Assembly: GCA_009103225.1 (NCBI GenBank)
Contig: RHPI01001043.1
Coordinates: 63,978 to 127,977, forward strand
DNA length: 64,000 nt
From: Chlorokybus atmophyticus
Taxonomy: Eukaryota; Plantae; Mesostigma and Chlorokybus algae
Direction of reading: 5' to 3'
The translations under genes were made by a program, and so were the position numbers. Shown here in pieces: positions 1-64,000 of this stretch. How positions within the stretch are numbered: position 1 is the first letter of the stretch; every line of letters starts with the position of its first letter. The notes under the pieces are model-generated. The model did not search any database and was not told the origin of the DNA. It saw nothing but the letters and a program-made list of their open reading frames with translations.

Positions 1-34
1 CATAGACATGTATCCACTCACACCCTCCCCTCAG

Positions 35-3000
35 GTGGGGCAAGTGGTTCCGCGAGCAGTGGGCTGTTACCTCCACAACCAGCGACCCTTCCCCTTCTGA
101 TTGGCATGGCAGCGAGGCTTACTGGCTCGGTCCCAACGTTCCATACACTTGCCCGGGCGGGTCCACTCCTGCCACAAACGGGCAGGGCTGCCAAAACATC
201 GACCCGCAATACACACCGAGAGTTTCCTACTTCCATGTGAAGTTTCCATATTCGGTCCATGACGATAAGAGTATTGTGACCGAGTGTCCGGACCCGTTTT
301 ACTGTGATTATAAGGGACCGGGAGGGAATGTGCCGAGTAATTGTGGGAGTGCGGTTAATGCGTATGTGACGGATAAGACCAAGTGCGCGCCGTGGTCACA
401 GGTGTGTGTGCGTGTGCGTGCGTGTATCTGTATCTGTGTGCATGTATCTCTGTGCCATTGTTGACTCTGTTGGGGATGCAGGTTTACGGGTTCTTCTATG
501 GTGATGGCAACGCTGAGGACATCATCATGCTGGTGGATTCCATCGACGATACGAACAACCTAATCATCGGAAACTACCTGACGGGCGTCAGCCGATGGAC
601 ATACGATTACAGGTATGATACCAATACCACATGTTGGGTATACACACAACAACAACAAATACCCAACCCAACCCAACATGCGTGTCACACGCGCAGTTTG
701 CCTCCGAGCGGCTCATCCATGATTGCCTCCCAACCCGCGACATACGTCGCTTACTTCACCGGCGGCGACCGCGTGTACGAGTGCAGCGTCCCTTGGAACA
801 CCAACCCTGGCGTGTGTCCCACCCCACTCAACTACCTCCTCAACAACAACGCGCAGGGCCGCTTCCGCTTGGAGATCGAAATCAAAGTCACGGGAGATGG
901 CAACCGCTCCCCTATAGTGACACAAATACCCATCATGCCCGTCATGCACGTGGCGCATCCCAACTATGCGCGATTCCAAATAGCGGCATATGACCTCGAT
1001 CCCGTTGACAATAGGAACTTACAATTTAGGTTTGGTAATACGCGTGAGATGGGTGGGATTATGAGGAGTAAAGCGGATGGGGTTGTGAATAGTGCGGCGT
1101 ATTATGGCAACTTTGATTGCAATCAAGCCATGTATGAGGAGGATAGGGATGGAGATGGACAACCGGATAATAAGTGTCCCGATGATAGGACGCCGGTGCA
1201 GACGCCGCAAGCGGGAAACTCGTTCCCGACCACGGCCAAAGTGCCGGGACTCGTCGTGTGGCAGGTATGTGTGTGTGTGTGTGTATGTGTGTGTGTGCGT
1301 GTGCGTGCATGTATAGATGTGTATGCTAATCTGACCACCTGTTGGCTATCAGACCTGGCTGGATAGTGCTCCGGAGCAGAAGCTTCGTGCCGGTCTTTAC
1401 AACATGGTGGTGATGGTGTCGGACGGCAAGGTGAAGGTGCCGCTCGACTTCATGCTCTACCTCTACGACGGCAACCTCAACTTCTGCAACGAAAACTGCC
1501 TCAGCAACGTCGCCGGGACACCCACATTTGCCAGTACGTGCGCGTGCGTGTTGCATAGTCACTTGCATCGTCGTCAAGCCACTGAGTCACACCCAACAAC
1601 ACAGATAGCGATGGTATCTACGGCACCCAGCACTGCACCATCTGCGGTCTTGGAGATGGCGACTTCACCCTCTGCCAGCCCGATTCGGAGAACCTCGGCT
1701 CCGGCAACTCCACCTGCGGAGAAGTGAGCAGTTGCTGACGTTGACTCACTTCTGTCACTTGTTGAAAACTGCATTGCACACATACGCGCCCACTCGCACG
1801 TGAAAACATAGTGCACACACGCACACAAACAACAAAGTAAGCCCACAAGCCCAAACGCACGCCCACGCGCCCACACGCGCCCACGCACGCATACATATAT
1901 ACGCACACGCACACCCCAACACCCACATCCCCACTCAGGTTTCTGGCACCGCTCTCGTTCCCGTCCCCACCTCCTGCAAGCCCAACACCATGCCCACCTT
2001 CATCTCCACCGACGGCGACCAGTCCCGCAACCCGGGCGTCGAGAACTGGCTCGCCGCGTTGGACCTCACACAGTACAACGTCCCCGTGATGACAAAGTAC
2101 AGGGGAGATCCCTTCCAGTTCGATATCATCGCCGAAGACACGGACGATTGCACCACGCTGGACATCGAGACGACGGGTCTGCCTGAGGGGGCGTTCTTTG
2201 AGGACTATGTGGACTTGACGGAGCAGGGTGTGAACGGGGCCAAAGGGAGCAGGTTGTTTAGTTGGGAGGCAAGCGATGCGGATAATGATGATAGGCCCGC
2301 GCTGTCGCAGGTGGGGATGGGGGATGTGTTGGGGTGTATGTTGGGTTGGGTTGGATTGGGATGGGGTGGGGTGTGGGGGGATGGGGTGGGGCGGGGGTGA
2401 TGTGGGGCTGATGTGAATTTGTTGTGCAGGTCTGCTTCTATGCGTTCGATCAGTACCTCATCACCGCACTGCCGTTCTACTGCATCCAGCTTAAGATCAT
2501 TGACCGTCCCGTCCCAGAAGAACAGGTATGTTGACTTTGATGACACATTGGTGTCTGCACGTGTGTGTGGCACAAGAACATGCGCAGTTGCACACACGCA
2601 CGCATGTGCGCATGCGTGCGTGCCTGCGAACGTACGCACGCACGCACACACACACACACACGTGTACACAACATCATTGTATCCAACTGACCTTCCAATT
2701 CACACCAGGTCCTTCTGCGTTTCGACTGCAAGCTCGCGCTGCTTTACCAGACGGCAGAAAAGCGCTACGGCGTGTACGACGCGGGGACGTACTACTGGTC
2801 CAACTGCACGTACGAGGACTACGCGTGGCACCACGCAGCAATCGCCGTTGACGAAGCTGGAAGCGGCTCACTCATCGGTAATGAGCAGAGAGAGACACAC
2901 ACACACACACACACACACATGTGGCTGTGTGCATGCGTGTGTGATATCGCTAACTTGCCTACTGAACAGTTGACGGGAGTGTTGTGGCGGAGTTTGTCAC

Positions 3001-6000
3001 CTCCACCTACCCGACCATGTGCGATATCGTCTCGGCGCCCCCACCTCCAACAAGAAGGTGCGATTTTACAAGCCTCACTCAACTGCACACTTACACATTA
3101 CGCGCACACTCACATTCGTGCACATGGGCGCAAAACCAACTACGTGCACGCACGCGCGTGCGTGCACACTTACACATACACACATACACTTACACATACC
3201 CCCACCCACCCGCCACAGGTTGCTTTCCTACAACGACGTTGTTTCCGGCTCCCTCCCCTCTCCCCTCTACACTCCCGAGATCCGCAGTGGCTTCGTGGAC
3301 GTCAATGATGTTGTCGCTGAGGGCGACCCGGACGCGTGCTGCACGTTCAAGATCGGGATGGCGTGCCCCGCGAGTCACTTACCGTCCTTCGACGGGTTTG
3401 TCGACGAGGTGGTGGTGTACGACAGGAAGATCACGGTTGAAGAAGTGTGGGTGAGTGATGATGAGAACACGTACTCTGAGTGGGGTTGTTCACCTTGAGA
3501 TAGCACACGCGCACACGCACGCATGCACGCACGCACACGCACGCACGCACGCACATGTGCACGCACGCATACACATGCATTTGTGCTAATATGTGTGGCT
3601 CTCTCTTGTAGGATGTTATGTTCAGGATGCCGATGCACCTGCCCACGCGCGTGCTGGAGGCGCCGCGCGGTCTGCAGTTGGATGTCACGGCGGGAAGGGT
3701 GCTGTGGGCGAGGTTCAACAACCCGTGCCAAGAGGGGAAAATAGGTCAGCGAGGGAGTGAGTGTTTGTCTCTTGAGTACTGTTGCAACAGCAGTTGTAAG
3801 ACAAGTTCGATCATGTCGTGCAGTCGAATGTGTACATGTGCGTATGTGTACATGCAAGTACACATGCACACATACACATATACACATCAATGTGTGCACC
3901 ACATGCAGCAATACTTACTCGTCCGTTCACCAATGCTTCTCCTAAGATGCGTGCGTTCTGCAGTGGTTTCTCCCCCACCTCCTTCCCCTCCTCCCCCCCA
4001 TCCTCCTCCTCCCACTCCTCCCCCTCCTTCTCCTCCCCCTCCCGACACGGGCGGCCGTCGCCGCCTCCTCCAGATGGAAGGTCCCCCACCCAACACTGTC
4101 ATCGACCACGTCACGGACAAGGCCGGGTACACCGCCGGCGTGTACAACAACAACGAGACAAACATCATTGATGTGGATGATGATGTTGTCACGTTTGCGG
4201 GGAGTAGTTTCCCAACGCATTCCAAGTATGTGTACACGCCGGCGCCGTTCATGCCTGCTATGTTAGAGGGTGAGGGTGAGGAGCGTGTTCTGCATGTTGG
4301 GGATGCGAACGATGTTGTGTTTGGAGGTGTTGGGTTCGCGCGCTCGCCGTTCTTGCAGTGCGGGTTCGGGATGGAGGATAACAGAGATGATGTGGGGATG
4401 TTGTATCGGCCGCGGGAGGTGAATGATCAACCCTTCTATGATGAGTACTTTAGGGATATGCCGAAGGTTTACGAGTATGAGAGTGGCCGAGAGTGGAAGG
4501 AGACCACGTTTGGGGATGTCGCACCCGCATTTGTCGCGGATGTCAACGGCAACGCTTTGACACATGATGAAGTCGTCGATACCATCAACTCTGCGGTTAG
4601 TGTGTTTGCTCACGCACAGGCTTGCTCGCATGCGCGCGCGCACATAGATGCAGGCACTGCGCACACACACATACACACACTCACACGCTCTCGGGCCTGA
4701 CTGCAGACCTTCTACCTCACAAACCCCCACACCGACCGGCAATCCGCGTACCTCTTCTCCCCGGGTTTCCCTTTCATCTCCTGTTCCTCCCCCTCCCCAT
4801 CTTTCTCCACCCACAGAGCCTCCCTCACAGTCCTCAACGGCGGCCGCGTGGCCGCCACACCCCAACACGTCACATTCATGGAGCGCGTGGCACGCCTGTC
4901 CAACACAACGAGTGCGACATTGAGTGTCTCTGTACCGGAGGACGCGATGAGTATGAGTGTGGCGATGTGGGTGAAGGTGAAGGAGGCCACGGGTGATGCG
5001 CAGACGGTGGTGAGCGCGGAGGGTGCGGGTGGCACGAGTGTTGCGGTGCAGTTTGTGGATGGGAAGTTCCTGCTGGCGGCTCCCGCTGTTGTCACGTAAG
5101 CTGGATTGACATGCAATGCACACATGCACACACACACACACACACACACGCACGCATTCGTTGTTTAGCTCCCATAATACAAGTGCACATGTTTGTGTAT
5201 GTTGGTGGGCGCGCGCGTATGTGCATGGATGAGTGTGTCTGCCACCTCCTGCACATGCACGCACAGTTGTACACGTAAGCGCCTGCATGCGCTTGTAGGC
5301 ATGCATACACTTGATATGTGCACTCGTATGTCGCATCTGGACATGCTTGTACATTTATGCACATTCAACTTACTCATCACCTGTGTGAGCAGGCAGCAAG
5401 AGCAGGAGGCCAACACGTCCACAACAGGCCAATGGCACCATGTTGCCGTCTCCATCAACCGCGTGGCCACGCTCTTCATCGACGGCGTGACCGTGTACGA
5501 GAGCGAGTCCCTCACCATCCCAACATCTCCTCTTTCTCTCGTGCTCGGCCCCATCGACGCCGACATCGACGAGCTGAGAGTATACTCGCACGGCATCGAT
5601 GAGAACACATTACCCCACATCATGTTCAACAAAGACCTTCCCGACAACAACAGCGAGGAGCTTACATTGGCCGCACACATGCGCTTCACCGATGCGCTTA
5701 TTGACGATATCTCAGGGAACTTGGCTGATGTCAATGGTGCTGTCGAGTATATCTTTGCGGCCGTGCCTTGGCAACCAGCTTATATCGACGAGGTGAACGA
5801 CGTATTGGTGGAGTTGAAGCCTCTCGCTAAGAGCAAGATGACGGGAGGAGAAGAGCTGGTTGTTAAAGGGTTCAACTTTGCTGCTTCGCCATCGTTGCAA
5901 TGCGTGTGGGGACACAAAGTGCTCGTCCATGACAACTCTCTCTGTGAGGTACATAAACACCTGCGTATGCATACGCGCGTGTGGGTATGTGTACGTGCAC

Positions 6001-9000
6001 ATACGCACATGTGCATATGTATATGCGTGCGCGCACGAACACACATGCAAGCACAGCGTGCGCACATAGACACACAATTGCATCCTGATTGGTGTAACAT
6101 GCTGATATATACGTATCCGCCAGGTTGACAGCAACATTAATGCCACCGGCTGCTTGGAGGGCCTGGACTTGATATCCTCCATCGCTCCCGCACGCACATG
6201 TGCGAAGCCGATGTCGGCCCCGACCTACACCATCATTCCAATATACTCCACCGACGCGACCGTCAATGAAGCCGGCACGGAGATATCTTGCATCACACCT
6301 GTTGTGAATGAGACTCTTGTATTGGATTTCGGCATCGGCGGGTTGATGAGCGAACCCGTCAAGTGGGCTTTCACTGAGGTTGCGCTGGCGTGTGAAGGCG
6401 TTGGGTCGTATGCGACAACTGAGCAGGAGTTTGGTTTGGTGTTTGACAAGAAGAGAGCGTTTGCGTTCGGTGGGTGGGTTATGCCGAGAGATACGAATGA
6501 AACAGCCAGCGTGATGGCGTTTGATAACCCGCAGTCCACGCATGGACGAGTGTCGATTGATTATGATGGAGAGGCTTTCTCGTATTTTGACTCCTATATT
6601 GGCTCCATCTCTCACGTAAGTACATGCGAATTGCAGCATACACATGCATGCACACAGACAGCCGCAGACACACACACTCGCGCAAACACACGCCAGCACA
6701 TGCGCGCGCGCACACCCCCACATGCACACCTATGCACGCGTGCGCGCGCACACGCATGACTTTGCGCATTCGTGCATACGTGCACACACACATACATGTA
6801 TGCACACGCACACACTCACACTAACGTTTCACACTCATGCAGGCTGCTTTTGCCACCCCCAACATGTGGCACTACGTCTTCGTTTCCGTTGCTTCCGACG
6901 GCGAGGGCGTCTTCTACGTCGACGACTCTCCCCCCCTCTTCTTCACCACACGCGGCCGTCCCTCAGGTTCATTCACCCTCTGCAACACTGGCAATGTAGC
7001 CAACAACCAGCCCTTCTCTGGCCTCATCGATGAAGTGAAGTTGTTCACCCGCGCAATGTCCACACGTGAAGTGTATCACCACATGTGGGGTCAACTAACC
7101 GGCTTTGAGGACGGTTTGGTTGGTTATTACGGCTTCAATAGTCTAAACCAAGCTGGCAATCAAGTGGAGAGCTTAACCGGTGATGCGGTTGCGGCGTTAA
7201 CTCTAACCGGTGCTCAGTTAGTTGAGTCCTCTGCTGTTTGGCTTCCCGCTACTGTTATCGATATCCAGCCCGGTAATGGTGATATTGCCATCACCGCAGC
7301 GAATATCGCCCCGAGCAAGTGGCTGACTGCCTCTTTCGATGGAGTTGATATCAACGACCCGTCTCAGATAACAGTCGAGGGCGATATCATCATTGTGATG
7401 AGGAGTCCGGCCCTGCCTATGGGGTCGATATCGGCGTCGGTGATGAACTCACCGACATCGGCTTCATCCACAGATGCTATGGAATACGACAACATGCCAT
7501 CCATATCGGATCTGCGGGCCCTACTGGAAGCCCACTACACTTTCAGCCTCACTCTTCCCGCAGAAGACAACAGTGGCTTTGTTGTTGTGGACTACTCTGG
7601 CAATGAGAGACACGGCAGCTATGTGTTTGGCGAAGACGGGTCCAGCACAGTCACCAAGGTGGGTGTACTAAACTCAACAACATGACCAACATTGTGGTAA
7701 TGTGTGCATGTGGACTAATGTGTGTATCTCTCCCCCCTGTAGGATCGCAATGCTGTTGATAACGGGGCGGTTGTTGTTGGTCCACACGCGCGTGGAGCGG
7801 CGATATCCATCCCCGTCCCAGCAGACTACTTGTCTCATGTTGCTAATGGCACTGAGGACGCCCTGTATGATCCCTTCACTGTCTCCATGTGGATCTACAT
7901 TGAACATAACCAGACGGTAAGTGCCGTCTGTCTTTGTGCATGTGTGTGTGCGAGTGTCCGCGTGTGGGTGCATGTGGGTGCGCGTGCAAATGCGCGTGTG
8001 TACCTGTGCATGTGCGTGTGTGTGTGTGTGTGCGCGTGTGCATGTGGGTGCAGGTGTCCGTGCATGAGCGTGTGGTGTGCATGCGCATGTCAGCGTGCGT
8101 CTGTGTCATCGTGTGCACACACGCAAGCGTGCACATGCATGTGTCACTTACTGACAGCTTGACTCATCCACAGTTTGAGGCCCCCGCATCCATCTTGGGT
8201 GCCTACAAGCACGTTGCTGGCGTGTTCAATGGTGAGAGCGGGTCCGTCTACCTCAACGGCCTGCTGCTGAACGACACGGATACCACCGACATCCTCGGCA
8301 TCGCCCTCGCCACCCTTCTCACCAACGGCACGTTGTCCAACATCAACGCGCGCATGGACGAGATGTGGGTTTACTCCCGCGCACTGTCTCAGCTGGAGAT
8401 ATCCGCTCAGTATTTCACTCACGCGTACGCTCTGGACTTTGCTAACGCCGATATCGATGCCACGGCCACAGCAGTTGCATCTTTCCCACCCAACAGGTTC
8501 ACGCTCGAAGCGTGGGTTTACTGTTACAACACTGCTGGAGTCCAGACAGTGATATCGAAGCCGCACGGGGACGACAACAAGCCCGGAGTCTCTTTCGGTC
8601 TCAACGACGGGCATGTGTATCTGTCTATCTACGGCGGGTGCGATATTCAGCCTTGCTACAACGCGTACGCGGAGCTGATATCGTTCCGAGCCGTCGCAAA
8701 GGAGCGCACGTGGCAACATATCGCTGCCACGTGGGTTGATATCGGTGGCGAGGACCCCGTCATGTTCGTTTATATTGATGGGATACTCAAAGACAAGCAG
8801 GTGTTCCCCGGTTTTGTCTCGGATATTGGTGCCACGAGTCCCTCTATCGTCGTTATCGGCCAGGAGTCCACAGCACAAGGGGACAACATGAACCGATTCA
8901 ACGGGTTGATAACACATGTTGCTATCACTGAAGATGGATTGAGACCAAGTGGTAATATCAGAGCTGCAATCACTCCTCCATTCGTTATCAAAGACAGAGT

Positions 9001-12000
9001 GCTCTGCCCTGTTTGGCTGAGCCGATATCTCGACTCCGAGGCCGATATCACTCCTCTGGCAGGGATGAAGTCCGACTATATCACTCACATGTGGACCTTT
9101 GGTGAAGGCACGGGCAGTGTATCCGCTGGTTGGGCTGATATTAATGCTCGAGAGCTGGCCGCAGTGTGGATATTGTCTCAGAGCCTCTGGACAAATGTCT
9201 CATATGACGACCCTGCAGCTGCTTTTGCAACAGAAGTATCGGGACCTGCCTTGGAAATCATTGATTCAGGCGAAGCCGGTTTGTTAACCATAACCGTACG
9301 AAGCTCGTGCTCGATTAGGCGGTTAGTTGGCAGTGATGTTGTGTCGATATCCGCCACATTGGCTGCAAACGACTCGATATCAGCTCAAGTTGGGGTTATT
9401 GACCTCAATGATGGGACGTATATCGCCACCATCACACCCGATATCGGTATATGCGGGGTGTATAATGTGGTTGTGACAGTCAATAATGAAACAGCAGCCA
9501 CATTCGACACATCTGCTATGGCGGGACCCGCTTCGGCTGCCACAACTTCTGCTTTGACAGACCCAACGTTAGCCAACAACGCGGGTGTGAAGACCACACT
9601 CACAGTGCAGGCGCGCGACATCAACGGGTGTGATAAATCTATGGGTGGAGATGGTATCGCTGTTCACCTCACCGGCCCGCACGATATCGACGCGGATGTT
9701 GAGGACATGGGCAACGGACAGTATGTGGTGTCGTATACGCCACAAGTGAAGGGCATGTATGTCATGACTGCCACCGTGAATGGCACACAAGGACCCGAGA
9801 GCTTCATCTCCAACGCATGTGTACACGTCGCAGGTGAGGGGATATACGCATGTGTACACGTCCTGTGGTGTTGTACATGGTTTGCGTGTTGTACATGTTC
9901 CTGATGTTGTTGTGTTGTTGTGTCGGGCACAGCGGGTACGTCCTTGAACTTCAACGGTCAGACTAGTGTGGAGGTCTTGCACACGCCCTCGTTGTCTCTC
10001 ACCACGCCAGGGCTCACGATGTCGGCGTGGGTGAACCCGCAAGGCATCGTGCGGCAGTCCCCGCCACCGCCCTCACCTCCACCACCATCGCCCCCGCCAC
10101 CCTCACCGCCTCCACCACCTCCACCGTCGCCACCGCCGCCATCACCACCTGCGCCATCACCTCCACCACCCTCACCATGTAAGTGTGTGTGTGTGTGTGC
10201 GCGTCAGTGTGTACGTGCGCGCGCGCACACACACACACAATGCGTGCATGTGTGTGTTGTGGCAGAAGAGATGCACGATTCTTATGTTGCTGTGTGTATG
10301 TGTGCAGCTCCTCCCCCACCTGAGGCGGGTGGTAGGCGTCGTTTGCTGGCTTCTGGCGGCCCGTACTGGCGTGACCCGAGCTACCGTTTCATCTTCAACA
10401 AGAACGGTCAGGACTACGTGTACACGCCTTCCAAGAGCTACGACTTCAAGTTCACTCCCGACTACAGCGAGCTCGTGGCCACGGTTTACGTTGGCAACGC
10501 CGAATGGCGTGAAGTGAGAGCTCCATACACCAACATGGACACGTGGACACACGTAGCAGCCGTATACAACCAAACAACCTTCTCTCTATATCAAGACGGG
10601 GAGCTTATCGGACAAGAAATCTTCTCTCTTCCCAAGAAGATTGCATCCGATATCCTCCACAGACCGCTCGATATCGGCTTCGCCTTCACGGGGATGATCG
10701 ACGAGGCCACGTTGTGGCGTGTGGCGAGGACACAACAAGAGATTGTGGACACGATGCATTGCCCGCCATACATGGAGCTAGATAAGGTGGCTGCGTATTG
10801 GAGCTTTAATGATGGGAGCGGGGATGTGGCAAAGGGGTACGCGCATGACTGCTGGGTGGAGGACTATTCCAAGACATGCCTTGAAGGTGCGTGTGTGTGT
10901 GTGCTTGCGTGCACACGTGCGCGTGTGTGTGAGTACTCTCCCCAACCAGCCAGTCTGCTCTTGCGCATTCACACCTTGCGTGTTGTGCATATCTGATGCA
11001 CCATACACATCACTGACAAGGCGGTTGTTTGTTGTGTTCATATGGCGTTGTGGTAGTGTGGATTGTTGACACTCTTACGCGTGTATCACCCAGGCAACTT
11101 GGACCCCTGGCACGCGCCGTTGGGTCCCCCCACATGGGAGAACGACAACACCACCACCGCCGTTGAGGACGCTTTCTCCCACCTCGGCGTGGGCATTGTA
11201 AGTGCCCTCCACACCAGCGTGTACGGTCCCGGGTTGGCTTCCACACGCACGCACGCGTCGACACAACACGTCCTCATCCAAGCCAAGGACGAGTGCAAGT
11301 ACTGTTACGTTGGACGGGAGGCTCACTTTGTCATTGAGACAACCAAGTTTGATATACAGTACTACAACGATGTTCATGATAGCGTGGAGTATCCGCTTGT
11401 TGTGAAGAGTGTGACAGAGAGATACGATCTCGCGCCAAACTGCCCCGCGCAAGATATCTGCTTCGGGACTGCCGATGTCGGTAACGCCACCACCACGAAT
11501 AGCAGCGATAGCGCTGCCTTGCGCAGGCGCTTGCTCGGAGATAATGTTCCCGAGGGGCTGTTTGTCGCCAACCACACCATCGATATCGACGTGCTGGGCG
11601 AATTCGCTTGCACGGGCGATCTCTGGGCTGCCTTGTATGATATCGGCAACGCTGGCACTTACTTCCTCAATGTGATGCTGCTGGGTGACGGCAATATCAT
11701 CCCGGATGTCCCTCTCACCGACGAGCCCTTTGTTATAGAGGTCACGGCCGGAGATATCGCCAGCTTGGAGATGCTGGATGCGCCGCCATCGATACAAGCT
11801 ACTGCAGGCGTTATGACTGCGATTACCGTGATTGCAAAGGATGGAACCGAGGAACAGGTGAGCACACTATTGCATTGTTGCAGTGTGTGTTTATATTTGT
11901 GTGCATATACGCGCGCGCACGCGCATGTCTGCAATTGTGCGCGTGTGTCCACACATGCATGTTTCTGTCTGTCACTGCATGTACGTGCTCATGTGCACAT

Positions 12001-14471
12001 ATCTGTGTGCGTGTATAGCATCTCTCTCGTTGACACCAACACACTTAACTCTCCTGCAGGCGAACATCATCACTGATCGCGATCTCACGGAGCAGATATC
12101 CACAATGGTGTCCATCACCCAGGCCAGTCTCCCCGACGGGGTGGAGATAGCCACCCTCATCAACAACATCAATGGAGGCCGATACCCCGTGTCTTTCATC
12201 GTGTACACGCCAGGCGTATACACACTCTCCATCAACGGGACCGAGACGGATATCGTTGTCTCACCTGCAGAAGCCACAACTGCTCTGAGTGCTGGAGCGC
12301 TGCCGAAATCGCTCGCACGGTCCGGACACGCTGCTGTGGCTTATAACAGGGATGTGTTTATCTTCGGTGGTGCGGATATTACCACGGGGGCGAAGCTGAA
12401 CGATACGTGGGTGTTGCGTGATGCTGATATCGAGCCCTCGAGCACACTCAACTATGTTATCCACCTCGCAGTGAAGCCCAGCGCTGCCTTTGATATCGAC
12501 ACCACCTTCCGTATCGCTGTCCCGACAGATTATCTGCTGGAGGCAGGGCAGATATCACCCTCATGCACGGATGTCGCCTTCAGGCTTGAGGGAGGACCCG
12601 TACTCGCATACTATGTGGACATGTGGACTTGTGGCACGCAAGAGACAGTCTTCTGGGTCCGCGTCCCCGCCACCGCTACCACCATCTCAGGCGATATCTT
12701 CACTCTGGAGATGTATTTCGGTAACCCCATGGCCGCTATCAGCATTCAGCTGCCTGAGTCTGTCTTCGATTTCTATGAAGGATTCGAGGGTGGAATCGAC
12801 ATCGGAAATTTCCGGCCCGCTATTGGCTGCGGGCTTACTGATGCATCAGCAGATGGGTTTATTATCGCTGAGGAGCTGTCGTATGCGGGTGATAAGAGTC
12901 TGTATGTCAGATTCGGCACCGCTGGTGCGATTGAGGCCGATATCGACCCCACGGACAGCTTCATCCTGCGTGCGAGCTTCTATGACTCCGATAGCGAGAG
13001 CGCGGCTCATTATATCAGTCCCAATTTCGATATCTGCACCGAGAGCGCCGATAGCGAGCGTCTTCTCCTGCCCGGTGATGCAGATATCGACAACACCCAA
13101 CATAAGAGCACTGCACTCGGCGTGTACACGCTCTCGACAAAGAGCAAGTATGCACTCGCATCGCCGTGGGAGTCTGTGCCAGCGAGCCGACACGCTGGCT
13201 GGCGTCACTTTGAAATCCGCAGCAATGTCACCGGCACAAGCGCGTACATCGCTGGCGAGCTCGTCTGGTTTGATATGGCTCCCATTAACATTGATAAGGT
13301 GTTCATCAGTGCCGGCATCGCTGGTTTCAACGACCAACTTGGAGCGCCCAACATGCTCCCTGCACACGCCTTCTGGGACGAGATATCCGTTGTCAAGGTA
13401 CGTGTGTGTACGTGTGTGTGACTACTGCGTGCGCGTATGCGTGTGAGTGCGCGTGCTCGTATACACATGTGCGCATGCTCACACTCACACGCACACGCAC
13501 ATGCGCATGTGCCAGTTGATGTGCATGTGGGTATCTGTGTGTGTGCGCACACCTCGCAATCATCCAGCGCTCATACATGCCTGCACTGTGCATAACAGCT
13601 GCTGAACTCTGCATCCCTGCAGGTACACGCAGCCGCAGTTGATATTGAGATCACAGCAGACTCACCCCAACGTGCTGACTTCGCACACGAGCGAACGTGG
13701 GAACAGTTGGACATCACAACCACGCAGCAAATCCCACCCGGGCGTGATGGCCACACCGCTGTCATGTACAACGACGCAATGTACATCTTCGGTGGTGAGG
13801 GCGACAACACTGTCGTGTTCAACGACGTGTGGGAGTTCAACCTCACGACGCTCGCGTGGAGAAACATCAGCACACAAGAGGGTGAGAACACTCTCACCCC
13901 GAGCGCGCGATATCAACACGCAGCTGCTGTCAGCTCCGATGGCGTGATTTATATCTTCGGCGGGCGCAATGATACAGACTTGTTTGAGGATGTGTGGGCT
14001 TTCGATATCGCTGCCAGCACGTGGATTGAGGTCGAGAGGGTTGAAATCGGCATTCGCTACGGCCACACAGCAGTTGTATCTGAAGATGTTGTTTATATCT
14101 ACGGTGGGTACACCGATGACGGCGTATCCGACAGCTTCGTCGCTTTCGATATCGCCACAGGCGACTTGATATCGCTGCCGGGCTTCCAGCCAGCTTCTTC
14201 ACATTACACTGGGCGATATCGACACGCTTCAGCTGCACAAAGCGGCTTCGTGTATATCTTTGGTGGCTCTGATACTGACTCAGCAACAGAGTACACAGAC
14301 ATGTGGCAGTTTGACATCGGCTCCAAGGCATGGACTCTTGTTGAACAATTCACCGGTGATATCGCTCCTGGAGCTGCGGGCTTTGCGATATCGAGCAGGG
14401 TGTGCTGGCAAGGCGGCCGGATATCGGACACCCTCTGTTATCCTGTGCCATACGCCAGCCATCAAGGTTGA
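35..14471 (+). CDS. Giant multidomain extracellular protein, 5'-partial, about 3,650 codons in 23 exons. It has cadherin/He_PIG-like Ig repeats, about 6 LamG/concanavalin A-like domains, TIG/IPT-like and filamin-type Ig repeats, Ser-Pro4 linkers, a DUF2341-like domain and a C-terminal Kelch propeller.
   Basis: Hand-spliced exons keep phase throughout: 35-401, 482-612, 697-1264, 1353-1533, 1605-1723, 1939-2310, 2430-2525, 2709-2877, 2970-3057, 3219-3450, 3612-3744, 3964-4595, 4707-5095, 5393-5948, 6124-6615, 6843-7658, 7743-7916, 8174-9833, 9933-10178, 10308-10886, 11094-11857, 12060-13397, 13623-14471, all GT-AG. LamG motifs: WHHAAIAV..FDGFVDEVVVY, WHHVAVS..DIDELRVY, WHYVFVS..FSGLIDEVKLF, FTLEAWVY..WQHIAATW, WTHVAAVY..FTGMIDEATLW. 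Filamin-like: VEDMGNGQYVVSYTPQVKGMY. Kelch: GHTAVMYNDAMYIFGG, YGHTAVVSEDVVYIYGG. No C-terminal TM segment seen; start codon lies left of the window. Confidence 0.88.
402..13622. repeat. Intronic alternating purine-pyrimidine (CA/TG/CG/TA) microsatellite tracts in most introns of the giant gene; similar tracts occur in introns at 15-16, 18, 23-30, 34, 44, 56-58 and 62.8-63.9 kb
   Basis: Directly visible, e.g. 1265-1315 (GT)n, 2620-2665 (CA)n/(GCAC)n, 7935-8145 TG-rich, 13398-13550. Confidence 0.95.
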
Positions 14472-14475
14472 TATC
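7260..14475. repeat. Highly iterated dispersed palindrome GATATC (often CGATATCG) within coding exons
   Basis: Manual count of 41 GATATC sites between 7260 and 14470, e.g. 7347, 7383, 7427, 8398, 8450, 9024, 9044, 12426, 12492, 12551, 14148, 14168, 14215, 14358, 14387, 14420. About 1.8 would be expected at uniform base composition. Confidence 0.9.
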
Positions 14476-14864
14476 AACATTGTCGTCTTCTCAAACAAGC
14501 AACCATAGAGCAGACTGCAGTGGGAAAACGCTCACTCTCATGACTTCGTCACATTGACAAGTTTGCCTGCGGTCAGTTAGGTTGTCTGTGCATTCAGTAG
14601 CATTGTGGTTTGTGTACTTATTCAATTGCTCAATACACACAATAACGCGTTGTCTTGCCAACATAACTGTCTCCTTGCATCTCTGCTGTAAGCGCACATC
14701 AACATTAACCTGCTTTTCAATACCCAAGCTGCCGTATAGCATAATACAAGCAGCTAATAGAAAACATACAAGTGAAAACTAGCTTATAGTGGTAACATGC
14801 ATAAATCAACAAAACTGTTTGGGAGGCAGGCGAGCAAATGTATACATAAGTGATGTGCACTACA

Positions 14865-16830
14865 TTATGTTTTCATAAGCAGCACAACGGTGTGGCACGC
14901 CACGCTGCGGTTTTCCCCGAGGCTGTCGACGTTTTCATGCGTCTTGGCTTTGAGGTTGACAACGGAGGCGGGGACGCCCAACAACTCGCATATGTTCTTG
15001 ATGATGACCGGCTTGTGGGGACTCAACTTGGGCCGTTGTAGTATGATTGTGGCGTCGAGGTTGCCTATTGCATAACCCGCCTCGGTCATGCGCCTCACCT
15101 GAGCACACAGATGGTTTAATAAATGTGGGTATGTGTGAAGATTGCGAGTGTGTGCGTGTGCATGTGCGTGTGCATGCGTGTGTGTGTATGAGTGTGTATT
15201 GTGTTCTTACTGCTTCTTTCATGAAGACAGAGCTGGCGGCGCCTTTCCATTTGGGGTCGTTATCGGGGAAAAGCTGGCCAATATCGGGCAGGCCGAGCGC
15301 GCCGAGCAGCGCGTCCACAATACAGTGCATCAACACATCACCTGCGTGAACACAAACACCGACATGAGATAATCAACATGAGAGTAGGATTTCTGCAAGC
15401 GCAAACTGATACTCACCATCTGAGTGGGCGTCGCAGCCGCGATCATGTGGTATGTCTACGCCGCCGATAATCAGCTTCCGCCCTGGCTCCAGCCTGCAGC
15501 GCGAAAGGCATTGGGCTTGCATCCACAAAACGCATAGACACACCCGTGTTTGTGCGTGTGCGTGCGGTACAAATGCGGCGGTGAAGATGAACAGCTGTAT
15601 ACGCATGCATGCTCGGGGTGGTCTGCATGTGGTTGGCATGTACCCACACAAGCCATGTACATCTACTCAGCTTGTGCACGTGGCATCATGGGTACTAAGG
15701 GCAGAAAGATGTCTCTAGGTGCAAGAATGAGGGTATGCGCCTCCCACATTGTAAACAGGCGTACCATGCATGCATACGCAGCTGTACAGCCCCGCATCTA
15801 TCCACATTACGTGCAGTCATTTTCCGTCACACACACACACATGCATACACACACACGCGCAAGACGCTTTCATGCACACAACCGCAGTTGCAGATGGCAA
15901 GTTCGCCACTGACCAGCGGATGAAACATAACACATGACAGCGCGCACACCTGTGGAGGTCGAAGCCGTGGCCGACGCGGAAAGGCAACACCGGCGTGGAT
16001 GACGACGAAGAAGGCGATAGCGAAGGAGCGGTCTCGGTTGCCGCGGCCTCCGCCAAGACGGGAGACACTACTCTGTGTTGTTGCTGTCGTTGTGGTGTCC
16101 GCTGTCCCCACTGCATGCACCAAAAGGCTTTTTGAAACAACTTGTGATTCGTGCTCAGCACATTGCTTGCACAAGTGCTGCTTGAGGCTGACTATCAAGG
16201 CAAACGGGTGTGCCTTCAGCTTTCAAAACTGCACAAAGTGCAGTTAAAAGCAGCATCTCTGTGTCACGCACTTATTGATTGGGGTAATACGCGATTCATG
16301 GATGGAACACATGCACGCGTTTACTCGTCAACAAGGCATTGACTGCTTGTATGCATGCTTCAACAAGCGAACGCATGCACAACCGAATGGCTGAACGCAT
16401 GTGTACACCTGGATGACTGTACTTAGGACAGAAGTCCGACTGTCCGACTAAATGCATGCACAAGGAAATGAAGTTAGTGACTGACCAGGCGCAGACTCCC
16501 TCTCTTGCAGCACAATGGGCTGCTGCTACTAACAGAACACCATGTTTGTGACTGGAAACTTGATGACGTAAACCAACCCTGGCTGCGCACTGCCACCCCA
16601 AAGCGAATGCGTGCGAACAAACGCTTACACAAATGCAATGAACAACCTATTGCTTGCAGCTGCATTACCTGCAGGGAAAGGCCTCTTCTCCTGGCAGCAG
16701 GGGAGAGCGCTGCGCGGGTCAGCGGCGGCGAGCTTGCGGAGGAGGAGGAGGAGGAGGCCCTTGCGCTTGTGGTCAACGGGCTGATTGTCGTCACAGGCGA
16801 CCACACCGACGCCGCCATCGCCGCCATCAT
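14865..16830 (-). CDS. ispF: 2-C-methyl-D-erythritol 2,4-cyclodiphosphate synthase (MEP pathway), plastid-targeted
   Basis: Exons 16830-16669, 16110-15950, 15493-15417, 15341-15211, 15098-14865 splice in frame. They give a Ser/Ala-rich transit peptide followed by [54 protein letters not shown] and NLKAKTHE, which are hallmark IspF motifs. Confidence 0.97.
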
Positions 16831-16898
16831 CGCCGTCCAGCCCAAGCCCCAAACCCTACACCAGGCCGTGGCTTGTGCACAACCTAGCACTTTCCTTC
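16831..16898. promoter_or_regulatory. Very short divergent spacer and probable bidirectional promoter between ispF and the DUF6816-like gene
   Basis: ATG on minus strand at 16830 and ATG on plus strand at 16899, each opening a transit-peptide exon that ends at a usable donor site. Confidence 0.6.
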
Positions 16899-19618
16899 AT
16901 GGCGGCGACGGCGGCGGCGGTGCCGGTGTTGGCGTGGTCCTTGTCGTCTTCCACATCCTCATCCTCGTCATCCTTCTTGGCGCCGCCGGGTCGCAGACAG
17001 AGGCGGGAGCAGCGAGGGAGCCACGTGGCTCGCTGGGAGCCGAGCATAACAGCTTGCTCTTCCTCTAACCAAGTAACTGATCAAGAAATAGGTTGATGTG
17101 CATGCATGGCAATGCAACGCTATGCCCATCCCATGCTTGCCTATAGCTGTAATATTACGTTATACATGCGTTCACACTCACTCCATGAACAATGCGTCTT
17201 CAGAGGCTTTTTGGAAAGGCATGCTTGCCCAGTACTGGTAGTGGCTATGCACACTGCCTTTCAGCGGTTGTGTTTGTCCTGCTCTTGTTTTAGGCATTCG
17301 CGGTCAGCATAGTGCTTACAAGATAACAACAACAGCAAAAACACAATTAGAGCAATGGTCATACGTTCACTCGGTGGTGACAGCGTGGCATGTGATCGGC
17401 CAGTACCACTGTAATCAGCTTATGTACCACTACTGCACTGGTCGTTTCGTCGTCCAGCTTGTTAGCAATACATGCTTGTCTCGTGGGGTGTAAGCGTGTC
17501 ACAAGCAACAAGTTGAACAATGCGTGTTGACCAGGACAGAATAGCAGTCACAAAGCCCCAACAGCTGAGTCGAAATCCGCCGCGCCCGAGTGCGATATCG
17601 GTCGGAGGCATGCGATCGCTGCAGCTGCTGCGTTAGCGATATCAGTCTCGACTTCAACATCAGCACCCCCGCCCGCTTCTGCTGCGGCTGCAATCGGAGA
17701 TGGACGCAGCGTGCTGCAGCGTGTGTTTGGCATGGGGGCGTCCGATCTGTACTACCCAGAGTGAGTGCACAAGCGTGTTGCAACGTAATGTGCAATGTTT
17801 CATTGTGGGCATACACATGTTTCTGTAGTCATACAGCAGTGCAATTTAGTATACTACATCCACACGTGCACGCAGGCACCCACGCACAGTCATAGTGTGT
17901 TCACAGGCACACATGCGTGCATACACAAGCACAACTAAGTAGTTAAGCTATATGCGCGCATGCACCCACGCACAGGCATAGTGTAGCTTCGCGAGCGCAC
18001 ATGCGTGGGCATGCGTGTGTGCATATACACGCTTTGCCTGTGTGCATGCGTGTGCCCGCACATGCGCACGCAGATGTGCGCATGTGCCTGCATGCGCATG
18101 ATAGTCCACGTATGCTGTACACCGTGCTGATGTGTACACTATGCGTACCATTCGCTACACGTGAATACGCTGTCCATGGCACCATATGACTATTGATATT
18201 GTGCGTCATATGTGTTGCTTATGGCACGGTTGTACCCATACTCGCACGTCATCCGCTCTTTGTTGACAGGTTCTTCAATGGTACGTGGGAGTGCGTGTCG
18301 ACGCTGGTTACAATAGAAACACCACAGGGAGAAGACAAGATGGACGCGAACAGCCTCGCACGAGCTCGTCGCCAATTGAACACTTCGGTATAGAAACAGT
18401 ACCAACTCAACAGCATTGCAGCTTGTTTGTTGAATTGTTGTTCCAAATGCAATACCGTGTCAGGTCAAGTATATGACACGGTTCTTCCCACGTGAAGGGC
18501 ACATCATTGCCGACAGAGAAAGCACATCTGTGGTGAGTTGGTGTGTGTTTGTGTTGTGGACTGCATCTTGGTCCAGTGTTGGTATTTGCGGTTCTTTTGC
18601 AAGTCCGCAAACACAACACCACTATTGCACATGCGCATAAGCATAATATCATCACTTTTCTGCAATGTGCCTTCTCAGAACTTTCACTTAAGTTGCTATA
18701 TACAGTTCTCATCTGTTTTCCCCGGGTCTTTAACACCTGATGGTGACGATCATATCTTGCATTGTGTCGACCATCAAGTTGTAGCACAGTGCTTTGGTAG
18801 AGGATGGTTACTTTATCTCTGCTTGATGCACAGAGCTTGACGGAGGCGACGGTCGGCAAAGGCATTGTAACAGCGTCGGAGTGGAACCCTGCGAAGCCCA
18901 ACAGAGTGGTGCTGCGTCTCAAAGGCGGCTTCAAGGTGAGTGCGTGTCAGTACACAGACACACAACACATCTGCACGCACATGCGCGCACACACCTACGC
19001 ATGCACATGCGTGCGTGCTCGCGTGTCTGACAACAGCATTGGTATTCGGTTACAAGCTTTGTATGCATGTGCAGCATGATGCATGCTTAATGTGCCATCA
19101 CTGTAGGTGGAGTCCTTAGTGACAAGGCGTTCCATTGTGGAGGTCGGGCCGGGGCGGTTGGACACCTCAGAGTTCTCTAAGCAAGTCATTGACAACGGTC
19201 AAGCGGTGGATGGGCCGCCTACAGTGAAGGTTGGAAAAGCCTGCTGGTTGGTCAATTGTTGCATTGTGGTTGCATGACATGGAAAAACATTCCAAGAAAC
19301 TCGTGGTTTGCACAGGCCAGCCAGAACTACACAAAATACAAGTGGGATCCTAGAGACCAAGCTAACGTGCAAGACGTAGAGGTAAATAAAGAGTTATTGC
19401 ATTTTGTTGTTTGTAAGCTGTATCTTCAACAACCACCACAGTTTGGCACACAAAACGGATTGTTGCATGCACAGGCTATTCAGCGCATAGCGATGTTTCC
19501 CGTGCCAGTGGGCGATCAGCGCGAGAGCGATGATATCATGGAGGCGATGAGTTCTGCTAACAAGCCCATCACGGTGTACAGATACTACGTGCGCTTCCAT
19601 AAGATTTCAGACAGTTGA
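16899..19618 (+). CDS. Plastid, probably thylakoid-lumen (TAT) targeted protein of unknown function, DUF6816-like
   Basis: Exons approx 16899-17091, 17535-17760, 18270-18388, 18464-18532, 18833-18935, 19107-19229, 19317-19381, 19473-19618. The product has a transit peptide, then GRRHAIAAAAALAIS..ASAAA (twin-Arg plus hydrophobic signal), then DLYYPE-RFFNGTWECVSTLV, IADR, WNPAKPNRVVL and KPITVYRYYVRF. These resemble the cyanobacterial/algal family I recall as DUF6816 (HMM check needed). Confidence 0.75.
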
Positions 19619-21230
19619 CAAGCACTCGCGTGCATGCTTGCGGGAAATGCGTGTTGGGTTGCACATGGATGTGGCGTAAGTTAACAGCAGGATATTCTTT
19701 GCAAGGTTCGGACTTGAGGGTTGCCCCCTTGCCATGGGTATGAAAAGCGTAGTGTTTATGATGTAGTCTCTCTATCGACATTGTACACAATCAGCACGAC
19801 ACAGTTGCCCATTTATAGAACATGTCCATGGACCAACCAGTTGTGATAGAGACATCTATCATATGTGTTGGTTAAGATGGGCGGAATAACTCATTTTGGG
19901 ACGGAACCACTGATTCCGTTTGTGTTTCCGTAGTGGCTATAGAAGCAAGTATGGACACTGCACTGTATCTCTCGCTATCTACTTAAAGGAAAAGAGAGAA
20001 AACGTTCACACAGTGGCCGGATTGTACCAAGCTGCGCCCTCTAGCACGCACTAATGACACACTGCACTAGGCAATGGCGTAAACACCACATGTTTTCCGG
20101 CTTGGAGGGGACCTGCCAATGTTGTGTGTGGGTTGTTCCTGCCCACATGCTTGCCTCACACTGGGATAGGTAGCGAAGTATTTGCAAGGCACACAACAAA
20201 GGGCGGCAGGACCCTACTGCAGGGCCCTAAAACCCTTAATCAGAAGTTAGCAAGGCATGATGTGCTCCAACATTATGATCAAATTGGTGCATGCAAGCAG
20301 CCTGCATTGGGATGCAACGCTAAATTATATGATCAGTGGACAACACATCAGCGGTACTTGTAACGTGCATACGGTTCCTCTTTGCATCTTGTGTACAAAC
20401 GACCGCCTAGCTATAGCCACGTGTGGTAAGTTACCATACATGTTTACGCAACTTTTGTGTGACTTAAGTTGTTGTTGCTAGCTTGACACCATGGCATGTG
20501 GTGCATACACGCAATCCTTGGCTTTATACATTCCCTCTTGGATCTTTTGTATACATGTATACATATGCTAGCACATGTGGCATGCACGCACGCACGCACG
20601 CAATGATTAAAATCAAGCTAGAGAGTGCGAGACACATGTGTCAGCAAGGAGAGAGTGAGAGAGAATAATGCACTCAGTGCGTGTGGCATACGCATAAACA
20701 TGCGTGAACACACTCATGCATAACATTTTATACAAGCACGTCGCATACAGTATGCTATTGCACGTACCTGTGTGCGCGCGCGCATCAATCAACAACAACG
20801 TATACAATGTCTGCGACATGCACGATTGTGCATACATACATACCATTAATCTTGTTACATTGGAGTGAAGTATATTGTGCAAACAACTAGCTAACATTAA
20901 CATTGTAGTAGTATCATTACGTAACCATTAATATCAATCTTGAATGCGAGAGAATGGCAGCGAATGGCGCTATGCTGTTATCCTCTCCAGACCATGCTGT
21001 AATAAACATGCATGCAACCATAACTAATCTCAAGATCGATATAGCAATGTAGTACTGTTTATGAATCTGTCAGCATTTTGCTATCGTAATAATGTACAAG
21101 TAAGGTATTTGCTTGAACAAATATATAAAGCTGTAGAGTGACGCCTAGCAAAAGCCCTTACTCTCCCATTTGCATCAAATGCAATCTGATGGACCTATCG
21201 CTCTTGTAAGAATAATGTGTGGGTGGGGGG

Positions 21231-21769
21231 NNNNNNNNNNNNNNNNNNNNNNNNNNNNNNNNNNNNNNNNNNNNNNNNNNNNNNNNNNNNNNNNNNNNNN
21301 NNNNNNNNNNNNNNNNNNNNNNNNNNNNNNNNNNNNNNNNNNNNNNNNNNNNNNNNNNNNNNNNNNNNNNNNNNNNNNNNNNNNNNNNNNNNNNNNNNNN
21401 NNNNNNNNNNNNNNNNNNNNNNNNNNNNNNNNNNNNNNNNNNNNNNNNNNNNNNNNNNNNNNNNNNNNNNNNNNNNNNNNNNNNNNNNNNNNNNNNNNNN
21501 NNNNNNNNNNNNNNNNNNNNNNNNNNNNNNNNNNNNNNNNNNNNNNNNNNNNNNNNNNNNNNNNNNNNNNNNNNNNNNNNNNNNNNNNNNNNNNNNNNNN
21601 NNNNNNNNNNNNNNNNNNNNNNNNNNNNNNNNNNNNNNNNNNNNNNNNNNNNNNNNNNNNNNNNNNNNNNNNNNNNNNNNNNNNNNNNNNNNNNNNNNNN
21701 NNNNNNNNNNNNNNNNNNNNNNNNNNNNNNNNNNNNNNNNNNNNNNNNNNNNNNNNNNNCCCCCCCCCC
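21231..21769. other. Assembly gap (539 N)
   Basis: N run flanked by a G-run on the left and a C-run on the right. Confidence 1.
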
Positions 21770-22595
21770 GCCTTTGGAGACCCTCTGCCTTTGTATTTGA
21801 TGGAAATGTGTTGTTAAAAACTTAATGCTTCTTTGATAGGGCGGTTGGGAGGGTTTGTTTCAAAGGGGTGGCTGTGTACGAGTATATACGGCAGACAGTT
21901 TCAATCTGCACTGTGTTGCATACAGCGATTGCTGTTCTTCAGACGCGCATTTCAACCTGAGCAAACGTGTTGTCGAGGCAGGTGGTTTGTGAAGCGTCTT
22001 GACAGCTTGCACAGCGCATCCCGGTACAATCTGGGTACGATCTCATGGCCGGGCAACGTGCTGGTACGAACCCATGGCCCCGAAACCTCGACCTGTCAGC
22101 GCTGACATACCGGGTGTACGTTGCTCAGTCGGAGTGGCTGCGCACGCCATTGATAGGCCTGCACACTGCACTGTGACGCTTCCACGAAGCTACCCTGCAT
22201 TAACGGCATCCTTGCCGCAGTGGTGCGTTTCGTGCGATAGCGACAAGATCGATATAGAATAGTACCGCCGCGCATAGCACGCGCCAAAGAGCAGCCTGGT
22301 GCAGATAACGCACGCCCCACGCGTTCTTGGGCGACCGGTACTTAGTGAAGATTCTGTACGCAAGCAGTATAGTGTAGCAGAGGTAGCGCAGGCTGGACTC
22401 GCGCTACATCTCGGTTGTGGATACATGGGATGCTGGTTGGCTGTCTGTTGGCACACCCATGCATGCTAGACTACCCCAGGTAGTATCATGTCATCAGTTG
22501 TTGTCACTGTACTTAATGTAGAGAACTCCTGATCGTATTGGGCTGCACCTCCTTGCTGTGAGAGTTCGTTGTGCGTTTGCTGAGTGCGAGCTGTC

Positions 22596-25384
22596 ATGGC
22601 GCCGCCTCCATCGCTGTTGATGTGTCTGAGTCTATTCTCGGCATGGGCGCTGCTGCTGCTGCTCGAGACGGTCGCACCCGCTGCGGCGCAGCTGAACACA
22701 GAACCCTGGCCGTCCTCAGACGGCTACGCAGACGTGAGCGAGACTGTTCTGGCCATGTGTGTCTTGGGCTTCACTGTGCTTGCAACCCCTGGCCTACCAC
22801 GACGCATGCGTATGCATGCACACCTGACTGCCTGGCTGACATGATGCGTTGCTCTCACGCACACACGCAAGCTTCGCTGGCACAAAGGCACGCACTTGCC
22901 TGCTGCTGCATGCTGGGGAGAGGTGCGACCCCTTTGCAGCACGCATGCACCTCACGCCCTCAAACAATTGCTCACAGGTGTCCGAGAAGCACATCCCTGT
23001 TGCTCCGGGTGAGCTCTGCGACGACGTCATCGGTCGCTTCTCCTTCACGCAGCCGAAGCAAGTGTTTGTGTCGCAGTTTCAGCCCTTCAATGCGACCAAA
23101 GGGAACCGACCCTACTGCGATGGCCCGCCGTGGCAAGGCGTTGGACTCGAGGCATCCTTTCAGACAACCTACTTTGTACCAGCCAACGGCATTGTCGGAG
23201 TGTGGATTGGAGGTCAGCTGCTGCATGTGTGCATGCAGTGCATATACATACATACATACATACCCCACGAACGAATGCACTGATTGTTGCTCGGTCCTCC
23301 ATTCACATAGTGTGACCCTGGCTGTGGTGTACACACACGTGCCGTGCGTGTGCATGTGTGTCCACGCATTCCCTTGTGCAAGCGTGCAGAGCATCCGTAT
23401 GCGTATGCGTGCGCGAATGCGCGTGTCTATGCAACGCACACGCACGCGTGCCTGCGACGAGTGACTCACCTCTCCCGATACATGCATACAGGCGTGGAGA
23501 TCATGCGGGGTTATTTCCCAACAGGCAGAACATCTGCGAGTTTCTACCCTGATTTCAGAGGCACCAAGCGCTGGACAATCGAGAAGAGCGTCACTCAGGT
23601 CAGAGACTGATGTTACCAACAACATAGTCAACGATCAGCCCAAACCCTTCTCTCTTTTTCCCTCTCTCTCTCACACATGCATTTCATTTGTGCAGTTCTA
23701 CTCGTTGATGCGCGCGAAGCAGACGGTCAAGGTCTCCGTTGTGTACGATGACAGAGGCAACGACCGGTACCGTCCCGTCCTCAACGCCACCTTCACGCTG
23801 CGCTACTACAGGATTGAACCCGAACACGACGACAAGGCGGCAACATTCCCGCCCGTCGTGCGCCCCATATCGCGAGGTGGGTGGGAATATGATGGTATTA
23901 TAACGTGCGCATGAAGTCACACAGCGTTGTGGTGCCCGCGCGCATGCACACGCGCGCACACACACATGTGCACATGCTGCGTGGCGCCTCAGGCGGGGTG
24001 AATACGGCACCTTGGTTCACGCTTGCAACGGGTGGCATTGGCAACGCCACCCTCACTCTTCCCCGCAACATGGTGTCCGCAAGCATCGAGGTGCACCTCA
24101 CTCGTGCACCCACATCCACACACATGGTCATTGCTAACTCATCGTCACACCAACCCCCTCCCAGGTGATTGGTTCGAAGGCGCCGGAAGCTCCTTTCAAC
24201 CGAAACGAAAATGAGGGCAGGGACAAGCAGGTGCAGGTGCTTGTGGACGGTGTCACGGCGGGGTTCGCTTACGTTGGTTTCGTCGAAGAGGACCGTTTGC
24301 ATGAGCCACTCCCACTCAGCTACAGCCTCGACATCACGCCGTTGGTGGGACGACTCGTAGACGGCAAACCACACACATTCGCACTCAAGAACCCACACCA
24401 ACAAGTGAGCACAAGCGACTGTGTGCGTTCTGCTACTACTACTCAACTACTAAAGTGCTGTACTTGTGGCAGCTTCTGTTGGTTGGTGCGAATGTGTTTA
24501 TATATGTGGATGGCCGGGTGAATCGCACATCCGGCGCGGTGCTGCAATCGTCCTCGAGCGGACCTTTTCAGCTTGTTGACAATAAACGCGAGTCGCCTGA
24601 TGGGACGGTGTGTCCTGTTGATGAGTCTCCGTACTACAGCTGCAGTCGTAAGGTGGCCAACTCCAGCGTCACGCTCAGGGGATCCATCACAGTAAGTGGC
24701 AAACACACGCATGTGTATGTGTGTGTATGTGTGTGTGTGTGCGCGCGCGCGCGGGTGGGTGGGTGGATGCGCGGGCGCATGCATGTGCGCACGCGTGCGT
24801 GCGTGTGTTGTTGGTGATGTTGCATGGGCATGGCATGACACATGGTGACCACATCAACAACCAACCACACTTCTGTTCTCCTGCAGTCTTCGGCCGGCGT
24901 GGAGTACGTCAACGTGACACAGACTGCCAGCTTGGTGTGGGAGGGCGAGAGCGGCTACTGCAGCGGGCTCGACATCGATTTGCTTATCACCCAGCAGACC
25001 TCTCGCGGCAACACGCCCACAAGAAGCACGAGTGTTGGTCGCACGGAGAGCGTGTTCGCCATCCACGATCGCTCTTGCCAAGACCTCGGGTGCTCGTATT
25101 ACGCCACGTTGGACTCGTTGTACAGCGTGAGACGCACACGGAAACGTGTACTGCTCAGAAAACAGTATCACCGCACGTACTTGCAACATTCGGATGTGTC
25201 CCGCGGCTATCCGGACTACAGCTACGACCCATGCGATTATTCTGAAGACAGCAGCTCTGAGTTTGTGTATGCGGACTATGAAGACGCGCGGTGCTTCACG
25301 CTCAACACCACCAACGAGTACGACACCACCGAGGGCACCTACAGTACAAGCAAGGACACCGTGAAGTGCCCACCGCGCAAATGA
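22596..25384 (+). CDS. Secreted PNGase A (peptide-N4-(N-acetyl-beta-glucosaminyl)asparagine amidase A)-like protein, divergent
   Basis: Signal peptide MAPPPSLLMCLSLFSAWALLLLLETVAPAAA. Spliced segments GVWIG-GVEIMRG, WTIEKSVTQ-FYSLM, LTLPRNMVSASIE, VQVLVDGVTAG, YSLDITPLVGRLVDGKPHTF follow the PNGase A family skeleton. Stop at 25382-25384. Confidence 0.72.
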
Positions 25385-26404
25385 GTGAGCAGCACAAAGG
25401 TCGTGCTGCATTAATTCGTGTGTTATGTTGGCAGCTGCAACAAGTGACTTATAGGCTTGGTGCAATCTAGGATACTGTGTACATCCCATTCCACCCAGCT
25501 GCCAGGCAGCATGACGGTAGCGCTGTCATACGCACATACCTTCCATGCTCAGACCAGGTGCATGCATACACGCAAGAACATTTCCACAGTTAAGATATGC
25601 GTTTTTTAGTGCGCTTGTCAAGGAGAGTGCACACATAGCACAAGCCCATGTGGCCAGGTACTGCATACATGTACTGACTGCTATGGCTAACGGGGTGTTG
25701 GTAGAGTAGGTAGTGAAGTTAGCTAGTGACAGTAGCCCGGTGGTCTACATGCACAGTGTTCACTGCATGTGGACATTATGCTGGGTCCATTGCATGTGTC
25801 GTGCATGTGCATACGTGTTGCGCATTTCTGTACACACCAAGGGTAGACAACGGACACACTGCACTTGACAATTGCAAAAGCAACCGCAACTAGGCTTCCG
25901 CCTTGGACGGGATCTGCATTGCGATGTTGATATGCTTGATGCATACCAAATGCTGATAATGCCTTTCGGGCAAACCTTCCCCTCCTGCTTGCCTCACGTT
26001 GGGGACTACAGAAGCTGTTTGCCAGAGCCATTCTACCAAGGTTGTTAGGGCCCCGAAACAGGGTCTGTGCAATGCTGGGCAGCACTGTCAGTGTGGGAGA
26101 CCACACAGCAGCGGTCACCGCCAACTTGTGACACTGCTGTAGCGGCCACAGGCATGTGAGAACACAGTGTTGTGCCCAAAATGTACATGCACATTTCACA
26201 GGTACATGTGAGCACAGACATGAGGGTACACGTGTGCATGGTTGCATGCGGATGCTAACAGATGATGCATACATCCATGCCAAACAGCGCACACACACCC
26301 AATTCACACTGCTGCACAACAGAGCCACGAACACTCTGTACCAAGCACAACAACACGCAAGTACCAATCTGCCAGACTCACACCAAACTGTTGCTGCTTA
26401 AGCA

Positions 26405-29400
26405 CTACCTGCGCCCCTTCGCCTTGCGTGCGCCTTTGCCCGCCTTATTCACGGGCGCGGGCTTGGCGTGTCCCTTGCGCGTGGCAGCCTTACCAGCTCC
26501 CAACTTACGTCTATCACTCTTCATGCGTCGATCAAGACGTGGACCCGAGGGCTTCGCGGCCTCTTTCCTAGTCATCTTACCCCCACTCTTTCCCCCCTTC
26601 CCCTTCCCTCCCGTAGAGGCCGCCTTGGCGTACAGCTTCGCTATCATCTTGCTCTTGGACTTCTCCGGCACGTCGCCCATGTCCGCGATGACGTTGGCAC
26701 GCACCTTCACCGCCTCGAGCTTCTTTGTCATGCGCTTGCGTCTTCTCGCCTTCGCCTCAGCTACTTTCTTAATAGGCCGTGCATCAATAGCTTTGAATGT
26801 GGCCTTTGCAGCCTCCATTTCCTCTTTTGTAATGGGTGCCTGCGCTTTCATGTGCTTCCTCTCATCTTCCACAAACCAACGCGGGAGGTTGTCGTCGTGG
26901 AAAGCGTATCGGTTGTACGCCGCATCCAACATGTCTTCCCTTTGCTTCTTCCTCAGGATTTTCTGACCATACGCCAACACAGCCGCCTTATCATCCGTGT
27001 CATAATCAGAAGTGTCTATACTATCATCACTCCCATCTTTCATCTCAGCCGGCACAACTTGAAACCCGCTGTCATCAGCCTTTGCAGAAGTTGTGGCCGT
27101 TGCTGCTGCAGCCTTTCTCATGAGCGTGCCCTCATCCTCCTGTTCTTCATCTTCAGAAGTGTCCATTGCATCCGTGCGTGGGGGCTTCACACTCTTGTTG
27201 TGCGTTATGGCAACACCAGCAACATCATCACCATCATCATCATCGTTATCAATACCTGCCCCGGCCGCAGCAGCAAACTGCGCAAACACGGGCTGACCAA
27301 ACCACTGCTCAGTGACTTTGCCCGCAGACGGCTTCTTAGAGGCTTTCTTGTCTAGTGAGACTATCAACGGGTTGGCTTCGGCCTCATCCACGGTGTCGGG
27401 CAGCTTCACTCTCTTCTGCAGGGTCTTCAAGGCTTCGTCCTCATCCATTTCATCCTATGTGTGTGTTCACATGTGTTAAAAAACACGGCAAACACGCATG
27501 TCGATACCACAGCAAAACAAACATGTGCGTGTGTGTACATACTGCATGCGTGCATGTGCGTGTGTTTGTGAGTTTAAGTGCGTGCATGCATGTGTGTAAG
27601 CGTTTGCGCGTGTGCATTCGCACATGCCTGTATGCGCATGCGCGCATGTGTACGTGTGCAGATGTGCAAACTTGTGGCGATTACCAACCTCATGTGGTTG
27701 GGCCTCTTCTCCTCCCTCCAATCGCGCCCGCTGTCTCCGCAGCCTCGCTTTGGAGGCTCCCGCAAAATGCTCGTAAGACCTATCAAGATACTCTTCCATG
27801 AGCGCTTGATATCGCCTCTCCTCACCATCAAAATCAAGGTCCTCATCCTCCTCTTCATCATCATCGCCAACATCCTCCACATCCGCGTCGCTGCCGCTGG
27901 TACCCCCAACATCATCAATATTCTCAGGGACATCATTGATATCTTCATCATCATCTTCATCGGCGACCTTCTTGAGGCTTGTTGTGGTCTTGATGGTGTT
28001 GAGTGAGAAGAGATCCGTGTTGTGGGCGTCGTCGGCGTAAGGGTTGTCGGCGATGGCAGCGTCCCCGCCACCGAGGGCGATGCGCGCACGCTGCTTGGCT
28101 TTACTCTTCATGAGCCTCTTCTTTACACGCCGCTTCTTAGCGTCTATTGAGGCCTTCAGCTCTCGCATCTCCGCCAGGAGCTTCTTCTCCTCACTCGCAT
28201 CTTCATCCCCATCCTGTCAAACACCACACTATCATCATAATGCACTCAGCTCACATAAAAGTACCATCAGCAGTGAGCTGTGACTTGCATGTATGGGCTT
28301 GCCTGTGTGCGCATGTTTGTCATATGACTTTGCATGCAGCAACAAACGTGCAAAACCAGGTACACATGACTGGTACCTGTGCTTCAGTGCCGTTCTCTTC
28401 AGTTTGGTCCTCCTGCAGGGCAACAGGGTTGAGTGTTGGCAACATGCATGGCACTGTCAAGCTGTGTGTGCGAACAAGTGCAATAAACATGAATACCTTA
28501 TCTGTGTCGTCTTCTTCATCATCTGAGGCGTCCACTGCCGTTGTATTCAACTGCTGGCGCATCTGCACGCGCCACCTGGCCAGAAGGACATAGTCAGCAA
28601 GAGTGTGGAGGGAAACAATTTCAGTGATACTCAATGGTACGCTGCATCAACAAGGCTTGCGAATAAGATTCTTACAGTGTACATCGGTGCTACACTGTAG
28701 GTGAGTTGCACAAATAATGCGTGCATGAGTGCTTGTCTGTGTACACTCACATACACGTGTGCACGCGCGCGCATGTGTGTGTACGTGCACGCGCGCGCAT
28801 GTGTGTACACAGTTCACTGACCTGAGCAGCTGCTTAAACTCTCGCTTGCCCAGCACTTTCAAGTCAGCGCAAAGCTCCTTGATCTAAACACCAAAGCAAA
28901 GGGGTCATGAAGACACGAAAGTAACATGACTGCACCCCAGCAGATAACCAGTGTTCCATGTGCGTACTTCATCCGTGGTGTTGGCATGGCTGGCAACTGC
29001 AGTGCAGTCGGGCCCGCTCAAAGAGAAGTTTGAGTACTGGCCAAGCATCTCCACCGGCTTATCGCTATTGACAAAGTCCAGCACCGAACATGACTTGTAC
29101 AGCGTAGACGCACCATCTTCATACCTGTAATGCAACAGTAGTCAACATTGATGAGTTGCACAAAATGCCACAACCAACCCGCACATGCGCATGAACAGCT
29201 TGCATCTGAGGACACATCCATACCCTTCTCGGTGTCGCTTGCGCTTTGTGTCTCTCATAACATCCACAGTCTGCACAATGACACTGGCATCAGAGTCTAT
29301 GACATGATGTGGCTTGGTATGATAAGTACCATCATCATTATGTTTAACAACACCTTTGGTGCTTCATCTGTTTCTTTGAAGAGGTGGCGGGAGTCGAGCA

Positions 29401-31053
29401 GGCGTGGGTCGATCTTCGCGGGCGCTTTGTATCCGCGGCACACGACGTATATCTCAGCAGACGTGTTTCTACTGGCCATCGGCTTGGTGGACTCCACGCG
29501 ATCAAACAACTGTGATAGGGATACACGCATGAATATATCGTTGAACATACTCCCTTACATAGGCATTACACCTGCCTTCAACCGCTATGTACCTGGTTGA
29601 AAGCATACAGCAACGGATTGTAGTCCTGAGACCTGAACACCTGCATGATGTGCATAAACGTTAAAGAAATTTGAAGAATTGGTGCAGCTACAAACAGGAT
29701 AACGGAGTTTTGCATGTGTACACGCTGGGGCAATCTTGTTTCGGTGCACGTACCTTGGAGATGAACCAGCCTCCAGGAGCCAGAAACTCCACAGCTAGCT
29801 TCAACGCATCCAAAGACAATGCAGCCTGCCATGCCATATACACATTGGCACTGGTACCTTTGCAGTTACAGAGTTGCCTGCTCAATGCGGCGCACACACG
29901 CACGCACCATGCATTGCTTATTTAAGAAATGCGCAGCACACATGCACACCCGCTCGCAAGACTGCAGAAGGGCATGTGCTCGATAGAGCATGGTTTGTTG
30001 CTGTTGTGTGTACAGCATGAAGTGTACCATCCCCCCCCCCCCCCAACACACACACTTGCGCTGCACGTGAACACGCACCTGCGTAAACGCTTCAGACGCC
30101 CACGCGCCTCCAACATTGGGCGAACCATCGTGCAGTACAACGTCGAGGACGGCACCGCGGAGCTCGCGCTTGACGGCGGCGCGGCACTTGTTCGTCGTAA
30201 TGTCCTCCATCAGCGTCACGCAACCGCGGATCGGCGCGATCGGGGCCAAATCAACACCGATGACAAGCGACGACACCGGCATGTATTTCGCCGCCACCTG
30301 CGCGTGTGGGATGCGTTTATACCTCTTGTCACGCACGACACAACTCGCATGCAACCAATGATGTGGTTGCGGGTGTGAACCAATGCTGATGTCAGGAACT
30401 ATTGTTGGTATGCATAGTTAACAATACATTTTAGCAGGCAACAACGTGATTTTGACACAAACTACACTACTGGTGTACTCCCCTCCCGCACTTGCAACAA
30501 CAAGTACGGGAAAATTCTGCCAGTTATTGTCGACACTTTTTCAACAACAAATAAGTCATGCAATCTGGCGTGCCAGCAGCACCATCAGCAAATAACGTAG
30601 TAACGACCGGTCCACATAGCCACTCACTACGTTAGCATGCACGCAACATGCACGTAAGCCCAACCACTCAACATAAACATAAGGTGAGAAGGATACAGTA
30701 GACAGGAATTGCCTGAGTTAAACTTGGAATTGAGGTCAGGGTAAGGGTGAGAAGAAGGTGTACCACACAACTCTCTTCACTACTGTACAAACCCTGCAAA
30801 CCCTACAAACAAACACGCAAGCACACAGGCAAGACATCCGTTTACTAGCTGCCAGCGGACAACTGCAGCTCACCTGCAGCCAGCCTCCAGGTGCGGCGCA
30901 TAGGTCGAGCAATGAGGTGCACTTCTCAAGGAAGCCATACTTGCGGTTGAGCTGCACCAGCTTGAAGGCGGCGCGAGACCTGTACCCCTGCTCCTTGGCG
31001 AGGTAGTAGAACTTGTCAAGACGTCCCTTACCCGACGTCTTGCTCTTCCCCAT
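26405..31053 (-). CDS. SPB1: Pre-rRNA 2'-O-ribose methyltransferase SPB1/FTSJ3 (FtsJ domain, DUF3381 region, Spb1 C-terminal domain), about 13 exons
   Basis: [82 protein letters not shown] and [16 protein letters not shown] are recovered by in-phase GT-AG splicing. Confidence 0.97.
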
Positions 31054-31394
31054 CTTGTTGGCTAACCTCCACTCTCAAGCCCACTCCTATGGTGCTGTTC
31101 GCCTCCTCCTGCTCCTGTTCCGCCTGGTAACGCTCCCCTTGCGCCGCCGCCGCCGCCGCCGCCGCGGCTTAGCGGGCCTGATATCGGCAAGCTGTCGTGA
31201 GAAGTTTGGAATATCTGAGCTATACCGATATCGTTGACATATGGGACTTTCTGCAGCTTCCATCGTCGATATTGCCAACAACAACTTTTGGCAGTGCGGC
31301 GGTTCGTGGTTTATTAATTTGGCAGCCAACCCAGCTTAGCCTGATTGAAACTGAGTCGGCTTCAATCAGTCAGGGAATGGATTGATTCCCCCTA

Positions 31395-31530
31395 TGACAA
31401 GCCCCCTTGGCAAAAAGGGTTGGGGGGCTTGTGTAAAAACGCCAATTTCATTTACGGGAAAAAATAGGCTCTATCACAAGCCCCTCCGACAAAGAAGGGT
31501 GGGCGGTTTATGTGAAAAGGGGGGCTTCCA
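31395..31530. repeat. Two degenerate direct copies of a GC hairpin unit (ACAAGCCCCC..GGGGGCTTGT), possible transposon remnant
   Basis: Inverted arms at 31397-31406 and 31423-31432; a second related copy begins near 31474 (TCACAAGCCCCTCCGACAAAGAAGGGTGGG). Confidence 0.5.
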
Positions 31531-32444
31531 TACGGGTATATATGGTACCCATCGGATCCTTAGGCAAAGACTAAGGCAAGACTGCAAGTGACTCACATGC
31601 ATAAGTAATAGAAAAGTAGCATTTCATTCACGCAACATACCGCACACTTAGCAGAATAACTGCTACCCCACGCAATGCATCGTAACAGATAAATACAATG
31701 CACTTGTGCGCCACTATGTTACTCTGCGAGTGCAATGCTTACGTGTGTGCATGGTTGCCATACAGCCCAAGCATAGGCTTTACCATACCTTGTGCAATAC
31801 ATGTGGTAGCAACTCGTGATCTATGATATAATGGCATGTATTGTTAGCAATGTTTGGATGAATCAGCTATTTATATTCATGTATTGTTGTAGTCTTTAAC
31901 TATTGGAGGAGATTAAGACACATTCCAAAAGTAATGTGCATCAACCGTACCAAACTGTACTGTACTTTTAGAAGCACAAATGCCGCACACTTTTTATACC
32001 TTCATTCTGCATTGTGAAGCGCTACCCATAAGCCATAACTACACTTGTAAATGCTGCATAATGTTATTTCAAGTGTGCAATGACGCAAATTGAAGTGCTG
32101 ATTGAAATCATGGGATCAGCTATCCGGATTAGATAGACCATTTCAACCACGCAAAATTACAATATCTTACGGACTACCCTCAAATACCACAGAACTGCTT
32201 GATATGCAAAACAAAAGACTAGCACCAATGCATGCACACGTACATATAACCTACATAAGCAAGTAGTTGAACAACATGGTAAACCGGCCAAACTCTAACA
32301 AGTTGCTCTATTGTGCAAGCGTTCGCTTTAACTGCAAATTGACTCGAGGGATTTGGAGCCAACGAGGTGCGGCCAGCATCACAGATGTATGTGAGACGGA
32401 CATTGTGTCAAAGCAACAACATAGAGCATGTGTAAAACCCACAG

Positions 32445-35400
32445 TCAAAGCCCAGCACCAATGTGAGCCATGTCTAGGGTGCGCACGACGCGGCGCGGCA
32501 TGAGAGCAGGGTTGATGGCGGTGGCGGATTGGAGCGAGTATGCGTAAGCTGTCTTGGAGAAGCCGCTCTTGGGCGCAAAGACCACGTAGTCGCACTTGGA
32601 GAGGAGCCACCACTCGCCAAAGGCCTCCTGCAGGTGCTTTGCCGAGAGGTCATGGGGCAAGTCCCCCGAAACGAGCTCGTCGATGTGGCTGGGCTGCACA
32701 TCTGTAACCAAGACCTGTGCAAAAATCATTCGTTGAGTACTGCTAACTATGCTGTCGCGGACAACTTCACTGAAGGAACACAAGTTGAAACAACAGATAA
32801 TTGATGTCACCTTCTCGCCATACTCCTTGCGCGTTGCCTCACGAAGGGATTCGCTGTCCGTCACAAAGAACCACAGTAATTGCTGATCTGCTCTTCTATG
32901 CTGCCTTGCAACCCACTGCAATGCAAAGCGATAATTGATTGGCAAGCGCAGAGTACATCTGCACCGCAGAGGTGAAACACTTCAATTCTTACCTCTGCGC
33001 AGTCAAAGTAGTCTCTGTATTTGACGTTCCAGCGGTCACGGTCGTCGAGGGTAAGGATCGGTGGTGTGGACTTGAGCGAGCGATCACCCGTGCGCACATG
33101 CACGCCAACCACGAAGTTTGCGTCGCTGTCAAGCGCTGCGCTGTACTGGGCAAACCTCTGCATCACTGCATCTGTTGGCCTGCGCACATTGCACACAAGC
33201 CCTATGTGATTGGCAAAACCATACCATACAATAACAGGCGATCCTTTAACAAATGAGTGCAACAGCTAATCACGCCTGTTACGCACGCACCAGCTGTCCT
33301 GTGACTCACTTGATGAGGAAATGCAGTAGGCAGCCGAAGATGAACTCGGGCTGCAGTCCGTGTCCTCTGAGAGCAGGCCCGGCAGTTGGGTGCTCCATGA
33401 GAATGCTGGTGACGCCCTTGTTGAACGACATGATGACAACGGGCTCAGGGAACCCAACATCCAGCTTGTGTGCGTGCCCCGCAAACACCCCGCCACACCG
33501 CTTCTTTTTCAACCTGATCTGCGGATTGTTTGCACCTCAACGCCAGTGATATGTATGGTATGCGCGCGTGCCACTGTGCGTGTCAACAAAATCAATATGT
33601 TTACCATGTACCTCACAGTCATGCCAGTTCCAAAGCGCAACTTGACCATCAGCGGAGCGAACAAGCTCCCCTTGGCGATCCTTGCCATCCTCTGATCAAC
33701 AAACAGACGACTTAGCAGATAGAGCTATACCAAACCTCAAAGAACGACCAATACAAACCAACCTGTGATGACGGGCATGGGCGGAAGAGACAGATCAGCC
33801 ATGGGTCCGCCAACAACATTGGGGTGGTAATCATAGTCTATGTAGGGTGAGGTGAAAGCGACCTCGTGGCCCGGCCAGTCCAGCAAGAACATTCTGTTGG
33901 TGAGGAGAGCAAACGCCATCGCAGACACCATGCCCGAGAAGCGATCTCCGAGTCCGCCACACATCTCTGTAGCGGTATTGTTGACTCTCGGACCTTGCCT
34001 GCACCTGAACACCACGAACCGCGTGCCCGCTGCCACACAGACACGTTGCCAATTTGCTGGTGAATGTTACATGAAGCAGTGTGTCAACAACTCAAAAAAG
34101 AATTGTCCTACTTTTCACTCACTCACGTGGTGGGTCCTGGCCTTGAATGACAGCTTTCATTGCAGCTTGGTGCATCTGAGCATAGTTGTCCTGCCAGCTG
34201 CCGCACATCTCCGGCTGTCTCGCGAGCTCCTCGCTTGAAGCTTTGGGGCGAGAAAGCACTCGGGGAAGCGCCAGTTGGTCCACACGCGTTGGAAGCGCGT
34301 CCACTACAACACAACCAACAGCAAGCCTGTTACAAGTACAAATGAATGGTCCATACAGGCACACAGACATAGACCCGGACACGCACATACACACGAATGT
34401 GCATCCGATACAGACACAAGCTCGCATATATATATATGTACACGAACACATGCGGACGCATGCACATCAGAGCATGCCTGCACGACGCTGCACAACGCAT
34501 GCATGCGTTCTTGTTAGCCTGTACAGATGCCTGACAGTCTACACTTACAGCAACATCATGTGTGCCTCGGCAGTTGAATATGTATAACAACCAACTACAG
34601 TGGTCTCACCGTTGTGGGCCGCGTTTGCGGCTACATCAGCCCCAAGAAGATCAGCAGCGGCTTCCAACTTGTTGTTGAGCTCAGGAGTGCGCCGCTCGCT
34701 CTCAAGGAAAGCCACCTTCTCCTTGCGCAACGACTCATCCAGCTGGCGCAGGCTGTTGTCGTTCAACCTAAGAAAATTCTTGCCAGTACACACCTGACTC
34801 AGTGCACAGTACGCGGAGCCAACCTACATGTATCACAAGAGTAAACAGCCAGCAGCCAACCTGGTTTTCTGAGCCCTTGTGCTGTTGCATCAACTCTGCG
34901 ATTTCCATCTCCTGACTCGCATCGTCAGCCTAACACAACATCAAGGGTTCGCCAACATAACACAGCTGTAATAGACTCGCCCAAGCAGGGTGCATGAAGT
35001 TAAGCACCACCATTATGTTATTTTGATTTTGCAACCGTGTTGCCACCAAAGTGTGAACAATCTACGAGTGTTGGCATGGAAGCCGTCAACCACCGCCGCC
35101 GTTATCATTATGTGAACCAGCCGCATGAGTGTGTGATGACTTCTACAGCTCATGCAACCATGCACACTTGGTTGTCTGTGTGTACTTGATAGGGAGAGAG
35201 CACGTGGAGACGAACTATGTAATCAGTGCAGTGGTGATTGTGTGACAGCAAGAATGAAACAACAAGGAATGCATACTGGCTGCAATATGTGCATAAGCGT
35301 ATAAGCAACCGGCGAGTTAATGAAGTGCGCTTGCTTGCCTGCTGCTGGGTCGAGTCACCAGCAGAGTCCGCTAACTCTCCTTCCTGCATTGCTGCTGCGG

Positions 35401-35572
35401 CGGCGGCCTCCTTGTCCTGTTGGACGAGTTGCCTGAGGAGGCGAAGGTCCTCCTCTGTGAAGGGGCAGGGCGGCGCCGTCAGCAGCACGTAGCTCAGCAG
35501 GCTCCCCACCGCCATGAACGCCATGTAGATCATCACCCAGTTTACCCGCCGCAGCGCCGACACAGACGACAT
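32445..35572 (-). CDS. Type II membrane GT-B fucosyltransferase-like glycosyltransferase (GT11/GT23/GT37 superfamily)
   Basis: N-terminal TM (VNWVMIYMAFMAVGSLLSYVLL) and stem, then CGGLGDRFSGMVSAMAFALLTNRMFLLDW, motif I VGVHVRTGD, motif II WFFVTDS, motif III EWWLLSKCDYVVFAPKSGFS. About 8-9 exons; stop at 32445-32447. Confidence 0.85.
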
Positions 35573-35949
35573 GATGGGTGGGGGCAGGCTCAACTGTCTC
35601 AGCACCAGGCTAGTCCAGGTGGTGGTGGCTTCAAATACCAGGGCATGCTGGCCTAGCCTGCTTTGGCCTGGCCTCTACTTCACAAGCAGTAGTAGACCTT
35701 CATAAGGCTTAGACTTGCGAGCCCACTAGGCCAACGTCACAGATCCAGTTGACAAGCGCACATGGAGAACATGATCAACAGGTTGTCACCGTCATCATCA
35801 ATGGCCACTGCGTCGCTGCTCCGCCTGCTCTAGCCGCCCACAAGCTGCTTGACCACCAGCAGCTCATGCTCAGACGCAACCGCATGGTGTCATGGTTCAT
35901 AAGATCAAAAATTCATGTATGTATGTCGACACATATATAGACACAACTA

Positions 35950-36140
35950 TAAGAAAAACGGTATTACGTATATATATACATACATATACACATATATATG
36001 TATATATATGTATGTGTATATAAATACATACATATATATACATACATACATATATATATATGTAGATATATGTATACATATACACATGTATATGTGTATA
36101 TATATATATTAAAGTATATATACACACATATATATGAGAA
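35950..36140. repeat. Degenerate (TA)n/(TACA)n microsatellite
   Basis: About 170 nt of TATATATACATAC-type repeats, directly visible. Confidence 0.95.
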
Positions 36141-36182
36141 ACGTATACCGGTAAGTCTCTAAGTAGTACAACGTGATCGAAG

Positions 36183-36250
36183 CACACACATCATGTATAG
36201 CATACATGAAGTGTGTGCTCACTGTGTGAGCACTAAGCAGCTGCTTAGTG
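36183..36250. repeat. Cluster of three overlapping hairpins/palindromes
   Basis: 16-bp stem with 1 mismatch (36183-36198/36202-36217), 8-bp stem GTGCTCAC/GTGAGCAC (36215-36233), and perfect 20-bp palindrome CACTAAGCAGCTGCTTAGTG (36231-36250). Confidence 0.85.
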
Positions 36251-37937
36251 AGTCACTTCCTCCATGTCATATATGCTGATTACGTTATGGTAAAATGCTT
36301 ATAACGCATGTCGGTTACAGTTTAAGCGGGATGCACAATATAAATTGATAGGCATTCATTAATGATACATTCAATAGTCGATCATTACACATCAATGATG
36401 CACTTGATCATATCAACAATTGGAAGGCTTTACTGAATGTTTATATTAACACAAAAATAATACTCAAGGTTTTTGAAATATATATAACGGTTGATTTATT
36501 GAACAAATTACGAATATGAAGACTGAGTGGATCCACCCAGCCTTGCACCGGTCACGCATGTATGCACCGCAAACAGCAATATTTGCAGTTTGCATAAACA
36601 TTGCGCTATAGAATATAAAGCCTCCGAATGGACGATCATTTATAAACATAAGCCACAAGCGTAAGTTACATCAAGACATGCAACGCTTCATGTGTGCGTG
36701 TATAATGTAAAATTGCATTTGTCATCATACACACGGTGCGTGCTTACATACAAAGTCTGCAGTCAAACATGTTACAACAAGCAAAAAAGCAAGTTGCTGT
36801 CACATGGGCTGGCCTGGGTTGGCCGTACACATAACAAGCACCCAACAACATCACCATGGGCTAGACGAGCTTGCAGTGCACAGCCCACCACCACAGTTAC
36901 AGTCCGTGTCTGAGCCAATAATGCACAATGAGACAGCAGCCATGCGGGGTACGCGTGCATAATGCGGGTGAGATTGTAGTAGCGTCTACAGTACGTTTGC
37001 TAGCTTACATGTCACACGTAACATTAGCAAAGCATGATGTACAAGTTAACGCACACACCAAAAACCAGCCCACAGAGTATTGCAAGCAGTCGATACCGAT
37101 AGCATGCACTCACGCTAAAAATCCCAGTAGACAAAAAGGGACCGCAATACCAAAGACAAAAGACACCACACACGACGGATGCCAACAAGCACCTACATCT
37201 GAAGTTACTTAACCACTTTACTACCGAACCCCAGATAGACTAAGGGGGCTAGTTGCTGTGTGCAGCTATATGCAAGGCAGGACATGCAGCATTGACAACA
37301 ACAAGCATTTGTTCTGTGTGCTGCTGCACGTACATGTGGTCCCCACCCCTACCATGCCACACGCAATTAGCATTCTGCAGCTCATGCTAGTCACAGTAGC
37401 GCGCAGGGTGTACCAGACGGGTATGTTCAGCGAGTTGGCGCGTGCCTCTCAAACCGCATGTAAGCATCAGCCACGCTACAACCAGTCCAATCTCCCGCTC
37501 GCAACGGACGCAAACACAGCGACTAGGGACAAGAATATTCCGAATCGCGGCCAGATCAGGGCTGGCTGGCAAAGCGTGCGTGGCAAACCGGTACGAGGGG
37601 GGCGGCGGCGGGGGAGAACGACGAGGAGGAGGAGGACGACGAGGAGAAGTTGATCAGTCGGGAGGGGTCATCGTGTCAACCTCGCGATAAACGCTTCTAG
37701 GTGCAAGCAAAGGTGCTAAGGTAAAAGCAGCAACTGTTTTTGTTCTAGGCTTCTTAGGCGGCAGGCACGGCACTGGTCTAAGCGACTGTTTGTTTTTACG
37801 CTGATCGCTTGCTTGCTCAGGTTGCTGCCTTCATCATCACAGAGTCTTTGCGACTTGGCCTCCGAAGTGTTGCTCACCCCGCATTTACCGCCTGGCACAA
37901 GGCTGTCAGGCTGGGCGTAACCACCTTGCTGTCAAGC

Positions 37938-40900
37938 ATGCCCGGCGGTGGCTTGTGCTGCCCGGCTCTGTTCCAAAGACGAAGCAAAAAACAATTACGA
38001 CAAGCACAACACCACAATGGGGAAGCCAAACACCACACTGAAACCCACGATCCATCATCATCCGGCAACACAGCCGCACTAGCACACAGCGACTCAGCCT
38101 CCGCAAAGGTAAGCACGCTCACACGCAACCATACAGGTTCCAGCTAGTTCCTGCTTTGTTAGTCGTCGATTGGGGTTAATTGCCCTATATATGGCAGGTG
38201 TTGCCAATTGTGGGCAAGAGTGAACCTGGACCAGATCAGCAGAGGCTGGCTGCGAGCGTTGATGAGGCGCAGGCGAGTAACGATCCGGGGTTCGTTACTG
38301 CTCGGGACCTATCAGTTGCGGCTCCAGAAGCCTCGGGCGCCGTGCTCAGCGCAGAAGACAGTAAGTGGCCTGTATCTGCATGCTTGCGGGGGGGAGGGGG
38401 NNNNNNNNNNNNNNNNNNNNNNNNNNNNNNNNNNNNNNNNNNNNNNNNNNNNNNNNNNNNNNNNNNNNNNNNNNNNNNNNNNNNNNNNNNNNNGCTGACC
38501 AATTGCTGGCAAGTTGACTGCTTACAAGTTGTTCACTGCTTGAGCGGTTAGTAGCGCTCATTGTTGCATGAACACGTTTTTCTCTGCCTGCATACATATC
38601 TTTCTGGTTTGCACGCCGCTTCATTGTAGTGTGCAGTACCTTAGTACTACTTATGTTAATTGCTTGTATGTACATGTCTATCTGTTGCAAGTGGGTTATC
38701 ACTCGAATTGGAAAAAGGAGCAGTATATGTCTATGTCGTTGACTGTGGCCCAAAATGTGCTTGCCTTACTGCTTGTTCTTACAACAGTCGAGCTATGTAA
38801 ACATTTATGCGAATGTGTGTTAATCAGATGCTCTCATTTCAAGACGTTTGCACTCACGCTGGTGTGTCTGCAGGTTTTGACAGCAGCACCTATCATGACG
38901 CCGAGGCCTCGTTCACATCAGGAACAGCAGACACAGCAGGCAGCACTAGCATGAACAACACTGACGATTCACACTCGCATTCCCGTGGCCCGGGCGGGTT
39001 TCTCCGCTCTCTGAGGCAATTATCATTTGATGCGAGAGAACGTGAGCAGTATAAAGTGGACCCGGGCGGCAGTTTGGACCGGGAGAGGAGGCACACTGTG
39101 ACTGGGGACCATAATGTCCAACCTCATGTGGCGGGCTCAGATGATGGCGCGCATGGTGACAGATCGCATGCGAGCTTCCGGGATTGGCTGAAAGTGAGCT
39201 TGTGTGGCATGCATTGTCTGTTGGTGCTCTGTTAGATGTGTGCATGTTCATGCTTTCCAGCATTGTTGCACTCAATAGGCATCTACACCATTGACTCCAT
39301 GCATTGGCACACGTATCAAAGCCAATATTCGCATGCATGCATTTGGGTGACACCAGTTGTGTTGGCCAGCATGTTGGCCAGCATCGCCGGATTCAGCAGG
39401 CATACAAGCGATAAATAATGACAAATGTGCGCATGCTGTTGTGCGATGGCACTGCGAACAGTAATATTGGAAGCGCACTTCTGTAATAACCAGTGTCATG
39501 CATAACACTGTACGTACAGGTGCAGTCGTTGCTGGTTGTGTTTGATATGGATCTTCTTGCGTGCAATCCTGTCAAGAAGATAGCTGTGCATACGTATCCT
39601 GGTATATGCAATACTGTAGTAGCGGGTTTGGATCTGGAGGCTAGACTCAAAGCTTGTGCACAACATGCATATACAATTTGCACACATGACTGTATGCCAA
39701 GGGCTTGTATGTTTGTGTATTGATATACTCTCAAGTAATGTATCTTCCTTCTTCCTGCACAAACGCACACAACTGTGCACATTGTTATCTTTTCTGATAT
39801 GCAATCTCATGACGCTGATGGCACTGCTTGCAGGCCATCTCCCTTCCCAAGTCCAAACGCCAACTGCAAACTATACACTCCGAGCAGCCAGGTAGCCACT
39901 TACTGCATGCACGCAAGTGACAACTTGCATTGCCATTTGCTGCTAAAAGTGTGTGTTGCAGCACATGCATACAACATCAATACTTGACTGATTTCGTGAT
40001 GATGATGATTATGATTTGGTGCAGTGCTGCCGCTGCGATTGGTGCCCGGAAGCACGCTCGCTGGTGCGAGTATTACCGGCCATGCGGTTGAGGTAACAGA
40101 GCCGTTCGATGTCCGAGGACCCAAGTACTTCAAGTAAGTGTTGTTCAACAACAATCCATACAGGCTCCTCGCCATGTAGAGTCTGTCAATGCGTATAAAT
40201 TCGTGTTGTCAGCATGCATTCTCCTCCGTTATTAAATAGTTAATGTACTTTTGCACATCAATTGCTGCTGACCGCAGACCTTCGTTTTGCCTAACTGTTA
40301 CTTTTTTCTTGGACTGTGCTTGTGATTGAACCTTTTTGGTTCAGGGACAAGAAGAAGCAGCCCTCAGAACAGCCAGTCTATCAATTGCTAGCCGCAGGTA
40401 CTGTTAGCCTCTCAGCTTCTGATCCAGTCTGATCCAGTGTTTGGTCCAACACATGCTTCTTAACATTTGGCGGCATTACAGACGCACTGAAAAGCCCCAG
40501 CAAACTGTACCACATTACTCAGCATTTTGAGCTCGCACAACCGAGCCCGATGGTCGCCCGCAACCCAGCCGGCCTGCCGCCTTACTTGGTGGTGAATGTC
40601 CAGCTGCCGGACTACAGCCCGCCGTTGTGGGCGGGCGAAGATGCGGATGGCCCGAGCATTCAGCTGGTGTTCTTCTTCGCTTTGCGGGCAGAGTTTGTCG
40701 CGAAGCCCACCGATGCCACTCTCAAACTGCTGCAGGTAAGTTGTGTCTGATCTCGTCACAATGATTACAATTGCAGTGATGCAATGACCACACCTGTGTT
40801 ATTTTACAGCGGTTTGTGCAAGATCATCAGGAGCCTCATACCCGCGGTTTGTTTGGAGGAGGAGTGGACAAGTTCAGGGAGAGGCTAAAGCTTTTAGCGC

Positions 40901-41777
40901 GCATTGCCAACCCTCCTGAGGTGTGTGCAGTCTTTGTCTGGAGTGTTGTGCTTTACTTGTTGTCGGCTGTCGTCCATGTGAAGATCACCAGTACTCTAAG
41001 CAGTGGCCAGCGTGCTGCTCATACAGCATTGTCGTTAGTAGTGGCACAGAGGCTGTCATTGATGTGTGACTGATGTGTGCTTGCCAGGTGGAGATGAGTG
41101 CTGCTGAGCGCAAATTGGTCACATCCTACAACGGAAAGCCCGTGCTGACGAGGCCACAGCACACCTTTCATCAGGTGCGACGTTGTGTCCCACTGGTCAA
41201 GTAGGCAAGCTTTATGTTGTGTCCCATCGTCCAGCATAAGTATTCATTGTATTCATTGCGTGCGATGATCCATACGTCAAGTCTAGCATGGCATTAATGC
41301 CTAAAAAGTAATTGGTGAAACCTTCCATTGCAGAAATAAGGCTGGATGTGCATATGGTTGAAATGGACATGGTGACGTTCTCGTACTGCCAGCTGTTTAT
41401 GCATGCCAAGGTTATTGATGTTACATGGTGGTTGCTGCAGGGTGACACCTACCTGGAAGTTGATCTGGACGTGCACAGATTTAACTATCTTGCACGTAGA
41501 GGTCTGGAGACTTTCAAAACACGTTTTGAGCAAATGGTGCTGGACATCGGCTTTGTACTGCAGGTTGGTATGGAACATTCTTGTATGCGCCCGTCAAAAT
41601 CTATTACAGTGCACAGTTGTGATACCATGTTACCAAACACGCCTTGTGGTGCAGGGCAACGCGCATGATGAGCTTCCCGAACAGCTGCTCGCGTGTGTAC
41701 GGCTCAGCAAGTTGGGGCATGGCCAGGTTCGCTCACTCGAGGACGTGCTGCATGCATCCCACCACGCTGCTGAATAG
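37938..41777 (+). CDS. DUF1336 / EDR2 C-terminal domain protein with a long low-complexity N-terminus
   Basis: In-phase exons from MPGGGLCCP through [91 protein letters not shown]. An N gap lies inside one intron, so a small exon could be missing. Confidence 0.88.
38401..38493. other. Assembly gap (93 N)
   Basis: N run preceded by a G-rich run. Confidence 1.
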
Positions 41778-42548
41778 GTGAATCTAACGTGACTCCTTCA
41801 CTGATGGCTGCAGCATGGCATGCTTATTGTTCCAACAGCAGTAGATATATTGCTTTTGCACTTTGATTCAGTGAGTAAGGTTGGTAAGCTGTCCTGCGTT
41901 TTGTGTATACAATCATGACGACAACAGTGTGTTGGTGCGCAATACCTAACCGTTGGACAAGGCAGTCCTGAAAAGTTTGTGTCACACCTGCGGCATGAGA
42001 TGTGCAATGGGCCACATCCCATGGTACATCATCGTGTACACGTCCTAGCCTTCTGTTGGTGCTGAGCTGGAGGATTGCCTGAGGGAAAACTTTTAGTCTT
42101 CACCTTTCCACACCACAGAACTGGATGGGAATTGATTGCATCACATGTTAGGTGGGTACAGCAAGAGTTGTTCTGGTCACAATGTCCGTGACTTCCTTGT
42201 AAAGTGTTGACCGCAGAGTATATACACTGCTTATGTTTTTATTTGGTCCAGTATCCGCGACATTCTGCACACAAAACTGCTTGCCATGTCACGACCTGCC
42301 TGCATGCAACATCTTGATGGCACAATGAGGGCTTTTTGACAGAGGTGACTACGATATTCGCACTGCTGCTCATGTAACCAAAACGTGCCAGCTGGAGCTC
42401 TCTGGGAATGGTTTTCCACTGTAGGCGACGTGGCTTGCAACTGGCAACAGCAACTGACCCTGTGATATGCACCTCCAGCACACGCAGCAGGAACTGCATA
42501 CACGCGGCGACAACGTACATGCTCCACGGTGACGCTTATGGATGGTCA

Positions 42549-45288
42549 TCATAGCCTGAGACCTGCAAGAAGGCCGCACAGCCCAATGTTGTGTTCAAGC
42601 CAATGACCTTTGTAGCACGCAGAGTGCTTGTCACTGTGTTGCTGATGAATGGCTGTGTGGTTTGGGGAGGAACGGGCAAAAGTGAGCTGGTTTTACACCA
42701 TGCGGGCACGTTAGGACCACAAGTGTGCACACCTGCCAACAGGCAGCTACAAAACAGCGGGTTACCTGCAATGCATTCGTTGACTAGCGCCCGCCTTGGC
42801 TACACAGTTGTTGTAGCTTGTGTGGTGTTTACTGCAATCAAGAAGAGAAGGAGCAGTGAGTCGTGCTATGCTATAAACTAAAGTTTGCAGGTACACACTT
42901 GTGACACTGCATGTTCACGCAGATTGGCATGTGAGAGTTCCCCTTTGCATCTTTTGTACACACTGTGAAGGTGTACAAAAGTGGGTGTGTTTGAGCAAAC
43001 ACAGGCACTGAGGCAATGACAGTACCTGGTTGCTGTGCTGCAGGTGCTCCGGGTGTAATAGGTGTCACCTGGGATTTATCGTCAAGTTGCTGAAGGCCTC
43101 GATTTCTCAATAGAAGACGCTTTCCCAGATTATCAAGCATCGGGTTGAAGACAAGACGCGTCTCCACCTCTTTGCTTACAAAGAACATAAAGAAGATGAT
43201 GCCGACAAAGCTCCACGCGCCACCCTGACCGAAGATGACACAACTGATAAGTTCACCACACACGTTGTATCGAGACAACACGCTGTGGTCAGCGGATGTA
43301 GCTCAACGCACCACGTTGCCAATGATGCCAAAAAGGGGTGCATTGTCGTCTATGTGGAGCGTTCCTTCTGGAGACGCGTAAAGCCACATGACGAGCGCTT
43401 GATTGAAACTCGCTGGAGGTAGGTACGCTCCGGACCTTTGCGTGCCATTATATTGCATCTCGGAGGATGAAATGCTTTGCACGGAATACAGATTCAACTG
43501 AACAGAACAAGAGGAAGATGAGTACGCTCGTCACCATCAGTAACAACACCTTACAACAGCTTGTAACAACCACAAACAAGAGCGCACCGGCTCTCCCAAA
43601 CTGATGGCGCCATCCAAGCGTCTCCTCGCAGTTTTTGCAACTGTCACCCTATTGACCTTCCTAACCGGCAGATATGCCGAGCCTTGTACATCCGTCTGGA
43701 TGTCATAAAACCACCGATCGCTGCCAACAAACAGGTGTACAACCAAGGATATGAGACATGCTCATGTGTCAGAGATATGTCACACAATGTACGTACTCGC
43801 GCCTTGATGCTGTCTCAGGCAGGTTTGGGGGCGTGTCTGCAAATGCAACTAACAGATCGGCACCCATGACATCCACAAAGGTCCCGTTAAACCAGAGGTG
43901 GAAGCCGAAGCCTGTTTGGGGATCCATCGGTGGCGTGCTAATGAAGTCATAGATTATGCACCAGTCATCTGGTGCAGAAGTGGAGTTGCGATAGAAGAAT
44001 GTGAAGGATAGTTCAGTGGTGGTTTGGATTGTATGATTGGTGAATGCGAGCCCATTCCCAGCCTGACTGCTTGTTACATACGAGCATCGTTGCTGCACAC
44101 GGAGTTTTACAAAAAAATCTGAGAACAGCGTTCACTGGCAATGAAGGCTGACGGGGTCACTCCATGCATGACAGCAACCAGCTTATGCACTGTTGAAGCG
44201 CGTGTGTGTGCGTGTGTGCTTGCGTGTGCGTGTGTGTGCTGCTACACATCTGTGCACGTCTGTCCGTCTGTGCATGTACATACTGACACACACGCACGCA
44301 TGCATGTCACTATACACGCACCCATGCATGCTCATCCACCTGTTCGCGCGTGCCTTGTGTGAGCCTCACAATGAAGTAACAAGTATGCACATACAGTGAA
44401 TGAGTGAGGTTTGGCTGACCTGCACAAGATTGGCTTCTGGTTTGAAGGGAGGTCCAGGGTACATGCTGGCGGGCTCACACGCGCCTTTGTCAAGTCCGGG
44501 TTGTGTAGCCGTTCTTGGGAAGAACCGCGGAAAGATGGTACTGGTGTCCACAGCAATCTGTGCACGAGCATGGTTGATATGTGTCCAATATCTCCTGCTT
44601 GCAATGACCATTAAGACCCAACATGCTTGCCTTTCCGTATGAGCACAGCAGAACGCTAGGCAGGGTAATCGCCTCCTCCCTTGGGATGTTAAATGTAATG
44701 GTCACGGAGGGGTCCTTGTAATCACTAATCAACTGCAAGAGCACTACTGTTATTGTGTGCTCTTATAGTGCGCAGCAGGTAAGCAACACTGAACTGCAGA
44801 CTTCATGTAGCGCAACCATCGTTAAGCATGGCACTGTGTCATGTAAGCTCAACATGCTTTACAGTGAGCTGCAGTTTGTTGAACATAAGGGCTCCTTACC
44901 TGAACAACAAGGTAAGCGCAGTAGGCTACGAAGGCGACGAGCAGTAGGCCGTATATGAACCAGGCGCGCTTGCGGTGATGCTCCTCCACCTCCACCACGT
45001 TGATGCCGCCGATAGAGCTCACTGCCGCAAGCGCTTTGGGCAACTGAACAGAGAGCAGATCACACAACAGAATACTTGTCGACTGAGCGCAACACACCAT
45101 CCCAGCTCTACACAATAGTGCACAACAACACAGCAACTGCAGTATGGCAGAGCCAAAGCAAATCAGATCTTCTTCTGTTATGCTCGTGCTGTAAAGCATG
45201 CACTGCGTGCCAGGTCAGACACGGGCTTGCTAACAAACCATGTCCTCAGTATATGACAGCAGATCAAGCTCACCTTCTTCGTTGCCAT
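42549..45288 (-). CDS. Orphan membrane protein of about 400 aa with two TM helices and a large intervening loop; ENaC/DEG- or PAC(TMEM206)-like topology
   Basis: In-phase splice model: MATKK, then exon 45043-44900 carrying TM1 AWFIYGLLLVAFVAYCAYLVVQ, then LISDYKDPSVTITF..ITLPSVLLCSYGK, a GC-AG intron 44630-44558, and further exons to LFGIIGNV-GGAWSFVGIIFFMFF (TM2), a cytosolic tail, and stop near 42549. Family assignment is inference only. Confidence 0.7.
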
Positions 45289-45796
45289 TGCGCCTCAACT
45301 CCCTAAAGGCGGATCTGGGTCCCGGCCCACCTCCAGATCGATTGCAAACTGAGCACCTTCCTGACACCTTTCTGTCCTGCTTGTGCTTAGCTGACCTGCC
45401 CTCAGCAGCAATGCCGTCTCACACCACCACTTCAGAAGACAGCTTCAGCTACAGCAACAAGTAAAACAAGCTCGAACAGATCGACAAGCTTGCACCCTAA
45501 CCACCTGGCCGCCGCCACCGTCGCTGACAAGCAGTGCTTGTCACATTGTGTTTTTGTCGCTAGGCCTAGGCCTGCATATAACACGCGGCTGCGCACAGCA
45601 GCACTGTGACTGCTCGTGAGGCTGGTCTAGACTGCCGTGCCACTGCAGTGCCACACTAGCAGCGTTACAACGGATATCATCAAGAGCGTTTTGGGCACTG
45701 GGCTTCCTGCTTCCATTGGTCCAGATGGTCCGGTTATTGGCATATATGACAGTCTTTATCAGGTAAACTTCTGCTCAGAGTGCGATCGTGGCAGTC

Positions 45797-48605
<2,809 letters not shown>

Positions 48606-50880
48606 TTGTGGTAGTGTGCAGGAGTGGTGTGGCAGTTTTGTTGCTGAACGGTAGTGTTGCTGTAAATAAATACCATTGCTTATTGCTTGCAATAATGATC
48701 GAGGGTAGTTGCTGGGTTGGGACTCTGCACCTTAGTCATGTGCGGAGTTGGTTTGGTCTGACACTATGCTACACTTACCAGACAGGCATTACACATTTGT
48801 GGCGGCGGTTGTCGGTGGGTCATCATGCCATGTTGTCGTTATGTGATGGGGCCGTATTGAGTCAAAAATAAACCTCAACAAAGTGAGACATAGCGGCAAA
48901 AATCTTCCATGTGCCCATGGTGTAAACGGGCCGTATACAAAAATTACGCAATACGTATGCATATGCACGACACATGCAATGGACTCAGCATCATGTCCAC
49001 ATGCAGTCCACACCGTTCATATAGACCACCGGCCTACTGTCACTAGCTCACTTTACTACCTACTCTACCAACAATGTGTTGCGGATGCAAAGGATCACAA
49101 CATGGTATACAGAAGATGCACGGAGGAACTCGCACATGCAGAACTGCGTGAACATGCAATGCCACAACCCCTCACCAACTTGACCAGCGGGCTAAGCTTA
49201 AGGCATGCGCCTGCATGCCATCTCCAACTACCTACCACCCACCCATATCCCCTATCCATATCACTATTGCCCCCTCTCATACATGCATGCATGCATGACA
49301 GTTGCAGTTAACTAGACTCTAAACAAGCGCTATACAGGGAAGGTGATTAATTACCAAGGTTGATGTGCCTAGTTCGTTGACAAATGATTGGGTTTATGGT
49401 AGATCCCACGATAGGCTCTTGAATTGAATATTGCAGTTGTGGTTGGTCCACAAGTGCTATAAATAAAACCATTGTGCAGCATGTTGTAGGCATAGTAGTT
49501 GAGATTGCCATAGCATGCAGAATGTGTATGCGAGCACACATGTCACTCCCGCACGCAGTCACCACTGAGCATACAAGCAACCCATGTACAAACACAACAA
49601 TCCCCTTAAAGAGTGACTCGTAACCAACTCATTTCATCAACAAATCAAGCATTGTGCGCATCTTGCAACTTAAGAACGCCACAAAGCACATGTGTACGCA
49701 CACAAGATGATGCGAGTATTAAGAGTGAGCACACGGCACTGCATAATTTGCCACGTACTCGTTGCCACTTGAACTCTTCCTTACCCTACCACACACAATA
49801 TAGCTGCGGGATGAATCACTCTTGAACCTATGTGTTGTGCAGAGAAAGAGGATGAACGCAGCAGATCAACATGATGTTAAAAGTTGAAGTGCGCGCGGCA
49901 AGTGCTGATAACGTGAAAAAGCCATAGGTAGAGGAGTTGAGAGTTAAAGCACATGTTTCATGTTTACAAGTACTTGGCGTGCAAGCATTCTATTTTATGA
50001 TCAAGCTCAAGGCTTTACCTCTTGTCTGCCACCGGCGGGCATACAAAACGTACAAAAAGAGTAGACTAGTTGTCTACTTTTTGTCATAAACACTTTATGC
50101 AATCAACCTCTCAATGATAGTGTTAACAACGTCATACACAAATTCAACACCTTATGCAAACCGTAACTTCATAACTCCGATAGCATAATAATCGTGCTTT
50201 TCAACATGCACAATGTGAGTGTAAGTAACGCATTACATTAAACTTGAATTTTGGCTCAAGAGTGTAAGTATCGCATTACATATGTGTTTATGAATAAACC
50301 TTGCTCATTTTTAGCATACTTTGCCTGAATTGAAATTTTGCAACTATACTTGGCACATGCTAAGTATACCATTTATGCAGCATGCCACGCGTCAAGCTTC
50401 AGATGTACTAAGCAACCAGCAAGCACACTATTGCAATGCCATAGAATCTCTATAACGGGCACTGGTCAATGTACTGGTATTGTTGCTTTGTTAAGGCCTC
50501 TCTTAAGCACGGGTGTTATGGAGATGTTTGCATTGCCTTAACTTATCAATTGCAGCGAGTGCGCTTTCATCGATCGTGTGTTTAAATCATTCATCGCACA
50601 ATATCTTATAGCACATAATGTCAATGAGAGGATAAGAGCTGCTGAATAAATAGCCGGACAGAATAACAAAAAAGCGCTCTAGAAGGGCCGTTACAAACTT
50701 GATGAGTGGTATAATTCACTACTTCAATTACAAACCATTGTGTGCATGCATAATGTATAAGGCATAGAGCAAAAAAGTCAACTAGCCACAACAAGTAGCA
50801 CCACAAGCAGCAAGCAGACTAGGCACACACGTCGCAAATTTTACACGGTGACTGACGAGAGACTGAGGGACTGTTGGATG

Positions 50881-52420
50881 CCTGACCCTATCTGACCCTA
50901 ACGGACCTAACGACTTGGGCCGCAGAGGGACTGAATAAATAAATGCCGGTGCGTATTGTGGACAATAAGTAATTGCCGACCCCCGATCGTACAGTACAGT
51001 GGACTGTTGCCTACCAGTGATGACGTGACATCAACATATTTTGACGGCCGACCGCCGGTCATACTTCTTCCGTAACGGCGACCTACCTGTAATGGCAATT
51101 AAGTGTATATTCAGGCCCCTAATGGCGGCGGTCGATACCGGTGAGTTGGAGTTGACCCGCGGCCGGCCGTCGGCCGTACATAAGCCGCGCCGGCGACTAA
51201 CCTATATTGGCAAGCAAGTGACCATTCAATCTCAACCAAGTCTCCTAAGAGGGACGAACGATGGCGGCGAGTACCTGTTAGTCCGGTTAGTTATACTCGG
51301 CACACTTAATGGAACAATAGTACCATTGCGATGGTACAACAGTCCCATCAAAGTACCCTATACGGTACTCATCATTCAATGGTGGAACGGTGCTGTCGTA
51401 CCATTTTAATGGTACGACCGTACCATTGAACTTGAAGACGTTGAGCGTTTAAAACGCAGCAGCATTTCAAACGCTGAACGGCTTCATTTACGAGGACAGT
51501 TGTGCGGCGGTGGCGGCGGCGACGGCGGTGGTGGCGTTGGCGGCGGCGGCGGCGGTTGGTGAGTTTGTGTATATGTGTGTACACCGAGTAGTTGAGTTGC
51601 ATGTGCATGATGGCGTTATGTTAAGTGCAACAGCACAACCCGCCCTTCTTACAGGCCAGGTCAGGCCAGGCCAGGGTGCGGCGGTGGCGGCATGGTAGGT
51701 GAGTTTCTTTGTATGTGTGTGTATGATGCCGTTGTGTTGACGCCCTTCTTGCCGACCAGGCCAAGCGGAGGAGGAGCGGCGGCGCAGGCGCGGAGGAGTG
51801 GAGAGTGGAGGAGCGGCGGCTGAGTATAAGGGTAGAGTATATAGGGTAGTAGTAGTAGTAGCTCAATGTAGTAGTAGTAGTAGTAGCTCAATGTAGTTTA
51901 CATTGTAGCGTAGTAACATGTTACAATGTTTATTATTATCGAGTTATATGTTTATTATTATTATATTATATTTTACATTTGTGAATCAGTCAAGTTAAGA
52001 CATTATATTATATAAATGTGACTCGCCGTCTCTCACAGTCGACGACAATCACATGCAGTACCTGCTCGTGACTGAATGGTACCGATAGGTATTGGGGACA
52101 GTGACGTCAGGTACCTTGAAGGTAACATAAGGTACCCCAAAGGTACCTGTTAGTTGGGTACCTTCGAGGTACAGTCGCCGGTACTTAATTGTTAGGTACC
52201 GGTTAGTTAGGTCAAGTCCCCTTTGCTTGACTGATGGGTATTCAACAGGTACCTGTTAGTCTAGGTTAGTCCCTTTATCAAAACGGCCGCCGACTGATGG
52301 TGACGGCCGTTATACTCAGGTCTCTGTATCAACATTACAGGTGGACTGAGGTACGACAGTCAAATTGAATATCTTCAGGTGCACGGCCGTTGCCAATATC
52401 TCATCGGCCGGCAGGGGAAA
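50881..52420. repeat. Non-coding, palindrome-dense element: two related flanks (about 50881-51430 and 52020-52420) around a GGC-rich/(TAG)n core; probable mobile or satellite-derived sequence
   Basis: The 12-mer GTACCTGTTAGT occurs at 51281, 52143 and 52249. There are 7 GGTACC in 52078-52253 and 8 CGGCCG across both flanks, plus a perfect 11-bp hairpin at 51395-51418. No credible ORF. Confidence 0.55.
51490..51900 (+). other. Candidate spliced non-coding or micro-ORF transcript with two homologous introns and a (TAG)n tail
   Basis: GTGAGTTT..CCCTTCTTACAG (51559-51654) and GTGAGTTT..CCCTTCTTGCCGACCAG (51699-51759) share internal sequence; (TAG)n and TAT-rich runs follow at 51846-51975. Confidence 0.35.
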
Positions 52421-52431
52421 CAATTTGCGAC

Positions 52432-52708
52432 GAAGTGAGGACCCCAAAGTGAGGCAACCGCGTGTGCCTTACAAGCTTCCAGATCATTTATATGTTAATA
52501 AAGGCCACAAGCAGCTTCAACACATGCTAGATTTGCAACGTTTCGAGGAGGCCATCACTGATGTGGGCCACCGCGCTTTAGCTACAAGCTCTCATTTAAC
52601 CTTATTTTAATCGCAACATAAAGAGGACCTTGTAGCGTTTTCTGAACACCTGTGTTAAAGGTGAAAAGATGCAATTACATGGTTGCCTCACTTTGGGGTC
52701 CGCACTTC
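52432..52708. mobile_element. MITE-like 277-bp unit bounded by 28-bp inverted repeats
   Basis: GAAGTGAGGACCCCAAAGTGAGGCAACC (52432-52459) versus GGTTGCCTCACTTTGGGGTCCGCACTTC (52681-52708), 1 mismatch. No clear target-site duplication. Confidence 0.5.
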
Positions 52709-53116
52709 AAGTTGTACTCTTTGCCATATTCATTGCGATGAATAGAGAGTCCGCAAACCTTTTGAAGATAGCTTTCAAATTTGATCGGCCTATTTACAAA
52801 GGAGCCCTTCTCCGCTGCACCGGAGTTCACCAAAGTGCTCCAATGAAATTGCATTGTCATGACATTGCTTGCGCACAGTGAACAGGCGATCGAGGGACTT
52901 TGCCGTCATGTAATTTTTCACTTTAGCTATAAAGAAAGGTAACAAAGCTGCTTCAACCACACAGCTTTATCAACTACTAATGTAAAGATAGTGTTTTCAA
53001 CAGCGGTGAACCTCTTGTTAATATGCTCCAATAAACCATGATGCTTTCTAACTGTCGTCATCTTTTGTGCCGTTGTCTTTGCCTTGCTGTGCCTTTTCCA
53101 ATGGCACAGCAAGGTA

Positions 53117-53430
53117 CAAGCACGGGACGAGTTCTGTGGAACACCGCCATCAGTGGTTTCCACGCGAGGCTCTTAGTAAAGTGTCAGCATGAGGCAAAGG
53201 AATTGCTAAAGCTGCGACCTGCGCGCCCTGGTTTATAGCTCTTTTCCTCCACTGTCACATCGGCGCCCTCAACCACCAAGCACGAGACGAGCTCTGTGGA
53301 ACACCGCCGGTGCTTTCTGTGCATGTCTCCTATTGTGTTAGCGTGAGGCAGATCAATTGCTGAAGCTGCGACCTGCGCGCCCTGTCTTATTGCTCTTCTC
53401 CCCTGCTGAAACATTGGAGCCTTCAATCAC
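53117..53430. repeat. Degenerate tandem duplication of a unit of about 155-160 bp
   Basis: CAAGCACG(G/A)GACGAG(T/C)TCTGTGGAACACCGCC at 53117 and 53277; GCTGCGACCTGCGCGCCCTG at 53211 and 53365. Confidence 0.85.
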
Positions 53431-54875
53431 GAGGCTATGGCAGCAAAAGTCGCTGCCATAGGGGGAGTCACAAGTATCATATATATATATATATATATAT
53501 ATATCCCCCATCCCATACATATTACATGTCTCACAACCTTTTACGCATTGTCGTCGCCACGTGTTGCCCACGTTACCTATCGAGCTCGCCGCGACCTAAT
53601 TGCGACCGGCAAGTTGCACGCCTGACCCTCGTCCCCGTCCCCATGGGATCAGACCCTCGTTGCTGCGCGTCGACAGCGAATTATCGGGCAAGCCTGCGAT
53701 CGCTCAGATAGTCGCAGGTCAAGAATTATCGCCGCTCCAACGGTTTGAGAGCCCGCGCGGCGCTTTCAGCCATTGATTTGCCAATGTTTGCCTCAGGTTC
53801 GAATGCCTCATGAGTTTCGAACCTGGGCTGCTCAGCTTCGTTACCACTACGACATTGGTGCCTTAATCACTAGCCTATGGCAGCGTCTTTCGCTGCTACA
53901 GGGGGAGCCACATGTCTCACATATGCCTCATCCCGTAAATGTCACACCCGCACAACCTCACAATAGACACAAGCCCAAGCCACCCGCAATCACCACACTC
54001 CTGCGCAAAGACCTAGCTACGCACGCTGACCATGATCACGACAACGACCACCGCCGCCGCCGCCAACGATATCGCTCTGCATGTGCGTGCCATCGTGAAT
54101 AGAGGCAAAGGGGGAGGTGTAGTAGAGTAGCACAAAGTGGAGGGACACCATACAAAAGGAGGGATGTACAGGATATGCGCGAGACAATTGTATATGCCAC
54201 AGGGCTAAGCGTAGTGCAACCTTGTACTAGCAATGGCAGCAGCAGCGGTGGTGACCGACGCCGGTGCCGATACAGCAGCAGGACGCAATAATGACGCATG
54301 AGGCTGTATGTGTGTACTGACAGCTGACGTATTACTGACTACGCCTTACTCGACAAGGAGCACAAGACAAGGCAGCATGCGCATGCTGCCAAGTTACAGT
54401 GTCTCCATTGCTGATCAGTGTACAAGTTGCGATTACGTCTCTACGGAAGTAAACCCATGCATTCATCATGGATAACAACTACAATCCATCTCGCAATTTG
54501 TCTGATACGCGCTTGTATTCGACCTCAAACTCGGCAAGACTAACTCCGCACAATGTTGCAGCCTTGCAATGTGGCATGTTTAACTCGTACATCTGCGCTG
54601 TTATACACGCCTGACACAGTGCAAAAGGTCAAAAGTTAGTCATACATGAGAATCTGCAGCAATATTTGCTGCACTATGTTGAGAACCTTTAACACATTAT
54701 TGTCAAAGACATCTGAGCCTACTGATCTGAGTATCTGCAAGCGTCCACAATAACGTGTTGCTATGTTGCAACATGATGCGTCGCAAGCCCAACGAGTCAC
54801 TCACGCAGCGCACACGTGCTTACCAGGACGGGGATAGTTGGGTTGCCAAGCTTGCAAGCTTTCTCTCTACATGGC

Positions 54876-57800
54876 TCATAAAGGTGGCACAGCTGCACCA
54901 ATGCAGGCAGCAGTAACTGCTGCACGAGATGGTGTCAAGTCAATAAAGCAAAAAGGTTTTACAACCAACTCATCCAAACACAGCAATGAGCGCTGAGGTT
55001 GATCACAGACCTGACACTGTAGAAGTTTGAGGCTGTGTGCGGCAGTCAACAACAACTGCTCATCCCATCGGAAGGAGTCAGACGAGGGACTGCTTTTCTG
55101 AGGCGTAGAGCTCTTCACCTTTGCATCATCATCTGACATACCACAGACGGAAACATGAGCGTCACCACCAATCTGTGCTTACATGCTTGAATGGTAGCCA
55201 AGCACGTCACTGAACCGCTGCACGCATCCGCAAACTGTTACCATGCAAACTCACTGCAGATTTTGTGTCAAGTCTCAACACTCATGCTGTTCAGATAGTC
55301 TCTGCAGTTTTGTTTGACTTATGGTTTGCTGCAATCTGGTGCCGCTAACCGCTAGTGCACTAAGGTGCTGTTCTGAATTGTCAACTGATATGTTACACTG
55401 ACCGCTAAACAACTCAGGCATGACAAATGATGGGGTTGTCTTTGTCACAACATGAGGATATAAATGTGGATGCCAAAGACCACCGTCGAGCAGTAGCAAA
55501 CCTGAATCATCGAAGCTGAAGCACTTGGTGACATTGTTCACGTCCGCCAACTCTTCCGTGGCCAATCGAATGGAGCTCTGCGCAGCTGCATGCGAGACCA
55601 CGCGCGTGTCCATATCAGGTAGCTCCAAGTCATGCTCACAATCAATGGCTATTGACTCCACCATGCTTCGTGTTACTCGCTGTGCAGAATTGCCGGGTGA
55701 TGGGCTGCGCTTTGCTGCCTGTTGCAGCAAGAGACTGTGACTTGTGTGATTCAGCTGTATAATGTCAACACCTGGCATGCGAGCAACACGCAGGTGCATA
55801 CAACATGCATGTGCGTAATCACCTCTTCTGTTTCATGCTTTCTCTTCTTCTGTGCTGAGACCTCGGTTCGGGCTCTAACTTCTTGCGGGCACGGCTGCAT
55901 AAGACTAAGACACATCAACAGTACATCCATATGTCACCACAGTGGGCAGCGACAACATGATGCACAATGCAGTGGTGAAGGCAGTGTCATCCTGTTTAGC
56001 GACACTGTACCCTCTTGGCTAATTTCTTCTTGGGTGTTGCAGGTTTTGAGACCTTATCCTTCTGCAATGGCTGCAAACAGGCTACCGATTACAAGGTCGC
56101 TTGCTTTGCCAGAGGGACGCGCGCACACACGCACATGCACGCAGACGTATACACAGGCAGGCAGGCAGGCACGCATACAGACACACATAGTGACCTTACA
56201 TGTTGAATCAGGGATTGGTGGCGACTGCACGCAACAGTGTTCACGTTCGTTTCAATTGCGCAGTCGGGATCATTCCACGCGCATGGCCAATGATAGATGG
56301 CATTGCAGCCGCGCCCAGCGCACTTAACGGAGGCGCTCTGCCGATGGCAATACGTGCATTCCTGCAGAAAATGTGTTATGAATGAAACAATGACTCTGGT
56401 CATGATTGTTACGTCATCACCCTGGGTCACCACGACACCATCCAACCCCATCTTACCACACGCTCGACGCGTCGCAGAAGTGTGCCTATCTCCAGCGCAT
56501 CCACGTCACCGCGAATGAGCTGATGAACGGGCTGCCGAGAGTATGTGCTGTACAGTATGCATTCATCATGCAACCAAATCAGGCGGTTGCTTTCTGGTAG
56601 GTAAAATGGCCCCGCCAAGTCAACCTCATTCAAGACACCTGTTGCGCAAGACAGGGCAACGTTGAGTCAAAAGGTAAAACCATTTTCAAGCCCTTCCCAG
56701 GCTTCCGGTTGCACAGTACCTGGATATTCACCAGCGACAATGTTGCACAGACTGCAGCGGTTCCTGAATTCAGAACCTTCAACCTATGCAAGCAACATAT
56801 TATTGAATTCTGAATAAGTGAATAAGCTTGAAGGCCTGCAAACACCAACGCTTTGAGCATGCAAGCTCCAAGTGCCATGGGGTCCAATCGGCTACATACC
56901 CTCGGCGCTTGAACCCATTTATTATCAACCCATTGCCTTCCTGGGCGCAGCAGATTGAGTGGAGACTCCAGCACATCGCCTGGTAGTAAGAAAGCCGGTG
57001 TTGGACATGCACACACACAATCATAACAAAACACATAATCACATATAGACACAAAATGTGACACACAAGCATGCACTTGGGCACAAGCATCACGCACACA
57101 CAGTTCCGCCTCTATAGACAACTCCACATCCATACACATGCGTACGCGCATCAGTATCCACGATGATATCTATGTTATGGCAACACTGTCAACCTACCAA
57201 TGCCCGTGGCAAAGAAGAGCAACGCAGTGTCATCGGCATGCCGCGGTGCTCGCAGGACAATAGCTTCCCACCAGACATCCCGCCACAAGTACTCGACCCA
57301 ACTGCCAACCTCTACATCCAAAGTGGCCACGCGCTCCCTCTCAGGCTCCCTTTTGGGACGCACAGGCAATGTGTTCGGACGAACAAGAGCCCCCTAAGAG
57401 AGTCACAACTTGTTTGTACGCCAACTTCTACAAAAGACTTGCAGTGATTTTCCCCAATGCAATGTGGTAGTTTGATAATTTTAAATCGTGCCATTGTACT
57501 CACCACTTGAGCAGCTGTCGGTTTACAAAGCTGTACCATGCCAACGAGTTTGTTGGCTGGGTCTGCATCTGACAGGAAGTCGCGGTATTCTACTTGGATT
57601 GCGCCTGGAAATATTGACTGTACCTGCATACTTTGCATGTCAAGGCGGCTGTGTACACTTGCACCGACACAAAAGCAGATCTCTCTAGCAAGGTTGTGCG
57701 AGGCATACTACTGGCTAATTGATGTCCCGCATGCAAAGAGATGACCCAATTGTAACTTTCCCAAGCCTACAACAACAACAGGCTGCTCTCTTGTACAATA

Positions 57801-58082
57801 TGGGACTGTGGAATCTAGCCACAACATTGAACTAGCCGTTCCTCGTCTCGCGTCTTTGGCAATGCCAATTATTTGCATGTGTGTTCTGATACGAACACTG
57901 ACTTGTGTTTGGGCGCGAGAGGAGCCTGTGCCGTGCAAGCTAGCCAACGCCAATGCTTGCAATGCAAGTTCGCACACACAACGCATGCACACACACACAC
58001 ATACCTTTGCAGTGGCCCAACTCCCATAAAACCCTTCCTCATTGGCAAAAACTTCAACAATGGATCCTCTCCTCCACGCCAT
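54876..58082 (-). CDS. Chromatin reader with tandem Agenet (plant Tudor-like) domains and an extended PHD (zf-HC5HC2H-like) finger; 3' exon structure uncertain
   Basis: MAWRRGSIVEVFANEEGFYGSWATAK and VEYRDF (Agenet 1). GSWVEYLWRDVWWEAIV and LRPGRQWVDNKW (Agenet 2). WLHDECILYS and CTYCHRQSASVKCAGRGCNAIYHWPCA..CSRH (ePHD). Lys-rich NLS-like KKRKH. The last exon and stop are not securely placed (55275 or 54876). Confidence 0.75.
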
Positions 58083-58978
58083 GCTGGAGGCGGGCTGTGC
58101 ATGCCTCGTCATTGCCAGTTCTTATCAGCTAAGCATTTCCTCGAGCCAGGATATCGCTATATTACACGTACTTCAAGCAATATAGCCACCCCACCGTTTG
58201 TCTGTCCACAATGACAAAACACTGAGCTGCTGCAACCTAAACTACGAGCACAGCCAAGGTTTCACAAGCTCAGCAGAGTCACCTAGTATCATGTTCGCCG
58301 TGCAACGCTGTCATGTGCATCGGCACTAACATGGCGAAAGCTCTATAAACGCTGGTTGAGCTGGTAAGTAAACCTTGCTCAACCGCAGGCATTGCACAAG
58401 CAAGCCAGTCCTAGACTTGCTGAACACAGGCTCAGTCCCTTCCGTCCAAGTTGCCTGATATGAGGCCTCCTTTCGTCACGAAAGTGCCGCAGGACTTCTT
58501 GTACTTTAGCTCACGACAACACCTCCAAACTGCAACACCACGCCCCTGCCCGCCCCAACGACACCGCCGTCTCCGTCGCCGACAACCACAGCAATAGCGG
58601 CGTTGGCGGGAATGAATAACGCTGAGGATTCACCAGCGTTGTTCACTTGCCACTGGTGAATGAACAACAGTCACCACTGGTGAAGTGGTGCATGAACAAC
58701 AGCAGTGACAGGCAATTGGGGTCGAAACCCAACGACTAGACGCGAACCTTGGCTTCCTAGACCGGATCGTGTGAACTCAGGTCGACGAACAAAGTAGGCC
58801 TAAAACCCGCAATCTCGAACCGGATGCTGGATAAACTCTGCCGTCGTTTTGCTTATCCAATCAGAAGGCTCTGCCAGGTGGCGCTTGCCTCTGCCGCCGC
58901 CGCCGCAGTGGCGTTGTGGCCGTCGTGGTGGTCATTGTCACTGTTGCTAGACGTCGTGTGGTGACGGAGCTTGTGACA

Positions 58979-61408
<2,430 letters not shown>

Positions 61409-62236
61409 AAAAGGTTTGCATGGTCCCTTTTTCTTCGGCAGCAGCCTCATTGGCTGCCTAGTGTACAGACGGCGCGTTGTAACCGAAGACATACACTACA
61501 TAGCATGGCTGACTAATGCATAATAGCTTGCAGCAAGTCCTCTCGAAATTTGTAACTCACTGAAACTATGCGCATGACACCTGGTTCTCTCCAGGGTGTG
61601 GCACTGATGCGCTGAGTACACAGCCGTGTTTGGCAACAGCGCAGGGCGTGCGATGCGTCATCAAAACAGCAACAAATGCTCACTTTGTAGGCGAAAAGGA
61701 ACCTTGTTGTGCAAGAATGTTATTGTGCAAGCTTGTCACAACAGGGGGGGCCTAGCACACTTGCAATTGCCGTTAACCAAGCCTGAGATGAGATAGCTGG
61801 ATTATGTTGTAGACTTAGTGGCCAGCGCCGTCGCGGGCGCCGCAGGCAGCGATGCATGCAAGCATGCCGGCGGCTGCAGCTCGGCAGAGGCGACGGTGGC
61901 AGCAGCTTGCATACCTTGCAAATTGTTAACTTCATAACACGGAACATGCATGCTTAGTCTTTGACTGTGACCTGTGCACCCCTTAGTACAAAGTTTGTAC
62001 TACAACGTCCGGGAGACGTCACAGCGTTTGCCAGTGAATACTTGATAATACTTGATAATCAACTACGTCACTCTCCGATATCGACAATCTCGTTCCCCGC
62101 AGGTATCCGCTTGCGGGCAGGCCTTAGAATTTAGTTATTGCTCTCATCATAGCGCTCATCCTCAACGTTGTTCGTGTTGTCGTTGTCGCCGTCCTCCTTA
62201 GCGTCTTCGTCAGCGGCGGCGGTGGCTGGCGTACAC

Positions 62237-64000
62237 ATGGCGCCCTCCGCCTCTTCGCCCCAGAAGGTTGCCCTTGTGGCTGGCGCCTCCGGCATCACGG
62301 GGCGCAACCTCATCCTGCACATGGAGAAGGCAGGGGGATGGAGCAAGATATACGGTACAAGCAGACGGCAGGGGCTGGATTTCTGCAAGAATGTCACACA
62401 CATCCAGGCAAGGGGAAGAGTTGCTCAAGTAGTTGTGCATGCATGTAATTGTGTGTCTGTTGATTGATTCCACATGCGCAGGTGGACTTGTTGAAAGATG
62501 ATGATGTGAAGAGCAAGCTTGGTCAGCTGAACGACGTCACGCACATATACTTCATGGCTTTCCAAGCCACTGGAAGCCACCCCAAAGATGTTGAGGTGAC
62601 GATTTGTCTGTGAAGTATTGCATGTGTGTAGCACTTGTTGTGTATCGTGAAGCACTCTGATGTGTTGCATGGGGACGCAAATGTGCAGGTCAATTTCGGG
62701 ATGATGAAGAATGTTGTTGAGGCGGTGCAGAACAGCTCGTCGTCGCTGCAACATGTCTTTGTGATGTCAGGGACAAAGTGGTATGGTGAGTGAGATTGCG
62801 CACCATGTGCACTTGATCAGTAATGAAGCGTGAGATGAGTAATGCGGCGTGTGGATGTGCGTAACACATGCACCGCATTGCATACTTTGTACACACTCGT
62901 GCACGACCATGCACGTGCATTCTCTCATGCACAAGCATACGCACGTGCACACACGCATGCAAACGTGCTTGCACTCGTGCGTGTGCACATGCGTATGCAC
63001 TATCAGGTTGTCTACTGACTCGCTTCATCACGCATGATTATACTTTGCAACGGCCACATGCGCATGGTTGCCTGCAGGCCCTCACCTCGGCAAAATGAAG
63101 ACACCCGCCCGGGAAGATGACCCCAGGCAAGGGCTCAAGTGCCACACCTGCATGCAGGCATCCACACACATGTGCACACAAAGTGACATGCAGACTTGCA
63201 CGAACACACACGTCACTTTACTAGCATCAGTTGTTTGTGCATGCGTGCACCAACATAGAATTTTCCAAACGCTTTATAGCTCAACAGGTCAATGGCACCG
63301 AACTTCTACTACGACATGCAAGACTACGCATCGGAGCCCGAGAGGAAGTACAGCTGGTCCTCGCTGCGGCCGAACCCCGTGTGCGGGTTCAGCAAGGGTT
63401 CGGTCATGAACCTCACCACCAGCATAGCGGTGTACGCCGCCATATGCAAAGAGATGGGACTCCCATTCCGGTACGTGATGCATGTTCTGGTGTTGTGTTG
63501 GATTGCATGTTCGGTGTTGTGTTGAGTGGCAGTCGGTAACATTCTGTGTGTGTTGTGTCTCTCAGGTTTCCCGGGACCGATGCTGCGTATTATAATGTCC
63601 TGCTCGAAGTTGTTGATGTGGACGTGCTGTCCTCGGCCGCCTGTTACGTGTCCACGCACGAGCAATGCTCCAACCAGGCGTACAACGTGTCAAATGGAGA
63701 TGTCTTCCGTTGGTGCGAGGTAAGACGAGACAGTGAGATGCGTGTGCACGTGTGTGCGCGTAAGTCTGCTCATGTACACCAGAGTTTACATGTGCGTATG
63801 TGTGTACGCGCAGCTGCTGTCACATGTGTCAGCACGGTCATATGCATTACATTGCATAATTTGTACACATGACATTAATGTGATATAACTTTCCCTGCAT
63901 AGGTTTGGCCAAAGATTGGGGCGCATTTTGGCATGGAGGTGCCTCCCCCTCAGCCCTTTTCGCTACTGGAGATGATGGCAGACAAGGAGCCGGTATGGGA
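62237..64000 (+). CDS. PRISE/VEP1 family short-chain reductase (progesterone 5-beta-reductase / iridoid synthase-like), 3'-partial
   Basis: VALVAGASGITG (Rossmann), VTHIYFMAF, SGTKWY-GPH, EDDP-RSMAPNFYYDMQD, WSSLRPNPVCG, AVYAAICKEMGLPF-RFPG, NQAYNVSNGDVFRW, VWPKIGAHFG. Includes a GC-AG intron at 63127-63287; runs off the window. Confidence 0.9.

Follow-up and report, generated by a model that had tools for sequence, protein, structure and literature searches.

The giant LamG/filamin gene and its codon wave

The window, a stretch of 64,000 nucleotides of the Chlorokybus atmophyticus genome (contig RHPI01001043.1), opens inside a gene for a giant LamG/filamin protein of cell-surface type, of which about 59 N-terminal residues are encoded upstream of the window. 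The 23 exons inside the window yield the Pfam domains Laminin_G_3 and Filamin and end with a stop codon at 14469–14471, the introns are short (71–297 nt), and introns occupy similar places within the repeated LamG modules. Homology searches were done exon by exon, and exons were concatenated only for frame checks and codon statistics; a word search with exon 3 gave no match. The gene model is collinear with the 3956-aa ortholog of Mesostigma and with the Chlorokybus JGI model P0001. At a match of 92–96%, P0001 was considered as a sequence from a sister species; since its mismatches are concentrated at exon ends, and since our exon junctions agree with those of the paralog and the Mesostigma ortholog, we regard it as an alternative gene model of the same genome. 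A quick exon-chaining gene finder recovered exons 1–15 exactly but over-chained elsewhere, and was set aside for the neighbouring genes. Third-position skew differs widely among neighbouring exons: the Spb1 exon next door (1 kb) is G3/T3-rich and has no C-rich start, and the neighbouring ORF 24839–25381 is C3-rich.

Table 1. Gene, wave regions and blocks in the window; block borders are crossings of the smoothed silent-site skew.
Feature	Position	Strand	Description
Giant LamG/filamin protein gene	35..14471	+	GT-AG model, no internal stop
Strong-wave part	35..7700	+	16 introns, exons mostly 90–630 nt; variance z ~+20 vs synonymous shuffles
Weak-wave part	7700..14471	+	Long exons rich in GATATC; sole remnant is the C/A zone after acceptors
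G/T block	225..531	+	Exon 1 3' half, intron 1, exon 2 start; peak +0.65
C/A block	531..985	+	Exon 2 3' part, intron 2, exon 3 5' half; peak -0.47
G/T block	985..1434	+	Exon 3 3' half, intron 3 with (TG)20, exon 4 5' half
C/A block	1434..2141	+	Exon 4 3' half, intron 4, exon 5, intron 5, exon 6 5' half; peak -0.58
G/T block	2141..2575	+	Exon 6 3' half, intron 6, exon 7
C/A block	2575..3355	+	Intron 7 3' part, exons 8–9, introns 8–9, exon 10 5' half; peak -0.45
G/T block	4159..4595	+	In exon 12, ending at donor; peak +0.64
C/A block	4595..4907	+	Intron 12, exon 13 5' half; peak -0.65
G/T block	4907..5090	+	Exon 13 3' half, ending at donor; sharpest flip
C/A block	5378..5697	+	Exon 14 5' half; silent-site crossings
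G/T block	5697..5980	+	Exon 14 3' half; silent-site crossings
G/T block	6301..6586	+	Exon 15 3' part; peak +0.54
C/A block	6586..7105	+	Intron 15, first 260 nt of exon 16; peak -0.56

Synonymous codon choice in the intron-dense first half of this gene follows a genuine and very strong wave, although the sequence-only reading that first described it overstated its reach. In a 21-exon model with a continuous ORF, third positions alternate between about 20 C in 30 and about 26 G+T in 30, with an amplitude of z=+18 against synonymous shuffles. The variance of third-position skew over the first 1770 codons reaches z ~+20 against such shuffles, and the standard deviation of the smoothed skew over 35..7700 is 0.18–0.22, compared with 0.065 in shuffled sequence. 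As the reading had predicted, silent-site skew changes with distance from the splice sites beyond what synonymous shuffles produce: in the long exons below 7.7 kb the second half exceeds the first by +0.51, against +0.05 expected (z=+9.7), a value that 0 of 2000 shuffles reach. The wave fades past ~7.7 kb, where the two halves of exons do not differ significantly (z=+0.8); codons of the weak-wave part up to 11857 give a keto z of +1.3 and a GC-skew z of +3.7. Eight exons had been named as flipping from C-ending to G/T-ending codons, and the flip is clear in six of them (35–401, 697–1264, 1939–2310, 4707–5095, 5393–5948 and 6124–6615) but weak in 3219–3450 (-0.18 to +0.08) and 10308–10886 (-0.12 to +0.13 by halves).

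The switch had been described as one from C/A-rich to G/T-rich codons. C is indeed lost and G and T are gained, but A is rare at third positions throughout, and the change at fourfold sites is mainly from C to G with T following (C.54/G.18 in C/A blocks, C.15/G.55 in G/T blocks). Twofold C/T codons stand at 91:9 in C/A blocks vs 36:64 in G/T blocks, and the silent-site shift amounts to ~1.2–2.1 logit units per site. The two block types are compositional mirror images: the k-mer spectrum of one resembles the reverse complement of the other (r 0.79–0.88), G/T blocks contain 33–44% G and 17–19% C with the mirror image in C/A blocks, and runs of three or more G occur at 28/kb in G/T blocks vs 5/kb in C/A blocks, runs of C showing the reverse. 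Blocks are 180–780 nt long, and GC content has no peak at the crossings.

The effect reaches beyond third codon positions, and every site class takes part. The change in GC skew between blocks is ~1.1 in introns, ~1.0 at third positions and 0.2–0.3 at positions 1 and 2, which move about 1/4 to 1/3 as far as third positions. Amino-acid replacements relative to three orthologs track the wave as well (-0.19 +/- 0.04 in C/A blocks, +0.06 +/- 0.04 in G/T blocks). The introns consist of alternating purine-pyrimidine tracts (0.74 vs 0.53 in exons), and the orientation of their microsatellites goes with the wave; the one canonical G4 motif is the (TGGGG)11 of intron 6 (2311–2429).

The intronless ortholog of Chloropicon and the intron-poor one of Cymbomonas display no wave (z -1.6 to +2.4). 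A pattern driven by the protein is therefore rejected, as the orthologs lack it and synonymous shuffles abolish it. An account without any special process, in which codon usage varies by chance or composition was inherited together with repeated protein modules, could appeal to the wide skew differences among neighbouring exons and to the similar intron places in the LamG modules. Against values of z ~18–20 over synonymous shuffles, orthologs that have the same modules without a wave, and the participation of introns, we consider such an origin highly improbable.

Relation to exon-intron architecture

In exons of 350–700 nt, C-ending codons give way to G/T-ending codons 136–304 nt after the acceptor, and in five exons of 367–568 nt the flip lies at a relative position of 0.51–0.55 (0.51 for the up-flip of exon 3). 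Flips at exon centres are step-like; in exon 13, K3 passes from -0.67 to +0.80 inside ~90 nt, with fitted steps at 4908 and 5091. The down-crossing of exon 12 coincides with the exon end at 4595, where the fitted step is broad (centre 4600, width 117 nt). Every exon of at least 350 nt has a C/A-rich zone downstream of its acceptor. Mid-sized exons have both an acceptor zone (z -9.4) and a donor zone (z +8.5), whereas exons of at least 700 nt have the C/A-rich zone 30–200 nt past the acceptor (z=-5.1) and none before the donor (z=-0.15). A flip along each exon, as originally claimed, is thus not found: besides these long exons with an acceptor zone alone, the short exons 2 and 4 flip the opposite way, from G/T to C/A, and other short exons do not flip. 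The suggested phasing with splice sites is significant, with a nearest-splice-site rule of +0.129 and 0 of 2000 circular shifts reaching the observed phase, yet it is only partial. Taken together, the flip distance from acceptors, the universal acceptor zone, the phase above all circular shifts and the missing wave in intron-free or intron-poor orthologs support the conclusion that the wave is tied to exon-intron architecture.

The bias had also been said to continue into the introns. This is true of the two introns given as examples, 2311–2429 (88% G+T) and 1780–1938 (79% C+A), but overall the continuity of skew from exon to intron is weak (donors r=0.27, p=0.11; acceptors r=0.43, p=0.02). 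Some junctions coincide exactly with an abrupt change, such as the exon 13 donor (+0.70 to -0.40) and the border of intron 6 and exon 7 (+0.78 to -0.25). Introns 1, 3 and 6 are G/T-rich and introns 2, 5, 9 and 15 C/A-rich throughout their length, and in the 3' part of the gene C/A-rich exon starts adjoin G/T-rich introns.

Known classes of splicing signals in animals include A/C-rich enhancers in exons and G-rich or UG-rich elements in introns. The main rival to the explanation preferred below, which we rate as possible though rather unlikely, draws on this precedent and holds that bulk pre-mRNA composition is selected for exon definition: the stretch following each 3' splice site would be C/A-rich and pair poorly with itself, the stretch leading up to the 5' splice site would be G/U-rich, and together they would help the spliceosome or its cofactors to mark unusually long (350–700 nt) exons. 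Such selection would account for the anchoring of the wave to the acceptor with transcript polarity, the abrupt changes at some junctions, the phase above all circular shifts and the absence of a wave from intron-free or intron-poor orthologs. It fits poorly with introns that are G/T-rich up to the acceptor (1, 3 and 6) or C/A-rich from the donor (2, 5, 9 and 15), with exons 2 and 4 flipping the wrong way, with the lack of a donor zone in long exons and with the adjacent Spb1 exon without a C-rich start. Furthermore, amino-acid changes track the wave, and the per-site shift is large for so weak a benefit. Nor did we find an enriched motif: among 4–6-mers, 0–2 k-mers exceeded z>3 against within-block synonymous shuffles, the same as in replicas, at a power limited by ~550 codons per block type, and k-mer z scores against block composition had a standard deviation of 1.1–1.2. 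At this power, a motif-based exonic splicing enhancer code, with k-mers enriched beyond block composition, is therefore not supported.

Folding, methylation and strand skews

The sequence-only reading interpreted the mirror-image blocks as a splicing code or fold-back structure written in third codon positions. The connection to splicing is supported insofar as the wave is tied to exon-intron architecture; the fold-back structure and the third-position code are not. According to this model, G/U-rich and C/A-rich blocks would pair in the pre-mRNA, by exon fold-back or as an intron bridge, and thereby join splice sites. The compositional mirror symmetry of the blocks and the flips near the centre of the five 367–568 nt exons agree with such pairing, as do ~1.5–2 fold more predicted long-range pairs in separated blocks than in mixed controls and the predicted folding of exons 3, 6 and 13 about their centres; the fish (AC)m-(GT)n introns provide a precedent (PMC4691745). 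Exons are, however, no more stable than synonymous redraws without the wave (mean z -0.2) or shuffles with the wave intact (-0.7), and exon hairpins of extra stability are rejected. Nor does separating G/T from C/A yield a lower energy than mixing them. The remaining 4 of 7 exons have no predicted fold-back, no inverted repeats between blocks were found beyond low-complexity intron tracts, and many introns carry one block type only. Ten intron-centred G/T-C/A units gave a mean folding z of -1.4 to -1.7; in the strongest-folding ones the stability is local to palindromic intron tracts, and inter-arm pairs are fewer than in controls. In addition, any pairing over exons 2 and 4 would bring the wrong splice sites together and favour frameshifting exon skipping, and introns of this shortness have no need of a bridge. 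Block pairing as the cause of the wave is thus unlikely.

Decay by 5-methylcytosine deamination is rejected because CpG is intact in all block types (o/e 0.94–1.11, without depletion) and the C to T shift has the same size whether or not a G follows. Replication-type skew extends over domains of tens of kb or more and does not match blocks of a few hundred nucleotides, and a uniform, transcription-coupled G+T excess of the sense strand does not match blocks that alternate in sign around a mean skew of ~0 over 1–7 kb.

Recurrent DNA breaks near intron 3' ends or short exons offer another way to mirror-image blocks. The geometry of 5'-3' resection is established: it exposes the + strand to the left and the - strand to the right of a break, and single-strand base damage could then create G/T-C/A units. 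The sign of the G/T to C/A crossings appears to match this geometry, block lengths resemble those of resection tracts, and the G/T-rich introns next to C/A-rich exon starts in the 3' part also conform. Yet this process would need a hotspot every 0.6–1.2 kb in only part of one gene, the amplitude stays undiminished with distance from the putative break, the exon-centre flips are step-like, the crossings lack a GC-content peak, and we know of no documented sex in Chlorokybus. We therefore regard it as very unlikely.

A proposed strand-asymmetric substitution bias

The best explanation, in our opinion, is a lineage-specific, diffuse and directional pressure on base composition, whose sign is set by position relative to introns. 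It acts on introns about as strongly as on silent sites and less on amino-acid-changing sites, and is independent of CpG, specific motifs, specific base pairing and protein sequence. As its source we tentatively favour, while giving it somewhat less than an even chance, a substitution bias that differs between the strands and is coupled to transcription and splicing. The sense strand would be driven C/A-rich from ~130 nt upstream to 200–300 nt downstream of the 3' splice site; further on, mid-sized exons would be driven G/T-rich up to the donor and often across the short intron, with step-like transitions between the two kinds of stretches. Most likely, the agent would be biased mutation or repair (or a conversion-like bias) and not selection for a code, for example if the two DNA strands were alternately exposed in an R-loop-like manner. 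As G-rich sense RNA favours hybrids, positive feedback might sharpen the blocks.

This mutational reading is supported by the joint shift of all site classes, amino acids included, by the mirror-image blocks, by the intron purine-pyrimidine tracts and microsatellite orientation that follow the wave, and by the lack of a methylation signature, a motif, an RNA stability gain or a protein-level cause. On population-genetic grounds, moreover, the silent-site shift seems large for a selection that acts site by site on a bulk RNA property of a single gene. Against it speak the abrupt changes at junctions and the weak exon-intron continuity, as a regional DNA process should be blind to exon borders, and also the transcript polarity, with a universal acceptor zone and no donor zone in long exons. 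Exposure of the sense strand by ordinary transcription, furthermore, predicts a gain of G/T and not C/A blocks, so that antisense transcription or another step has to be assumed.

Synonymous codon choice is usually modelled per gene or genome, but here it is inverted inside single exons, and the introns determine where. A mutational cause would mean that a process linked to splicing or transcription switches the damaged or repaired DNA strand every few hundred bases; a selective one, that one of the earliest-branching relatives of land plants marks its exons by composition. Either way, models of codon usage, dN/dS and gene finding are distorted for the Chlorokybus genome, and the wave offers a way to test how coding sequence is shaped by introns.

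Comparison with known systems

Our literature search found no published description of such a wave. A more far-reaching possibility, which we put forward as speculation, is that Chlorokybus has self-organising strand-skew domains locked to exon-intron architecture, not known to have been described in any eukaryote, that within a single exon override the preferred codons and even the choice of amino acid; such domains would arise by mutation, if an alternating strand exposure starts at splice sites and feedback sharpens it, or else would be an exon-definition signal made of composition only. Among known phenomena, the splicing-coupled strand asymmetries (Touchon et al. 2004; Zhang et al. 2008; reviewed in PMC10030826) are similar in that G-vs-C and T-vs-A skews are placed by splice sites, as in Chlorokybus, and are absent in intronless genes. 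As portrayed in that review, however, these skews are uniform and opposite in exons and introns and accompanied by splice-signal motifs, whereas in Chlorokybus the sign flips inside exons, introns have both signs, the reach is 200–300 nt and codon choice itself is inverted.

Teleost (AC)m-(GT)n introns likewise combine complementary CA-type and GT-type low-complexity tracts placed by splice sites, with possible bridging. There, one and the same intron carries AC just downstream of its 5' splice site and GT just upstream of its 3' splice site, native introns clearly exceed shuffles in stability, and splicing of the bridged introns is reported to be independent of U2AF2 (Lin et al. 2016, PMC4691745). 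In Chlorokybus the polarity is reversed, with G/T on the 5' and C/A on the 3' side, exons are involved, many introns are of one type and stability is not clearly raised. Regions of transcription-coupled asymmetry or GC-skew R-loops share the joint enrichment of G and T on one strand, and the G/T blocks have the sequence features of R-loop-prone regions, namely positive GC skew and G clusters on the non-template strand; such regions keep a single sign along the unit or at its ends, but in Chlorokybus the sign alternates every 0.3–0.8 kb within one transcript. Finally, the intron-associated step changes in plant coding regions (Ressayre et al. 2015, PMC4684703) concern G+C content from exon to exon, whereas the Chlorokybus wave is a strand skew that flips within exons.

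Gene Model and Homologs

The window opens inside a large gene on the plus strand. Canonical GT-AG sites chosen to hold a single open frame yielded a model of 21 exons up to 11857 and of 23 exons up to the stop codon at 14469-14471, corresponding to about 3650 codons. Homology searches were run per exon, on single exon translations rather than on the joined protein, and the translations matched Laminin_G_3 several times and Filamin once in Pfam. A full-library search with exon 3 recovered the C. atmophyticus JGI gene model P0001, a Chlorokybus paralog (P0002), a 3956-aa Mesostigma protein, and Chloropicon and Cymbomonas proteins of 3400-3900 aa. In tblastn, collinearity with the Mesostigma protein holds over the entire gene, and P0001 confirms the junctions of exons 1-5 and starts about 59 residues before the window begins. 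P0001 is a fragment of 484 aa in which exons 1 and 3 end at different donors (340-401 and 1220-1264), whereas the CAG|GT donors used here are supported by the paralog and the Mesostigma ortholog. The few P0001 mismatches cluster at precisely these exon ends, where the paralog and Mesostigma agree with the present translation. Therefore, P0001 is a model of the same genome that differs in donor choice, and its assignment to a sister species was rejected. The public JGI annotation appears to split or truncate the gene. Conservation of this giant LamG/filamin/kelch protein extends across the green algae, and its gene has 0 introns in Chloropicon (CP031037.1; 3440 aa), about 4 in Cymbomonas (LGRX02001061.1; 3873 aa), and 22 or more in Chlorokybus.

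Strength and Extent of the Wave

Third codon positions of the gene swing to and fro: C takes about 20 of 30 positions in some windows and G+T about 26 of 30 in others, A being rare throughout. Measured against synonymous shuffles, the smoothed signal gave z=+18 for its variance over the 21-exon CDS. In the initial 1770 codons z was about +20, and from there to 11857 only +1.3 (keto, i.e., G+T skew) or +3.7 (G-C). That chance heterogeneity of codon usage produced this signal is scarcely credible. For long exons below 7.7 kb, the later half exceeded the earlier one by 0.51 (expected 0.05, z=+9.7), a contrast that was not significant above 7.7 kb (z=+0.8, synonymous shuffles). Twofold codons end in C or T at a ratio of 91:9 within C/A blocks and of 36:64 within G/T blocks, and fourfold sites change from C.54/G.18 to C.15/G.55. 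Introns have the composition A.33 C.38 G.16 T.14 at one extreme and A.12 C.09 G.45 T.34 at the other; the two introns singled out as strongly skewed in the sequence-only reading are indeed 88% G+T (2311-2429) and 79% C+A (1780-1938). Strong alternating blocks occur in the 64-kb window solely at about 250-10200, and only one gene within the window carries the strong wave.

The skew extends beyond silent sites: codon positions 1 and 2 shift about 1/4 to 1/3 as much, and amino-acid replacements relative to three orthologs track the wave. The protein sequence was rejected as the cause, as the intronless Chloropicon ortholog and the long Cymbomonas exons gave z values of -1.6 to +2.4 with the same statistic. 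Methyl-CpG decay was likewise rejected, with CpG o/e at about 1 everywhere and a C to T shift of the same size whether or not a G follows. Inside the blocks, 4-6-mers were indistinguishable from synonymous shuffles and gave no sign of a motif code.

Further features of the gene and its neighbors are listed in the table. GATATC is concentrated in long exons with a weak wave, so that GATATC and the wave split the gene between them. Local C-rich runs arising from the proline-rich spacers lie outside the wave proper. The Spb1 exon and the nearby ORF show no significant wave and have very different third-position skews; thus, third-position strand skew differs strongly between neighboring genes.

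Sequence features of the gene and the surrounding window
Feature	Position	Strand	Remarks
C/A to G/T flips	225, 985, 2141, 3355, 4159, 4907, 5697, 6301, 7105		silent-site smoothing
(TGGGG)11-like array	2342-2407	sense	intron 6; sole canonical G-quadruplex motif of the gene
Introns with alternating tracts (examples)	2590-2661, 3503-3579, 5957-6046		
Proline-rich low-complexity spacers (PPPPSPPPP type)	3968-4042, 10059-10177		exon 12 start; exon 19
GATATC, all copies	1-14600		47 copies, 45 exonic
GATATC region	6000-14600		chiefly exons 16, 18, 21, 22, 23; G mostly in codon phases 1 and 3
GATATC, dense part	7260-14475		40 copies; almost none in rest of window
Assembly gaps (runs of N)	21231-21759, 38401-38493		
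ORF near Spb1 exon	24839-25381	+	C3-rich (C 84, G 50)
Spb1 C-terminal domain (rRNA methyltransferase), 1-kb exon	26408-27454	-	sense strand G3/T3-rich throughout (G 138, T 83, C 73, A 55)

Geometry Relative to Splice Sites

All nine C/A to G/T flips lie 136-304 nt downstream of an acceptor, five of them at relative position 0.51-0.55 of exons of 367-568 nt. The opposite flips are found inside introns, where exons end, or midway through the short exons 2 and 4, and a single C/A block may extend across two or three short exons. Most block transitions are better fitted by a step than by a ramp. Exons of at least 700 nt possess a C/A-rich zone 30-200 nt past the acceptor (z=-5.1; negative in 5/5 such exons) and no skewed zone ahead of the donor (z=-0.15), while 350-700-nt exons show a strong zone at either end (acceptor side z=-9.4, donor side z=+8.5). 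A rule predicting G/T where the nearest splice site is a donor and C/A where it is an acceptor scored +0.129, a value reached by 0/2000 circular shifts, and explains the amplitude in part only. The skew of exons carries over weakly into flanking introns (r=0.27 at donors, r=0.43 at acceptors), and some exon-intron junctions show an abrupt change. Flip geometry, zones, and phase rule thus tie the wave to gene architecture with transcript polarity. To this extent the exon-phased wave proposed from the sequence alone stands, yet it does not take the form of one flip per exon.

Base Pairing Between Blocks

By k-mers, C/A and G/T blocks are mirror images (r 0.79-0.88) and therefore complementary in composition, as the sequence-only reading had suggested; the fold-back structure it derived from this gained little support, several results arguing against a designed fold. 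When exons were folded against shuffled versions, their stability exceeded neither wave-abolishing redraws (mean z -0.2) nor wave-keeping shuffles (-0.7). Folding about their own centre was predicted in 3/7 exons. For ten intron-centred units, mean z was -1.7 when shuffling was confined to the arms and -1.4 when the whole unit was shuffled; the strongest of them owed their stability to local palindromic intron tracts. In predicted folding, block separation raised the number of long-range pairs, and separated blocks were not more stable than mixed ones; inverted repeats between blocks were low-complexity ones only. Pairing across exons 2 and 4 would connect the wrong splice sites. The specific fold-back model, for which compositional complementarity speaks, is improbable.

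The introns consist mostly of alternating pyrimidine-purine tracts (alternation fraction 0.74, compared to 0.53 in exons and 0.57 in the remaining window), with (CA)n, (TG)n, and (CACG)n arrays and many short palindromes (CATG, CGCG, TGCA). These tracts are self-complementary and, judged by their sequence, Z-DNA-prone.

Proposed Cause of the Wave

As the cause of the wave we tentatively favor a strand-asymmetric substitution bias organised by introns. The underlying pressure is diffuse and composition-only, of similar size in introns and silent sites, leaking into amino acids, and large per site. On population-genetic grounds, such a pressure is more readily explained by biased mutation, repair, or a conversion-like process than by selection, which would need to act on thousands of sites that are each close to neutral. 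The main rival, selection for exon definition through bulk pre-mRNA composition, accounts better for the geometry than the substitution bias, but worse for the magnitude and the exceptions, and appears rather unlikely. For the favored substitution bias, the anchoring at acceptors, the polarity, and the occasional breaks at junctions point to a coupling with transcription and splicing. The G/T blocks have GC skew and G-runs as in R-loop-prone DNA, and the C/A blocks are their mirror image. An origin of the wave in break-and-resection hotspots is very improbable.

Comparison with Known Systems

A literature search found no description of the wave pattern. Its closest known counterparts are splicing-coupled strand asymmetries (review PMC10030826), the intron-bounded steps in G+C content of plants (PMC4684703), and the (AC)m-(GT)n introns of fish (PMC4691745). 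The fish introns have a polarity opposite to that of the Chlorokybus wave and clear extra stability.

What the first reader, a model, noticed from the sequence alone, without database searches (positions are those of the whole stretch)
7260..14475. HIP1-like highly iterated palindrome GATATC written into the coding sequence of the giant gene
Seen: 41 GATATC sites in about 6 kb of exon, versus about 1.5-1.8 expected. Eleven of them are the 8-mer CGATATCG. Only 6 occur in the first 7.2 kb of the window, and I found roughly a dozen in the other 49 kb, which is background level. The motif occurs in all three frames: GAT-ATC (Asp-Ile), xxG-ATA-TCx (Ile-Ser using ATA, e.g. 7427, 8398, 8551, 9346, 12551, 14387) and CGA-TAT-C (Arg-Tyr at 9024, 13909, 14215). 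It even overlaps the stop codon at 14469-14475. Amino-acid composition alone cannot explain frame independence. Known: cyanobacteria iterate GCGATCGC (HIP1) frame-independently, with a proposed link to methyltransferase sites; GATATC is the EcoRV/M.EcoRV site; green algae carry ApT 6mA. Inference: a DNA-level process (a methylation or repair-driven motif, a protein-binding array, or an imprint from a donor genome) acts on or shaped this locus. I know of no description of this in a eukaryotic gene.
Basis: partly seen in the sequence, partly recalled or inferred. Interest (0 to 1): 0.85.

Follow-up and report, generated by a model that had tools for sequence, protein, structure and literature searches.

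The report
GATATC palindrome written into algal gene
The last 7 kb of one giant cell-surface-type gene of the alga Chlorokybus holds 41 copies of the six-letter palindrome GATATC, about three times what its protein and codon usage allow. The pressure has changed some thirty amino acids, a pattern known genome-wide in cyanobacteria, and I found no report of it for a single eukaryotic nuclear gene.

Summary
There are 41 GATATC in 7260-14475: 40 in coding sequence and one across the stop codon. They lie in all three frames, and 11 are CGATATCG.

GATATC is the single top outlier among all hexamers.

The protein itself is reshaped. Asp-Ile occurs 36 times against 10.5 expected. Isoleucine is 6.6% against 2-4% in homologues. 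Only 9 of 40 sites sit on a dipeptide that any homologue shares.

The gene is native: it has GT-AG introns confirmed by RNA contigs, and homologues across green algae. Two orthologue genes, a same-genome paralogue (judged from its protein), control coding sequence in the window and the gene's own 5' half lack the enrichment.

An RNA contig from another run with the same species label, about 2% different, keeps the density (13 sites against 12) but has swapped 5 sites. That is more turnover than random substitution gives.

What reads the motif is unknown. My best guess is a gene-specific array for a dimeric DNA-level reader. A HIP1-like repair drive is a close rival. "Exon-only" cannot be proven, because the introns are compositionally barren for this word.

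The scan flagged the same motif at one other locus of this genome (s1-186383, unchecked).

The parts
7260..14475 (.). GATATC-dense tract: 41 exact sites (5.7 per kb), 11 of them CGATATCG. Spacing looks random and density rises towards the 3' end.
   Evidence: for counts; no periodicity, CDS spacing CV about 1; 5'->3' gradient, Spearman 0.84, p 0.001; the only non-microsatellite word clustered anywhere in the window.
6837..7658 (+). Exon (Laminin_G_3 end). The first 423 nt have no site; then 4 sites (7260, 7347, 7383, 7427).
   Evidence: Frame and GT donor read. Pfam.
7743..7916 (+). Exon, 1 site (7802).
8174..9833 (+). Exon with Laminin_G_3 and Filamin repeat; 11 sites.
   Evidence: The donor is confirmed by the RNA joint 9830->9930.
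9933..10178 (+). Exon ending in a Pro-rich PPPSPPPP spacer; no site.
10308..10886 (+). Exon (Laminin_G_3), 2 sites.
   Evidence: RNA joint 10884->11092.
11094..11857 (+). Exon, 4 sites. The related run X2 has a fifth at 11693.
   Evidence: RNA joint 11854->12057 in X1..
12060..13397 (+). Exon (first Kelch blade, DUF2341), 10 sites. X2 lacks 12939 and 13029 and has extra sites at 12305 and 12375.
13623..14471 (+). Last exon (Kelch propeller), 8 sites plus one (14470-14475) overlapping the TGA stop at 14469-14471.
   Evidence: RNA joint 13395->13621, and X1 contig identical over 13621-14475.
7917..8173 (+). Example of the seven TG-rich, microsatellite-like GT-AG introns of the tract. The others are 7659-7742, 9834-9932, 10179-10307, 10887-11093, 11858-12059 and 13398-13622. 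No intron holds a site.
   Evidence: Markov expectation 0.04 sites in all introns together.
1..6836 (+). 5' part of the same gene (it runs off the window start). It has short exons and only 6 sites. Asp-Ile is at expectation (6 against 4.2). GATATC is 5 against 2.7 by synonymous shuffle.

Best explanation
Shown, with confidence about 0.9:
- In the Chlorokybus lineage a directional force acting on the nucleotide word itself has been writing GATATC into the coding sequence of the 3' roughly 7 kb of this native giant gene (Laminin_G_3, Filamin, DUF2341 and Kelch domains).
- It uses about two thirds of all synonymous opportunities. Beyond that, it has replaced roughly 30 dipeptides with Asp-Ile, Ile-Ser or Arg-Tyr.
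- Site number, not site position, is what is kept. Sites are gained and lost quickly between close relatives.

Inferred mechanism, to which I commit at the confidence given:
- The sites form a gene-specific array that is selected for its number.
- The array is read by a sequence-specific, probably dimeric, factor on double-stranded DNA of the gene body. Candidates are a restriction-endonuclease-fold protein or a transcription-factor-like protein that marks or regulates this very long transcription unit.
- Density rises towards the 3' end.
- An RNA-level reading of GAUAUC in the coding region of the mRNA is the less likely form of the same idea.
For: Nucleotide-level force:
- Synonymous shuffle gives 13.4 +/- 2.8 against 40 observed.
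- GATATC is the unique top hexamer, z 9.3.
- Only zero spacing of GAT and ATC is enriched.
- All three frames are used.

Protein reshaped:
- Asp-Ile 36 against 10.5 expected.
- In the region aligned to the same-genome paralogue: DI 22 against 6, IS 11 against 3, RY 5 against 2. Ile is 7.0% against 3.5%.
- 9 of 40 sites lie on a dipeptide shared with any homologue.

Gene-specific:
- The rest of the window is at background, 13 sites in 49.5 kb.
- Control coding sequence has 2 against 1.2.
- The convergent neighbour just downstream has none.
- The paralogue and orthologue proteins have normal DI.
- Orthologue genes have 2 sites in 13.9 kb and 1 in 11.3 kb.

Number kept, not position:
- The X2 contig has 13 sites against 12 in 11094-13032, with 5 site-changing differences among 37.
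- Random placement gives 1.6 (P = 0.014).
- For the three sites extra in X2, random placement gives 0.13 (P = 0.00025).

Other:
- Density rises along the coding sequence and ends at the stop codon.
- A palindrome suits a dimeric reader of duplex DNA; this is established knowledge of type II enzymes and dimeric transcription factors.
- The sites are real. Independent RNA contigs (X1) are identical over 20 of them.
Against: - No reader protein is identified.
- Nothing here tells DNA from RNA, because a palindrome has no strand.
- There is no phasing or clustering that would suggest cooperative binding.
- Forty sites is a large number for a regulatory array.
- The amino-acid cost fits a selfish drive at least as well as it fits selection.
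- GATC avoidance in the same gene points to DNA enzymology that could equally serve a repair drive.
- Genome-wide distribution could not be examined. A second locus is only reported by another first-stage note (unchecked).
Confidence: 0.35

Rival explanations
1. A HIP1- or VSP-like molecular drive. A GATATC-specific enzyme (nickase, mismatch endonuclease or methyltransferase-coupled repair) resolves mismatches in near-cognate sequences towards GATATC during repair or gene conversion. Sites then accumulate without benefit to the gene, even at some cost to the protein.
For: - The word is palindromic and the enrichment is frame-independent.
- Sites turn over fast, with an excess of apparent gains.
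- About 30 amino-acid replacements were tolerated, as biased conversion can force.
- One-mismatch neighbours are also raised: 58 in 6 kb.
- GATC is three-fold depleted in both halves of the same gene but not in the orthologues. This hints that DNA enzymes of this specificity class matter here.
- Other scan notes list restriction-fold proteins and palindrome-array transposons in this genome (unchecked leads).
Against: - A drive should act wherever composition allows. Yet the rest of the window, the convergent neighbour gene and the gene's own first kilobases are at background.
- The same-genome paralogue shows no Asp-Ile excess.
- The four one-mismatch sites in introns have not been converted, though this is weak evidence.
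- The cause of the locus restriction would have to be invented.
Confidence: 0.25
2. An mRNA-level array. GAUAUC in the coding region is bound by an RNA-binding protein or small-RNA seed, or pairs with other copies. It would control storage, localisation or translation of this 13-kb-plus mRNA.
For: - All 40 coding sites are in mature mRNA.
- The array ends at the stop codon and rises towards the 3' end.
- The gene is transcribed and spliced as modelled.
- Enrichment is specific to this transcript.
Against: - A single-strand reader has no reason to prefer a palindrome.
- Predicted accessibility of the sites equals that of composition-matched hexamers: median unpaired probability 0.046 against 0.040, p 0.58.
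- Absence from introns and the downstream 460 nt is uninformative, because their baseline expectation is 0.03-0.04 sites.
- No site spans an exon junction, but only about 0.2 would be expected.
Confidence: 0.15
3. A historical imprint. The 3' part of the gene spent time in, or was converted from, a copy in another genome (a virus or a related alga) where GATATC is favoured. The sites would be decaying fossils kept only where coding constraint holds them.
For: - The enrichment is confined to one tract whose left edge lies inside an exon.
- Exons in the tract are longer than in the 5' part.
Against: - The closest relative of the tract is the alga's own paralogue, then Mesostigma.
- Codon usage apart from the sites matches the 5' half.
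- Host-type introns interrupt the tract.
- The left side is a gradient, not a sharp edge.
- The 2%-diverged relative has three sites that are absent here. A pure decay model explains this only by a loss rate above background (P about 0.01-0.04).
Confidence: 0.05
4. An ordinary by-product. Amino-acid composition, codon or codon-pair bias, internal duplications or transposon footprints produce the count.
For: - Asp-Ile, Ile-Ser and Arg-Tyr are legitimate dipeptides, and some sites sit on conserved ones such as PHDI, PLDI, WDEIS and the Kelch Arg-Tyr.
- The flanking C and G partly follow codon periodicity.
Against: - The protein-preserving shuffle fails by z 9.3.
- Control coding sequence and the 5' half, with the same codon usage, show no excess.
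- No repeat unit carries the sites.
- In the alignment the sites are substitutions, not two-residue insertions.
- Sites are not concentrated near splice sites (positions), so they are not classical splicing enhancers.
Confidence: 0.02

Closest known systems
HIP1 (GCGATCGC), the highly iterated palindrome of cyanobacteria (PMC4390886; PMC13756078)
   Same: A short palindrome is many-fold over-represented. It lies inside genes in all frames and bends codon and amino-acid choice. A link to sequence-specific DNA enzymes is suspected. Its function is still unsettled.
   Different: HIP1 is genome-wide in prokaryotes, is tied to identified orphan methyltransferases, and is described as evolutionarily conserved (PMC13756078 abstract). 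Here the word is a hexamer in a spliced eukaryotic nuclear gene. It is confined to one gene in 64 kb, sites turn over fast, and no cognate enzyme is known.
DNA uptake sequences (USS/DUS) of Haemophilus and Neisseria, and Chi/KOPS-type oriented words (from my own knowledge)
   Same: Words are enriched by a drive or by selection at the DNA level. They are tolerated inside coding sequence at some cost to protein sequence.
   Different: Those are genome-wide, bacterial, mostly non-palindromic or strand-oriented, and tied to known machines (uptake receptor, RecBCD, FtsK). None is restricted to a single gene.
ZNF274/TRIM28-bound 3' coding exons of human zinc-finger genes (from my own knowledge)
   Same: A DNA-binding protein reads a motif that lies in the coding sequence of 3' exons and marks the gene body. 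This is a precedent for a DNA-level array inside exons with a 3' bias.
   Different: There the motif is a by-product of a repeated protein-coding unit. Here the sites are in unique sequence and were created against the ancestral protein sequence.
Exonic splicing enhancers
   Same: They are exon-located, frame-independent and known to bias codon and amino-acid use.
   Different: ESEs concentrate within about 70 nt of splice sites, occur in most genes and are usually purine-rich. These sites are spread at random through exons up to 1.7 kb long and are absent from neighbouring genes.

Membership tests
HIP1-type highly iterated palindrome | A short palindromic word many-fold above the expectation from composition | tested here: met
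   41 sites against about 1.4 (zero-order) in 7.2 kb. Top hexamer, z 33.
HIP1-type highly iterated palindrome | Occurs in coding sequence in all frames and overrides codon and amino-acid preference | tested here: met
   Frames 24/13/3. Synonymous shuffle gives 13.4 against 40. Asp-Ile 36 against 10.5.
HIP1-type highly iterated palindrome | Genome-wide distribution | tested here: not met
   Within the window, 13 sites lie in the other 49.5 kb, which is background. Control coding sequence has 2 against 1.2. The paralogue protein has normal Asp-Ile.
HIP1-type highly iterated palindrome | Individual sites conserved between relatives | tested here: not met
   5 site-changing differences against 1.6 expected among 37 substitutions to a 2%-diverged relative.
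HIP1-type highly iterated palindrome | Cognate (orphan) DNA methyltransferase that recognises the word | not testable with these tools
   No access to the rest of the genome or to modification data. There are only unchecked scan leads. A preprint states that Streptophyta lack abundant 6mA.
Exonic splicing enhancer | Enrichment near splice sites and presence in most spliced genes | tested here: not met
   Most sites are more than 100 nt from exon ends. Spacing is random. Neighbouring spliced genes lack the word.
Internal repeat or domain duplication | Sites carried by copies of one repeated unit | tested here: not met
   Repeat families are intron microsatellites and the Pro-rich spacer. Only one weak 22-nt family (D7) touches 3 sites. 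The flanks differ.
Transposon excision footprint (6-bp insertion) | Each site is a two-residue insertion relative to homologues | tested here: not met
   In the 9-sequence alignment the sites align to residues, often similar ones (D-V/L, E-I, R-F), and not to systematic 2-residue gaps.
Horizontally acquired segment (donor imprint) | Closest relatives outside the host lineage, and foreign codon usage | tested here: not met
   Best hits are the Chlorokybus paralogue, Mesostigma and other green algae. Asp, Ile and Tyr codon usage outside the sites matches the 5' half.

The most novel reading that the evidence does not exclude
Chlorokybus has an active, sequence-specific system (a GATATC-reading restriction-fold, methyltransferase or repair protein) that targets particular nuclear loci. 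It continually rewrites their coding sequence towards the palindrome. This would be a eukaryotic, locus-addressed counterpart of cyanobacterial HIP1, strong enough to override protein conservation.
Probability: 0.25. Interest if true: 0.85.

Novelty: new variant of a known kind. Interest (0 to 1): 0.68.

Why it matters
Iterated palindromes that override the genetic code's degeneracy, and even the protein sequence, are known from bacteria, where their cause is still debated. A clean case in a spliced nuclear gene of an early-diverging streptophyte would show that such nucleotide-level forces also act in eukaryotes and can be addressed to single loci. This case is confined to one gene, absent from its paralogue and orthologues, and turning over between near-identical strains.

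It also offers a small, tractable test bed of about 40 sites with several sequenced sister species. That could separate selection for a site array from a repair or conversion drive.

Practically, it warns that amino-acid composition and substitution patterns in such genes are not evidence about protein function. Here Ile is doubled, Asp-Ile is 3.4-fold above expectation and dN/dS is about 0.4.

Tried and rejected
- Six-base insertion or transposon-footprint idea: rejected by alignment with eight homologues, where the sites are substitutions.
- Duplicated units: rejected.
- Splicing-enhancer reading: no edge bias.
- Nucleosome-like or other periodicity: the best period is 161 bp with power 6.3, below the 95% null of 8.2.
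- RNA accessibility: no difference from composition-matched hexamers.
- Other gene-specific "barcode" words in the window: none apart from microsatellites.
- Spaced half-sites (GAT Nk ATC, ATC Nk GAT): none enriched.
- Extended 8-mer CGATATCG as the true motif: the C/G flanks exceed codon-position background only modestly and follow the GNC codon periodicity.
- "Exon-only" as proof of an RNA or coding-level process: withdrawn after the Markov baseline for introns came to 0.04 sites.
- Link between TG-type introns and the tract: the first two introns of the gene are also TG-type but lie in a site-free part.

Searches that gave nothing:
- The look-up of encoding contigs for the Chlorokybus paralogue and the Mesostigma orthologue.
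- Two homologous-protein searches with single exons, limited by the length window.
- The findings index searched by sequence.
- Literature searches for GATATC with Chlorokybus or with algae.


Full report
**1. The observation**

GATATC occurs 60 times in the window, against 8.2 +/- 2.7 in dinucleotide-preserving shuffles. Of these, 41 lie in 7260-14475, 6 in 1-7259 and 13 in the remaining 49.5 kb. CGATATCG occurs 11 times in the tract.

Within the tract GATATC is the most over-represented hexamer of all: 41 against about 1.4 from base composition. It stands ahead of the intron microsatellite words. It is also the only non-microsatellite word that is locally clustered anywhere in the window.

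**2. The gene**

Reading frames and GT..AG boundaries give eight exons for the 3' part:
- 6837-7658
- 7743-7916
- 8174-9833
- 9933-10178
- 10308-10886
- 11094-11857
- 12060-13397
- 13623-14471, with the TGA stop at 14469-14471

Spliced RNA contigs from a public run (X1) match the window without a single difference. They show exactly the introns 9834-9932, 10887-11093, 11858-12059 and 13398-13622, and they cover 20 of the sites. The sites are therefore real, transcribed and unedited.

The protein carries Laminin_G_3 domains, a Filamin repeat, DUF2341 and a Kelch propeller. The 5' part of the window belongs to the same gene.

Earlier scan notes name the organism as Chlorokybus. In agreement, the best database hit is a Chlorokybus atmophyticus protein, a paralogue at 44-48% identity. 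Next come Mesostigma, Tetraselmis, Pyramimonas, Pycnococcus and Cymbomonas proteins of 3000-4200 residues that align over the whole 3' half. The gene is a vertically inherited member of a green-algal family of giant proteins.

**3. Is it more than the protein and codon usage give?**

Forty sites lie in coding sequence and one spans the stop. The frames are 24 GAT-ATC, 13 xxG-ATA-TCx and 3 CGA-TAT-C.

I permuted synonymous codons within the gene, which keeps both the protein and the gene's own codon usage. This gives 13.4 +/- 2.8, with a largest value of 24 in 5000 permutations. The test is conservative, because it keeps the ATA, GAT and ATC codons that the motif itself brought in. The same test applied to all hexamers puts GATATC alone at the top, z 9.3.

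About two thirds of all synonymous opportunities are used:
- Asp-Ile is GATATC in 24 of 36 cases.
- Ile-Ser is ATA-TCN in 14 of 20 cases, and 13 of those are preceded by G.
- Arg-Tyr is CGA-TAT in 3 of 6 cases.

**4. The protein has been reshaped**

- Asp-Ile occurs 36 times against 10.5 expected from residue frequencies.
- Across the stretch aligned to the same-genome paralogue, this protein has DI 22, IS 11 and RY 5 with Ile at 7.0%. The paralogue has 6, 3 and 2 with Ile at 3.5%. The other homologues resemble the paralogue.
- In a nine-sequence alignment the sites align to residues, not to two-residue gaps. Only 9 of 40 sit on a dipeptide that any homologue shares. These include PHDI, PLDI, WDEIS and the Kelch Arg-Tyr.
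- So roughly 30 sites needed lineage-specific amino-acid changes, typically from D-V/L, E-I or R-F.

**5. Where it is not**

- The 5' half of the same gene has Asp-Ile at expectation (6 against 4.2). Its GATATC count is 5 against 2.7 by synonymous shuffle.
- About 5.4 kb of other open reading frames in the window has 2 against 1.2.
- In the rest of the window GATATC is no commoner than GACATC (13 each, counted on one strand), whereas in the tract it is 41 against 6.
- The orthologous genes of Pycnococcus and Cymbomonas, fetched as DNA, hold 2 sites in 13.9 kb and 1 in 11.3 kb, as expected from composition.

The enrichment is therefore specific to the lineage and to the gene.

**6. Distribution**

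- Spacing along the coding sequence is close to exponential (CV about 1), with no significant period.
- Sites are not concentrated near exon ends.
- They are not carried by repeats.
- Density rises along the gene. It goes from 0-3 per kb in the first 4 kb of coding sequence to 4-7 per kb, with 7 sites in the last 360 nt (Spearman 0.84, p 0.001).
- There are no sites in the 1.2 kb of introns or in the 460 nt downstream. Those sequences are TG/CA-rich or otherwise poor in the needed dinucleotides. Their first-order Markov expectation is 0.03-0.04 sites, so even a 20- to 60-fold enrichment predicts about 1-2 sites. I therefore do not regard exon restriction as established.

**7. Turnover**

A second RNA run with the same species label (X2) gives a 6.2-kb spliced contig that differs at about 2% of exon positions. 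The table of differences is cut off. It appears complete, bar one position, for 11094-13032.

In that span there are 37 substitutions, 17 synonymous and 20 not. The window has 12 sites and X2 has 13:
- Ten sites are shared.
- Two are only in the window (12939, 13029).
- Three are only in X2 (11693, 12305, 12375).

I placed the same substitutions at random on the same bases:
- 1.5 site losses were expected, and 2 observed.
- 0.13 site gains were expected, and 3 observed (P = 0.00025).
- 1.6 site-changing events in all were expected, and 5 observed (P = 0.014).

Without an outgroup the direction of each change is unknown. Either way, sites change faster than the background while the number stays level. 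Individual sites are not conserved; the density is.

**8. What it is**

The facts require a force that acts on the word GATATC itself and that is strong enough to change the protein. It acts on this gene and not on its neighbours or its paralogue, and it is still active or only recently stopped.

A palindrome is what a dimeric reader of duplex DNA prefers, whereas a single-strand RNA reader has no reason to prefer one. Predicted accessibility of the sites in the mRNA is no different from that of composition-matched hexamers.

The gene specificity, the gradient along the transcription unit and the interchangeability of sites fit best a selected array of sites for a sequence-specific reader. I put this at 0.35 and prefer the DNA level.

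A HIP1- or VSP-like biased-repair drive (0.25) explains the amino-acid cost and the turnover equally well. It needs an unexplained restriction to this locus.

The other readings score lower:
- mRNA-level array: 0.15
- donor imprint: 0.05
- ordinary by-products: 0.02

The remainder is for something not thought of.

**9. A second anomaly in the same gene**

GATC is about three-fold rarer than synonymous shuffles predict in both halves of the gene: 10 against 28 and 6 against 19. It is only mildly low in control coding sequence, 10 against 16. It is normal in the two orthologue genes, 62 against 51 and 42 against 42. In the 3' half part of this depletion follows from GAT and ATC being paired with each other. 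In the 5' half it does not. This hints that DNA enzymology of the GATC/GATATC class matters for this gene, but I could not take it further.

**10. Known things**

HIP1 is the nearest described phenomenon (PMC4390886; PMC13756078). It differs in being genome-wide, prokaryotic, conserved and linked to known methyltransferases.

I found no paper that joins GATATC with Chlorokybus, or with algal coding sequence.

A 2026 preprint states that Streptophyta lack abundant genomic 6mA (10.64898/2026.05.21.726589). This weakens the ApT 6mA idea for this organism.

Other first-stage notes report the following in the same genome:
- the same motif enrichment over three adjacent genes on another piece (s1-186383);
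- transposons with their own palindrome arrays;
- several restriction-fold proteins.

I could not check any of these, and they are leads only.

**11. Limits**

- Only this window, two orthologue loci and homologous proteins were available.
- The paralogue was judged from its protein alone.
- The X2 comparison covers 1.7 kb of exon and has no polarity.
- The genome-wide picture, DNA modification and any reader protein are untested.

Noticed in passing
window 1-14475: GATC is about three-fold depleted in the giant gene against synonymous shuffles: 6 against 19 in the 5' half and 10 against 28 in the 3' half. It is only mildly low in other ORFs of the window (10 against 16) and normal in the Pycnococcus and Cymbomonas orthologue genes.
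   Followed up: partly
window 402-13622 (introns of the giant gene): The introns are microsatellite-like and come in two strand types. TG-rich: the first two introns and all seven in 7659-13622. CA-rich: most introns between 1724 and 6836. The switch to TG-type at about 7 kb coincides with the start of the GATATC-dense part, but the first two TG-type introns lie in a site-free part.
   Followed up: partly
window 11487, 11843-12059: The 2%-diverged transcript (run X2) lacks 3 nt at 11487. It joins 11843 to 12057 with two extra letters, instead of using the 11857/12060 junction seen in run X1. This is a shifted donor or a local sequence difference.
   Followed up: no
window 11094-13032: Against run X2 there are 20 non-synonymous and 17 synonymous differences, roughly dN/dS 0.4. 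This is a fast-evolving protein region.
   Followed up: no
window 10057-10176 and 3960-4080: Pro-rich PPPSPPPP spacers are followed by GGRRRLL-type motifs. Unrelated runs X3 and X4 pile up only on this low-complexity stretch.
   Followed up: no
window 14476-64000: CATG and its extensions (TGCATG, GCATGC, CATGCA) are about 2.5- to 9-fold over-represented outside the giant gene. CATG occurs 493 times against 191 expected, and in control ORFs 40 times against 23.5 by synonymous shuffle.
   Followed up: no
window 17593, 31226, 54067, 62076: Four CGATATCG octamers lie outside the giant gene. Of the 19 GATATC outside the tract, 5 carry the C...G flanks (one, at 3022, is in the gene's 5' part), the same share as inside it.
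   Followed up: partly
window about 21230-21760 and about 38400-38500: Two runs of N (assembly gaps). An (AT)n / TACATA-rich low-complexity cluster lies at about 31.5-36 kb.
   Followed up: no
window 14935-15336 (- strand): A convergent neighbour gene has a product that looks to me like IspF (I did not search it). It ends about 460 nt from the giant gene's stop. The X2 contig runs 2.5 kb past the stop, so the two 3' ends may overlap in RNA assemblies.
   Followed up: no
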